Below are positions 1-64,000 of a stretch of 64,000 nt of DNA, piece after piece. The translations under genes were made by a program, and so were the position numbers. The stretch's first letter is position 1. Each line of letters begins with the position of its first letter. Origin of the DNA: Octopus vulgaris (lineage: Eukaryota); the NCBI GenBank assembly GCA_951406725.2, contig OX597814.1, positions 137,578,001 to 137,642,000 on the forward strand. Reading direction: 5' to 3'. The notes under the pieces are model-generated. The model had not been told where the DNA came from, did not search any database, and saw only the letters and a program-made list of their open reading frames with translations.

Positions 1-1273
1 CCGTGACCGTGTTGGGATCAAATATCACTTCCTAAGCTCATTAGTTACCGTGATCGTTGAGAGGACAAAGAACATTCCATCATCCTGAACAACTGGAGCA
101 CCGGTTCAACTCCAACCAATGGAAGAAGGGGCGCAATGTTTTTCTGTTTATCTACCTCTGTAAAAATATATAAATTATATATACGTATCATGTTATGCTG
201 CCCTCTCTGTATACATGCAAATATTTATTATTTTATAAATTATTATATATATACTATTTTAGCAACTAGTTTTTATAACTATTTTTATTTTTATTAAAAA
301 TATTTATAATATTTATAAACAATTTTTAAATATTATAATTCTTATAAATTTTTAATAATGTATATATGTTTTTATAATGTATATTTGTACGTATGTAAAC
401 CTATATGGCCAATATACATTCAGGCCTATATATATAAACATTATTTACAAACATATATATACATTACTCCAAGTATGCCGTGTATAAGGGTATTGCTATG
501 TTATTGATGTGTATGGGGGTATTAGTATATACATTATGGTATGTTCAGGTATCTGTTTGTTTTCTTGGTAATTGCCTGTATATATATATATATATATGTA
601 TGTATAGACAGATAGATAGTTAGATAGATAGATAGGTATTTATCAGTGCATGTTGTTTCCATGTACAAAAGTCATTTGTATATGCATATATGGTTGTACC
701 AGTATGTATACACATAAACTTTTAGATATAAAGCTATGTATGACACACAATTTTTGCATGTACATGTACATATCCATCTACATATGATGTCAATCTATTT
801 ACTCCTTATTATTATAGCAAATATAAGTAAGACTGTATTCCCTACCTACTAATTGTTATCTCCCCTACACTACTCATAATTCTGACATTTTTTCACTTTT
901 CTCTTCAATTATACACAACTCCTTTCGCTATTATTAAATATAACTTTTCTATACTGTCCCATAGTTGCTTATATATGTTTTAGCAGTGGATAATGTAAGT
1001 TAATTCCCCCTCATCTTCTTATTTATTTTTTTATTTTCTAATTTTTATTTTTATTTTATTAAACGTTTTTTAGTATCTACCTCTTAAAATATGCTTCTAC
1101 AAGTTTAACTACATTCCGGAATATTACACTTATTTTCTTCTATTAGAATTTAGACATTATTTACATAAAACATTTTAATTATAAATTTTATATACCACAA
1201 ACCATTATGGTTACTATTAAATATTTTTTTCTAATTAATTACTTAGCTGTATTTATTATTGGTGGTTAAATAA

Positions 1274-1487
1274 GGCGGTGAGCTGGCAGAATCATTAGCA
1301 TGCTGGTCGAAATACTTAGAGGTATTTAGTCTGTCTTTTTGTTCTGAGTTTAAATTCTGAGGTCGACTTTGCCTTTCATCCTTTCTGAGTCAATAAATTA
1401 AGTACCAGTAAAATTCTGGGGTCGATGTAATCAACTAGTCCCCTCCCCCAAAGTTTCAGGCCTTATGCCTATAATAGAAAGGATTAT
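1274..1487 (+). mobile_element. tRNA-derived SINE, family A (GGCGGCGAGCTGGCAGAA head)
   Basis: Pol III-like head (gagctggcagaa ... gagtttaaattc) and a body (gtcgactttgcctttcatcc ... aagtaccagt ... ggggtcgatgtaatc) shared with the copies at 16525, 36278 and 37505. Confidence 0.8.
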
Positions 1488-1800
1488 TGATGGTTAAATA
1501 TAAATTTTAGTCCCCAGTATTTCAAAATTCCGAACTTCCTTATTTGGGTAGTCCTTATCTTTAATATACAGCCCTAGCAAGTTTCACCTCATATATGGGA
1601 GTTTTAAATTGGCACCTTTATATTAATCTATAAAGAGAATGTTACCCTTATTAGTATTATATACATCAACACCCAAGCATTATACTTTAGTTTTGTTTTA
1701 AATAGACATGACTCCAAGAACAATAACACATTACAGAAATATGTAAGAACACCATACCTATGTAATCCTAACTTCGTTTTAGCTTTTTTTTTTATTTTCG

Positions 1801-1878
1801 ACTACTAATGAGTACTTTTTGACAACTCAAATTCTTAAAATGAATTTATTGTCTTTCTGTATGAAACAATTGTATAGC
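1801..1878 (+). ncRNA. Degenerate type I hammerhead ribozyme (PLE-type, palindromic stem III)
   Basis: cta-CTAATGA-(gtac..gacaa..aaattc / gaattt..ttgtc..gtat)-GAAA-caattg-TA-tag; one core substitution (CTGATGA to CTAATGA). Confidence 0.55.
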
Positions 1879-2011
1879 TACATGAAGAAAAAAATTATCA
1901 TCCATATTAACATCTAATCTCCATTTATGTAAAATATGATTGACTTTGTTGAACTTTGTTTAATAAGTTAAATCATATACTTAATATATCTATATATGCA
2001 TACATATATAC

Positions 2012-2062
<51 letters not shown>

Positions 2063-2128
2063 GGTCCCGGGTTGATTCGGGGTTAACCACAGTAAATAAG
2101 GTACTCAATACCTAGCAGAGTAAAATTA

Positions 2129-2340
2129 ATTTATTATATAGAAGGAGCTTCTACAGGACTAGAACTGTTTCATTCAAGAGAAATCTTCAGGAAGCTAGTT
2201 AACAAGAATTGTATTGGCATTTATACATTTAGGCAGGTTTAAAGGGGTGTTGGTGGGGGACTTTTTGGGGGTAGGCATAGCGCAAAATATCATACTTGGG
2301 GGAGTGGTCAAGGAGTCAGTGTTAAATTAGATAGAAGAAT

Positions 2341-2416
<76 letters not shown>

Positions 2417-3302
2417 AAAAAAAGGGGGATAGAGTTTTAGGTAAATAAGGAGATTCTCACTTATACCTATGCACATATGTATACATATATACACACGCAT
2501 ACAAACATATACATATACATACACACATACATACACACACATATATATATATACATATATATACACTTACACATACATATACATATCTACACATACACAT
2601 ATATATGTATACATACACACACTCACATGCATACACGTATACACACATGTATATATACACACACACGACCACACATACATATACACACAGAAAAATATAT
2701 ATACACATACACACACATACTCACATACACGCATACACACACAAATCCACACACACACATGCACACCCAGCACACTAGTCCCTATATACACATACACACA
2801 TATATATATATATATACATACACACACATACATATACATACACACACATATATATATACATCTATATATATATATATATATATACATACACATGTGTACC
2901 CATGCATATCTACACATACACACATATATATGTACACATACAAATACAGACCCATTCCCTAATTTTAATTTTATTATCTTCGTTTATTACTTTTGTTATC
3001 TTTGGCCGCTTGGTCACAAACATCTTGGCTATGACAGCCAGTCCATTTATCTGTCTACTGGAAAACAAGCACTCATTCACTCACGCACACTCTTTAGCAC
3101 GTACACTCACTCATTCGTACACTCATACACATACACGCACGCACGCGTTATATTCATACATACATACATCTACGTACATTCACGTATATACACATACGTA
3201 CGCGTACCTACAGATTCATGTCTACACTCTTAGAAGGCTAGTCTATACATATACACCAATAAATATAAATACACACACATACACGTACACCTACATACAA
3301 AT

Positions 3303-3377
<75 letters not shown>

Positions 3378-3604
3378 CATATTCACATATATACACATAT
3401 ATACATACACACACATATACATACACATATACACACACACATATACACATATATACACACATACACATACATACATGTACACACATACACATACATACGT
3501 ATACATACATACATACATCCATACATCCATACATACATACATTTATACACATACACACACCCACATACATACATATATATACGCGCATATATATATATCC
3601 ATAT

Positions 3605-3637
<33 letters not shown>

Positions 3638-4049
3638 CATACATACATATATATTCATACACACACATACACATACATACATACATATACAAATATACGC
3701 ACACACATACATACATACTCATATACTCATACACACACATACACATGTACATGCGTCCCCTTACACGCACACACACACGCGCGCGTCCATATATACACAT
3801 AAGTACACCCATGCGTAAGAGTATACATATATCTATGCTTACACATACACACACACACACGCGCCTCCTTATATTCATACTTACATGCATACTCAAAAAA
3901 TAAGTAAATAGTAAAATATATATACGCGCAGTTATTCATACATGCATACTCAAAAAATAAATAATAAATAAAAAATATTAAGTATATGTACGTGCAATTA
4001 CCTATTATATAGACGGATACATACATATAAACTTACACACATAGATATA

Positions 4050-4085
<36 letters not shown>

Positions 4086-4153
4086 ATATATATATAAAAA
4101 CATATATATACATACACACATACACATATATATACACATACACACATACATAC

Positions 4154-4230
<77 letters not shown>

Positions 4231-4540
4231 CTTACACATGTACATATAAATACACACATAGATAACTCTACGTACCTACATATACATAAACACACGAGCG
4301 TACGCGTATATGTACATATACACATACACATACACACGCATATATATACATACATACATACACATACACACATGTGTATACACATACACACACATACACA
4401 TATATATACATACACATATATATACACATATATATATATATATATATATAATACATATATACATACATATATATATATACACACACTTACACACATATAT
4501 ACATACACATGTACATACATACATACGTATATGCATACAT

Positions 4541-4585
<45 letters not shown>

Positions 4586-4674
4586 CATACATACATACAC
4601 AAACACATACCCATACATATATATACACACACATATATATACACATGCACATACTTATATCTCTACATACTCGC

Positions 4675-4711
<37 letters not shown>

Positions 4712-5028
4712 TATATACATACATATATACATACATATACACACACACATACATATACCTATATACATGCATATATACACATACATATATATACACATCT
4801 ACAATTTGTATCTACACTCACATACCTGCACATACACATAACTCTACATACCTACAAATACATCGACATACTCGCGTACACTCATATATATACACATATA
4901 TACATATACACACACACATACATATACATATACATATATATAAACATATACACACATAATACACATATACACACACACATACATATATGTATATATATAT
5001 ATATACATATATACATACATACACACAC

Positions 5029-5083
<55 letters not shown>

Positions 5084-5484
5084 CATACATATATATATAT
5101 ATATACATACATACATACATACACATATACATACATGTACATATACACATACACACACATATATATATACATACACATACATATATCAACAATTGAGGGT
5201 AAGGTTAATTAGTTATTAATCAATTTCACCAAGTATTCAGTTGTAAAAGGACCATTATTTTTATGAGTAAACAATGTCTGAGGGAAAATATTCTCTAAGT
5301 AGTGGAAGAGGCTAAAAAACTTTATTGGCTGCTATTTCTAGAAAGTTCAGTATGCGGCAGAGTAATTTATTTTACTAAGCCCTAATTATATAATATTTTA
5401 TACATACATACACATACATACACACATACATATACACATACATATGCATACACACATATATACATATATACATACATACATCTA

Positions 5485-5566
<82 letters not shown>

Positions 5567-5687
5567 TATATATTTTTTTACATACATACACGCACACACA
5601 CACATAATATATAATACATGCGTATAATCCTACTATACCCATACATTTCTATACATATATACGATACACATATACAAGCGTGCACAT
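2129..5687 (-). repeat. Left arm of a ~7.5-kb palindrome (sense 3' region / pseudo-LTR of a Penelope-like element)
   Basis: Reverse complement of 5982-9590, including the unique islands at ~2130-2480, ~2945-3250 and ~5190-5400; lies downstream of the GIY-YIG C-terminus on the - strand. Confidence 0.9.
2146..2196 (-). ncRNA. Type I hammerhead ribozyme
   Basis: - strand reads agcttc CTGAAGA tttctcttgaat GAAA cagttctagtcctg TA gaagct; core boxes, 6-bp stem I, stems II and III and the GUA site are all present. Confidence 0.85.
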
Positions 5688-5981
5688 ACAATATGTGAAA
5701 GGTCTTAGGAGAAAAGGTAATCGGGGGTGCTAGGGGAACGGTGGGGTTGGGGGGGTTTGTGGGTGGGGTGTCATCAATCTGGTTGCCGGGTAGGTCTATA
5801 GTTCTTGTAGTTCGCATACTTTTTATGCATACAATTTGGGGAGTGTTCTGAGATTTTGTTAAGGAGAGGGCCTTTGGCGAACAAGATCTCTAGGCTCTCC
5901 GATATGCAGAGGTCACAGCAGGTATGGCCTCCTGTGTACGAGCGCGCCTTCTGTAGTAGTTTCCACTTGGTCTTGAAGGGG
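5688..5981 (-). mobile_element. Palindrome spacer: C-terminal end of a Penelope-like GIY-YIG endonuclease ORF
   Basis: ORF 5774-5989 gives KWKLLQKARSYTGGHTCCDLCISESLEILFAKGPLLNKISE..CMHKK, matching the W-x-I/L...CxLC..EK..I...LN.RSE...C.H motif seen at 56700-56984, 50690-50880 and 59091-59306. Confidence 0.85.
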
Positions 5982-6104
5982 ATGTGCACGCCTGTATATG
6001 TGTATCGTATATATGTATAGAAATGTATGGGTATAGTAGGATTATACGCATGTATTATATATTATGTGTGTGTGTGTGCGTGTATGTATGTAAAAAAAAA
6101 TATA

Positions 6105-6142
<38 letters not shown>

Positions 6143-6571
6143 CGTGTGTGTGTGTGTGTGTGTGTGTATATGTATAGATGTATGTATGTATATATGTATG
6201 TGTGTATGCATATGTATGTGTATATGTATGTGTGTATGTATGTGTATGTATGTATAAAATATTATATAATTAGGGCTTAGTAAAATAAATTACTCTGCCG
6301 CATACTGAACTTTCTAGAAATAGCAGCCAATAAAGTTTTTTAGCCTCTTCCACTACTTAGAGAATATTTTCCCTCAGACATTGTTTACTCATAAAAATAA
6401 TGGTCCTTTTACAACTGAATACTTGGTGAAATTGATTAATAACTAATTAACCTTACCCTCAATTGTTGATATATGTATGTGTATGTATATATATATGTGT
6501 GTGTATGTGTATATGTACATGTATGTATATGTGTATGTATGTATGTATGTATATATATATATATATGTATG

Positions 6572-6630
<59 letters not shown>

Positions 6631-6939
6631 GTGTGTGTATGTATGTATATATGTATATATATATATACATATATGTATGTGTGTGTGTATATGTGTATTA
6701 TGTGTGTATATGTTTATATATATGTATATGTATATGTATATGTATGTGTGTGTGTATATGTATATATGTGTATATATATGAGTGTACGCGAGTATGTCGA
6801 TGTATTTGTAGGTATGTAGAGTTATGTGTATGTGCAGGTATGTGAGTGTAGATACAAATTGTATATGTGTATATATATGTATGTGTATATATGCATGTAT
6901 ATAGGTATATGTATGTGTGTGTGTATATGTATGTATATA

Positions 6940-6993
<54 letters not shown>

Positions 6994-7082
6994 GCGAGTA
7001 TGTAGAGATATAAGTATGTGCATGTGTATATATATGTGTGTGTATATATATGTATGGGTATGTGTTTGTGTATGTATGTATG

Positions 7083-7127
<45 letters not shown>

Positions 7128-7523
7128 ATGTATGCATATACGTATGTATGTATGTACATGTGTATGTATATATGTGTGTAAGTGTGTGTATATATGTAAA
7201 TGTAAGTGTGTGTGCTTGTATGAGAATGTATGTATGTTTGCACACATGTATATATGTGTGTGTATGTGTATGTGTATATATATATATGTATGTATATATG
7301 TATGTATATATATATATATATATATGTGTATATATATGTGTATGTATATATATGTGTATGTGTGTGTATGTGTATACACATGTGTGTATGTGTATGTATG
7401 TATGTATATATATGCGTGTGTATGTGTATGTGTATATGTACATATACGCGTACGCTCGTGTGTTTATGTATATGTAGGTACGTAGAGTTATCTATGTGTG
7501 TATTTATATGTACATGTGTAAGT

Positions 7524-7557
<34 letters not shown>

Positions 7558-7558
7558 A

Positions 7559-7589
<31 letters not shown>

Positions 7590-7639
7590 GTATGTATGTG
7601 TGTATGTGTATATATATGTGTATGTGTGTATGTATATAT

Positions 7640-7673
<34 letters not shown>

Positions 7674-8080
7674 CTATGTGTGTAAGTTTATATGTATGTA
7701 TCCGTCTATATAATAGGTAATTGCACGTACATATACTTAATATTTTTTATTTATTATTTATTTTTTGAGTATGCATGTATGAATAACTGCGCGTATATAT
7801 ATTTTACTATTTACTTATTTTTTGAGTATGCATGTAAGTATGAATATAAGGAGGCGCGTGTGTGTGTGTGTATGTGTAAGCATAGATATATGTATACTCT
7901 TACGCATGGGTGTACTTATGTGTATATATGGACGAGCGCGTGTGTGTGTGCGTGTAAGGGGACGCATGTACATGTGTATGTGTGTGTATGAGTATATGAG
8001 TATGTATGTATGTGTGTGCGTATATTTGTATATGTATGTATGTATGTGTATGTGTGTGTATGAATATATATGTATATATG

Positions 8081-8113
<33 letters not shown>

Positions 8114-8346
8114 ATATGGATATATATATGCGCGTATATATATGTATGTATGTGGGTGTGTGTATGTGTATAAATGTATGTATGTATGGATGTATGGATG
8201 TATGTATGTATGTATACGTATGTATGTGTATGTGTGTACATGTATGTATGTGTATGTGTGTATATATGTGTATATGTGTGTATATGTGTATATATGTGTA
8301 TGTATATGTGTGTGTATGTATATATGTGTATATATGTGTGAATATG

Positions 8347-8404
<58 letters not shown>

Positions 8405-8825
8405 TGTATGTATTTGTATGTAGGTGTACGTGTATGTGTGTGTATTTATATTTATTGGTGTATATGTATAGACTAGCCTTCTAAGAGTGTAGACATGAAT
8501 CTGTAGGTACGCGTACGTATGTGTATATACGTGAATGTATGTAGATGTATGTATGTATGAATATAACGCGTGCGTGCGTGTATGTGTATGAGTGTACGAA
8601 TGAGTGAGTGTACGTGCTAAAGAGTGTGCGTGAGTGAATGAGTGCTTGTTTTCCAGTAGACAGATAAATGGACTGGCTGTCATAGCCAAGATGTTTGTGA
8701 CCAAGCGGCCAAAGATAACAAAAGTAATAAACGAAGATAATAAAATTAAAATTAGGGAATGGGTCTGTATTTGTATGTGTATATATATATGTGTGTATGT
8801 GTAGATATGCATGGGTACACATGTG

Positions 8826-8874
<49 letters not shown>

Positions 8875-9344
8875 GTGTGTGTATGTATATGTATGTGTGT
8901 GTATGTATATATATATATATGTGTGTATGTGTATATATGTGTATATAGGGACTAGTGTGCTGGGTGTGCATGTGTGTGTGTGGATTTGTGTGTGTATGCG
9001 TGTATGTGAGTATGTGTGTGTATGTGTATATATATTTTTCTGTGTGTATATGTATGTGTGGTCGTGTGTGTGTATATATACATGTGTGTATACGTGTATG
9101 CATGTGAGTGTGTGTATGTATACATATATATGTGTATGTGTAGATATGTATATGTATGTGTAAGTGTATATATATGTATATATATATATGTGTGTGTATG
9201 TATGTGTGTATGTATATGTATATGTTTGTATGCGTGTGTATATATGTATACATATGTGCATAGGTATAAGTGAGAATCTCCTTATTTACCTAAAACTCTA
9301 TCCCCCTTTTTTTTTATATATATATATATATATATATTTTATTT

Positions 9345-9378
<34 letters not shown>

Positions 9379-9584
9379 ATTCTTCTATCTAATTTAACAC
9401 TGACTCCTTGACCACTCCCCCAAGCATGATATTTTGCGCTATGCCTACCCCCAAAAAGTCCCCCACCAACACCCCTTTAAACCTGCCTAAATGTATAAAT
9501 GCCAATACAATTCTTGTTAACTAGCTTCCTGAAGATTTCTCTTGAATGAAACAGTTCTAGTCCTGTAGAAGCTCCTTCTATATA

Positions 9585-9590
<6 letters not shown>
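5982..9590 (+). repeat. Right arm of the ~7.5-kb palindrome (inverted pseudo-LTR copy)
   Basis: Reverse complement of 2129-5687; ends directly in (TA)n. Confidence 0.9.
9523..9573 (+). ncRNA. Type I hammerhead ribozyme
   Basis: agcttc CTGAAGA(9529-9535) tttctcttgaat GAAA(9548-9551) cagttctagtcctg TA gaagct; predicted cleavage after GTA at 9567. Confidence 0.85.
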
Positions 9591-9632
<42 letters not shown>

Positions 9633-9754
9633 ATATATATATGCATACATATATACATACATATATATATGTGCATACATATATACACATACATATATAC
9701 ACATACATACATATATACATATAGATACATATATACACATATATATATATATAC

Positions 9755-9802
<48 letters not shown>

Positions 9803-10172
9803 TAAATAAAACATATGCATATATACATACATATATGTACGAACCTACCTCTACATGTATATATACATGCATATATGGGTACAGGACACCAAAAAACCGT
9901 CGAACACAATGAGAAACGAAAACATAAACACAAAACCAAGGAACTGGACATTTTTCTTAAACAACGAAAAGATAGAATACAGGATAAATAACACAAGGAA
10001 AATTCCCCTTCAGTCACCATGGTTTCATCTACTCTGCATTTCGAAGGTGAAGGCGATACGCATCTTCGATAGAAACTTTCCTTCCCGCGAAAAGCAAATT
10101 AAGTAAAATTTGAGATCTTTTTGCGGAGGGGTAAAAATGGTAACAAAAACAGGACAGTAACGACAGTACAAA

Positions 10173-10230
<58 letters not shown>

Positions 10231-10941
10231 ATATACATACATATATATATAAATACATACATATACATACATACATATATATATGTATAATTTGTTTTGC
10301 AATATTCCTGGCGTGAAATTGTGTGTTGAAAGAGATATTGTTGTATTTCAGGATGGTCATTTAATTTTTTTTGCCAAATAAACACATGCACTATATATTT
10401 TTTCTTCACCCATTTATTACTGTTCTTATTCTATTATTTTAACTCCTGTCCATTGTCTGGAAGTCTTTCATGTGAGTTCTTGCTCCACTAACACCATTCT
10501 GTTCTTCTAAGCTGTGTATCCTTATGTGCACATGTGTGTGCATGCTTGTGAGTATGTCATAGTTTTTAGCAACAGTACGGCCTTCCCCTCAGCCCTATCC
10601 TCTCACCCCACTGTGCTGCTGCTATCCTAAGACCTGAACCCCCCACCAAAAAAAAATATGGTACAGTTCCTGTGTATGTGTGTTTGCTCACGTTGTTGCC
10701 ATTGTGGTAGTTGTTTTTGTTGTTATTGCCATCATTGGCACCACTGCTGCTGCTGATGTTAGTTGTGTTGTTGACATTGTTATGGCCATTCATTAAATTT
10801 CATGTGTGTATATGAGTTTGCTTTATATGTTGTATGTATCCATGCTCTTTATATAGTTTTATTTATTTATTTTATATATCTCTGTGTCATATTTATCATA
10901 TGTATATGACAGATATATTTATCTATTTATATATTTCCTTA

Positions 10942-11254
10942 TCTTTATATATAAAACTAAAGTTGTGTGTGTGTGTGTGTGTCTGTCTGTCTACTCCGAT
11001 TTAGATTCCTAACTACTCCCACATTTTGCGGTGCAGTTTAACCAAAAGTGGGTATCTTATAGTCGTGATTCATATCAAGCCCTTCTGGGTATTAGCGTGC
11101 GTCTACGATGAGTCTACGATTTAAAAAAAAATTACCATCATTTTTCCGCATTTTTAATGAATTTTGCTCGGTTATATAAGGGAAGTAACTCTCTAAAAAT
11201 GCTTATATAGTTATTTCCCTTACAAACACGAGCAACGCCGGGCGATACTGCTAG
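10942..11254 (+). mobile_element. Non-autonomous Helitron, family 1
   Basis: 5' TC start (a|tctttatatataaaact), subterminal GC-rich hairpin (cgagcaacgccggg), 3' CTAG|t; inverted copy at 28799-29097. Confidence 0.8.
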
Positions 11255-11809
11255 TTATTATTATTTTTTTTATACATCTATCTCTATTTCTCGTATCACA
11301 GGGAAGTACATAAATGTCTATTGTGTGTATTACCCTGTATATTTCTGTGTATTATTTACAGTTTTTTCCCCATCTCTCTTCTCATCCCTACTGTCTTTAG
11401 TCATGTGGTGTGGTGGCAGATGTTACTGTTCCATTTGTGTTTTCTATTGAAGCCCAGTCTGTCTACTGTTATGTGTGTAGCCTCTGTGAACTGTCTATGC
11501 TGTCATGTCAGTTCTATGTGTCGATATTACTTTGACCTCTATGCTATTAATCAAGCCACCGTGTTGAGCCCGAACATGTTGGCAGAGCACTGACGAGCTT
11601 TTCCCTTCTTTGAGCCCTTGTGAATATTCCCCTCTATGCTCTCCTATGCTGCATGCAGTCACTCTAATGCTGGTAGTTGTCATATTTGGGCACCATACCT
11701 CAGTACATCATAAGCTATACACTACATTCCTAACCTTACAGTTAACCTGTGGGTTAATCCTACATACAACACAATTGTACTCTGTAGAGGGGGACTTATC
11801 GAAGGAATA

Positions 11810-13450
11810 GGTATTACAGATCAGAAATATCTAATTTATGGTCTAATTCATTCCAGGTTCAACTGGTTCAACTCATTGATAATAAACTCAAATTTATCCA
11901 GTTTGATATCTGCAGTTATTATTCCTCTATTAATCCCATCATCCTTAATAAGGCCCTATGGTTCTCACATAATAAATCTGGCCTCACCTGTGATGAATTT
12001 CATGTTATTTTAACAGCTAGAAAATCTATTATCAAATTTGATAATATATTTTGGGCTCGTAAAGATTGACCTGACTGCTTTGATATATTTATGGGGTCTA
12101 GTGATTCAGCCCAATTTTCTGATTTGGTTGGTATTTATATTCTATCAGAATCACAAGGATTGCCTCCTTTACCTTCAAAATATCTCTAATCAACAATTAC
12201 AAAATGTTAAATATAATCTAGTTAAATTCTTTAGCAATATGGGCCAAAATATTACATTTGATGATGATAGAACAAAGGTTAATTTCCTTGACCTTACACT
12301 CAACTTAGATACAACTTTATATTTCCCATACCATAAACCTTCAATCAATCTAAAATATATCAGCATTTTTAGCAATCATCCTACTAATATAACAAAAAAA
12401 TTTGGTTAAAAACATGTCACTTAGAATCTCTAAATTATCCGCCAATATTAATGTTTTCAATAATAATGCTGATTTCTATAAGCTGTCCTTATATAAGGTA
12501 GGATATAGGGAGCAAATTAAGTATTATAACCCTCTTGATCCCAATTCAACCTCTAATAATCTGGTTAATAGTAGTTATACTAATAATAACAATAATAATA
12601 ATACTCATAATGTTTCTCCCATAGGTAATAATCCAGATAATAACCCCTTATATCAAAATAGCCAAAGACCTAATTTTGGAAAATTTAAGAATAAAGTATA
12701 AGGGCAGTAATTATACTTCCCCACTCTTTCTGTGAAAATGGAAAAAACTCCCTATAAATCGCATGACCCTTGTAAAACTATTTGGTTTATTATTCCATAT
12801 GGAAAACAAGTTAAAAGTAACATTCCTTACCTATTTCTTCAAACCATCAAAAGGAACTGTCCCCAAAATTCCAAGTACTACTCCATTCTTAACACACATC
12901 GTATCCAAATTGATTACTCCAACACCAATAACCTCCTACAAATTATATCCTTGCATAACTACTATATTCTTAACGGTAAAAGCTTAATAAATGTAATAAC
13001 AATAATAATAATAATAATAATAATAATGATAATCTCTCCTTAAATAATAGTATTAATAATAATAGTCCTTGTAATTGTGATCCAAACAAAATTTGCAGAA
13101 TTAAAAATGTTGTTTATCAATGTAAAATTTATGCAGGAATATTTTTATGCTGGCATTTCATTCGCAGAATTAAAGAAACAAGTTGCTAACCATCTTTTTA
13201 CATTTAAATATATTCATAAACGTAATACTACAGATCTTAGTAAACTAATTTGGCATCTCAAAGACTGTAATAAATAATTTTCTTTGGATTGGAAAATTTT
13301 GCCAAGATTGTTTCCCTATGATAAAGGGAAATCTTTCTGCTCTCTTTGTATGTACAAACAAATATTTTCCCTTTTTCCAAACACACACTAGTCAACACCT
13401 ATAAAGAACATGTTTACATTGGAAAAAACACTCTTTCAGCTTTTTCAAAT
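11810..13450 (+). mobile_element. Degenerate Penelope-like retroelement (RT C-terminus, thumb, GIY-YIG)
   Basis: Frameshifted ORFs give NFLDLTLNL..YFPYHKP..SNHP, LRISKLS, IWFIIPY..FLQTIK, YAGISF..NHLFTF..TDLSKLIWHLKD and downstream WKIL..YDKGKSFCSLC. Confidence 0.85.
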
Positions 13451-13996
13451 AATATCTGCCCCCTTACCTAATAATATCTGCAACTTAAACTTTATTCTTT
13501 CCTTCATCTTTTCTATCCATCTGTCATTCACTTTCTATTTGTTTATATTTCCATTACTCCTTTAATTCTCTTTCTCCCTTCCTTCTCTTCTTCCCTCATC
13601 CTATGATGTCAAATTTCTTAGCGGTATTTCAAAATTATTAGCATTCCCTATCCACCTTCATTTTCCATATATATATATTATATATTGTAGTTTCGTACAT
13701 CTTTAAAAATGACATTGATGAGCACTGTTGTTTATATCCTCCTTGAGAACATTGATGCATTTTTCCACATTATTCTTTCTCTCGGATTTATTTTAATGCA
13801 TCTACCAAAACATATGTCAGTGATATATGGTGATATAAATGATTTAAATAGCATCTTGAGGGTTTGTCTCCATTTTCAATTATTTTTATATACACACACA
13901 TGTATATATACATATATATACACACATATACATACATATATATATATATATATATACATTCATGTATATATATATATATATATATATATACATTCA

Positions 13997-14036
<40 letters not shown>

Positions 14037-14071
14037 CATACATATATATACACATATATTTACATATATCA

Positions 14072-14320
14072 CCATCATCATCATCGTTTAACGTCCGTTT
14101 TCTATGCTGGCATGGGTTGGACGGTTTGACTGGAGACTGCCAGGAGGCTGCACCAGGCTCCAATCTAATCTGGCAATGTTTCTAGAGCTGGATGCTCTTC
14201 CTAACACCAACTACTCTGAGAGTGTAGTGGGTGCTTTTTACGTGCCACAGGCATGAGGAGCCAGTCTGGCAGCACTGGCATCAACCACATTCGGATGGTA
14301 CTTTTTACATGCTACCAGCA
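14072..14320 (-). mobile_element. 3' end of an RTE-associated retroelement with (GAT)n tail
   Basis: catcatcatcgtttaacgtccgtttt..catgggttggacggtttgac; related pieces at ~27130-27260 and 54098-54137. Confidence 0.5.
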
Positions 14321-14321
14321 T

Positions 14322-14358
<37 letters not shown>

Positions 14359-14424
14359 CACATATATATATACACATACATATATATACACACATACAGA
14401 CATATACATATATAAATGTATTCA

Positions 14425-14625
14425 GGTGCAGTAGTGGCTGTGTGGTAAGAAGCTGTCTTCCCAACAACATGGTTCCAAGTTGAGTCCCACTGCGTGGTAC
14501 CTTGGGCAAGTGTCTTTTACTATAACCTTGGTCTGACCAATGCCTTGTGAGTAGATGTGGCAGACAGAAGCTGAAAGAAGCCCATTGTATATATGTATGT
14601 ATGTATGTATTTGTGTGTCTGTGTT
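14425..14625 (+). mobile_element. tRNA-derived SINE, family B, 5' half
   Basis: gtggctgtgtggtaag ... gtcccactgcgtggtaccttgggcaagtgtc; matches the copy at 22768. Confidence 0.8.
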
Positions 14626-15033
14626 TTTCGACTAAGCAACATGCTATGTGTCCGTTTGGACTACTTCAGGCCTTAACCTGTGGGGGTTATGTGATTTTTT
14701 AATGCACGGAAAAGCTGTCAGTGATATACTCTCTTTGGCAGCAGTCAGCACTGTGTCTAACACAATCCATCATCTGAAATGTTGACACCTCCTTCGGGGT
14801 TATTGTCCTACATCACTCAAAGTAAATTTGGAGGAACTGTGGTTATTTATTTGTAGATAACAGGGAACCAATGTGGTGATAGACTTGCCCTTGAACTTTG
14901 ATGTTGGCATAAATTCATGTTTATCTATCTTCTTAGATGCACCAAATGATGTCATTTGCAGAGTTGTATCGTCTGATATTGTTCAGTCACTAGTCATTGC
15001 CTCAATAAGGCCAAATGTTTGAAGGTCATGCTT

Positions 15034-15091
<58 letters not shown>

Positions 15092-15729
15092 CAATAATAA
15101 TAAAGGGTAAAATTAATTAATTAATTAATAATTAATAATTTTACCAAGTAGTTCGGTATGTTAAAAGAATCATTATCAGTAAACTTATACATAAAATTTT
15201 ATAATTACGAGTATAATTATAATTATATATATATATATATATATATAGAAAAGTTAACATGAAACTGGTAATTTCTTCAAAAACTATGTCACTGTATGAA
15301 AATATTTTATAACATTCTTCTGACATAATGACTCAAATATATTTTTTAACCTTTTAAAACAAGCCTGTAGTTTTTTCACTTTTTACTATTTTCTATATAT
15401 TCAACCACGTGCTTTCACACACCAACTTTCTCACCTATATATATATATATATATATGTATATCACCCATTGTTGACTTTCTGCAGGCATTTTGCATCAAT
15501 GTGCTGTGTGGTCTTGTGTGCATGATTATTTTATTTTCACTGACCAGTATAAATACCTTACTAGTGTGAAGGTGTAATAAAAAATGATAATCATATTAAT
15601 GATAGAAAATACGGTAGTGAAGCATGAGAACAAATATTTCTGCTTTTTAAGTCTAGGAAACTTTTCAGAAATTTTTTGATGTGCATGCATGGATATAAAA
15701 TTTGATATTAAATTCTATTCTTTAAAAGT

Positions 15730-16420
15730 ACTAGGGGAAGTCAGAAAATATCTGCAGTTTTGTCAAAAACTTCTTTAGGTTGGCCACATTGCCTTCAACA
15801 CTTGTATGTTGAAAGGCAGTAAGTACTCTTGTGGTTACGTAACTGAGATTTGATCTTGATTACTCCAGTTTTCTTTCTTGTGTTACAGAGTAAACACCAT
15901 TTCTCTGCTGGCAGTGTGCACTAAGGAAGAACAGAGATCACTGATCCGATTTCTCTGGTCTGAAGTTATGTTAGGGGCTGGAATTTAATGCAGGCCATCA
16001 GTACAATGTGGGGACAGCACTCTACCATGTAGAAGAGTGTTTCAGTGGATTGATAAGGTTAAACATGGCTGGACAAGAGTGAAGCTTGGAACGGGAGCAG
16101 GAGGCCCATCAATCTCCACCACTGACGAGAGATGGTTCAGTGAAAATTAGTCAATGTTCTGCATATGAAATCATTCACAACAAACTTTGCTTCTGTAAAG
16201 CCTGTGTGAGGTGGGTTCCAAAAGATCTTCCTGAAGTGCATAAGCACAATTGTGTGGAGATCTGTCAACACTTACTTACCCCGCTACAACAATGAAGGTG
16301 AAGCTTGTTTGGTGAGAATAGTGACAGGAGAAGAGACATGGGTTCATCACTGGGTCAGACTTCAAATGACAGGGGATGGACTGGAAACATCTGGAGTCAC
16401 CAGCGAAAAATAAAAATTAA
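15730..16420 (+). mobile_element. Degenerate mariner-type transposase
   Basis: Translations give CTKEEQRSLIRFLWSE, AYEIIHNKL..WVPKDL and RIVTGEETWVHH (WVPxxL and TGDETW motifs) with stops and frameshifts. Confidence 0.8.
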
Positions 16421-16524
16421 AGTACCAACCAAGTACTGGGGTCAATGTAATTGCCTTTCCTACTTCCTTCAAAATTATTGGCCTTGTGCCAAAATTAGAT
16501 TATTATAGTGAGACAGCAAAATTG

Positions 16525-16722
16525 TTACCATGCTGGACACAGGGATTAGTGGCATTTCTTCTAGTTTTATGTTCAGAGTTCAAATTTCACCAGAGTTGAC
16601 TTTGCATTTCATCCTTTTGTGGTTGATAAAATAAGTACCAGTCAAATACTGAGGTTGATATAATTAATTCAGCTCTTCCCATCCTAAAATTTCAGGTCTT
16701 GTGCCTATAGTAGAAAGAATCA
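16525..16722 (+). mobile_element. tRNA-derived SINE, family A (diverged)
   Basis: gagttcaaatt..gttgactttgcatttcatcc..aagtaccagtc..tttcaggtcttgtgcctatagtagaaag. Confidence 0.7.
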
Positions 16723-17061
16723 CTGTTATATGAATGCATGCATGTGTCCCCTACCACCACCATACAAACACACACACAGAGGAACAAAGTGTGTGTGTAA
16801 TAAAATAAACTGAAAGGTACTTAATATGGATATGTAAAGTCTGATTTATTTGTAAATGAAATTTGAAAGAAAATGAATATATAAGATAATAATGTCATGG
16901 TAATTATAATTCTTTCACTTCTTTCCGTTTGTTGTTTTAGCCACAGTCAAAATCTTATAAATCATACTATGTGATACTAACTATGGTGCACATGCATGTG
17001 TAACTAAATACACAAGTTATGCGTTGTTCTGCTTTTAACATGATCTTATCATTAAAGTTAA

Positions 17062-17130
17062 ACATAACCAATCATCTTAGCTTCAAACTCTGCAGTAGGC
17101 AGAGTTTGAAGCTAAGATGATTGGTTATGT
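17062..17130. repeat. Perfect 32-bp inverted repeat with a 5-nt loop; each arm contains a CCAAT box
   Basis: acataaccaatcatcttagcttcaaactctgc-agtag-gcagagtttgaagctaagatgattggttatgt. Confidence 0.95.
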
Positions 17131-17230
17131 CAGTGCTCTCTGTCAGTGTAAAAGGTAAATCCCAACTTGAAATTAGAAATAGTTTTCTCAGAATTTCTTG
17201 AGGATTCATGGAAATGCAAATTATCTAAAG

Positions 17231-17238
17231 TATAAAAG
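17231..17238 (+). promoter_or_regulatory. Candidate TATA box of the sushi-domain gene
   Basis: TATAAAAG, 114 bp upstream of the ATG and ~100-165 bp downstream of the two CCAAT motifs. Confidence 0.5.
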
Positions 17239-17344
17239 GCTCTCTAAACAGCCACTGAAAATAAAAGTAACTTGCAAGTATACTTTAAACACAACTATCT
17301 TCTAGTCTTTCTTTCACAAAGTTGCTACCATCAAAGTTGAAAGA

Positions 17345-18817
17345 ATGATATTCAAGATTTTGTATTTCCTTTTAATTATCATATTAGTTGTGAAGAGTGA
17401 AAATATAACAATCAATAATGCTATGAAAAATATTCTATTGGATTATAATAACTCCACTTCAACTGAAAACTTTTCTCCGTGGTTTTTTAAACAAATGGTA
17501 GATATCCTAAACTGTGATTCTTTACCAAAATTAAACAACAGTCAAATGCAGTTTGTTTTGAAATCGAATGAAGAAAAGATATATCTGGAACAAATATGCA
17601 ATCGATATTTTGAAGCAAGCCAAAAGAATACGACTGATATTGTTTGTCTGAATGGTAAATGGAGATATGAAGATAAAAAATGTAAGTTAATAACCTGCCC
17701 AACTTTTCATAAGCCTGCTCACTGTAACATGACAAAAGTTTCATACACATATAAATCTGTTATTTACTTTTCCTGCTTTCCTGGATACTTTTTGCAAGGA
17801 AACCGTTCAATACGCTGTGAAGAAACGAAACAGTGGTCATCTCCACCACCAGTTTGTAAACGTGTTACATGTATCCCACCTCATACACCAAAACATGCTA
17901 ATGTGTCCACTACAAAAGAAGTTGAAGTTAACAAAACAATTCATTTCAGTTGTTTGGAACCATATTCATTGAAAGGTAAATCAGTATTAACTTGTCTTGA
18001 AGATGGTGATTGGAACTTTCCAGCACCCGTTTGCACTTGGAAATGTTTAGTGCCCAAAATAGTTGGTAGAGTGACAACTCTCTTACAAAATAAAGTTTTA
18101 AAACCAAAAACATTAATTCGTAGTGGAAAAAAAGTGTTATATTCTTGTAAACAGCCTTTCCTTCCAGTAGCATTCGGAGTCATTCAATGTTTGTCAGGTA
18201 GATGGCATCCAGATATTCAGTGTAAAAAGACATGTAACATTGAGAGAGTAAAGAAATTAAACTATACTTTATCACATAATTTTACAGTGATTGAATATCA
18301 TTGTCCAGCAGGAGAAACATTATTAGGGGACTCTAAAAGAACCTGTTTAGAAAACGGAACCTGGAGTGGTAAACTTCCAGTTTGTGTAAAAAAATGTCAA
18401 CTGTTACCTAACTTAGGCATTTATAGCTACCGAGATTCAGACAACTTACAATACCTTCCATTTGGAAGCTCGGTTCCAGAAAACACTAATATAACATACT
18501 TATGTCAGCAAAATTACACAAAGAAAACGGAGAATGTGAGCTGCTCAAATGGTGTATTGACTCCAGTACCACATTGCTCAGATGAAAGATTTTATGTAGA
18601 AAGCAAACGACTTCGATTCAAATATCAATCAACTCATTATTATGTTTGTGAAAATAATTATTCTTGCAATTTTTTTGGTTACCGTAATTACGGGAAATGT
18701 GATCTAACTTCATGTTATAACAGTAACTGTGTTAGTTTCAGTGTTAACAAAGTATCAAAGCTGTATATGAAGAGATACGATGGAAGTTGTTGCATTATTA
18801 GGTGTCATGAGAACTAA
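17345..18817 (+). CDS. Secreted multi-sushi (CCP/SCR) domain glycoprotein, 490 aa, uninterrupted CDS
   Basis: Hydrophobic signal peptide (MIFKILYFLLIIILVVKS); about six C...C...C..W....C modules (e.g. FSCFPGYFLQGNRSIRCEETKQWSSPPPVC, YHCPAGETLLGDSKRTCLENGTWSGKLPVC); many N-x-S/T sequons; Cys-rich C-terminal module; no TM segment; AATAAA at 18942. Confidence 0.92.
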   Translation: MIFKILYFLLIIILVVKSENITINNAMKNILLDYNNSTSTENFSPWFFKQMVDILNCDSLPKLNNSQMQFVLKSNEEKIYLEQICNRYFEASQKNTTDIVCLNGKWRYEDKKCKLITCPTFHKPAHCNMTKVSYTYKSVIYFSCFPGYFLQGNRSIRCEETKQWSSPPPVCKRVTCIPPHTPKHANVSTTKEVEVNKTIHFSCLEPYSLKGKSVLTCLEDGDWNFPAPVCTWKCLVPKIVGRVTTLLQNKVLKPKTLIRSGKKVLYSCKQPFLPVAFGVIQCLSGRWHPDIQCKKTCNIERVKKLNYTLSHNFTVIEYHCPAGETLLGDSKRTCLENGTWSGKLPVCVKKCQLLPNLGIYSYRDSDNLQYLPFGSSVPENTNITYLCQQNYTKKTENVSCSNGVLTPVPHCSDERFYVESKRLRFKYQSTHYYVCENNYSCNFFGYRNYGKCDLTSCYNSNCVSFSVNKVSKLYMKRYDGSCCIIRCHEN

Positions 18818-19759
18818 TATCAAACTACTTTCTATGCATATATAAAACTCACCAGCATTGCTGTTTTAATGCATGAAAAACAACCCTACTTTGTAATTTC
18901 AAGAGGTTTCTGATATTCATTTAATGATATCACTAACTGGTAATAAAGCAACTGAACATTAAAACAATTTTCAATCTTCAATATAAATATATTCTTCTGA
19001 GTATTGTTTCAAGAGCATTCTTCCTCCAGTCAGACACATTTTATCACACTTTCTATTCTATCAGTGAGTGCATTTCAGGAACATTTCCAGGTGAAACATT
19101 TTTCAATGAGTAATTCAACACTGATGAATGGCATACATACATATATACACATGTATAAATTCATTTAAATATTAACCCTTGAGCTTAATGTGTTAAGCTT
19201 ATCCACAAGTACAAATGAATTTTATACTTTTAATGACTAATTCTGTATGTGTCATTTCAATGACACCTCAAGAATCAATAACTGCATATATTGTTGCATT
19301 ATATATCAAGATTGATGGGATTGTATTCAAATAAAACAACTGTAAATTGATGTAATAAAAAAACTTGCTCACTCTATTCTTCTTGTTTGTAATCATATGT
19401 GTGTATGTGTGTGTGTGTGTGTGTATATATACACATACAATTAATTAATTTTTTTATTAGTCACTATGAGGATATTTAGACCTCCTATAGGGATATTTTT
19501 AACCAAGAAACACTGGTTTAATATATTGTATTTTGAAGAGATATTTCTTCAATGGATATATCATAAAATATCAAATATTATTATTAAGTTTGAAAATGGA
19601 GAGATTCAATGGATATAAATTGATTTATTAATCAATTATCATCATTGCCTACAATTGTTTCATTTCACATCCAGTTTAAATTACAAAATATATATAAATA
19701 TACAGAAATGCCCGACCTAGGAATTCACAGTGCACATCAAGGTAACAATGCGGAACAGG

Positions 19760-20700
19760 GGTAACCTTAGAATCTCTGAGGCCATCCTCATACATCGGAT
19801 CTAAGCTCAAAATCAGACCCATGGTATCAGGAACTAACAGTCCTTTCTATAAAATTTCTTGGCTCCTCTTTAAACTCCTCAAGCCCTTATTACACACATT
19901 CCCAGACGCGTCAGCAGCTCCCATGAAATCTTCACAAGACTCAAAGATATCGATCCCTCCATACTTAAGACTAACAAATACCCTTTTAGTTTAGATGTAG
20001 TTTCTCTCTACACCTCTGTACCTGCTTTCCTGGCCATTGATATCCTCATAGTCCACATCATGTCCTTATCTCCCCCACTTCTCCATGCCCCTACCTTCCA
20101 TATCATCTCTACCTCCCTCCCCTTCAACCTCATCTTCCCTATCTACCCTTCATCTTCTCTCACCTCCCCAACCATCAACCTCCAGCTCTTTGGCCTTACA
20201 CCCTCAAACATATAAGAGTTACTAACCATTATAGTTGGTAACACCTACTTCCAATATAATGGTGTGATTTACAAACAGACTTTTGCCCTACCTACGGAAT
20301 CTAACCTTTCAGGCCTGCTGGCCATCACGTACATAGATAAGCTAGAATGCACAGCACTCAACACTTGCTGCTCATGCATCTTCTTCTCCAGGTACATTGA
20401 TGACATCCTTATCATCACATCCTCCAGGGAGAGGCCATTAATATACACTGGACCTTCAATAACACTGACATAAACATCAGCTTTGAGATTGAACATCCAG
20501 ACGAATCTGGAACTCTCTCTCTCTACTCGACTTTCAATTCAAGATCACAGAGGAAGGCTCCATATTTACCAAATTCTACAAAAAAGCTGCTAATAGAAAA
20601 CTTTTAATCCACAACCAATCAGCATTACCAGTCAGAGCCAAAGCTGCATACGTGAGAAATGAGATTGCACATATAAACAACAATTGCAGCAACATGACTG
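19760..20700 (+). mobile_element. Degenerate Penelope-like reverse transcriptase fragment
   Basis: IRPMVSGTNSP, FSLDVVSLYTSVP, YFQYNGVIYKQ, FSRYIDDILII, FEIEHPD..LDF, FYKK..HNQSALP. Confidence 0.85.
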
Positions 20701-21027
20701 TAAATGGTATATTACATCATATTTATTTGGTTATTTTAATTTTTATTGTTAAATAAATGTATCTATTTATTTGTTTATTGTATATTTATTGTTTACGTCA
20801 TGTTTAATGAGATAGGTTTTTTTTACAACGCTAGATAGTAAGTTTAAAATTTCTTTTAACTGGTTTTCATCAATAAGGTAAGTCATGATTTTGCTTTATA
20901 TTAATATTGTTAAATTTTATTGAATTATTTACTGTTAATATACATATATTTATATATTTATTGTTTTATTATAATATCTAAATTCATTTATGTTATTTTT
21001 TTGATCTGAAGAAGGACTAAATATTTT

Positions 21028-22034
21028 ATGCCAATTTAAAGAATGCCACAGTACTGAAATATGCAGACGACATCAAGCTGTAACTTGAAATCAAGAGGGC
21101 AGATCCTGATGTCTACGACTCTTTCCTGCAATCAGACCTGGACACAATGCAGCAATGGTTCACAGACTGGCAACTGAAACTGGCTGTGGACAAGTGTACC
21201 ACCATGCATTTTGGGAGAAAAAACTCTGCGTCCACATACTCCCTCCACAACACTGATATCAAGAAATCCTCTTGCGAGCGTGACCTAGGCATCACTGTCA
21301 GCAGTGATTTGCGTTGGACAAAGCATATCTCTAAAATTGTCAAGAAGGCCAAAGGTGTCTTGGCATCACTCAGCAAGACTTTTGTTAGCCGCTCTCCAGC
21401 CATCTATTTAAAGCTGTGTACAGCTATGGTACGACCACACTTGGAATTCGCATCATCAGTTTGGAACCCCTATCTTGCTCAGAACATTGACCTCCTGGAA
21501 TCTGTTCAGAGACGTGCAACCAAACGCATACCCTCCATTAGACACCTACCATACTCTGAGCACCTTGTTTCCCTGGGCATGGATTCACTGAAGCTCCGGC
21601 GTCTGGCGATGGACTTGGTAAACACCCACAAAGTTATCAACCACCACACCAACAACAACACTGAACACCTTTTTGATCTTCATGTGTCCAACACACGTGG
21701 ACATGCCTACAAAGTCAGAAAACAGCACAGCTCCCATGACTTTCGGAAACATTTTTTCACGCTCAGAGTTGCTGAAGCATGGAACAAACTGCCTGCGTCA
21801 GTTGTTGACTGCCATGACACTGCATCCTTTAAGGCCCTCATGCTTTCCGAAATCCGCCAAAACTACACCTGATTGTCCCCCTTCCATACTCATACACATA
21901 TGTGTATGTCATGACTCATGCACTGTTCTTTTCCTGACACTTGTACATTACCCTATGTACTATACATACACTTTAGATGAGTTGTAGTGCACCTGAGCAC
22001 TGTACACAATGTTTTATTATATTATTATTATTAT
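21028..22034 (+). mobile_element. 5'-truncated CR1/L2-group LINE copy (same family as 30587-35337)
   Basis: ORF 21147-21872 is nearly identical to the C-terminal 241 aa of the ORF at 30668-33433; starts near the YADD codons; (TTA)n-type tail. Confidence 0.95.
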
Positions 22035-22549
22035 AAAACTGAATTATTATTATAAAACTGAATTAGTATTAAATTTTAATATTATCGATTTATATATTTA
22101 GTCATGAAATGTGCGTAGTCAAGTTAATGTTTGATTTGTTATGAGATTTTTAGAATAATAATTATAAGATATTTAATTAATTTCTATGTGGTTATTATAG
22201 ATAATGTCTTTTCACTATTGATAGAATTGCTAAATAGTGGTTTGTCTCTAAATTATACACACACACACACACATATATATATATATTTATATGTATATAG
22301 TATATATTTGTATATATAATATATATGTGTATATAATATATGTATATATATATATAATATATATATATATATAATCAATAATAAAAGGGTAGAATTAATT
22401 AATTATTAATTAATAATTTTACCAAGTAGTGTTCAGTATGTAAAAAGACCATTTACTGTATATTTAAAACATTACGTTATATAATTAGGGTTCAGTTAAA
22501 AAATTTACTTTACCACACACCGAACTTTTAGAAATAGCAGCCAAAAAAT

Positions 22550-22659
22550 TTAGCTATTTCTTCTACTATAAGAAAAGTCTCCCAGACAATGTATACTCAA
22601 AACTATTTTTGAGTATACATTGTCTGGGAAACTTTTCTTTTAGTAGAGGAAATAGCTAA
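22550..22659. repeat. ~53-bp-arm imperfect hairpin
   Basis: ttagctatttc..cccagacaatgtatactcaaaa / ttttgagtatacattgtctggg..gaaatagctaa, about 3 mismatches. Confidence 0.85.
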
Positions 22660-22767
22660 GGAAAGTACCACATGGTTGTTGAAAGTGCTAGAAACAATAG
22701 CAAAATTTCCCTTAAATCACACATCTTTACATCTGAAAACTGCTTTGAAATTATAAACAAAATTATA

Positions 22768-22951
22768 GGCGTAGGAGTGGCTGTGTGGTAAGTAGCTTGC
22801 TTACCAACCGCATGGTTTGGGGTTCAGTCCCACTGCGTGGTACCTTGGGCAAGTGTCTTCTACTATAGCCTCGAGCTGACCAAAGCCTTGTGAGTGGATT
22901 TGGTAGACGGAAACTGAAAGAAGCCTGTCGTATGTATGTATGTATGTATGT

Positions 22952-23015
<64 letters not shown>

Positions 23016-23226
23016 GTGTATACGTTTGTGTGTCTGTGTCTGTCCCCCAACATCACTTCACAACCGATGCTGGTGTGTTTACGTCCCCGTAACTTAGCGG
23101 TTTGGCAAAATAGACTGATAGAATAAGTACTAGGCTTACAAAGAACAAGTCCTGGGGTCGATTTGCTTGACTAAAGGTGGTGCTCCAGCATGGCCACAGT
23201 CAAATGACTGAAACAAGTAAAAGAGA
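22768..23226 (+). mobile_element. tRNA-derived SINE, family B, full length with internal (TA)/(TG) tract
   Basis: ggcgtaggagtggctgtgtggtaag..ggttcagtccc head and 3' gtcaaatgactgaaacaagtaaaagag; several homologues in the window. Confidence 0.85.
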
Positions 23227-23853
23227 GAAAGAGTAAGAGTAGAAACAAATTACAGAAAATTATGATTAAAAACAATTCCGGAAAAAAAAAAGAAAAAGAA
23301 AAAATTTCAGGATTTAGAGGGGAGGAAACATTGAAAAAAAACAAAAAAAATTCACTACTGTTTTTAAATTGTATTTCATTTTTTTGTTTGAAAATAAAGT
23401 AAGTGGGAAGTGTAATGGTGATTAATGATGCATTGTTGCCTTCATTGAACTCATAAAGCAAAATATGCCAAATATGCTCCTTTGTCAATTCTATTATAGC
23501 TTTGAAAAAGTAACTGTTAAAATCCAAAAAAACCCAAAAAAAACCCAGCATATTCAATCAATCTTGAAGTTCAGACTTGTCTAAAGTTTTAGGGAAAATA
23601 TAAAAAGACAAAAGATATGAATGTCATAAAAAGATAAATTTTAACAATTACCATCTCTTGTGTGTGTCACATGTATATAAGGATATACATATATATTCAT
23701 ATTCATATGTACATATGTATAAATACACATACAGGCACATGCATATACATGTATCTATACACATGTATATATATATGGGTATATACATTCCTGTATATGC
23801 AAACACACAATGTACACACATATATAAACACATTCACACACAGTACAATCATA

Positions 23854-24715
23854 TATGAGGGGGTATCAAAAAGTTTCTGGACTAGTTCTGTTGTGCACCA
23901 ACAGATAGCACCACAGTTGTGTGCACAGTGAGAGCTAGGAGTGACCTTCATGAGGCAGTGTTCCAAGTGACATCACTGTTTACTTTACAAGTTGTGAAAA
24001 ATTTGTGTATGCTGTGGTCTGTTATTTTGCCATGGACAGGAACAATGAGACAACATGAAATTTTGTGTTAAACATGGTAAGCCTGCTACAGAGACATTGA
24101 GCATGCTTTGCCAAGCTTACAGCCACAAGGTAATGGGTTATATGCAATGTTTTGAGTGGCATGAGTGCTTCACCAGTAGAAGAATGTCCCTGGAAGATGA
24201 TGAGTGATCTGGAAAACCTGTCATGAGAGTCACCTCCTGGAAATGTGGTATTGTACATCAAGAATCCATCCTCCAGGGCCAGACCATCAGTCAAGAGTTC
24301 TACTGTGCTGTTTTGAAGCATCTGAGGGAGAACATTGGGCAAAAGCAACTGGATCTGTGGAGCACAAAGAATTGGATTCTTCATGATGACAGTACACCCT
24401 ATGACTGAGTTCTCCTCACACATGAATTCCTCATCAAAAACAACATGGTTTTGCTTCTGTACCCACCCTATTTGCCAGATTTAACACCTGTGGACTTCCG
24501 TCTCTTCCTCAAGATGAAAATGCAGCTCAACGGTCATCGTTTTGACACCACTGTTGAGATCCAGATCGAATCACAGAAGGCTCTCAGCTTGCTTACAGAA
24601 AATGACTTCTGGGCTGGATTCCAAAAGTGGTAGGAATGCTGGGACTGATGTATTGCTGCACAAGGCGACTATTTCAAAGAAGATGATGTTAAAACTTAGA
24701 TAAATAATTTATTTT
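23854..24715 (+). mobile_element. Internally deleted mariner element
   Basis: TIR-like tatgagggggtatcaaaaagtt; GIVHQESILQGQTISQEFY..LHDD and YPPYLPDLTPVDFRLF (YSPDLAP motif). Confidence 0.85.
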
Positions 24716-24722
24716 TTATCTA

Positions 24723-25374
24723 ACTTCTGCCTGTCTTCCCCCGCCCCCCCATTTTCTCTCAAATTTGTTTATTAAAAATTTTTTTTTTTGCCAAAAATCC
24801 CCATTTTTGGATACGGAGGTTCTGGAAAATTGCCCAAAATTGGCATTGTGAAAATGTTTCCCCTGTTTCCCACCCAACTTCTTCAATTTTGACTTTTTTC
24901 TGCAACACTAACCCTAAAACCCTAACCCTAACCTTAACCCTAAAACCCTAAAATACTAATCCTAACCTAACCCTAAAACCCTAAAACACTAACCCTAACC
25001 CTAACCCTAAAACCCTAACCCTAACTGTAACCCTAATATTAAAACCATAATTGTAAGTACAGAAATGTTTTGAAATTTTTGTCCGAATCCTAATGTCCGT
25101 ATTTTCCCGCATATTCAGAAAAGAAAAAATTCTTAAAAAAAAATTTTACAAAGATTTTTGGAAATTTTTTTCAGAATCATAATCTCTGTATTTTTCTGCA
25201 TATTCTGAAAAAGTTTTTAAAAAATGAAGGAAATGGTGGTGGAGATGGTAATTTAGAAATGTCGATTTTGCCAATTTTTTTGCAGATTTGTATTCTCCGA
25301 AGCTGAAAAGGGGTGGTTTGTGTCAAAAAAAAAGTTTTAAAAAAGGGTGGTTGGGGGTGGGGGAAGGCGGAAGT
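24723..25374. mobile_element. Putative MITE/DNA element carrying an interstitial telomere-like array
   Basis: Imperfect terminal inverted repeats acttctgcc(tgtc)ttccccc / gggggaaggcggaagt. Confidence 0.45.
24908..25036 (+). repeat. Degenerate (CCCTAA)n/(CCCTAAAA) telomere-like array
   Basis: ctaaccctaaaaccctaaccctaacc... over ~130 bp. Confidence 0.9.
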
Positions 25375-25789
25375 CTTGCTCATTTTTGTTACTACATTGT
25401 ATATATATAAATTTTTATACTCACAAATACATATATGATAATAATGCTCATCCATCATTGTCAACAATGACCAAGAACATCACATGGGAGAAGATGGATC
25501 ACAGTGCATCCAGTAGAGGTTAATCAGTCCAAAGCATGCTTGGCAGTCTCTACTGTAAGTCACACAAGTGGGAATGAAGGCAAGGAGTTGGCTCTGGACT
25601 TGTGCAGCCCATGACATTTTTTGTGGTCCTGCAATCTTGTTCTGCTCATAGGAAGTGGCACACACACACACACATACACACACACACGCACATACACACA
25701 AACACACATGCACACACACACACACATACACACACACACAAACACACACACACACACACACACAGTTATATACTATTAATTGTTCCAGA

Positions 25790-26160
25790 TATTGGAGTGT
25801 GGCCATGCTAGCCATTGCTTTGAAGGGTTTAGTCAAGCAAACTGTCACCAGGTCTTATTTTTAGGTTAGGTACTTATTCTATTAGATCTCTTTTGCCAAA
25901 CTGCTAAGTTATGGAGATATAAACAAACCAACCAATTATTAAACAGTGTTGGGGAACAAACAAATGCATGCACAGATAGATACAGATATGGATAGATACT
26001 AAGGGACTTCCCACTAGTTTCCATACACCAATCTCACTTACACAGCACTGAGTGGTTCAGGGCTAATGTAGAAGACACTTGCCCAAGGTGCTGGGCAGTG
26101 GAACTGAACTCAAAGCTCTGTGTTTTCAAAGAAAGCTTCTTAATGAAACAGCTATGCCTG
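25790..26160 (-). mobile_element. tRNA-derived SINE, family B (diverged)
   Basis: gaagacacttgcccaaggtgc and ctcttttgccaaactgctaagtta match the reverse complement of 22768-23226. Confidence 0.7.
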
Positions 26161-27719
26161 CACTTATCTGCAAGCACATACATATCTCTAAACACACACA
26201 CACACACATCTATAAACAAACACACACGCCCACACATACATATGAAGAGAAGACTTATGAAGGTGACTAGCAATTTTTTGTGCTTGAAAAATCCCATTTA
26301 CCAAAGTAAAAATGAAGCCCTAAAGGAATGTCACCTATGTCTATGTCCTTGCACCCTATCTGTCCCAGATGAGTCCCCACTACCCATTTTCCCAACACTG
26401 ATCCATCTCACAACTCTTCCTAACAACACTCTCCCAACTCGTTCTCCTAAAACCCACCCTCCCACAACTCCTCCTCTTTCTGACTATAGAACCACTCATT
26501 CAGATGCTGTAATTAAAAGAGTGGAACTGCACATGTTTCATCCCCTACTGCTCACCTTCCCTGGAATCACTTTTTTTCTCTTTATCATCCCTTACTTCCT
26601 TATTTCCAATGAATGCCTTTCACCTCCCCTTCCCCTGCAATCCCCTCATTTTGCCAGTGGCAGCCCTCTCATTACATCTCTCTGTCTCACCATTTCCACC
26701 CCTATATACCTCTGACTTTGCTCCTAACACTGTGCATCTCTCCAACTCATCCACCATTCACTTCACATCATCCTAGCTGCCACCTATTACCTCCTTGACG
26801 TACACTTACTTCCTCCAACTGATATGTTCACTTCTCACTGCATTTGCCGTCTCTCTAGCTACCACTCACACCCACGAACTAACTTACTCACCCACACCAA
26901 TTTATTCATCTTTTTGTGACTCAAGAGCATACCCTGACACATCCACCATTCACCAGGGCAACCATGTATCTCTCCTACAACAAAACACCTGTTCCTTTGT
27001 TTCCTGTCACACTCTAACCTCTCATCACTTGGTGTAAAGGCATTCCTGCTCAAAACTACTCCCTTCCAATTGAAGGGGCTTGTCTCACTAGTTCCAGTAA
27101 AAACAAAAAATATCCAGTATACTTTAGCATTATGGTTGGCATCCAACGATAAAACCTTGCCAAAGCAGACATTGGAACTTGATGCAGTCCTTTGACTCAC
27201 CAGCTCCTGTCAAACCATCCAACCCATGCTAATCATAGAAAATGAACATCAACTGGAGGTGATATATGCATATTTTACACATGAGGAAATCACCTAACAA
27301 ACAGGTTACAAACATTTTCTGAAGGTGTTCAAAGGACAGCAAGTTTAGTTTATATATGTGAAAGCTATATATTTACAACTTATTTGACTAATTCTGTGCA
27401 AAAGCCACAATATACATAATAAGCCTTATTATTCATATTCACTGCAAAAGTTCCTGAAGAACAATATTTGTTGTATACATATGATGAAGAACAATATTTC
27501 TTGTATAGATACTAACATATATTGGTTTTCTGAATTTTCAATTTGTCATTTGAAATTATTTGTTTTTGTTCTGCTTAGTTCAAGATAGGCTTAAGTTGAA
27601 TACAAAATATAGTAGTAGAACAGATGGAATAAGTGTAAATACAAAAAAAACATATAGTGTATTAAATATATATTGATGACACACAGCGTAGTATATATAC
27701 TGAATAGACTTCAAATGGC

Positions 27720-27992
27720 AACCTGTAGGTTATGATGAATATTCCAATTGATCTGATCAATGGAACAACCTGATACACATACCCATAACATAGTTTTCAG
27801 GTAAATTTTGCATGACACAATGTGACAAGGCTGGCCCTTTGAAATACAAGTACTACTCATTTTTGCCAGCTGAGTGAACTGGAGCAACGTGAAATAAAGT
27901 GTCATGCTCAAGGACACAATGCACTGCTGGGAATCGAACTCACAACCTTACAATCATGAGCCAAATACCCTAACCACTAAACCATGCATCCT
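27720..27992 (-). mobile_element. tRNA-derived SINE, family C
   Basis: - strand has A box tggtttagtgg, B box gagttcgattccc, then core tgtgtccttgagcatgacact. Confidence 0.75.
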
Positions 27993-28798
27993 CACCAATT
28001 TATCAATGACAAAAAGGAGAAAATTAATTTGATCATCAGAATTTAGAAACACGAAAACATTAGTTGAGCCTTGTGAGACAAAGAAGACAGCAGAACGAAC
28101 TTTTGAATACAAAAAAATAAGCAGAATGACTCTAGCCAGTGGGAAATAATTTAGTGCTTGTGTTGAATAATTTAAAAAAAGAAAAAAACATATGAAGCAG
28201 AACAACTTCAACTGCTTCAAATGACTAAGTGTTACTCACAAAATGTATATATACAAATACACAGTGTATTATATATATTGATTACTGTAAAACTTGTAAT
28301 GTGTAAGAAAGAGAACAGGCTATAAAATAAATAGCACTACACAATTTTGTAGACAAAGAACACTACCTGAGCCTAAAGCCCTAATTCTTTGTTGTGTTTC
28401 ATACTGGAATTCTATAAAGTGATGTGTAATGTGTTTGCAGGTATCAGTTTAAGTGTTATATCCTAACACCTCCAATATCGTAGTATGGTTGATATTGTCA
28501 ATGATAGATAAAGAATAGACTATAACAGTGTTATAACAAAACAAAATAGAAACAATTGGCAGTAACAAACATGCAACAAACCAACAATCAATATTTACAA
28601 CACACCAACTCGAATTGTAAACTGTATACGGACTTCGAAGACCAAACTACAAACTGCCAACTACATCAGGCCGCTACTATTTATATGTAGTGGTTCTGTC
28701 TATTCTCTTCAGAGGGTGTTGTACTCTTGCCATAGCATCTTCCCACAATCTCTTTTGAGATTTCAAGTTCCAAAGAAATAAAGAAATTTTATTTATTA

Positions 28799-29097
28799 CT
28801 AGCAGTATCGCCCAGCGTTGCTCGGGTTTGTAAGGGAAATAACTATATAAGCATTTTTAGAGAGATACTTCCCTTATATAAAACCGAGTAAAAAATTCAT
28901 TGAAAAAACGAAAAAATGATGGTAAATTTTTTTTTAAATCGTAGATGCGCGCTAATACCTAGAAGGGCTCGATATGAATCACGACTATAAGATACCCGCT
29001 TTTGGTTAAACTGCACCGCAAAATGTGGTAGTAGTTAGGAATCTAAATCGGAGTAGACAGACTCCCACACACACAACTTAAGTTTTATATATAAAGA
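28799..29097 (-). mobile_element. Non-autonomous Helitron, family 1
   Basis: Reverse complement of 10942-11254, with TC start, hairpin and CTAG end. Confidence 0.8.
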
Positions 29098-29099
29098 TT

Positions 29100-29923
29100 A
29101 TTATTTAGTATCTTTTTTGTTTGGGCCTTATCTCAAGGCATTCAGTCTGCTTGTTTTTTCATGCTGGTTCTATGGGACTCCATTACTTTCAGTGTTGGGA
29201 CATTGAATACATCAAAATATACTCCCATAGGAATTTCTCTCCGTTCTTCAGTATATCTCTTTTTTAGCTAATTTATGTCTCTCTTATGTTCCCAGCATGG
29301 TACTTCAATTAAATACACCATACTTCCTACTTTTTTGGTTACAGCGCGATCCTCTCAGCCTTCTTTACCATTTCTGTAGGCTTTAAAATACTCTTTATCT
29401 CCTACTTTGAAATATTTCATTGTATCCTTCATATTTCCTTTACATCTTTTTTTTTCTCTGGCAATAACGTATCAAAAATTGATTTTATTCTTCTTGCGAA
29501 CATCAACTCTGTGGGTCACTTTCCTGAATCTGTACATAGATTGGGGGTTACTCTATATACCCTTAAGAATTTTGTTAGTGCTTCGTAGTGATTTAATTTG
29601 TTCCTAGCTGTTCTTAATGCACTTTTGAACGTGTCCATGAATCTTTCTACCTGCCTATTTGACCTCAGGTAGTAGGGTGGAGTGAAAATATGCTTTATCA
29701 CATGCATTTTACAGAAGTTCTTAAATTCATACCACAAGAATTGCATTCCATTATCAGAAACTAATGTATCTGGAACACTATATCGTACAAACAATTCATA
29801 TAGGAACTTTATAGTTGTTTTAGCAGTTGGTTTATTGCACCTGCATACCTCTAGCCACTTTGTACAGCTGTCTACCATGATTAGATAGTGAGCACCATTC
29901 ACTGGTCTGGTATAGCCAATATA
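29100..29923 (-). mobile_element. Ty3/Gypsy integrase remnant (3' part, interrupted by LINE insertions)
   Basis: GYTRPVNGAHYLIMVDSCTKW..LVSDNGMQF..TPPYYLRSNRQVERFMDTFK..YRVTP (rve DDE core). Confidence 0.9.
29885..29923 (+). repeat. 39-bp target duplication, copy 1 (copy 2 at 30548-30586)
   Basis: atagtgagcaccattcactggtctggtatagccaatata occurs twice, flanking two truncated LINE copies. Confidence 0.9.
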
Positions 29924-30348
29924 AGCCGCTGTCCAGAGACGTGCAACCAAACGCATACCCTCCATCAGACACCTACCATATTCTGAGCGCCTTGTTTCCC
30001 TGGGCATGGATTCACTGAAGCTCCGGCGTTTGGCGAGGGACTTGGTAAACACCCACAAAGTTATCAACCACCTCACCAACAACAACACTGAACACCTTTT
30101 TGATCTCCATGTGTCTAACACACGTGGACATGCCTACAAAGTCAGAAAACAATACAGCTCCCATGACTTTCGGAAACATTTTTTCACGCTCAGAGTTGCT
30201 GAAGCATGGAATAAACTGCCTGCGTCAGTTGTTGACTGCCATGACACTGCATCTTTTAAGGCCCTCATGCTTTCCGAAATCCGCCGAAACTACACCTGAT
30301 TATATATACACTTTAGATGAGTTGTAGTGCACCTGAGCACTGTACACA

Positions 30349-30387
<39 letters not shown>

Positions 30388-30547
30388 ATAATAATAATAA
30401 TATACACGTCAGTTGTTGACTGCCATGACACTGCATCTTTTAAGGCCCTCATGCTTTCCGAAATCCGCCGAAACTACACCTGATTATATATACACTTTAG
30501 ATGAGTTGTAGTGCACCTGAGCACTGTACACAATTATTATTATTATT
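29924..30547 (+). mobile_element. Two tandem 5'-truncated CR1/L2-group LINE 3' ends (~29928-30400 and ~30405-30547)
   Basis: Both end in ..gcacctgagcactgtacacaa(tta)n and are near-identical to the 3' end of the full-length copy. Confidence 0.92.
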
Positions 30548-30581
30548 ATAGTGAGCACCATTCACTGGTCTGGTATAGCCA

Positions 30582-30618
<37 letters not shown>

Positions 30619-30667
30619 TGTGTACAGTGCTCAGGTGCACTACAACTCATCTAAAGTGTATATATAA

Positions 30668-33433
30668 TCAGGTGTAGTTTCGGCGGATTTCGGAAAGCAT
30701 GAGGGCCTTAAAAGATGCAGTGTCATGGCAGTCAACAACTGACGCAGGCAGTTTATTCCATGCTTCAGCAACTCTGAGCGTGAAAAAATGTTTCCGAAAG
30801 TCATGAGAGCTGTATTGTTTTCTGACTGTGTAGGCATGTCCACGTGTGTTAGACACATGGAGATCAAAAAGGTGTTCAGTGTTGTTGTTGGTGAGGTGGT
30901 TGATAACTTTGTGGGTGTTTACCAAGTCCGTCGCCAAACGCCGGAGCTTCAGTGAATCCATGCCCAGGGAAACAAGGCGCTCAGAATATGGTAGGTGTCT
31001 GATGGAGGGTATGCGTTTGGTTGCACGTCTCTGAACAGATTCCAGGAGGTCAATGTTCTGTGCAAGATAGGGGTTCCAAACTGATGATGCGAATTCCAAG
31101 TGTGGTCGTACCATAGCTGTATACAGTTTTAAATAGATGGCTGGAGAGCGGCTAACAAAAGACCTGCTGAGTGATGCCAAGACACCCTCGGCCTTCCTGA
31201 CAATCTTAGAGATATGCTTTGACCAACGCAAATCACTGCTGACAGTGATGCCTAGGTCACGCTCGCAAGAGGATTTCTTGATATCAGTGTTGTGGAGGGA
31301 GTAAGTGAACGCAGGGTTTTTTCTCCCAAAATGCATGGTGGTACACTTGTCCACAGCCAGTTTCAGTTGCCAGTCTGTGATCCATTGCTGCATTGTGTCT
31401 AGGTCTGATTGCAGGAAAGAGTTGTAGACATCAGGATCTGTCCTCTTGATTTCAAGGTACAGCTTGATGTCGTCTGCATATTTCAATACTGTGGCATTCT
31501 TTAAATTGGCATCTATGTCGTTAATGTATGCCACAAACAAGAGGGGACCAAGGACAGATCCCTGTGGTACACCCGATGACATCTCATATGGTGTAGAGTG
31601 CTGCCCTAGAACTGTGACTACCTCCTTTCGGCTGAGGATGAAGGATTTCAACCAGTTAAAAAGGTCATCCCCCACACCCATTGCAGAGAGTTTCACCATA
31701 AGCCTTTTGTGTGGCACAGAGTTGAAAGCCTTAGCAAAGTCAAGGTAGACAACATCCACCCATGAGCCACTGTCAGTAATCTGAGTAATGTCCTCAAGGA
31801 ACTCGACAAGCTGGTCACTGCAGCTGGAGTTAGGGACAAATCCATATTGTGAGGGTCGGATGAGACTGTGAGAGCTCCAGAAGTTCCAGAGTGTTTCTCT
31901 GACACACGATTCCATCAGTTTTGCAATACAGCTAGTGAGACTGACTGGGCGATAGTTGACAGGTGATGTGCGGTTGCCCTTTTTGAACAGAGGAATGACA
32001 CTGGCAGTTTTCCACTGCTCCGGAGTAGCACCATTGTTGAGACAGTACTGGAAGAAAATAGAAAGCTGGTGTAAAAGGAAGTGCCTGCCACGTTTGAGAA
32101 GCAGGTATGTAACTCCATCGAGACCAGGGGAGGCATAGTTGCGCTTATTTTGAAGGTGACGTCGCAGCATTGCAGGTGTAAATTCCATAGTTGTTATGGA
32201 GTTTGCTGTTAGTGATGGTGAAGATGGTGCATTTTGACTTTCAACAGTGAATATGTTTGCATAGCACTCGGCAATGAGTTCTGCGCATTCCTTGGGGTCG
32301 TCAGTGATCTGGTTTGTGTGAGGGTTGCGAAGAGGGCCCACTGGAGAGTGAGGTTTCTGCTTTGAGTGCACATATTTCCAGAAAACCTTGCTGTCAGGAT
32401 TGGCTGCTATGCACTGTTCAAATTCAAGCACTGCTTTTTTTGTCACTTGCTTGAGATGGTTGGAGGATTTATTCCGCTTCTTCCTGTTGGTGTCTGATTT
32501 ATGCAACCTGTATTCCCGTTCAGCAGTCCGACGTTCCCTCCTGGCAAGTCGGACCGCTGAAGTTTCCCAAATTGCCCTTTTGGGGCGGTTCTTCTTTTTT
32601 TGTTTACGTGGCACTGATGCTGCACATGCTGCCCATATTGAGTCCAGGATACTCTGGAGTATAGTATTCACATCTCCAGAGTTGTAGAATTCACGCCAGT
32701 TTGGGTGCTGTAGTTCAGTGTGGTACAGGTTCCAATCTGCTCTCTTCCAATCGAAGGAAGCAGATTGGAGATGGTTCAGGTTTTTGTTGCCTGCAAGAGC
32801 CAGATTGGCGATGATCATAGCATGATCAGAGTCACCTAGAGGTTCCTCCGTAGTGCAATTGATAACCGCTTCAGGAGTTGTGGTGAAGAGCAGGTCCAAG
32901 GTGTTGTCGCCTCTTGTTGGAGAGGTGACTACTTGTGACCAGTTTGAGTCCAGCACAAGCTCAACAAAATCGTTTGCACTCTGTGGCCAATGGAAGGTCT
33001 CCCAATCGATCTCAGGATGATTGAAATCGCCTGCAATAAACACATAAGTGGCTGTTTTCCTGGCAGCAACTCGGAGGACATTGCAAAGCTGTGTGTCCCG
33101 ATGGTAACTTGGGGGACGATAAACAACGCCAAGCAGGAGTGTTGACATGGTCATACGCACGTCACAGAAAAAAACTTCTTCTTGTGATTCGTTCAAATCG
33201 GCACAAGGAATTACCAAAAAATTTGAACGAACATAGACCATCACACCACCACCACGGCGGTTAGTGCGGTCCTTACGGAAGAGGTTGTACCCCGTAATGT
33301 TGAAAACCCCATCACAGAGTAAGGAATGCGCCCATGTTTCCGTGACAGTGATGAAGTCAGGGTCAACACTTCTGACGTAGGCGTTGAACAAATGTATTTT
33401 GTTGCATAAACTGCGAGCATTTAAGGACAACAA
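30668..33433 (-). CDS. LINE ORF2: APE endonuclease plus reverse transcriptase, 921 aa, intact, no initiating ATG
   Basis: LNARSL, VTETW, AGDFNHP, LDLLF, SDH (APE); NYRPVSL, YLDFAKAFNSV, GVPQGSVLGPLLF, YADD (RT); CR1-type tail FFTLRVAEAWNKLP. Confidence 0.95.
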   Translation of the reverse strand: MLSLNARSLCNKIHLFNAYVRSVDPDFITVTETWAHSLLCDGVFNITGYNLFRKDRTNRRGGGVMVYVRSNFLVIPCADLNESQEEVFFCDVRMTMSTLLLGVVYRPPSYHRDTQLCNVLRVAARKTATYVFIAGDFNHPEIDWETFHWPQSANDFVELVLDSNWSQVVTSPTRGDNTLDLLFTTTPEAVINCTTEEPLGDSDHAMIIANLALAGNKNLNHLQSASFDWKRADWNLYHTELQHPNWREFYNSGDVNTILQSILDSIWAACAASVPRKQKKKNRPKRAIWETSAVRLARRERRTAEREYRLHKSDTNRKKRNKSSNHLKQVTKKAVLEFEQCIAANPDSKVFWKYVHSKQKPHSPVGPLRNPHTNQITDDPKECAELIAECYANIFTVESQNAPSSPSLTANSITTMEFTPAMLRRHLQNKRNYASPGLDGVTYLLLKRGRHFLLHQLSIFFQYCLNNGATPEQWKTASVIPLFKKGNRTSPVNYRPVSLTSCIAKLMESCVRETLWNFWSSHSLIRPSQYGFVPNSSCSDQLVEFLEDITQITDSGSWVDVVYLDFAKAFNSVPHKRLMVKLSAMGVGDDLFNWLKSFILSRKEVVTVLGQHSTPYEMSSGVPQGSVLGPLLFVAYINDIDANLKNATVLKYADDIKLYLEIKRTDPDVYNSFLQSDLDTMQQWITDWQLKLAVDKCTTMHFGRKNPAFTYSLHNTDIKKSSCERDLGITVSSDLRWSKHISKIVRKAEGVLASLSRSFVSRSPAIYLKLYTAMVRPHLEFASSVWNPYLAQNIDLLESVQRRATKRIPSIRHLPYSERLVSLGMDSLKLRRLATDLVNTHKVINHLTNNNTEHLFDLHVSNTRGHAYTVRKQYSSHDFRKHFFTLRVAEAWNKLPASVVDCHDTASFKALMLSEIRRNYT

Positions 33434-33489
33434 TTTGTACCCTGCTCGCAGTTTATGATGGTGTGTAGAGGATGGCAGGTTGTTCTGGC

Positions 33490-34269
33490 TTAGTTTCCCT
33501 GAGTTGCTGTAGTCTTTTTAGTTATTGTGGGTAGAGAGCACTCAGACCAGCTGGTATCTCTCTTCCACGTTTCAGCAGTCTTGACAAATCTCCAGATTTG
33601 TCCATCTTCCCGAAGACTGAAGCTTTCCTGTAGAGCTGAGTTCCTATTCAGGGAAGCCACTACACGTAGCTTCGGACGGTAAGCCTGGGCGTGTTCGGAA
33701 GGTGGTCCGATTTTCCCGCCCAGCTTTAACTGAGGCCAGATGGTAAGAGGTTACCTCAGTGGGGTCCGTAAAAGACAACTTGATGAGCCTAGGTTTTGGG
33801 CCAGGTCGTCCAAGGCGGATAGCACCCGTTGGGGGAACGCAGCCTAGGTCTTTGGCTGAGTTGGCAGCAAAAGCCTGAAGATCAGCCATGTCTTCTGGTA
33901 CCCCAATGGCAATGACTTCATGGGTGGCAGAATCCGCGGTCTTAAATGCGACAAGAGGTACAGGTACAGGGAGGTTCTTTAGCAGAGCATTCCGATAAGA
34001 CCCCTCATTGTGGAGTCCAACCTGAATGGTTGCTTTTATTCCTGCTACTTCCCCTTTTAAAGCACAGATCGATTGTTGCAGTTCTGCAAGAACCGCACTG
34101 GTCAATTGGTGTTGTTGTTGTTGCTGCTGTTGCTCTGGTTGTGGTTGATTTTGTTGTTGCTGTTGTTGTTGTTGATGTTGTTGTTGCTGCTGCTCTGGTT
34201 GTGGTTGATTTTGTTGTTGCTGCTGCTCTGGTTGTGGTTGATTTTGTTGTTGCTGCTGCTGCTGCTCTA

Positions 34270-34302
<33 letters not shown>

Positions 34303-34695
34303 CTGGTTGTGGTTGATTTTGTTGTTGCTGCTGTTGCTGTTCCGCCTCCTCCACGGGAGTGGCAGGGGGAGACACAATCGTCGGTTGTGGAGGCACGCAG
34401 GCCTGACACTGAAAAGTCTAAGATTTAAGCTGAACCATCTTCCAGAGTCTATCCATCATAGCATTATGATGGCTCTTTTTTGGCCTGGGATCTTCTGAAA
34501 GTCCGTGGCACATTGGAGGCAGACAGAGATGAGACATGTCCCACATTCGACCCAGCGATTACGGAACGTATTTTCGGGTTCCGTACAGATGTGGCAGGTG
34601 TGATTTTCTGGGCAGTGTTCTATTTTAGAGCAGCGACCAGTCTTATCGCACGCCGCTATGGATTTCACCATGGCGATTCTGTTGGTTCTGGTCAT
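33490..34695 (-). pseudogene. LINE ORF1, disrupted: PHD-like finger, poly-Q linker, coiled coil, C-terminal domain
   Basis: CHIC..WVECGTC...CLQC in one frame; KS*TFQCQAC, the poly-Q region and RLG..KPRLIKLSF in a second frame; an open tail ending QGN* at 33490 in the third frame; requires two frameshifts and one stop. Confidence 0.75.
34108..34340 (-). repeat. Coding tandem repeat (Q)n-NQPQPE within ORF1
   Basis: Repeated ctctggttgtggttgattttgttgttgctg units. Confidence 0.9.
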
Positions 34696-35337
34696 CCGTA
34701 GAGACAGAAAATGTAAACAACAATACGATAAAAGTAAAATATAAAATATTTGTTTTTGATTCGTTCTTTTTTGTGTATATTCCTTGTTCTTAAATATTGT
34801 ATGTGTATATACACATGTTTCGTTCTTTTTTGTGTATATTCCTTTTTTTCTTAAATATTGCGTGTGTATAGATAAAAGTATTTGTGCGTATAGACACGGA
34901 GAAAGTTTGTAAACAGAAATGAAATTTTTGATTTTTTTGCAGTGTAGTCCGTCACATTAAATAGTGTGATTTATTTTTACTCTGCACGTATATACATGTG
35001 TGCTACAAGTATCTATGTATGTATGTATGTCACTGCTTTATAAATTTTGGACGTACTTACTGTCGTTCAACGATTTCTTTTACCCTCAACTACACGTGGT
35101 GAATTCTTCCATTGTAGATCTGTGGTGGTCATCGTCGTAATATTTTCTCTTTAGTTTCCTCGCCAAATTGATTATACCCTAATCAAACCATTTGTTTGTC
35201 TACTTGTGAATGTGTCTTTGTTTTAGTAACATTGTATTTTCCTCCTTTTCCTTTTTCATTCCCATATTATATGGAACTTCGGTGGACAGCTACTCTAAGA
35301 CTCCAGCTGCCAGGTCGCCGTGCACTATGACTATGAC

Positions 35338-36277
35338 ATATGTAACCTAGACCATAGGTTCTCAGTCTCTGGCCACAATTGATACTTTACTGGCAGGGCT
35401 TTGGCCATGCGTGAGCAACTTCAACAATTCCTTACCAAATTTCCGATATCCCAGTCCATAGTCAGCCAATAGACAGCTCCTCATCAAAACTTTCATCTCC
35501 TACATTCTCAGGTGCCTGCTGTGGAATTGTTGCAATATACATTTTTGTAAAGTAGTCGGTACTACCACTCTTTGTGCATACATCAAAATATCGTCACATA
35601 TTGAGAAACTACATGAATTTGTATTTTTATTTTTTAAAAAGCTTCTTTCATTTTTGTAATATTCTAATCACCTACAGATTTCATTCTTACATCCTGTGCA
35701 GTCACTGGCAGTTCTTGGATAACATTAGTCATAATACATTTTATTTCATTTTCTGTCTGCAGTGCAGCTAACATGGTATCTTCTAGTAGTTCCATGTTTT
35801 TGTAAATTATCCTTGATAGACAGCCACATGAGCAATTTTTTTGATGAAATCTACTGCATTTTGAAATTGTAATTTAATAGTATTATACCCCAATGTTAGA
35901 ATATTTCTTATTTCTTCAAACGCATTTTGGCATTTAACTGACCAATTCCACTTTACTTCCTTTTTTAATAAGTCATTCAATAGCACTCTTAATTTGTGCA
36001 TGTTCAGAATGTAGTTTTGGTAGTAGTTTGCCAGCCCAAGAAACGCTTGTAATGTTGGTATATTTGTCAGAGCAGGTATATTCTTTATTACATCTGCCCT
36101 TGACGGATCAGGCTGTCTACCATTTTTATCAACTACTTGTCCTAAGTACTTAATTTGAGGCAAAGAGAATTCAAATTTTTCTTCACTCAAAGTGAATTCA
36201 TACTCTTTAATTTTCTTGAACACAGCTTTTATATGCTCTACATACTGTTCATGTGAATTACTCTTAATCAATATATC
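35338..36277 (-). mobile_element. Ty3/Gypsy pol remnant (RT end to integrase N-terminus), 5' continuation of 29100-29923
   Basis: IKYLGQVVDKNGRQPDP..LQAFLGLANYY..LLKKEVKWNW; WPETENLWSRLH at the LINE junction. Confidence 0.9.
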
Positions 36278-36513
36278 CTTTTCTACTCTAGGTACAAGGC
36301 CCAAAATTTTTGGGGGAGGGGGGGCAGTCAATTAGATCAACCCCAGTATGGAACAGGTACTTAATTTATCGACCCCCAAAAGGATGAAAGGCAAAGTCGA
36401 CCTTGGCGGAATTTGAACCCAGAACATAATGGCAGACGAAATACGGCTACGCATTTCACCCGGCGTGCTAACATGTCTGCCAGCTCACAACCTTCGTTTC
36501 TGCCAGCTCACCG
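36278..36513 (-). mobile_element. tRNA-derived SINE, family A
   Basis: ggatgaaaggcaaagtcgaccttggcggaatttgaac..ctgccagctc. Confidence 0.85.
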
Positions 36514-37139
36514 TAATGCATATCTAATATCAACATCAGTGTCTGCTTGTTGTTGTTGCTGTGGTTTAGCATAGCAGATGAGTTCTGACTGAGCAAACAT
36601 ATGGCTACGGACACTCCAAACATGACCATCCTATCTTTATTTTAGAGAATTTATGTGGGATCATGCTATCCAGTATGTCCTTTCTCTTTTAAGGTGGTAA
36701 AGGATGATGATATGAGGGAGTACTGGCAGCCATTTCTAGCTACATATATACATCAGATGATACTGTAAGTGTCAATAAAATCATCTAAAATCTAGATAGT
36801 GGTGCTCCAGCATGTCCACATTTCAATGACAGAAACTACATGGGAGGGAGGGAGGGGGAGGAGTGAGTGAGTGTATTTGTGTGTGTGTGTGTGTTGAATA
36901 GGGGAAAGTTTTCTACCAGACATGTTACATTAAAAACATTATGTTCAAGAACCTTTTTTCTAAGAAAAACTTTCATATTTCCTTATTAGTCTTCTATGTT
37001 TAGTTGGGGAAGATGTGAAATGTTAGACTAATAGATTTAGGGATGTTACAAATGCACATAGGCGTGGCTATGAATGTAGGAGTGGCTTATTGGTGCAGGA
37101 ATGCCTGCGAGGTTATGAAGCTTAATTCCTAACCATATG

Positions 37140-37187
<48 letters not shown>

Positions 37188-37504
37188 AGCGTTCATATAT
37201 ATATTTATATATGCATTGTTATGCATATACTTATATACATACACATGCATACATATACATAAACATGTGTATGCATAATAATGTATACATACATATGCAT
37301 AAAAATGTATACATGCATGCATATGCACATATATGCATTACATACATAAGCATAAAAAATGTATGCATACATATGTGCAAATATCTATGCATTACATATA
37401 TATATGCATACAAATGTATGCATTATGTACATATGCATGCATATGTATGCATTACATACATATGCATACAACTGTATGCATATGTATGCACGCATGTATA
37501 CCTA

Positions 37505-37729
37505 TTTCTTTACTACCCACAAGGGGCTAAACACAGAGGGAACAAACAAGGACAAACAGATTAAGTCGATTACATCGACCCCAGTGTGCAACTGGTACTT
37601 ATTTTATCGACCCCAAAAGGATGAAAGGCAAAGTCGACCTTGGCGGAATTTGAACTCAGAACGTAACGGCAGACGAAATACGGCTACGCATTTCGCCCAA
37701 CGTGCTAACGATTCTGCCAGCTCGCCGCC
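37505..37729 (-). mobile_element. tRNA-derived SINE, family A (different 3' end)
   Basis: Same head and core as 36278; head ..ttctgccagctcgccgcc. Confidence 0.85.
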
Positions 37730-38189
37730 CTAACACACATGTACACCTATGTATGCATATATACACAATATTAAATAAGTGATAGGGAACAGAATTTACA
37801 TAATGAGCTTCATTAGCTTACAGCAGTTTCTGTTGTAAGCTACTCAGAGGTGAGTACTTGTCCATCACTGGGAGCTCCAAGGAAGCTATAAGGTGATGTG
37901 TATGGATGAGGACAGCTGTGTAAAGTGCTGATTGTTGTAAATGAATGGAATTTATAGAAGAAAGAAATCCAGGAAGACATTGTATGAAAGAGTGAAAGTT
38001 GATCACAAGCTGTTGCACCTTGTGAAGATGACAAAGGGCCAAGATGATCAGCAATTTGCTGTGCTTGAGAAGATCTGCCTGTCATAGAAAAAAAAAACCG
38101 ACGTCCTAAGAGCATTTTGTTTATCTCCACACATGCTGAGCCTTGCCCTCAGTACCCAGTCTTAATGTTTATCCCCCTATCACTTTTCT

Positions 38190-39430
38190 AATTGGGTCAT
38201 CCCATAAATAATGCAGATTTTTAAAAATATTTATTTTATTTTTCAAAATTAAGATAAGCAATGTTCTTTTTTAATCTAAAATATACTCTCCTTCATTTGC
38301 TACAATGCTCTTCCATCTATCTGGTAAACTTGCATGGTCCCTCTTCCAAAATTCACTTGTCTGTGATGAAAAATATTCCTCCAGTACTGTTCTGACCTCA
38401 TCTAGAAAATGCATATTTTTTTTGTCCAAGTGATTTTGAAGACTGCAGAATAAATGATAATCAGATGGGGAAATGTCTGGTGAATATGGTTGGTGGGACA
38501 TCATTTCCCATTCAAACTACTCTAGCCTTTGGAATATCATCCTCGCTATATGTGGTTGAGCATTATCCTGATGGAAGAACACCTTTCATTTTGAAACCAA
38601 TGATGATCATTTTACTTCTAGCATTGACTTAAGCCACTCAAGCTGCTCACAGTACATCTGTTATTTTCTGGTTTGGGTTTAAAAGTTCAAAGTGGACTAA
38701 ACCTTTCATATCCCACCAAACAGATAACAACACTTTATGTGGGTGAAGATCTTCTTTGTCCTGGAGTTTCTCCTTTCCCTACTCACTGTTTTCAGTGATT
38801 CACATTTTTATAGAGAACCCGTTTCTCGTCACCAGTCAATATTTGGTCCCCCAAAAAGGTTCATTCACGAGATGTGATGGAAAAGTTTGAGAGGAACCCA
38901 TTGACCCAATTTGCTGACTTTTCTGATGGCACACAATTGTCAATGAACAGTTGAATGACCAAATCCAAGCTTCTCTGCTAGTTCCTCAACAGTTACAATG
39001 AGATTTTGTTCCACCAGGGTTTGCAGGATGTCCTCGTTAAGATCTACAGATTTTCCAGGACGAGGCTCGTCTTCTAGGCTGTAGTTTCCGGCTCAGAATT
39101 TTTGGAACCACCATTGACATTGGCATATGCTTATTGTCTGATCCCTGTATACTGCATTAATATTCCTTGCATGTTCCGTTGCATTTTTGCCTTTATTGAA
39201 CTCATAAAACAAAATATGGCAAATATGCTCCCTTATCACTTCCATTATAGCTTTGAAAAAATAACTTAAAATCGAACTGCACTCTTCAAAACTTGCACTA
39301 AGAATAATAACAAGGTAAAATTACTACCTGCTTTAAGAGCAAGTTGATGCAGGTAGTTTATCCTGTCCCCCTATGACTTTTAGTTTACGCAATTGAAAAA
39401 AAACTGCATTATTTACGGGATGACCCAATA
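38190..39430 (-). mobile_element. Near full-length degenerate mariner with both TIRs
   Basis: TIRs attgggtcatcccataaataatgcag / ctgcattatttacgggatgacccaat(a); HQPYSPDISPSDYHLF..GEYILD; ~1.24 kb; related fragments at 23425-23525 and 54782-55304. Confidence 0.92.
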
Positions 39431-40754
39431 CTGCTACAATCACTCGACAGCTGAATTAGCACACATTTCATCCTGTGCTTCTTTGAACTACCAATACCTC
39501 TTTCTTCCCTTGGAACCACTTTCTATTGACATCCATCCCACATGATTTTTCACCAATCACACCCTTTCAGTGTCTTCTGTTACTTTTTTTCTCCTCTGAG
39601 CTACATCATTGATCAACAGTAATCATTCTGTATGCCTTCTCATATCCACAGTTGATGCCACCATTCCCACCATTATTGCCACATTCACAAGCCATGATTC
39701 ATTACCTCTGACCTCTATCTTCCACTGTTTTATCAGTGTATACATCATTCCTCTACTCTCTCACTGCACCTTCACACCTCCCCTCAGTACCAATATTTTC
39801 CATCACTTGTTACACTCACCTCTACTAACACACACACACTTTAATAGTAATAAGGACACTTATGAGATGCTGAGCAAAGTTTCCTTTGCCTTTAGCAATG
39901 TAACACATACATGTACACATAGGCATGCTTGCTCACAGATACTCATAGAAAATTCCAAGTGCTCATAGGCATCTACAATCATATACACTTGTGCACATAC
40001 CCACAGTGGATATACATATTTTGTGTAAGAAATTTCTCCAGTGTTTTGTTTTTGAGAAGAATTTTCACCTTTCCACCTCTGTATCACAACACAAAAATTC
40101 ACTTCATCTTTTTTTTCTATCTTAGTTACATAGAATCATCAACCATTTATCTAAGTTGTCTCTCCCATCAACAATTTCATTTTGATGCCACACCCACTAT
40201 GTGTAATTAATAAATTTCTCAAGCCAGACATCATGTAGTAAAGAGCACCTTAACTATGCATGCATTATATGTAAACACACACACTATCACTCACGTACAG
40301 ATTTTACGTAAGCCAACACTTGACTTGTTAAAATTTCACAGCCTACCATCAAACAGCATATAATTATGAGCAAGCAGCTAGGTTATAAAAACATATTCTA
40401 AAAAGGTTGTTAAATATTAAAACAAAGCAAAAAAAAAAAGAAAAAACACACTGAGATTGAGAAAATTTAACAGTAGCTTTGTAGATTTCATTTGAAGAGA
40501 TGCTACTGATTTTAACTGGAATATAGATAATGGAAAAATAATTAGTACTGTTAAAAATGAATAAAAGGCTATACCTTTAACCCATTAATATATAGAGGTT
40601 TCAGTAAATAACTAATCTATCTTGAAACCTTTAACATATTTATCTGTCAGATTTCAGACAAATTTAAATCATATAGCAGTATTTTTTTCTGTATAGCTTT
40701 AGCATGAGTGCTATGCACATGCATCTGGTTTTAAATACCTAGAAGTACAATATC

Positions 40755-40985
40755 TTTCATCTGTTTCAGTCATTTGACTGCAGCCATGTTGGAGTATTTT
40801 TTCAGGGTTTTTTTTAAAGGGTTCTTTTTAGTTGAACAAATTGACCCCAGTACTTTTTTATTCGAAGCTTAGTACTTATTTTATCAGCCTCTTTTGCTGA
40901 AACACTAAGTTACGGGGATGTAAACATATCAACACCAGTTGTCAAGTGGTAGTGGTGGGAACAAACACAGAAACGAAGGCACAGC
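40755..40985 (-). mobile_element. SINE family B, 3' half
   Basis: tgtttcagtcatttgactg..cttagtacttatt..ctaagttacggggatgtaaac. Confidence 0.75.
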
Positions 40986-41009
40986 TATATACATATATAC
41001 AAAGTGCCT

Positions 41010-42300
41010 GATACTTTGATGGACATGGTGCAAGCAGAACTTAATTGGATGACCAAGAGACTCAACCCACAAACTGGGTTAATAGCATGGTGACAGTAGT
41101 GAAACCAAATATGATTAGGATCTGTATAGACCCAAAAGATCTCAATTGTGCCATAAAAAGAAAACATTATCCCATGAGAACTGCTGAAGAAATTATGACA
41201 TGAATGCCAGGTACTAAGCTGTTCGCTGTTCTTGACATAGAGTCTGAATTTTGGCTGATACAACATGATGAAAGCAGTTACAAGTTGTGAACCTTCAATA
41301 CTCCTTTCAGAAGATGCTGATTCACTTGATTACCTTTCGGAGTGTAGTCAGCACTGGAGGTATTTCAGAGAACAACGTCACGGATCCTAGAAGGTTTATC
41401 AGGCACAGAATGTATTATTGATGACATTTTGGTGTGGGGTACAGATGTCAAGCAACATGATGGAAGACTGCATGCCACTTTGAATAAAATACAGTCAAGT
41501 GACCTGAAGTTGAATTCAAAGAACTGCAAGCTGAGAATGATGGGGGTCACATATGTAGGGCATTTCATTGACAAATGACTGAGGTCAAATCTTGAAAAGG
41601 TGAAAACTATCTGAGATAATGCCAGAGCATGAAAACAAAACAGATCTGATGAGATTCCTTGGTATGATACAGTATCTAGGAAAGTTGATGCTAAATCTTT
41701 CCAGTGAAGCTGCAGCTCTACGAGAGTTATTGCTGAAGGACATTGCATGGCATTGGGAAGAAAGGCAGCAAACATGTTTCAAGAATTTGAATTAAAGAGT
41801 GACAGAGACTCCAGTACTACAGTACTTTGATGTTACAAAGCCAGAAATGTTATCAGCTGATGCAATCTCCAAAAGGCTGGGAGCAGTGGTGATGCAAGCT
41901 GACAAGCCTGTAGCATTTGCTCCGAGGTCACTGACAAGTGCACAAAAGAAGTATGCACAGATTGAAAAAGAAATGCTAGGTATCCTACATGGATGTGAAA
42001 AGTTTCATCAGTACATCTACAGGAAAACAGTTCAAGTAGAAACTGATCACAAGCCCCTTGAAATCATATTTCAGAAACCCTTGTGTAGAGTTCCTCAGAG
42101 GTTGCAGAGAATGTTGCTGTGTCTAAAGAAGTATGAGCTTCAAATTACCTACAGACCTGGCAAAGAACTGATTGTTGCAGATGCCTTGAACAGTATAATG
42201 ATTGGTTTGATGAAACTGAGTGTGATGTGGACCTAATACCACAACTGCCGATGTCCTCAGGAAAGTTGAGTGAATTCAGGATTACCACAGCAAATGACCC
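41010..42300 (+). mobile_element. Degenerate Ty3/Gypsy pol (RT and RNase H)
   Basis: IRICIDPKDLN..HYPM, CIIDDILVWG, LSADA..LGAV, YAQIEKEMLGI, ETDHKPL, YRPGKELIVADAL. Confidence 0.9.
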
Positions 42301-42484
42301 TCATAATTTTTCAAATTTTCTTTTTTATAACATATAAATGTATTTATGGGGTAGTGGGGATATTGAAAAATATCAATACATGCCAGAGTGATAAAGAAAC
42401 GAGGAGGGTTGTCTTTGGATGTGCTAGAAACAACAGCCAAATCACCCTTAAATCATTCACTTTTCCCTCTGAAATAACAATTTT

Positions 42485-42720
42485 CTTATTTTTTTACTGG
42501 AGTCACTGGAAGGCTCGGAGAATGGTGCATTGAAAAGATAGGGTGGTGGGGTGATAGGTGAGGGGAAACAGGAGACGGGTGATGGCAGGGCAGGTGCAGG
42601 GGAGAGAGCAGATGCATGGTACAGGAAACATGATCTGGTAAGGGCAGTGTGGATAGTGGTGAGGGGGTATCCATGTAGGATGAAGTGGCGAGCCATGAGT
42701 TGAGACTGAGTCTCAAAGTT
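42485..42720 (-). mobile_element. Penelope-like element fragment (thumb/linker region)
   Basis: MARHFILHGYPLTTIHTAL.. followed by a frameshifted TYHP-type motif. Confidence 0.55.
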
Positions 42721-42761
42721 ATGGTTGTTATTATTGGTATGTATATATATATATATATATA

Positions 42762-43063
42762 TCCCGTGACCAACCAGGCTATCAGATGTTGCTATACATC
42801 GCTGGTTACAATGCGCTTCGCATTGTTTTAGCCTTCAAATGACGCCATCCCACTGGCTAAGCGAGTAGGCCAACAGAAGAAAGAGTGAGAGAAAGTTGCG
42901 GCGAAAGAGTACAGCAGGGATCAGCACCATCCCCTGCTGGAGCCTCGTGAAGCTATAGGTGTTTTCGCTCAATAAACACTCACAACGCCTGGTCTGGGAA
43001 TCAAAACCACGATCCTACGACCGCGAGTCCGCTGCCCTAACCACTGGGCCATAGCACCTCCAC
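42762..43063 (-). mobile_element. tRNA-derived SINE, family D, between (TA)n runs
   Basis: - strand tggcccagtggttaggg..ggttttgattccc (A and B boxes). Confidence 0.75.
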
Positions 43064-45344
43064 ATATATATATATATATATATATTTGGTTCAAAATTGT
43101 ACAAAAGTCAGAGACAAGTGAGAGAACAACAAATAGGGTGTATTAGTTTGACAACCAGGAAAAATATAAGTGACATTTTGAGCCAGCGCTCTTCTACAGA
43201 AAGAAATGAGGAGAGCGAAAACATATGGAGAAAGTGAAAGAAAATTCTTTTGATTGTGGGTTTGTTTGATCATTGCTGATCTGATGCTGAACAAATATAA
43301 TAATGAGAGAATTTCTGTGGTTGTTCGCTCTACTGAATATAGCAGTTAAATTTCATTCAGTAATATACCTGTAGTGGATCTTGCATGCATGAAGTGGATT
43401 CGATCCACCAAAGCCAAATTTAAATTAACACTACAACATAACTTTTCCCATGGTGGAACAATGGTTTTTCTCTGACAGCAGTTTTACATTTTCCAGATGC
43501 CTTTAGCTAGGCTGAAATAATGTCTTCACCACTTGACCCTTTCAAACCTCTTCTACTTCACCAAAAGCTAGAATAGAGATAACAAGACCACCAACTAAAT
43601 CTATTGTTCTCAATGATATATCTATCCATCTGGATATTTATAAAAGAAAGCACACCCCAAGTAAAAAGGAGTTAGTCACAGTCGGTGACAACGAAGTCTG
43701 GTTGACCAATCTTGCTCAGAGGGAGAAATGAAGTTTACTGTCAGCAACTGTGAGACAACATCCCACACCCTACAACTCTCACTAGCTCTAATTCTGTTCT
43801 CTTACAACATCATACTATCTCTCTCTGTATTTACTACTAAACAATGAAGAAGACACAAACACAAACTTTACTTTGCATGCTTTTGGATTTATCATAACTT
43901 GCCCGTCGAGGCAAGGTATTGTAATGTAACAGTAAATAAACATTTCCTTAAAATTTCATGCATTGTTTATCTTTCACATCCTGCAGTATGCAATTATAAC
44001 AATAAATTTTTATTGTTGCAACTGCTGACTCTGACATTTCATAATATTATTTACTAATCAATCTATTACATACCCTACTGTCTTATAAAAGGATAAACTT
44101 ACTGGTTTATGTAGTTCACTCTCTTAAGAAAAAAAGATAAGATAGTCTGAAATGCCTTTCATCATAACTCTACTCACTCAGGGTTGTCCTGGAAATAAAC
44201 AACAATAATTATAATTTTGATAGATAATAACCAATAGACTTATTGACTCATCCCCTCCCTAAAATTGTTGGCCTTGTGCTAAAATTTGAAACCATAATTC
44301 TTATTGAAATGAAAGTGTCTCTTGAAGCAGAAACAGTGTGGAAAAGTCATCTTAGCCCTTTAACCCTTTGTCTGCTCTGCGTATCGTATGTCATGATATG
44401 ATGGTAGTTCTTTGTACCCAAAGATCACGAGGAAGATCGTCAAGCTCCTAAGTGGCAATGTGCACTTGGGGTAAGCATAGGCTTTGGTTAGATGATGGTA
44501 GTGACAATGGCTTTTTCCTTCTATGGTGTTTCTTATCTGCTGCAGTTGCTCTGACCATCTCAAAATTACTTGTGTAACTGGATTAGAACTTGCGTTTGTC
44601 ACATACAAATTTCAAATCACACTTCAATCATGGTTTGACCATGTGTACAATCAACGGTTGTTGTTCACATGACAGTCCTTTAGCTTGTCTGGAGCTTTTT
44701 GTGAGTAAAGCCTATAAATACAGTCAATAAAGGTGCCAATTTTGCAAAATGTTAAAGACGTCAAGCTGGGAGTGAAGTTCTCCCCTTCCGTCAGTTTTAG
44801 TGTCTAGGGTCGAGCTCAGAACTGCTCACTCTCTGTAGTTGTTTTAACGGCTGCATATTCAATTGAGGAATTTGAAGTAGCAAACATCACGCGGCACTTG
44901 TATATTTGCTCAGTATGTTAAAACCAGCCCAAGTGTTAAGCTTTGAACATTTTCCTTGCATGTCGTATTACGCAATTTCCATCTTACTGCTTCTATATAT
45001 TATTAATTGCAATGCATGAACATCTTTTCATACTAATACAGCACAATAAATTATGTTCAAATATTTGCTCGGTGTTGAAAAATTACTACACAAATTTTTC
45101 TGTTAACTATTTAACAATACAGTCCAGTAACATTGGCACACAAACACTCTCAGCAGTGCTGGAAATGGCAGTCAACATAAGCAACAATAAATTCATTGAA
45201 AAGTTTACAAGGTATGGGAACAACACGCAGCTTTAACAAATATCCAGTTACTCATCAAGTCCACAGTTACACTTGCATCCATCACATCTCTGGCGTCCAC
45301 GCATCATATACGATACAAATTTCTTTCTACTTCGAGAGTAACTT

Positions 45345-45755
45345 GGTATCTTTTCGGTTTGAACGACAGTTTTTTTCTAGCGGTGTCATATGAAATTGTC
45401 ACCCATAATTATGACCCTAGTATCGATCTATTGCATTTCAATCTGTTTTAGGGTTAGGATTAGGGGGGGAGGGTATCTTTTTTTCTTCACAAATGTAAAT
45501 AAACCCAATCTGTTTCTTAAACGAGGGACATATTCATACGGCACAATGCTTTTTACCTCAATAGACGTCAGTGATTAGTTGAAATTGCAGAAATTGAAGA
45601 AAAAACAACAAATATCTTACAAACTATAGAATTTTCTCAATAAAGCCAAGAGAAAAAGATGTTTTATAAACACATTCTACCAGTATACAAAGTTTAAAAT
45701 TTTTCTAGTTACCTAGAAATTATGTTAAAAACTGCCGTTCAAACCGAAAAGATCC
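45345..45755. mobile_element. MITE with ~26-bp TIRs and a 7-9-bp TSD
   Basis: atcttttcggtttgaacgacagttttt / aaaaactgccgttcaaaccgaaaagat, flanked on both sides by gtaactt(gg). Confidence 0.85.
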
Positions 45756-45835
45756 GTAACTTGGGACTTAGGAAAGCTTTATATTACTCAGAGTGTCTAA
45801 AACAAAGTCTATAAACAAGCATGGCTATTTAGGAC

Positions 45836-46020
45836 CACGCTCAGGGTTGCTGAAGCGTGGAATAAACTGCCTGCATCAGTTGTTGACTGCCATGACACTG
45901 CATCCTTTAAGGCCCTCATGCTTCCCGAAATCCGTCGAAACTACACCTGATTATATATACACTTTAGATGAGTTGTAGTGCACCTGAGCACTGTACACAA
46001 TTATTATTATTATTATTATT
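45836..46020 (+). mobile_element. Short 3' fragment of the CR1/L2-group LINE
   Basis: cacgctcagggttgctgaagc..gcactgtacacaa(tta)n. Confidence 0.92.
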
Positions 46021-48391
46021 AAAATGCCTTTAATAGCAAAGGGTTAAGAATATGCAAAAATCTGTTATTTTCACTTTTTGTTTATTTAATGAGGCGTCCC
46101 ACATTGTTCACCATTAAACTGCAGCGTAAGCTAGATGTTATGAACATGTAACGGCAGAAATTAATTTGTAAACAATAATTGATACACTATAGGATGGAAC
46201 GTCGGAGTCGTCACCAGTTTGAAATCGATGCCTGTTATGGTGCAACGTCGGGATCGCCAGTTTGCAACAGTTGAGATTAATTTGTAACGGTTAGTTCTTC
46301 GTTGAAGTCGAAGGTCACCAATTGTAATGGTTTGCTGTTAGTTAATTTCCTTTATGTAAGTTGAAGGAAGAACAACGAATGAAGTTGTAAAGAGATATTT
46401 ATTTACCGTTACTTTGATATATACCATACCACAACTGGTAGGCTAGTGTAATAGTATAACACAGTTCGTAAAGCATGCAAAGTAAAAAGAGTTAATTTCG
46501 GCTTGTATATGTGTGTACACGATCTCATAGTAGTATTAGAGAGAGATATGGTAATGTTGCAGAGAAAAGAAATTGAGCTAATGAAAGCGAGAGTGTGAGA
46601 CAAGACGGCTTCTACGTTGGTTAATTCCATAGTCATCACTCTGTGAAGTTACTTCAGTCGAGACAGCACTTCGCTCGAGCCAGTCTGTCGCCTCTCTACC
46701 AGTCGTTCTCACTAACTACATTCTGACTTTACTTGCAGAGTTCTTGTTTTTATAACTATCCAATTTGTAATAAAAAGACTATCTCATTTTACTTGTTGAC
46801 TCTTTCATATCCCAATGCAGATGCATCCTCCTCGTTCAACAATGAGAATTTGATTCGATTAACTGAATAACCTGCTCCAGTATCAATTTATAAGTAGCTA
46901 ACTTTCTACGGATGCGTGTACCCTTTACATAAATCCCAGGTAGAATCAACGTGACAAGGTGTGACAGGGCATGTACTTTTGAATTATGGGGTACAAAATA
47001 TCTGATGAGCTACTTTACAGTTTCCGATTGTTCAGTTTCATCAACAAAATATGAAGTGACTTAAAACTAAAGAAGGCGACATCTGCCTAAGATGTCAGTG
47101 GGATCGAACCATATATATCGTAGTTGTGAGTGAACTTCTTACTTAGGCAGCACCTTCAATTTATAAAATAGTTCATAATATAAATGATGGGCAAGAAATG
47201 TGTAGTTTAAAATTCGAGTTGTTTCCCTTGTTTTTTTAATTTTTCTTTTTATTATGCAATTGTTGAACCCGGAACAAACAAGTTTCTTATGAAGTTATTG
47301 ACAGGTGTCGTCTTAATTTGTTTCATGAACTTTCGTTCAGTTTGCTGCAATAATGAACGAAATTTTAGTCAGAACCAATCGGAGTTTTTATAATGTTGGA
47401 GATACAGTTTATGGGTAAAGAAAAATTCTTTTTAATTATTTTGTTATTTCTATTGTTGCGTTGTTGTTATTTAGACCCACCTTCATCAACAGATTGATGA
47501 TCAAAAATATTCCAGCCGTGGTCACCTCGTCCTTTTTGACTGTGTAAGATTAATTATCAGGAAGTGTTTCTCTAATGCTTTTTTTTTAAACAGTGCAGTG
47601 TAATTTGATTTGAAGTAAATTTGACTATTATTTCTAACAAGGCGTGGGGCCACGTATAAGCTTTCGTTTCTATTGTTGTTTCTTTTCTTGTTTTTCTTTC
47701 TATAAACACTTCAGTTTCACAGTGAGGCTATTCCACTTCAGTTTCATTAGCAAAAGTAGTTATTTTAGTGGTAACATAAATTTAAATAGAATTCGTCAAG
47801 TAAAGTAAATCAATCTATAGTATTTGATTTTGTTGTTGCTTAGCCTTAGGTCACCCCTGATCGACCAGTACTATGGTCAGACATTTCTACCTCTGCAAGA
47901 ACTATTGGATTGAGATTTCTTAGTCTTGTTTACGTTCTTTAATACTTTTTATGTGGGACAGAAATTTCTTTCTTCTTGATTCTGACTGAGCATCTGAAAT
48001 TGAAAACAAAACTCCGAAGACTGCTTTTGCGTTTTAAGGAGGAGGAACATAATGAAAAGTTAGGGCGGAATTTAAACAAAAACACCTTAAAAGGAATATA
48101 TATTTCCCTTTTTTAAGACGATAGAGTTATTGAGCAAGATTTGGCTATTGTTTCTAGCAGGTAGAACGACCACTTTGGGACTTCTTCGTTAGTTCGTATT
48201 GATTTCGGTAGTGATGGTAGGTGTAGTAGTCATAAGACGAGCACTTTTCTTCTTACTGTAAACAATGTCGCTCCATTTATCTTCCTAATGTTTACTAGAA
48301 GGAAAAAGTGGAAGAAAAAAAACAGGACGTTCCCTCCCCACTAAAAAAAAAATCCATAAGTTTCTGATTCTCCTCTCCCAAAATTTCATGT

Positions 48392-48425
<34 letters not shown>

Positions 48426-49256
48426 CCTTTTAACTGTTATAAACGAACAACTGTAACTAGAGGTTAACAGTTACTGTTGAACGAGAAATGACTTTAAATT
48501 ATTTTCACAATTTGGATCAAAGAGATCGGAAGAGGTCACACAGAAGCCCTCAAAAACGATGGGAAGATGACCGTCAGAAAATTCAACCTCAAGTGGAAGA
48601 GCAAGGTGCAATCAAGGGAAGAATGGAAGTGTTTTCTAGCGATATGTAGCACATCTGATAGTCTGGTTGATAGAGCGATTTTCATTAATACTTGTTTGCT
48701 AGTTTAGAGATACTACTAGTGGTAGAGTTACTCTATGGTTAGTATTTTTGTTTGCATTTTATTTTTATTGACTTGGTTTGTATATCTTTTAAATAACTTC
48801 ATTTCAGAGCTTTGTTTATATAAAATTCCTCTTTCGTGCTGCTGGAAAATGTAACCCTTCAAATTACTTAGATAATGATACAATATGATTTTCTCCGTGA
48901 GATATTAACAGATTATTATCAAATATTATTTCCTATTGTTCCCCATCATCGTCGTATTATATCCGTTTTGATCATATGCTATCTTATAATGCGTGATAAG
49001 ATCCTATCCTGTATAATACGGTTCTTCCCACTTCGTGACATTTCTTCTTCCTTCTGTCACAAGTACCTTCCACTGTATGCATACAAAACATTTTTACCTC
49101 ATCAGTGCAAGCACAACTGCTATCCCTACTTACATTGACTAATGCTTTGAATCCTCCACTGTTCACTTGAATTCTGATTAGATACTTTCAATTGATCATA
49201 CTCAACTAATTTTGATCCAGTCTCTGGATTTTCTACATTCATTATCCATATCTTAC

Positions 49257-49755
49257 TACCTTGGGCAAAGTTCAAAGAGCTCTTACCTCTGCTGGTGACA
49301 AAGGGCCTCTCGCTCAGAGTAAAATGTACACTGTATGACACATGTGCATGAACAGCCATGCTACATGGCAGTGAAACATGGGCTGTGACTGCTGAGGACA
49401 TGCGTAAACTCGCAAGGAATGAAGCCAGTATGATCCGATGGATGTGTAATATCAGTGTGCATACTCGACAGAGTGTAGGTACCTTGAGAGAAATGTTGGA
49501 CCTAAGAAGCATCAGATGTGGTGTGCAAGAGAAATAACTGCGTTGGTATGGTCATGTGGCGAGAATGAATGAGGACAGCTGTGTGAAAAAGTACCACACC
49601 CTAGCAGTTGAGGGAACCCGTGGAAGAGGTAAAGCCAGGAAGACCGGGGATGAAGTGGTGAAGCATGACCTTCAAACTTTAGGCCTCACCAAGGAAATGA
49701 CTAGTGACCGAGACTTTTGGAAATATGCCGTGCGTGAGAAGACCCGGCAAGCATG
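49257..49755 (+). mobile_element. RTE-clade LINE 3' fragment
   Basis: WAKFKELLPLL..MLHGSETWAV..LRWYGHVARM..VEGTRGRGKARKT. Confidence 0.88.
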
Positions 49756-49996
49756 ACCACAGTTCAATGGGTGAAATAAGTAAAAGATACAAGAAATGAA
49801 TTAATTCAAATGCATCTTTCAGTTTTTGAGAAGCTTTCAGATGTTTTGATTAGAGAAACAACTAATTATCCACAATGATTGAAATGTTTGTGTTTTGAAT
49901 CCTTTATAAGAATTTGTCGTACTTGTGATTTCACTTCTGTTCTCTTTAGATTTCTTGCTTGTAACTATTAATGTGTACAAGTTTGTGTGTGTGTGT

Positions 49997-50061
<65 letters not shown>

Positions 50062-50062
<1 letters not shown>

Positions 50063-51545
50063 CCTTTAGGAAGCCGAACAAGAAGCTATCATACATTAAT
50101 ACAAGTTCCTGTCATCCAGCCTATCCTCAAGTACAGAGATGTTTGATGCTGCCACCCCATATTACAATGAGGCTTTGGCCACCAGCAGTTTCAAGGAGAG
50201 AATTAGTTATACATCAGACCCTAACCCCTCCAAGAGAAAGTGCCACCGGAAAGTGTTGTAGCTTACACTACCCTTCTCTTTAAGTGTTAAAACCCAAGTA
50301 AGTAATATATTTCTTAGCTTAGTAGATAAGCACTTGCACCATACAAATAGGCTCTACAAAATATTCAATAGGTATACCTTGAGAATTTCTTTTAATTGTG
50401 CACCCAGAGTAAAAAATATTTTAGTACGTAGGTCCACACCTGAGACCTTGAAGCCTGGCAAAGATGCTCATGTAGGGGTGATGCAACATGTCCACTGAAT
50501 GGCCACTGTAACATGGAGATGATCATATACAAGTCAGAGGTAACAGCTGTAGGCCCAAAAGGATAACCAAATGTATGAAAGTATATGAGAGCAACTGAAG
50601 GCCCCTTCAGAGCTCACTATAACAACCACAAGTCCTCCTTCAACATCCTGGAGGGATGTAACGCCACAACCATAGCCAAACATGTTTGGTCTTTGAAAGA
50701 AGGTGTCACTGAGTACGGTATAGAGTGGAAGATCCTGGAGAAATGTAAACTGTACTCCAATAGCAGCAGGTTATGCCTGGTTGAGAAAAGAGCACCCAGC
50801 ACCCAAGCATTTACCTGAATCAGAGAAGTGAAATTTTTAATCCTTGCCCATATGAAAGGAAGTACATCCTATCATACCTGCATGCCCCATCATGACTATA
50901 ATCACTAATCCCTTAACTTTGGCCCTCTGCCAATACCTTGAAGCCTGGCAAAGAGTTTGATCACAGCATACACTAATGCACCTACAAACAAGCATGGCGG
51001 ACAGCTACCCAATAGACTGCCCCCCCCCCCCAATATAAACTTCCACACATATCTTACCCTTTTATACACTGCATACACACATAAAGACCCCATGTACTTA
51101 ACCAATGCATAAAAGAAAGAAAACATGCTAACGAACACAGATGTGTATGTTACACCCCCTGCAAAAGTTATACATATAGTACCACTACACAAATTCCGTT
51201 TCCGTAAGAACACCAACCTTAAGGACATACACATTTTCCACAAACTTTTCCAGAAAACTCTTACTGACTTGCCACATAACCACCCCGGGTGGTGAGGTCT
51301 TGGTACCAAGGATATAACTCTTAACTCAATCCTCTACTCATTTCGTTTCATCATCTTTTTTTAAAGCAATTACAAACTGGATATGTCTGTTCACCTCCAA
51401 CAATAGAGAGCAGTCGCTATATTTCATTCCATATTGACTACCTCTGATGAGCAAAGGGTTACATAATCGGATTGTTACTTAACACTCTGTTGAATCCCTG
51501 GTGCAAAACCCATTGGTCAGATCAGCCATAATGGATATATAATAC
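50062..51545 (+). mobile_element. Degenerate 5'-truncated Penelope-like element (thumb, GIY-YIG, 3' region with decayed hammerhead), flanked by (TA)n
   Basis: YKIFNRYTLRISF, CSCRGDATCPLNGHC..IIYK, FRAHYNNHKSSF..TIAKHVWSLKE..IEWKILEK..RLCLVEK, LNQRSE. Confidence 0.85.
51438..51525 (+). ncRNA. Degenerate hammerhead ribozyme
   Basis: CTGATGA(51444-51450) gca-aaggg...ccct-ggtgc AAAA cccattgg TC; GAAA decayed to AAAA and stem I is weak. Confidence 0.5.
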
Positions 51546-52051
51546 TGTACACTTCAGATATATATATATATGTATATTTATTTATGTATGTAAGCTGTAT
51601 TTAAAATTAAAGTTTAATCAGGTGACTTTAAGGTGTAGTATCCAAACCTTGTCATAGGAATGTCTCTTGTAGTGTGCCTGCAAAGCACCTTCACTGCTTC
51701 TTGAGCAATAAGAAAATATAGAGCAAATTGAAAATGGAGGGGACCAATAGGTGGTTCATCAATTTTTAGACATTATATTATGTTAACTTATTTATTTATT
51801 TACTAAACTGATAATTACAATACTATACATACATATATATAACATATTATGCTTTACATATAAGATATAAGATATAAAATATAGTAATATATAAGGATAC
51901 CAGTAATTATTATAAAATAACAAACATGAATATAAATTAGGAAAATAACTTACAGCTGTTTCAGCCAATAGATAAAAATACCTCATTCTACCTTTATTAC
52001 TCAAGTGGAGTGAAGTAGTGTATGTATATATATTTTACGTATATATATATC

Positions 52052-53618
52052 TCTCTATATATAAAACTGAGAATGTGTGTCTGTCTGTGTGTTTCCCTAA
52101 AACTTGAGAACTACACAACCAATTTCATTCAAATTTTACACATGCCTTACTTGTGTTGTTTCATGGGCAAAAAAAATGTTCAACTTCTTGCCTAGGGTGA
52201 GCCCATAGCAATATCATATCTTCTCCACTATTACGTGTTAAAAGTGAAACAAAAACATTTCTCTATTTTATGTCAGATACTTTCACTTTAACAATAAAAA
52301 TTAGGGATAATAATAACAATTGAATTATATGTAGTAAGAAATAATTAAAAGAAAACTAAAGTATAATATAATAATTAAATCGTAACATAACAATTAAAAG
52401 TAAAAATAGCAGTTGGTATAAAATTGCATCAATGACTTGAACTTGAATAAGTGGTTTCACATGAAAGGGAATAAATAAAAAATAAAATTTAAGTGCAGAA
52501 ATGGAATAGTCCAGATGGAGGTGTGCACATACCGTTTACCACGGCTTTTACATTAGATTATCTGCTAATTAGCTAGCATTAAGTATCTATATGAAGTTTC
52601 GCTGTAGGTAATGTCTGTTTTCTCGAACAGCCGCTTCTACTGAGTACTGCTGTTGGTTTATTTCTTATACATAAAGGACTATAGCTTCAACTGCGTACTG
52701 CTTTTTGATTCACCGTAAGGTTTGTTGCTATTATTATTACTGTTTAACTATTATCACATTTGTTGGTTCCTCGTAAGGGGAACGTTGTTGTGTTGCATTT
52801 ATTAAATAATTGTAAACTGTAACCCTCCCCCTTTGGGAGAAGGAGCTTTAGTTATTGTTTAAAAATTGAATTGTGTCCCTGTTTGGGGAAATTGACAATA
52901 TTTTCACCGTTTACATGGAAGCAGTTTTGTTAGAATGCCTTCGAAAGAAGAAAGTCCAAAAATGAATTTCGCTGCAGCCGTCGGCGGGCACAAACTCATT
53001 GAAATTAAAACGGAAGAAATACAAACCTATTTCGGATTGATCACCGACAAAGACGGTGAATCTAGGATAACACCAACAAACGAAATAAAAAATTAAATTA
53101 AAGAAAAGACTATTGTCTATAAAGTATACAATGTAGAGAAAAAAAAAAGATTTGAACACCTGGAGGAAAGCACTATCGAAAAGTGTCTTGGTGCGACTAT
53201 AAAAGATATCTAACCAGAGGTGGAAAATTCGCCACAATAGAAGCAAGGTTCGAGTCAACGGAGCTTGCTAGTTAGTACTCGACTCAAACCTTGCAAAGTG
53301 GAAATATTTTATTTTTACCTTTATATCTGGGATGTAGGATGTCCCGGATAAAAATTTAAAATGTCCCCCCAGAAGTAGAGGTAGGCTGGATTGTAGCCAC
53401 ACTTCTATACAAGAGGGAGGACAACATACAATTGATCGAAATTGCAAGAGACGGGCCTACAATTCCAGTCTGTTAAATATTTTGAGTATTGTTATCACTA
53501 GCGATATCAAGATATAACTTTATATTTTGTATTTTATGTGTAAATATATATAGATGTGCATATAATATGTACACATATATATACACATATTTACATGCAC
53601 TAGTATATATAATGCTAG
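52052..53618 (+). mobile_element. Non-autonomous Helitron, family 2, long form with captured LINE ORF1-like cargo
   Basis: 5' tctctatatataaaactgagaatgtgtgtctgtc and 3' ..taatgCTAG; both ends shared with 60897-61452. Confidence 0.7.
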
Positions 53619-53636
53619 TATATATATATATATGTG

Positions 53637-53671
<35 letters not shown>

Positions 53672-53674
53672 GTG

Positions 53675-53709
<35 letters not shown>

Positions 53710-53714
53710 GTGTG

Positions 53715-53756
<42 letters not shown>

Positions 53757-53879
53757 TATGTATATACATATAAAATATAAGGATAAAATCTATATGAGAT
53801 TTATCAAGTAGCCAGTGTGGAAAACCAATTTAGGAAAAAATTAATACAAAGTATGTAATTTTTCTTTATTCTTTTTTTT

Positions 53880-54295
53880 CTTCCTTTATTTGTTTCAGTC
53901 ATTTGACTGTGACCATGCTGGAGCACCGCCTTTAAGTAGAGCAAATCAAGCCCACCACTTATTCTTTGTAAGCCTAGTACTTATCCTTTCAGTCTCTTTT
54001 GCCAAACTGCTAAGTTACGGGGATGTAAACACACCAACATCGATTATCAAGCGATGTTGAGAGGACAAACACAGGTGCACAAACATATACATACTCATGC
54101 CAGCATGGAAAATGGACGTTAAATGATGATGATGATGGGCTTCTTTCAGTTTCCATCTACAAAATCCACTCACAAGGTTTTGGTCAGTCTGAGGCTAAAG
54201 TAGAAGACATTTGCCCAAGGTGGCATACAGTGGGACTGAACCTGGAAGCATGTGGTTGATAAGCAACCTACTCACCACACAGCCACTCCTGCACC
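53880..54295 (-). mobile_element. tRNA-derived SINE, family B
   Basis: Reverse complement of the 22768 copy, head ..accacacagccactcctgcacc. Confidence 0.85.
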
Positions 54296-54325
54296 AATAA
54301 TAAATAATAAATGAATTTATATAAC

Positions 54326-54413
<88 letters not shown>

Positions 54414-54549
54414 CATACATAAATAAATATATGCATGTATATTTATTGAAGTAGTTTGACTTTACAGGTTTTGATGTTACTTATAGTAATAGCCCACTAC
54501 AGGTTTTGATGTTACTTATAGTAATAGCCCTTAATATAATTAATGTATA

Positions 54550-54589
<40 letters not shown>

Positions 54590-54592
54590 CAT

Positions 54593-54625
<33 letters not shown>

Positions 54626-54781
54626 CCGGAGTAAACACATAGATGTGAAACAAGGTGGAAAAAAGAGTACTCAAATACCAGTGGTAGAGTAATATGCTTT
54701 ATTTTAAGCGGCAGAAAATTCAACAAAATCTGTTACTCTAAGTTTCTCGTTGCTGTTCATCAGACAGTTTTTGCTAGAATG
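54626..54781 (-). mobile_element. Solo 3'-terminal fragment of the PLE at 55337-58093, with hammerhead at 54730-54767
   Basis: ~155 bp nearly identical to 55337-55492; abuts (TA)n. Confidence 0.85.
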
Positions 54782-55298
54782 TCATCTTCGCTGTTTGTGG
54801 CCAAGCATTATCCTGACAGAAGAACATCTTTCGTCTTGAAAAAAAATGGTCATTTTCAATGGCATGATGGTGTCAAGGAATGGTTGAATGACCAAATCCA
54901 AGCTTCTCTGCTAGTTCCTCAACAGTTATGATGGGATTTTCCACTAGGGTTTGCGGGATGTCCTTATCAAGCTCTACATATCTTCCAGGAAGAGACTCGT
55001 TTTCAAGGCTGTAGTTTCTGGCTCAGAATTTCTAGAACCACCATTGACACTGGCTTACACTTATTGTCTGATCTCCATATACTGCATTAATATTCCTCTC
55101 ACAACTCATAAAGCAAAGTATGCTGAATATGCTCCTTTGTCACTTCCATTATAGCTTTGAAAAAATAACTGTTGAAAGAATAAGGACAAAGTAAAATTAC
55201 TAGCTGCTTTTATAGCAAGTTGATGCAGGTAGTTTATTTTGTCTCCCTCCGACTTTTAGTTCATGCAGTTGAAATCACTGCATTATTTATGGGATGAC

Positions 55299-55304
<6 letters not shown>
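54782..55304 (-). mobile_element. Mariner fragment with one TIR (family of 38190-39430)
   Basis: ctgcattatttatgggatgacccaata plus internal similarity to 38560-39430. Confidence 0.85.
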
Positions 55305-55338
<34 letters not shown>

Positions 55339-55407
55339 GGAGTAAACACATAAATGTGAAACAAGGTGGAAAAAAGAGTACTCAAATACCAGTGGTAGAG
55401 TAATATG

Positions 55408-56701
55408 CTTTATTTTAAGCAGCAGAAAATTCAACAAAATCTGTTACTCTGAGTTTCTCGTTGCCGTTCATCAGACAGTTTTTGCTAGAATGGAACTGAT
55501 ATATCAATTCAATCTATACTCTTACAAACGCTACACCTTTAAAAAGAAATGGACTTGTTTGATTGGCCCTTTAGAAAAAACGGTCAATCTTCGAGCGATA
55601 AACAAAAAGGTCAAAAATATATGTATATATATATAAAAAAACTTATAAAAATTATAAAATCCGAGGAAAAAAACCTATTGACGTTAATGAAGACAGTGCA
55701 AATTAATGCATAGAAATTAAACCTGTTATAAATACTGCAATACATATTTATATTAAAATCTACATATATATATCAACATACACAAAAGGATGCCAGAAAC
55801 GCCATACATACATATACAGACGTATGAATATAAATCTAAATATACACATAAAAGCATGTGTACATATATTCACGCAAACCGTCTCGCACGCAAGCTAAAA
55901 TTCATCTATGTAGCAATTCTCATATACTGAGCAAGGAGGGCGAACGAAAGAAAGGGAGAGAGAGAAAAAGGAACGAAGGAGGGGTGGGGAAAAAACGAAA
56001 TATTATGTATACAAGCAGTGTAACTGTATTATTGGCATATATAAAGACCAGTATACATACACAAGTTTGAATGGATACACATACATACAGTCGTGTATAT
56101 GTGTGCTTAAGCACAAACATACTTTCACTTACACATACACAGATACGCATGCTTACAAATACATATGCTTTGCTATACACATACTTATATAAATATTCTA
56201 ATTTTGACAACATTGCTTTTTTTAAAAAAACATTGCTTTTAAAAATGGGTGCATTAATAAAAATATATACGAAAGACATATAAAATAAAATAAAATATAA
56301 CATCCTATTTTGGGTCATTTATAAATAATCAAGGTAATTCTATGCAATACAATAACATGAAAACAAAGTTTGTAGGTTTTTCCTAATATATATGTAGAAA
56401 CATAAGACTTTGCTATACGGATTAAGATCCGCATTCCTTGGAAACAAAATCCATCGTAGCGCTCATCGTTCAAGAGTCAAAATCAAAATCAAAAATACAA
56501 AATATATACTCTATCCATATGGTATATATATATTCGACATTTTAAATTTAGCCGCGTGCCTACATAAGTTCATTAGCTCACTTCTTTGATTCAAAGAATT
56601 ATTGTCTTTGAATAAGATGTACATTTTTTCTAATAGACAAAGTCTGCACTTGAAATTATTTTTGTAAGCTCCATGCCTGTATGGTGCCGCCCTGTCCAGA
56701 A
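55408..56701 (-). repeat. Left (inverted) arm of a ~2.7-kb PLE palindrome
   Basis: Reverse complement of 56794-58093. Confidence 0.95.
55441..55478 (-). ncRNA. Minimal type I hammerhead ribozyme
   Basis: - strand ctgt CTGATGA acggcaacga GAAA ctcagag TA acag. Confidence 0.75.
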
Positions 56702-56984
56702 ATACCCAGAGAATAGGAAGAAAACCAGCCTAGCAAAATATGTCTGGGAACTAAAAGAAAAGGAAGCCCCACCTTTCAACGTGACATGGAGCATTCTGGA
56801 CAGGGCGGCACCATACAGGCATGGAGCTTACAAAAATAATTTCAAGTGCAGACTTTGTCTATTAGAAAAAATGTACATCTTATTCAAAGACAATAATTCT
56901 TTGAATCAAAGAAGTGAGCTAATGAACTTATGTAGGCACGCGGCTAAATTTAAAATGTCGAATATAAATATACCATATGGATAG
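56702..56984 (+). mobile_element. C-terminal end of a Penelope-like GIY-YIG endonuclease ORF (92-bp spacer plus the start of the right arm)
   Basis: KTSLAKYVWELKE..VTWSILDRAAPY..KCRLCLLEKMYIL..LNQRSELMNLCRH. Confidence 0.9.
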
Positions 56985-58092
56985 AGTATATATTTTGTAT
57001 TTTTGATTTTGATTTTGATTTTGACTCTTGAACGATGAGCGCTACGATGGATTTTGTTTCCAAGGAATGCGGATCTTAATCCGTATAGCAAAGTCTTATG
57101 TTTCTACATATATATTAGGAAAAACCTACAAACTTTGTTTTCATGTTATTGTATTGCATAGAATTACCTTGATTATTTATAAATGACCCAAAATAGGATG
57201 TTATATTTTATTTTATTTTATATGTCTTTCGTATATATTTTTATTAATGCACCCATTTTTAAAAGCAATGTTTTTTTTAAAAAAGCAATGTTGTCAAAAT
57301 TAGAATATTTATATAAGTATGTGTATAGCAAAGCATATGTATTTGTAAGCATGCGTATCTGTATGTGTAAGTGAAAGTATGTTTGTGCTTAAGCACACAT
57401 ATACACGACTGTTTGTATGTGTATCCATTCAAACTTGTGTATGTATACTGGTCTTTATATATGCCAATAATACAGTTACACTGCTTGTATACATAATATT
57501 TCGTTTTTTCCCCACCCCTCCTTCGTTCCTTTTTCTCTCTCTCCCTTTCTTTCGTTCCCCCTCCTTGCTCAGTATATGAGAATTGCTACATAGATGAATT
57601 TTAGCTTGCGTGCGAGATGGTTTGCGTGAATATATGTACACATGCTTTTATGTGTATATTTAGATTTATATTCATACGTCTGTATATGTATGTATGGCGT
57701 TTACGCGCATCCTTTTGTGTATGTTGATATATATATGTAGATTTTAATATAAATATGTATTGCAGTATTTATAACAGGTTTAATTTCTATGCATTAATTT
57801 GCACTGTCTTCATTAACGTCAATAGGTTTTTTTCCTCAGATTTTATAATTTTTATAAGTTTTTTTTATATATATATACATATATTTTTGACCTTTTTGTT
57901 TATCGCTCGAAGATTGACCGTTTTTTCTAAAGGGCCAATCAAACAAGTCCATTTCTTTTTAAAGGTGTAGCATTTGTAAGAGTATAGATTGAATTGATAT
58001 ATCAGTTCCATTCTAGCAAAAACTGTCTGATGAACGGCAACGAGAAACTCAGAGTAACAGATTTTGTTGAATTTTCTGCTGCTTAAAATAAA

Positions 58093-58093
<1 letters not shown>
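56794..58093 (+). repeat. Right (sense) arm of the ~2.7-kb PLE palindrome
   Basis: Reverse complement of 55408-56701; ends in (TA)n. Confidence 0.95.
58023..58060 (+). ncRNA. Minimal type I hammerhead ribozyme
   Basis: ctgt CTGATGA(58027-58033) a-cg-gcaa-cg-a GAAA ctcagag TA acag; predicted cleavage after GTA at 58056. Confidence 0.75.
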
Positions 58094-58135
<42 letters not shown>

Positions 58136-58183
58136 GGGGTATATAAAGTAAACAAACAGGGTGTTAGTTGTGCTCAACCCTTG

Positions 58184-58240
<57 letters not shown>

Positions 58241-59084
58241 GCCTCTGACCAGCAAGTTACGGATATAGCTAAGAGCATAGTAGACACAAAAACCAATGGT
58301 AACTTTCTGACCAGCCATAACCAACAACTGCATAAAATATATATTCACACACACACACACACACACGTGTGTGTGTGTGTGTATCCTGTTTCTGACCTTC
58401 AAATTATTGAAAAAAATCCAAGAGTTTGCATATGATTCTAATCATTGTCAGTCAGGATTTCCTTTATAAGTGTAAATAGTGCCTTTGTAGAATAGCTTGG
58501 ACTAGACATAGGTGCAGTCTTCTGAAAGAACTACACTATTTAAGGAAAAAAAATCATTATATTAAGCTATTAAATTTTTGCTTTTTTAAGTCTATTTTTC
58601 AACTAAATTCAAATGTTTTAGTAACTCCTGTTTATATTTCTTCATCTATACTTATAATTACTTGTTTAAAGTAATCATAATTGTGTTTAAAATATAGAAA
58701 TTTGAAGAAAATTTCAAAATAACAGTTAAACACTTACTGTGGGGAGGACTCTGTCTTAACATTTTGTTTGAATGTCACAAAAGTATGCCTTTACCAGTAT
58801 AATTCTTTTGTAAGACAGCTTTGTTGGATGGATATTAATTTCATTGTGGCCTTCCATCATAAAAAGATCTCCTTATATCTGGAGTAGCTGACTCACTGAA
58901 CTAGCATACACATACACACGCACATCTGAATGTATATGCGTGTCCATACTAATTATTTTATATATATCTTATAAAATGTTATGTTATAAACAGTTAAGTA
59001 TACATGGTTATTGGGTGAGGGTATGGGAACGTGGCTGGTGGTTGGAAAATAAATAGAATATAGAATAGTTATCCAGGCAGAATA

Positions 59085-59700
59085 TGTGGATTATTCAAAA
59101 TGTTTAAAATCTTGTAATTTAAACTGCATTGTATGTAGGCAAGGAGAGAAAATTTCTTTCCTGATGTTCAAGATGTTTGCTGTTGAGGTTATGATATTTA
59201 GCTTCTCAGTGACACAGGAGTTACAGTTGTCTTGTCTTGTATACCAGTCAAGCCTGGCTATTAAATTTATTAAGGTGTTTTCCACATTGCCACATTTAGG
59301 CCCCATATGATTTTGGTCAAAGACATAATATTTCTTTTATTCTTGTCCCTGAATGAAACCAAATACTGTGTATATCGTTCTCTGAAGGCATTTTTGATCA
59401 GTCTAATTAAAATTTTTATGGTACCACCTGTGTCTGCAATGTTGGCTCTGTAGACCAATTCTTTTATAAGACACTTTTTGTTCAAAGAACACTTATCAGT
59501 GGATTGGTATTTACATAATCATTGTGGTGTTGTTTTTTTTTTATTCTAGTTGAAAATCCCCAAGCCTGTATTAGGATGGTAACTATAAATTTTACTGGGT
59601 TCCTATTAAAGATCTTATGATGTTAGTGTGAACATGGTAATTGGATGTCAATAAATTTTTGGAATCACTGGTTATATTTCTGGCTAAATTTATAGTGTGG
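59085..59700 (-). mobile_element. Degenerate Penelope-like GIY-YIG region
   Basis: CLIKELVYRA..AFRERY..SLTKIIW and CNSCVTEKLNII..LNIRKEIFSPCLH. Confidence 0.8.
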
Positions 59701-59863
59701 CCTATCAATGGTTGGTTCAACATAAGTTATTTGATTCTCAAAACTGGACCTTTCTAATGCGATGCTATAGTATAGAATTGCCTCTTTGAAATATGCCCTT
59801 TCCCCATACCTACCAAATACTCATGCTTAAATCTAAAATTAAATATATATATGTTCATATATT

Positions 59864-59896
<33 letters not shown>

Positions 59897-60389
59897 ATAT
59901 ACGAGTATGTGAGTGTGTGTGTATATATAAGTGTTTTTATGTTGATCCTGGCTGCTCCAGAGTTGGAGATGGCTTGGTTGCAAGAGCTTCTCCACTGAAC
60001 TTTATTCAGTGCTATCAATTCCCATATCTTTAGGTTTATCTTGCAGGTTTCCAAGCAGGACTTTAAATTGTCCTTCTAACAGAGCAGTGAGTGGCCTTGG
60101 TGCCCGGCACCAGAGCTAAGCTGACCATAGAAGAGAGCTTTAGGTAAGTGAGTATCTTGCATGTGTACCACATGGTCAATGCTCCTCAGTTGCGCTTTGA
60201 TATGGAAGCTCGCTATGCCTAGAATGTCACATTGTGCAAAAAATTTCTGTGTTGGGGACTTTATCCTGCCACTTAATATTGCAAATTGAATGAAGGTTGT
60301 GCATATGGAATGAATTTAGCTTCTATCTCTTTGCTCTGGTTTCCTCTTCAATGTCGCATTAGCTTTAGCTTTGTACCATTAACCATACA

Positions 60390-60890
60390 GCCAAGTCCTC
60401 TCATGTCTTGTTGCATGTACAAGCAGATCAATGCACATTGGAATTTCTTCCATAATCCCTATCTGGCTAAGTTCAAAATCTGTTTCCTTTGCTTGGGAAC
60501 ATAAATGTGGAAGACAGTTGCCTTGTCATCTAAGTCATTGGGTAGTTTCTGAGATATCTTTGTTTTCTGTTGTTGACTGAACATGTCTTTTCACAAATTG
60601 ATGTATTCATCCATTCAAAGCCTTGAATGTAGGATCTGTGTTTATCTTGGTAGAATCTTGTAAAATCTACAGCAAAGTTATAATGAAATTACTGCTCCTT
60701 TAGTCTATAATCCAGTCTGCTAGTCATCTCTCCATCTCTGAACAGTGGACCTTTTTCCCTATGCATGCTCTTTTAGTTTTGGGCATTTCTATTAGAGCTT
60801 ACTTTTGCTTTCACCAATCTTTTACAATCTTTTCTAATAGTGAAAACTCCTTTTCAGCAGTTCTGTTATTATTCAACTCCATAAATTTTA
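60390..60890 (-). mobile_element. Degenerate pogo/Tigger-like transposase fragment
   Basis: Manual translation gives EMER*LADWI, KTKISQKLP.DLDDK and SQIGIMEEIPM (resembling NMDETP). Confidence 0.55.
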
Positions 60891-60896
60891 TAGCTT

Positions 60897-61452
60897 ATAG
60901 CATTATGACCCGTCGTTGCCGGGTCATAGTGCTAGTGCATGTATATATGTGTATATATATGTGTACATATTACATGTACTTCTATATATATACATCTACA
61001 CATAAAATACAAAATACAAAGTTATATCTTGATATCGCTAGTGATAACAATACTCAAAATATATAACAGACTGGAATTGTAGGCTCGTCTCTTGCAGTTT
61101 CGATCAATTGGATCTTGTCCTCCCTCTTGTATAGAAGTGTGGCTACAATCCAGCCTACCTCTACTTCAGGGGGGATATTTTTAATTTTTATCCGGGACGT
61201 CCTACGTTCCAGATATAAAGGTAAAAATAAAATATTTCCACTTTGCAAGGTTCGAGTCGATTAGAAGATATGATATTGCTATGGGCTTGCTCTAGGCAAG
61301 AAGTCGAACATTTTTTTTGCCCATGAAACTACATGGATGCTAAGTAAGGCATATGTAAAATTTGAATGAAATTGGTTATGTAGTTCTATAGTTTTAGAGA
61401 AACACACAGACAGACAGACAGACACACATTCTCAGTTTTATATATATAGAGA
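60897..61452 (-). mobile_element. Non-autonomous Helitron, family 2, internally deleted form
   Basis: TC start at 61452; strong terminal hairpin tagcattatgacccg..cgggtcatagtgcta; matches 52052-52245 and 53278-53605. Confidence 0.78.
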
Positions 61453-61809
61453 TAGCTTGAAAGTGGCATTATACAAAGAATATTTTCTCTTAACACCAAC
61501 AATAGCCAATATGAGAAAGCTATTCAAAGAAAATGTTTTACTTTATAGAATTTGTTATTTTAAAAGAATGTTTATATTTTTCTTTGTACATTATACATAT
61601 TTGATTAGGTCAATAATTTGATTAATTAGCAATACATAACCAAAGCACATCATCAAAACAGTATATAGTTAACAGCGTCACTAAAGAATGCTATCATGAC
61701 AGCCAGCTAATCAAAGCACAGATTTTCTATGAATGAGTTATTTTGCAGTCAGATGGGCTTTTAAATAAGGAAATGAGTTTGTTATCACTGCTAATTATTA
61801 AAATAGTCA

Positions 61810-62130
61810 GTGTGGCACTTTGGGCAAGTGTCTTCTACTATAGTCTCAGGCCGACCAAAGCCTCGTGAGTGGATTTAGTAGATGGAAACTGAAAGAAGCC
61901 CATCATATACATGTATGTGTGTATATGTTTGTGTGTCTGTATTTGTACCCCCAACATCGCTTGACAACCGATGCTGGTGTGTTTATGTCTGCGTAACTTA
62001 GTGGTTTGGTAAAAGAGACCAATAGAATAAGTACTAGGCTTACAAAGAATAAGTCCGGGGTCGATTTGCTCAACTATAGGCGGTGCTCTAGCATAGATGC
62101 AATCAAATGACTGAAACAAGGAAAAGAATA
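61810..62130 (+). mobile_element. SINE family B lacking its head
   Basis: gggcaagtgtcttctactatag..caaatgactgaaacaag. Confidence 0.85.
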
Positions 62131-62453
62131 ATTAAAAGACCAATTTTGCCAACAAGTGTTTTCAGTCATTGATATGTACAATAATTTAGTCAAAATGGCG
62201 GCACCCGAAGCACTTCATTCATCATATCTCTTATGTCTCAGGCTAAATTATTTTTCTCAATATTATTCAGTGACATTTACAAATAAATTAAGATAGTTTA
62301 TAGCAGAATTTCTCAACCATTTTTTGCCTATGGACCCCTTTGATTCCTATTTCACTCTACATGGAAAACAAATACAGTTCTATATTTAAGAGATGAGGAA
62401 TTATGTACATTATTTACATTTGACGGATATTTGTCCTCATCTTGTTTGTTGTT

Positions 62454-62499
62454 AACACAACGTTTTGGCTGATATACCCTCCAGTCTTCATCAGGTGTC
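62454..62499 (-). ncRNA. Degenerate minimal hammerhead ribozyme
   Basis: - strand gacac CTGATGA a-gactg-gagggtatat-cagcc AAAA cgt T gtgtt; palindromic ACGT stem III; GAAA decayed at a CpG. Confidence 0.6.
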
Positions 62500-62547
62500 T
62501 TGAGGAAATTTTTAAACCTGGGTTCTCATTCCTAAGGTATTTTTTGA

Positions 62548-62549
<2 letters not shown>

Positions 62550-62645
<96 letters not shown>

Positions 62646-62805
62646 GTATCATTGCCTTCTAATGCTGGAGATGTACTACAGTATCAGCTGTTCACTACCA
62701 GTGAACTAAGGTAACACCTCTCATTTTTCGAGCACCTTCTGGAGTATTCGAGCGGCTCTAAGCAGTGCTGTTTTCTGCAAGTGCTCCACCCTTATTGCAG
62801 CCCCA
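62550..62805 (-). mobile_element. 3' end of an RLE-type (R4/Dong-like) LINE ending in a (TAA)n tract
   Basis: - strand VEHLQKTALLRAARILQKVLEK*, a short 3' UTR, then (TAA)n at 62550-62645. Confidence 0.7.
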
Positions 62806-63598
62806 CTGACAAATCCATCCACTTTTTAGATGCTTTTAAAGCCAAACTGTGCAACCACATGTACCACTTCACTCACATTGTATTTGTGAATCTAAGGCTA
62901 TGATAAAAGATACTTGGCCCAAAATGTCAAATAGCGTGAGCCCTATAAAAATGCTTAGTCACACACTGCATGACAATCTTGCACCTATGTTCTGTTACAT
63001 ATTCAATTCCTTCTGTTTTTTTTTTTTAACATTTTCAACATATAACTTTCCCTTTTTTTAGCCTGGTTTACCTCAACATTGTACATCCAACAAATGGACG
63101 AGGTGTTAAGATCTCCATAAATGGTTACAGTAAAGGTCAGTATTTCTTCATTTGTAACAAAGTTAACCATACTAGCTTGAAATAATCCATTTCTGTTTCC
63201 GTATTTCTCCTCTCTTCATCACCCTCGTTGTTTCCAAACACTCACGTCCTATATTAATCACATTGTGCAATCCTTCCTTCTTAGAACATCAGCCCTTTGG
63301 AAATCACTTCCTGCTCATTTCTTTCCCATAGCTGTTGCATTACTAGGGTTCTAGAGGAAAAAAAAAACATGGCACCAATCTTGCCAGTCTAGGAGAGCCT
63401 GCAGACAGAGCAACTTCAGCAAAAAAAAAAAAAGCAAATGATATTTCTTTGGTGATTCTTTTGTGATTATTAGCTGATGTATCATCAATTCATATGATAC
63501 CATCAGTGTGTAGGAGTGTACCTATGTCAAAAACTTTAAGATGTTGCTATGATATGCAAGTATACAAATTTGTCCAATTCCACTATTGTTAATATACA

Positions 63599-63831
63599 TA
63601 TGATGGGGTGGTGAAAGGTTCCTGGCTTTGAAAATTTCCTGGGTAAAAGAAAATACAAGAAGATTAGTTAATTATGATTTTATTCAACATGTTCCCCTCT
63701 TAGATTCTCACTCTTACTGCAGCGGCCGTTCAGTTTTTCTAAACCCTGTAAAAGAACTCGGATGGTTTGGCCTCCAACCAGGCTTTTTGCAATACCCTTG
63801 AAACCATGAAATTTTCAGCACTCCCCTTGTT
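63599..63831. mobile_element. Mariner-derived MITE
   Basis: Imperfect TIRs tatgatggggtggtgaaaggttcctgg / ccatgaaattttcagcactccccttgt. Confidence 0.6.
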
Positions 63832-64000
63832 TACATGTGTATTGTGTGTCTGTGTGTGTTACTGTCTCCTTGCCTTGACATCATGTGATAGTTGTAAATG
63901 CATGTCACCATAATGCAAATGATGTCCTTCATTTTCAATATTCTGCGCAAACATATTTGGTCTTGGGGAAATATTTCCTCACAATGGAAACAGGTGCAAG

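Follow-up and report, generated by a model that had tools for sequence, protein, structure and literature searches.

A palindromic Penelope-like insertion in Octopus vulgaris, likely two head-to-head copies of one RNA within a young Hydra-clade family

How does a retrotransposon come to lie in a genome as a long palindrome with a hammerhead motif near either end, and does such a structure serve the element? Both questions are raised by a locus in the Octopus vulgaris assembly GCA_951406725.2, within a window of 64,000 nucleotides (the whole stretch of DNA that was analysed). A left arm on the minus strand (2129-5687), which is the sense 3' UTR or pseudo-LTR and consists of repeat with unique islands, and a right arm on the plus strand (5982-9590), a second, inverted pseudo-LTR copy that is 5'-truncated and without a tail, enclose a non-palindromic spacer of 294 bp. 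As a sequence-only reading of the locus had held, the arms are reverse complements, and alignment of the assembly sequence gave 93% over 3,687 columns (3,454 matches, 28 substitutions and 20 gaps that together span 204 columns). The gaps are chiefly microsatellite length changes, together with one 86-bp stretch that is absent from the left arm; this stretch occurs in 30 of 33 arms, is ancestral and at the study locus is kept only in the right arm. Within the non-repetitive islands, 3 of 1,129 positions differ between the arms. The description of the arms as mostly simple repeat was also borne out, with alternating purine/pyrimidine repeat making up 65.5% of the arm vs 5.3% of the window at 10001-64000. 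A second palindrome of the same kind lies inside the window at 55320-58098, and Rfam returned 233 matches over the whole window, the 150 listed being microRNA models on microsatellites, all below the gathering score.

The insertion extends past the left arm by a 69-nt tail (2060-2128, minus strand), present at this end only, and the left (TA)n target run (2024-2059) begins only beyond it; the right run occupies 9591-9620. The unit had been placed between (TA)n runs, which is correct on both sides once the tail, omitted in that account, is added on the left. This tail forms the true 3' end of the insertion, as the sequence breaks off at one common position ahead of (TA)n in 30 of 30 loci where this end was found, and both outer ends of the unit coincide with the two fixed end sites of its family. 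At the inversion junction (5982-5984), a 3-nt microhomology joins the ORF to the inverted arm, and the junction sequence has a single occurrence genome-wide. The microhomology is clear at the study locus, while a count attempted over 38 loci could not be relied on (4 had no seed and several halted at private SNPs).

The identity of the element was approached through the spacer, which had been described as encoding only the tail of a GIY-YIG endonuclease. Its minus strand does carry the last 68 codons of an RT and GIY-YIG ORF (5980-5777, with CxxC, E, N and CxH motifs by ORF and family protein alignment), ending in two stop codons (5771-5776), but the spacer is not solely coding, because the remaining ~90 bp are 3' UTR, whose start lies at 5688-5770. 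Against Pfam, the spacer peptide matched 0 families; the peptide nevertheless corresponds to residues 655-722 of the full family protein, whose residues 593-698 align to the GIY-YIG domain of I-TevI (1ln0_A; Z 9.4, rmsd 2.5, 89/92 residues). An intact 722-aa RT and GIY-YIG frame is held by the sibling L114. The predicted model of this protein (pLDDT 93) has a fold closest to telomerase RT, telomerases filling the top 7 Foldseek rows, and its Atlas features reach 0.95-0.96 to GIY-YIG clusters. Pfam searches with the family proteins gave no GIY-YIG or RT match, apart from a sub-threshold RVT_1 in one homolog, and PDB sequence searches gave nothing meaningful.

The Hydra clade is characterized by RWK, DKT in place of DKG, a CxCX5C linker, CxxC and CxH around E and N, and no internal CCHH (PMC8557442). 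The family protein carries RWR at 47 (RWK in a sister family, a conservative K/R difference) and DKT at 125, and C576-x-C578-x5-C584, C676xxC679, E682, N695 and C704xH706 are each found in 99-100% of 110 aligned sequences; an internal CCHH is absent, as the clade definition asks. Insertion into (TA)n, another Hydra feature, is seen in the AT repeats that follow 30/30 tail ends and 29/30 no-tail ends. The siblings hold a telomerase-related RT in a single ORF, which the study-locus copy has lost, and their pseudo-LTRs consist of partial tandem or inverted copies with the tail at one end, as in Penelope-like elements. The family departs from the short length of the clade (<3 kb), a general trait and no definition (PMC8557442), with an ORF of ~2.15 kb and a pseudo-LTR of median 3,533 bp (n=38). 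Placed by these motifs, the study-locus unit is assigned to a young Penelope-like family of the Hydra clade, of which it is a copy truncated at the 5' end. The sequence-only reading of a 5'-truncated Penelope-like element with an inverted pseudo-LTR, a C-terminal GIY-YIG fragment and hammerheads is thus upheld. A scan of the 10 kb left of the window, limited to RT/EN motifs, found no long ORF. A non-LTR retrozyme, defined by short tandem units that are non-coding and contain one hammerhead apiece (10.64898/2026.07.22.740005), was rejected, the locus being one inverted pair with an ORF remnant and no tandem array.

The proposed genome search for a recurring arm-spacer-arm layout yielded at least 510 candidates for the spacer and at least 1,009 for the hammerhead end, and in a first look the 40 scored for each were 98-100% identical. 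An inverted 5' arm was present at 27 of the 37 loci of the family and at 24 of the 40 of its sister family. The head-to-head layout in most sibling copies therefore makes the palindrome ordinary for its class, and an inverted-arm layout has already been published for Hydra elements (PMC8557442); nor are long simple-repeat arms unusual here, as had been supposed, for they are the family's normal pseudo-LTR. In tandem copies the tail runs on into the 5' region of the ORF, L097/L098 having the order hammerhead-tail-ORF. These counts also bear on whether the palindrome is a fold-back assembly artefact or a later palindromic duplication unrelated to retrotransposition. Assemblers are known to struggle with long palindromes and microsatellites, as stated for Penelope-like elements (PMC8557442), and the locus is known from assembly. 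Among the 20 listed of 922 Logan contigs (4 of 24 runs) matching 5690-6060, none bridged the junction, which speaks neither for nor against the locus, since other individuals may lack so young an insertion. However, the 28 substitutions and 20 gaps between the arms, including the ancestral 86-bp stretch in the right arm alone, the placement of the outer ends on the two fixed sites and the recurrence of the layout with its single tail at 51 loci in two families render an artefact or later duplication the least probable of the readings considered.

The tail follows a strict rule. Exactly one outer end carries it in 50 of 51 inverted insertions across the two families (p=2e-14 against 50%), on the long arm in 27 and on the short arm in 23; at L123 both ends bear a tail and the arms are discordant, and the subfamily locus L148 shows neither tail (by eye). 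Arm comparisons showed divergence of 0.53% in cis vs 1.23% in trans in the family (n=28) and 0.09% vs 0.98% in the sister family (19 pieces). Minor alleles were common to both arms in 56 of 76 cases vs 9% in shuffles (20 of 76 were discordant), and both arms share a haplotype. The one-ended tail on either arm and arms of one haplotype therefore favour a single RNA having been copied two times, each from its own start site. We accordingly read the unit at 2060-9590 (probability of roughly 0.85) as a non-coding, 5'-truncated member of the young Hydra-clade family, set in a (TA)n run and made of two 3'-end copies head to head. It was likely produced by one insertion, during which one RNA served two times as template and reverse transcription started from either strand of the target.

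A possible though rather doubtful alternative is that the inverted arm arose by fold-back of the first cDNA or from an antisense template, with the endonuclease then trimming the tail from one arm during resolution; Arkhipova et al. 2013 (PMC3846280) proposed self-priming or an antisense template for inverted copies, and PMC8557442 explains the tail by EN-mediated resolution as a proposal. Fold-back accounts for the cis identity, including the locus-private variants present in both arms (11 in each family), and for the microhomology and one-ended tail, and in 5 of 39 sister units the start coincides with the no-tail site, which fits fold-back with trimming and also fits endonuclease cleavage there. 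Yet under plain fold-back the short arm is copied from the long arm and therefore cannot hold a tail absent from it, as it does in the 23 short-arm cases, so that fold-back survives only with an extra symmetric trimming step; moreover, reverse transcription in vitro starts at both tail boundaries (PMC11167929). Gene conversion between arms, like fold-back synthesis, could be another source of the similarity in cis.

The hammerheads raise the second question, that of function. Complete type I cores are located at 2146-2196 (minus strand, sense pseudo-LTR; predicted cleavage after 2152) and 9523-9573 (plus strand, inverted arm; cleavage is predicted after 9567, which leaves 23 nt to the end of the arm) by core scan and fold, with the core, stems I-III and GUA triplet all present. 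Stem I ends 17 nt inside each arm end, so the claim of an intact hammerhead there holds at the level of sequence, an identical 51-mer being found in 60 of 66 arms. The U.U closing pair is that of Hydra hammerheads (File S2 of PMC8557442). On 9420-9590, Rfam gave no hammerhead family and a single lncRNA match due to chance. A hairpin that would compete with the hammerhead fold is predicted at -12.2 vs -7.8 kcal/mol for that fold in context, and at -8.5 vs -7.3 kcal/mol for the isolated core.

It had been proposed that read-through transcription would yield an RNA that folds back over ~3.5 kb and is self-cleaved at its 3' end, and that this RNA could serve as transposition template and as a functional ADAR or small-RNA substrate. 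The geometry is right, since any read-through RNA would be near-fully double-stranded and would carry the sense hammerhead at the 3' end; that such an RNA is incidentally edited or diced is plausible. Among 72 hammerhead copies, a single one (L069) terminates no more than 5 nt from the cleavage site, and Penelope copies of A. vaga give small RNAs (PMC3846280). Against this, the junction occurs once in the genome, and the other 71 of 72 family hammerheads and 104 of 104 in the sister family extend beyond the cleavage site (two regex false alarms were checked by eye). Sense-strand singletons showed no A>G excess in the family (pseudo-LTR, 13 A>G vs 35 T>C; ORF, 6 vs 18) or in the sister ORF (14 vs 18). 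Furthermore, a zipping hairpin would probably pair the hammerhead with its complement, and hammerhead cleavage is dispensable for insertion in vitro (PMC11167929). A self-cleaved fold-back RNA acting as template and functional substrate is thus very unlikely. As a separate observation, the study family has a sense-strand T>C excess (p=0.009 and 0.0006); antisense ADAR editing or RT error, considered as its source, was not borne out, the sister family giving p=0.15, with no clear neighbour preference or clustering.

As to how one RNA may be copied twice, we lean slightly towards double priming among the mechanisms weighed. Because the (TA)n target is self-complementary, the GIY-YIG domain would nick it on both strands; of the two reverse transcriptions, one would begin at the tail end, and the second at the no-tail site, which lies 69 nt upstream; each would copy the pseudo-LTR, halting at a random point; and the two cDNA copies would be joined through microhomology, leaving palindrome and hammerheads as by-products without a selected fold-back RNA function. 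For a Poseidon element in vitro, PMC11167929 describes cutting of both strands and reverse transcription from two sites bracketing the tail, and the element is predicted to be a dimer. The model leaves unexplained why non-inverted copies lack the tail in 15 of 16 sister-family cases vs 5 of 10 in the study family.

The study locus is one of many dead copies, and no special function is needed for it. The formation of Penelope-like inverted repeats and tails has been stated as an open question (PMC8557442); the two young families offer countable rules (one tail per insertion, on either arm, from the same template) and intact ORFs, and the siblings are a clean way to test the origin of such palindromes. 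Tentatively, Penelope inverted repeats may come from an RT/EN dimer that works asymmetrically and makes two copies of a single RNA, with each subunit starting at its own tail boundary, the one-tail rule and same-haplotype arms being its genomic signature; the family would thereby carry 3.5-7 kb of microsatellite per site, seeding multi-kb perfect hairpins. The 3.5-kb microsatellite pseudo-LTR makes this a retrotransposon that spreads simple repeats and long hairpin-forming DNA, easily missed in short-read assemblies.

In L1 5'-inversion (twin priming), two primers from opposite target strands copy non-overlapping RNA parts that are joined through microhomology, whereas both arms of the study element copy the same 3' region. 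Adineta vaga Penelope likewise has head-to-head inverted pLTRs, an optional tail on one and 5'-junction microhomology, but its pLTRs are ~200 bp, with junction palindromes and TSDs (PMC3846280), in contrast to the kb-long arms, the non-palindromic spacer and no TSD discernible within (TA)n at the study locus. Poseidon PAc of Anolis (Frangieh et al. 2024) shares an AT-rich tail between two fixed end sites, downstream of the hammerhead, and copies from RNA uncut at the hammerhead; it belongs to another clade, and its hammerhead overlaps the start codon, whereas the study-family ORF starts ~75 nt after the tail (PMC11167929, which in the parts consulted does not address inverted arms). The closest likeness is to the Hydra clade (Craig et al. 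2021, PMC8557442; Penelope-13_HM, Hydra-1_Obim), with its single RT and GIY-YIG ORF, RW(K/R), DKT, CxCX5C, CxxC/E/N/CxH, lack of internal CCHH, (TA)n targets and canonical hammerhead with the U.U variant; the entry for Penelope-13_HM there gives an inverted copy truncated at its 5' end and hammerheads on both strands. The hammerhead sequence is unlike that of Hydra-1_Obim, which therefore is a different family. Unlike the Hydra elements described there, the study family has a tail of ~69 nt rather than 30-40 nt. Owing to a pseudo-LTR of ~3.5 kb that is two-thirds microsatellite, its unit reaches ~5.8 kb, while the 27 Hydra families listed measure 1.1-3.0 kb.

Self-comparison of the window confirmed that 2129-5687 and 5982-9590 are reverse complements around a 294-bp spacer, as the sequence-only reading had placed them, and in a global alignment the two arms match at 3,454 positions, with 28 substitutions separating them as well as 20 gaps. 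The insertion itself begins 69 nt further left than that reading had put it, at 2060, the single point before a (TA)n run at which 30 of 30 loci matched by the query 2066-2340 stop; these extra nucleotides are the Penelope "tail," which in one tandem copy runs on into the beginning of the ORF. Type I hammerhead cores lie at 2146-2196 (- strand) in the left arm and 9523-9573 (+ strand) in the right arm, alternating purine/pyrimidine repeat occupies 65.5% of the arm versus 5.3% of window positions 10001-64000, and the spacer, read on its minus strand, has 68 codons (5980-5777), then two stops, then ~85 nt of UTR. The junction between ORF and inverted arm, with a 3-nt microhomology, occurs once in the genome. 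That the palindrome is an assembly artefact is unlikely because its arms have diverged from each other, an 86-bp stretch kept in 30 of 33 arms is absent from the left one, and both ends coincide with the family's fixed end sites; as assembled, the unit is genuine, and it is accounted for and typical of its class. A unique arm island (5261-5393 / 6262-6394) has a 76% match at window 22477-22602, beside a 110-bp hairpin (22550-22659); the pseudo-LTR may have taken up another small repeat.

Searching the 2.8-Gb assembly with the spacer and with the hammerhead end yielded at least 510 and at least 1,009 first-look candidates, respectively, of which 40 each were scored, at 98-100% identity. The ORFs of sibling copies reach differing 5' points, and one copy (L114) retains an unbroken 722-residue frame, the model of which (pLDDT 93) has telomerase RTs as its closest structures (the seven top-ranked) and aligns at residues 593-698 with the GIY-YIG domain of I-TevI (Z 9.4, rmsd 2.5, 89/92 residues). 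The spacer peptide represents residues 655-722 of this family protein. The earlier suggestion that failure to match PLE GIY-YIG profiles would overturn the assignment would have been misleading because Pfam profiles recognise neither the family protein nor the spacer peptide. The protein displays RWR, DKT, CxCX5C, and CxxC-E-N-CxH motifs and no internal CCHH, the same set that defines the Hydra clade in the accessible text of Craig et al. (2021, PMC8557442). With ORF singleton divergence at 0.25%, the main family is young. A 2026 octopus repeat annotation (PMC13282606) reports, in its accessible part, 31 Penelope-like families with recent activity but gives no detail of clade or hammerhead, and the main family may already be present in its supplements or repeat library. 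Degenerate remnants similar to the thumb region of a Hydra-type RT lie at 12014-13040 (+) and would represent a third, older family.

The 40 spacer matches, minus the focal locus and with each of two same-insertion pairs counted once, gave 37 loci (20 kb fetched for each). The arm-spacer-arm layout recurs, with a 5'-side inverted arm ending in a hammerhead in 27 of these 37 loci, which, having been picked for the closest match along the entire spacer, are biased to young copies keeping the ORF end. These inverted arms span 188-4,927 bp (median ~1,025 bp), and the focal one ranks among the longest without being unique. The unique islands of the arm follow in unchanged order downstream of the ORF in sibling loci, and the median distance between the stop codon and the end of the hammerhead is 3,533 bp (range 2,079-10,199, n=38); the focal arm is thus the family's normal pseudo-LTR, contrary to the view that ~3.6-kb simple-repeat arms are unusual. 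Mini-palindromes of ~200 bp (L065:4692-4898, L149:3900-4085, L159:8782-8976), two of them nested inside the family's own pseudo-LTR, consist of only a tail and hammerhead joined in head-to-head orientation to a second hammerhead and are candidate non-autonomous derivatives.

A sister Hydra-clade family, 42% identical to the main family and with a pseudo-LTR of ~1.1 kb, is represented in the window by a palindrome at 55320-58098 that has arms of 1.3 kb sharing 98.5% identity, a hammerhead at each outer end (55474, -; 58027, +), an endonuclease remnant (56637-56981), a tail at the left side only, and a short tail-plus-hammerhead fragment beside it (54609-54781). An inverted arm was found in 24 of 40 loci chosen for long open frames from ~100 matches listed, and L140 and L142 are fully palindromic pairs of whole elements. 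Many near-identical copies carry open frames of ~727 codons, making them good starting material for in vitro work. Among full-length units (L163-L202, L140-L142), 5' starts cluster ~100 nt upstream of the hammerhead cleavage site in 6/39, a candidate transcription start, and fall at the no-tail site, the other fixed end, in 5/39; in L168, the 5' start is exactly the cleavage site.

The tail occupies exactly one outer end in 26/27 inverted insertions of the main family and 24/24 of the sister family (combined 50/51, p=2e-14 against independent ends), a count that omits 20 stretches of an older subfamily, most without both ends visible. By eye, 6 of 7 readable stretches of that subfamily obey the rule, L148 having no tail; non-inverted copies carry a tail in 5/10 (main family) and 1/16 (sister family). 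One-sided tails are known qualitatively (PMC8557442, Fig. 2 legend; PMC3846280), and the accessible parts of these two papers yielded no count. Arm divergence was 0.53% within insertions versus 1.23% between insertions in the main family (n=28, p=5e-6), minor alleles were concordant between arms in 56/76 cases versus a 9% mean over 151 shuffles, and the sister family gave 0.09% versus 0.98% (19 pieces). By these sequence comparisons, both arms of one insertion carry a common haplotype, with L123 as the exception; some main-family sense arms resemble mosaics of two haplotypes, and gene conversion may contribute to the similarity within insertions. Because 71/72 main-family and 104/104 sister-family hammerheads extend beyond the cleavage site, inserted copies are taken to derive from hammerhead-uncut RNA.

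According to the accessible text of Frangieh et al. (2024, PMC11167929), a Poseidon protein, for which dimerisation is predicted, cleaves AT-rich DNA on both strands, reverse transcription begins at two sites bracketing the tail, and hammerhead cleavage is dispensable. Taking these data with the single tail, common haplotype, microhomology at a unique junction, and uncut RNA, we infer that double priming in a single event would be the simplest account: both strands of self-complementary (TA)n would be nicked, two RTs would copy the same RNA, one per start site, and both truncated cDNA copies would then be joined through microhomology. Plain fold-back of the first cDNA has no way to leave the tail on the short arm only, yet it lies there in 23 insertions (long arm, 27); fold-back followed by endonuclease trimming of one arm is a possible, though less likely, alternative. 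Searches on Penelope twin priming and inverted copies, their coverage excluding older key papers, turned up no proposal of double priming among the papers listed. The family-level rules make the mechanism by which inverted arms arise testable.

The sequence-only reading had also proposed a self-cleaved fold-back RNA as transposition template and ADAR or small-RNA substrate. Any read-through transcript would fold back on itself, as proposed; its role as template is not supported, as the unit has not been re-mobilised and self-cleaved ends are not inserted. In predicted folds, the hammerhead lies 4.4 kcal/mol above a competing fold covering the cleavage site, and in read-through RNA it would probably pair with the other arm. 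The copies bear no ADAR imprint, singleton A>G not exceeding T>C on the main-family sense strand (islands, 13 vs 35; ORF, 6 vs 18), in inverted arms alone (1 vs 10), or in the sister-family ORF (14 vs 18), a test that reads edits inherited through retrotransposition rather than editing of focal-locus transcripts. On the sense strand of the main-family loci (L061-L134), T>C singletons thus outnumber A>G, an excess that is not significant in the sister family.

Elsewhere in the window, an element at 30671-34417 (-), which we take to be LINE-like, has an open 949-aa endonuclease and RT frame with an upstream ORF, and its inverted 3' copies (21028-21874, 29929-30383) form further inverted repeats. 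A presumably SINE-like repeat of ~200 bp is dispersed at 1271-1491, 16508-16720, 36267-36494, and 37564-37732. An uninterrupted 503-aa frame at 17306-18814 (+), with a hydrophobic N-terminus and five stretches of Sushi type (Pfam PF00084, E 4e-30), may be a retrocopy or an intronless gene for a secreted protein of the complement-control type.

Among the papers listed by our literature searches on Penelope pLTRs with microsatellite and on cephalopod Penelope palindromes, there was no account of such a pseudo-LTR. Compared with the Hydra elements described in the accessible parts of PMC8557442, the family differs in unit length (~5.8 kb versus 1.1-3.0 kb in File S1), in its tail of ~69 nt, and in a pseudo-LTR that is mostly microsatellite.

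Follow-up and report, generated by a model that had tools for sequence, protein, structure and literature searches.

A bulged hairpin, duplicated in relatives, and the one-sided tail of a palindromic Hydra-clade Penelope-like element in Octopus vulgaris

Introduction

How does a retrotransposon come to lie in a genome as two truncated copies joined head to head, with a short tail on only one of them? The question is raised by a palindrome near one end of a 64,000-nt stretch of Octopus vulgaris DNA (GCA_951406725.2 OX597814.1:137578001-137642000; hereafter the window). Its layout, including the one-sided tail, is published anatomy of Penelope-like elements (PLEs) and is not new. In the legend to Fig. 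2 of PMC8557442 (Craig et al. 2021), PLEs carry at their 5' end an inverted copy that is 5'-truncated, with a tail of 30–40 bp at either end, and passages of PMC3846280 and PMC2377424 give the same arrangement of inverted copy and tail. The palindrome shares with these inverted-pLTR forms an inverted 5'-truncated copy directly at its 5' end and a tail at one end only, which may be either side. The origin of the inverted repeats and of the one-sided tail is named as an open problem in a passage of PMC8557442, and the sections of an in vitro study that bear on it report two start sites of reverse transcription without identifying what sets them (PMC11167929). Here, we analyze the locus together with related loci and describe a conserved bulged hairpin, present twice in relatives, that lies beside both ends of the element.

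Results

A palindrome with decayed arms and a one-sided tail

The two arms of the palindrome (Table 1) align as inverted repeats at 98.47% identity over 1307 columns, with 10 substitutions in 1297 columns and four indel events. The arms of about 1.3 kb and the 92-bp spacer thus agree with the initial annotation, made from the sequence alone. It had also placed hammerheads about 33 nt inside the outer ends, (TA)n on both sides and a tail of about 70 nt on the inverted arm alone, and all three descriptions hold. The hammerhead cores lie at 58027 (+) and 55474 (−), with 38 nt between a short stem I and the arm end, or about 33 nt if stem I is extended. The tail measures 66 nt, and the corresponding tail of the first palindrome in the window, on its longer arm, measures 69 nt. 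The spacer is in frame with the right arm as the C-terminus of a GIY-YIG endonuclease, so the right arm plus spacer form the longer, direct copy and the left arm is the shorter, inverted one. The inverted arm begins 7 nt past the first base of the Trp codon (56787) of the W-S-I-L motif. The endonuclease remnant ends with a stop codon, followed by the UTR and the hammerhead, and no reverse transcriptase (RT) is carried in this copy.

Table 1. Features of the two palindromes and of a solo copy, in window coordinates
Feature	Position	Strand	Basis
Left flank, (TA)n target microsatellite	55302–55336	.	
One-sided 66-nt tail, end A to end B, of the inverted shorter arm	55337–55402	−	
Bulged hairpin (motif 1) within the tail: 4-bp outer stem, U-rich bulge, inner stem	55377–55401	−	
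Inverted arm, 5'-truncated copy (endonuclease tail from W-S-I-L, 3' UTR, hammerhead)	55403–56701	−	
Type I hammerhead ribozyme motif, Hydra-type	55441–55480	−	compared with Hydra-2_aMil
Inversion junction, only 2-nt (AA) microhomology	56700–56701	.	
Spacer of 92 bp with endonuclease codons, by which the long arm extends farther 5'	56702–56793	+	
GIY-YIG endonuclease C-terminal coding remnant with CxxC..E..N..CxH	56700–56984	+	
Direct arm: endonuclease tail, 1.1-kb 3' UTR, hammerhead, tail-less end A	56794–58098	+	
Type I hammerhead ribozyme motif	58021–58060	+	
Right flank, (TA)n target microsatellite	58094–58124	.	
Solo copy of the same family, 156 bp (hammerhead, tail, motif), 2.6% diverged	54626–54781	−	
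First palindrome, other Hydra-like family	2060–9590	−	
First palindrome, 69-nt tail on the longer arm	2060–2128		
First palindrome, same hairpin motif in the tail	2100–2121		
First palindrome, arms	2129–5687 and 5982–9590		
First palindrome, spacer	5688–5981		
First palindrome, hammerheads	2190 and 9529	− and +	

Three clean CpG transitions at 60 CpG positions, versus four other simple changes (Fisher P 0.003), make the differences between the arms look like decay in vivo. Divergence between arms is about 0.75% in both window palindromes. The bases at 56044 and 56080 are common to both arms, and at least 99.8% of the aligned contig depth has another base at these positions, which favors a single template for the two arms. 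Such shared rare bases could also reflect a host species differing from that of the sequencing runs, or gene conversion between the arms. Contig alignment used only sequencing runs not on record as RNA. Loose ends of these contigs at 56700 contain intact upstream sequence, and none of the contigs listed spans the junction. The contig depth profile falls 5' of the hammerhead with no step at the W motif, and depth cannot rank the parts of the stretch. A third hammerhead of the family sits in the solo copy, and the two tail-bearing copies of the family, palindrome and solo, stop at the same outer base. The 5' end of the solo copy is joined to a fragment (54782–55301) that recurs at 38938–39430 and that we take to be mariner-like.

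The palindrome belongs to a Hydra-clade family

The locus is almost certainly a 5'-truncated Hydra-clade PLE with an inverted 5'-truncated copy attached head to head. Its endonuclease remnant, hammerhead and (TA)n target bear out the PLE identity proposed initially. The best protein matches of the remnant are RT-endonuclease ORFs, and the third-best comes from Argonauta hians, in keeping with an octopod host. Among full-length relatives the best is P0018 (713 aa, E 1e-26), in which the remnant aligns to residues 624–709 of 713, so the endonuclease is C-terminal. P0018 has the motifs RWR and DKT and a CxCx5C linker and lacks CCHH; these parts are missing from the truncated window copy. RWK and DKT motifs, the same linker and the lack of CCHH are features of the Hydra clade (PMC8557442). 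CxxC..E..N..CxH is kept in both window families, and CxxC and CxH are invariant in our protein alignment A1. According to PMC8557442, in the passages on clade features, Neptune, Nematis and Poseidon are marked by a CCHH zinc finger inside the GIY-YIG core. No such finger is present in the aligned full-length relatives, in a region missing from the window copy, and its absence there, as read from their sequences, points away from these three groups. A Neptune label was tried and dropped, as the full-length relatives have no CCHH and show Hydra-clade features instead. A Naiad PLE was ruled out by the C-terminal, not N-terminal, endonuclease and by the hammerheads.

Described members of the Hydra clade (Penelope-13_HM, Hydra-2_Amil and Hydra-1_Obim) likewise combine a C-terminal GIY-YIG domain with CxxC and CxH, a canonical hammerhead near the 3' end and a (TA)n target. 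The supplement of PMC8557442 lists (TA)n targets and an octopus Hydra family, and in Penelope-13_HM the inverted 5'-truncated copy measures 966 nt and each strand has a hammerhead (PMC8557442). The core and stems of the window hammerhead, a candidate ribozyme, are nearly identical to the Hydra-2_aMil motif. The hammerheads of both window families are unlike that of Hydra-1_Obim, and the window families are therefore other families. They also differ from described Hydra elements in their long 3' UTRs of 1.1 and about 3.6 kb. The longer one, in the first palindrome (2340–5570 and the mirror arm), is mostly TA/CA microsatellite and far exceeds those described. Unlike in the general PLE layout, both arms of the window palindromes are truncated to nearly equal length, and their tails (66–69 nt; about 60–72 nt in relatives) are longer than the 30–40 bp given in the PLE papers cited above. 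At its gathering threshold, Rfam returned no match in the whole window, hammerheads not being scored, and Pfam recognized neither the endonuclease remnants nor P0018. Exact patterns of the palindrome's family had no match among metagenome or viral contigs, scans of the viral contigs at the protein level were also negative, and a search for near-length homologues gave no candidate. No full-length copy of the palindrome's family was found.

Head-to-head junctions recur in related loci

The initial annotation had taken two palindromes within 50 kb as a sign of a regular mechanism rather than an accident. A recurring product is what the wider comparison supports. It covered 91 related loci with a Hydra alignment, namely 77 of 249 confirmed metagenome stretches and 14 further loci. 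Protein mapping located head-to-head junctions in five of the 91, all from one assembly, and inversion-type joints occur among contigs of the palindrome's own family. One of the loci, L079, is a full palindrome, with 758-nt arms that are 100% identical and a one-sided tail. On 55337–56793, three of the 13 contig joints listed are opposite-strand and two more are inversions given a polarity switch of the reference; six further backward joints, of a kind unstated, occur among family contigs. The tail-bearing arm is the short one in the palindrome studied here, in L090 and at 11383–11530 of L087 (where the arms have only 82 nt in common); in the first palindrome and L079 it is the long one. Exceptions are L082, with tail sequence on both arms, and L081, with tail sequence on neither.

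Related loci also contain rearrangements of other kinds. A twin-priming-type inversion with abutting segments lies at 3653–4827 of L087, and inversions with abutting or slightly overlapping segments are seen in L083 (2666–3586) and L088 (1–995). At about 3425–3506 of L087, an insert flanked by AT-rich repeats consists of the tail alone and spans end A to end B; at 77–129 of L082, the inverted arm consists only of part of the tail. The family held in L087 matches Hydra-2_Amil by hammerhead and tail. The contigs of L078–L091 are filed in bacterial MAGs and carry animal-type Hydra PLEs in (TA)n; these are probably host DNA in the bins.

The inversion point had further been claimed to lie inside the GIY-YIG C-terminal coding region, at nearly the same protein position, a W-x-I/L-L motif, as the truncation point of the first palindrome. 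The coding location stands, but the closeness compares unlike points. The initial annotation set the short-arm start here (W+2 codons) against the long-arm start of the first palindrome (W−7), nine codons apart, whereas the two long-arm starts are 21 codons apart, and simple models give a 4–23% chance of such closeness. In other Hydra loci only one of 11 breakpoints falls within 15 codons of W, so a clade-wide breakpoint rule is not supported; long arms in those loci are biased upstream because the search words lay in the RT. The local picture is modestly favorable. Two of four non-terminal joints in family contigs have their breakpoint 14–20 nt before the W codon (P ~0.01, for an interval picked after viewing the data and joints at the 20–21-nt detection limit). 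A real hotspot at W in this family is possible but doubtful. A folding scan at the W codon showed no unusual structure, only the highest local GC (0.55–0.58).

A bulged hairpin is conserved in the tails

The tail contains a hairpin with two stems, an outer one of 4 bp and a variable inner one, together with a U-led bulge of 2 nt and a conserved RCT on the 3' side. Most relatives have GCTC/GAGC as the outer stem; the two window families have ACTC/GAGT, and L078 and L086 have GCAC/GTGC. A strict pattern for this hairpin matched 60 times in 42 of the 91 loci, versus 1–8 times in ten shuffles. A covariance model built from eight non-window sequences gave 140 matches at E ≤ 1; these fall in 71 of the 91 loci and represent 49 of 64 sequence clusters. 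The three window tails were the top three of its 16 window matches, with rough E-values of 0.07–0.08. A strict-pattern pair at 56077/57422 lies in a CA/TA-rich stretch, is absent from the model's 16 window matches and was taken as chance. The tails of the two palindromes resemble each other at a score reached by one of 5000 shuffles, although no 3' UTR DNA can be aligned between the two families. Their description as unrelated thus applies to the 3' UTRs; the two share a clade and a tail motif.

Base pairing was assessed with and without fitting. In an alignment fitted to the structure, 98.2% of cells are paired, compared with 6–42% in slid controls, and 112 are changed on both sides; none of 500 shuffles reached as high a value. 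Without fitting, 72 of 86 3' anchors have a complementary 5' word. In these 72 copies the first inner pair is C-G in 48 and T-A in 22, and the bulge is TT in 47, TC in 12 and TA in nine. The inner stem reaches at least 3 bp in 38 of the 72, versus 6.4 in shuffled sequence and a mean of 11 (maximum 23) with swapped halves. Two-nucleotide U-led bulges are typical of RNA–protein sites. The mean stem is 2.75 when G-U is allowed and 2.57 when A-C is allowed, a weak strand test, so the hairpin may instead form in the cDNA.

Read by eye, the consensus ends published for Hydra-2_Amil and Hydra-2_Ajap, which were recognized from their hammerheads, contain the motif, and Hydra-1_Crog has a GCCC/GGGC variant. 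Rfam gave no match to the hairpin and only sub-threshold microRNA-like matches off the motif (window 54500–58300, 6/91 loci). We found no description of the hairpin in the papers open to searching or in the main-text passages of PMC8557442 on these elements. A twin hairpin marking both ends appears undescribed.

Mapped element ends lie just 5' of one of two hairpin copies

In read-through relatives, twin motifs sit between the hammerhead and the start codon, 55–80 nt apart with a median of 62 (18 distinct pairs in 17 clusters), a spacing that matches the tail length. We compared this layout with 45 element ends that run from a hammerhead into a microsatellite. One motif precedes 17 of them, at 92–118 nt from the cleavage site; no motif was called before the other 28, and no end has two motifs before it. 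Of the 28, 22 lie at 31–63 nt and five at 96–150 nt. For 15 ends, a read-through copy with a motif farther downstream allowed mapping. All 15 fall 0–6 nt 5' of that motif, which is motif 1 in 11 cases and motif 2 in four. The other 30 were not mappable, and the 14 mapped ends from outside the window represent nine clusters.

Contigs of the palindrome's family show the same tail-less end. In all four runs, the loose end ranked first is the joint of 55403 to (AT)n (28, 76, 40 and 33 contigs; best 24 of 734 rows). The last bases of the palindrome's tail are themselves similar to the beginning of the motif, and hairpin 2 was not seen in this family, for which no read-through copy was at hand. Element ends often coincide with TA/AT microhomology to the target, which might by itself draw ends towards AT-rich places. 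Full-length copies, too, often have their 5' end at or beside a hairpin (L084 7643, L063 125 and L083 720–767).

Discussion

We consider it probable that the palindrome arose in one event, in which both ends of the cut target primed reverse transcription on one read-through RNA, one at each hairpin. The tandem transcript would run from hammerhead through hairpin 1 and hairpin 2 to the start codon, the order seen in relatives. With element protein on hairpin 1, copying would begin 0–6 nt upstream of hairpin 1 and yield the arm without a tail. With the protein on hairpin 2, copying would begin upstream of hairpin 2 and take in hairpin 1, so that the arm acquires a tail of 60–70 nt. At both starts the AT-rich template could pair with the (TA)n primer, each cut end being primed on the same RNA. 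The two cDNAs would stop at different points and be end-joined head to head with little homology, and the spacer would be the difference in their reach. The palindrome would then be a by-product of transposition and not a selected hairpin gene. More tentatively, the twin hairpin may be both the binding site of the enzyme and its ruler, with two proteins priming both ends from one RNA. If so, tail length equals hairpin spacing, and both the one-sided tail and the head-to-head palindromes are accounted for. It would also be the first sequence rule for the start of copying by a telomerase-related retrotransposon. PLE RTs are the sister group of telomerase, and an RNA anchor therefore bears on the origin of template-bounded copying. 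The hairpin, present twice at a fixed distance from both ends in many families, makes the tail problem directly testable and offers a way to call the boundaries of Hydra elements.

In L1 twin priming, two primers on one RNA give a 5' inversion. The abutting segments at 3653–4827 of L087 resemble its products, and together with the tail-only insert in the same contig they fit two primings on one RNA. The palindrome differs in that its arms do not abut on the element; they duplicate 1.3 kb of one 3' segment, as both primings seem to have begun at the element 3' end. A precedent is found in Poseidon PAc (Frangieh et al. 2024, PMC11167929). In the in vitro results given there, the PLE protein cleaves and extends both target strands, in AT-rich DNA, and two internal start sites on the RNA bound the tail. 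The PAc sites lie inside the ORF at an AC-rich stem-loop, and the sections of that paper on the start sites report no duplicated motif. In Hydra, by contrast, both sites precede the start codon, and a copy of the same conserved hairpin follows immediately 3' of each.

A palindrome would also result if a cDNA folded back and copied itself, as proposed for PLEs in a passage of PMC3846280, with the tail later trimmed off one arm and the spacer flipped by recombination between the arms. Such snap-back copying explains near-identical arms with shared rare bases, the perfect arms of L079 and short spacers, and one contig has an 11-bp arm and a 10-nt loop at a junction. We nevertheless regard it as unlikely. 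The tail on a spacer-less arm demands the later flip, likewise at L087 11383–11530, where the sequence common to both arms is 82 nt; junction homology in the palindrome is limited to 2 nt; and the tail-less end recurs in 28–76 contigs per run at a fixed distance from the motif. It is similarly improbable that the hairpin acts on DNA, with the GIY-YIG endonuclease recognizing it in the cDNA or an intermediate and cutting beside it, so that the tail is removed or kept. A passage of PMC8557442 ascribes the tail to endonuclease-mediated resolution, the Drosophila virilis endonuclease is stated in PMC11167929 to need tail sequence for recognition, and the strand test above is not decisive. Against this, the start sites of the Poseidon RT were measured at both tail boundaries (PMC11167929), and the U-led bulge is of the RNA–protein type.

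Priming of both target ends on one RNA also has to be weighed against two independent head-to-head insertions into one (TA)n, homogenized afterwards. The family is abundant (4331–14936 contigs aligned per run), the solo copy is only 560 bp away, and nesting into (TA)n is common in related loci. The junction, however, contains no (TA)n, the start points of the two arms, about 1.3 kb from the end, are no more than 92 nt apart, and the arms differ by 0.77% versus 2.6% for the solo copy and share rare bases, all of which makes this history very improbable. An assembly or library artefact, such as a fold-back chimera, would agree with the unspanned junction and with the fact that no run contains the whole stretch (best share of words 0.75). 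The clean CpG transitions among the arm substitutions speak against it, as do arms that finish at both family-specific ends and the recurrence of the layout in L079, which comes from an unrelated assembly, and in a consensus already published; we think an artefact extremely improbable.

Other elements in the window

Decayed Hydra-like relics of other families lie at 11839–13376 (+), 50115–50871 (+) and 59133–59515 (−), and the 64 kb hold at least five Hydra-like families. A LINE ORF of 949 aa, with endonuclease and RT recognized by Pfam, occupies 30668–33517 (−) and is presumably CR1/L2-like. Short LINE copies at 29929–30386 and 30407–30549 lie tail to tail in (ATT)n, an inverted repeat formed by a different route. 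The window also contains a 503-aa single-frame ORF with Sushi repeats (Pfam) at 17306–18817 (+) and a degenerate (AACCCT)n telomere-like tract at 24904–25056.
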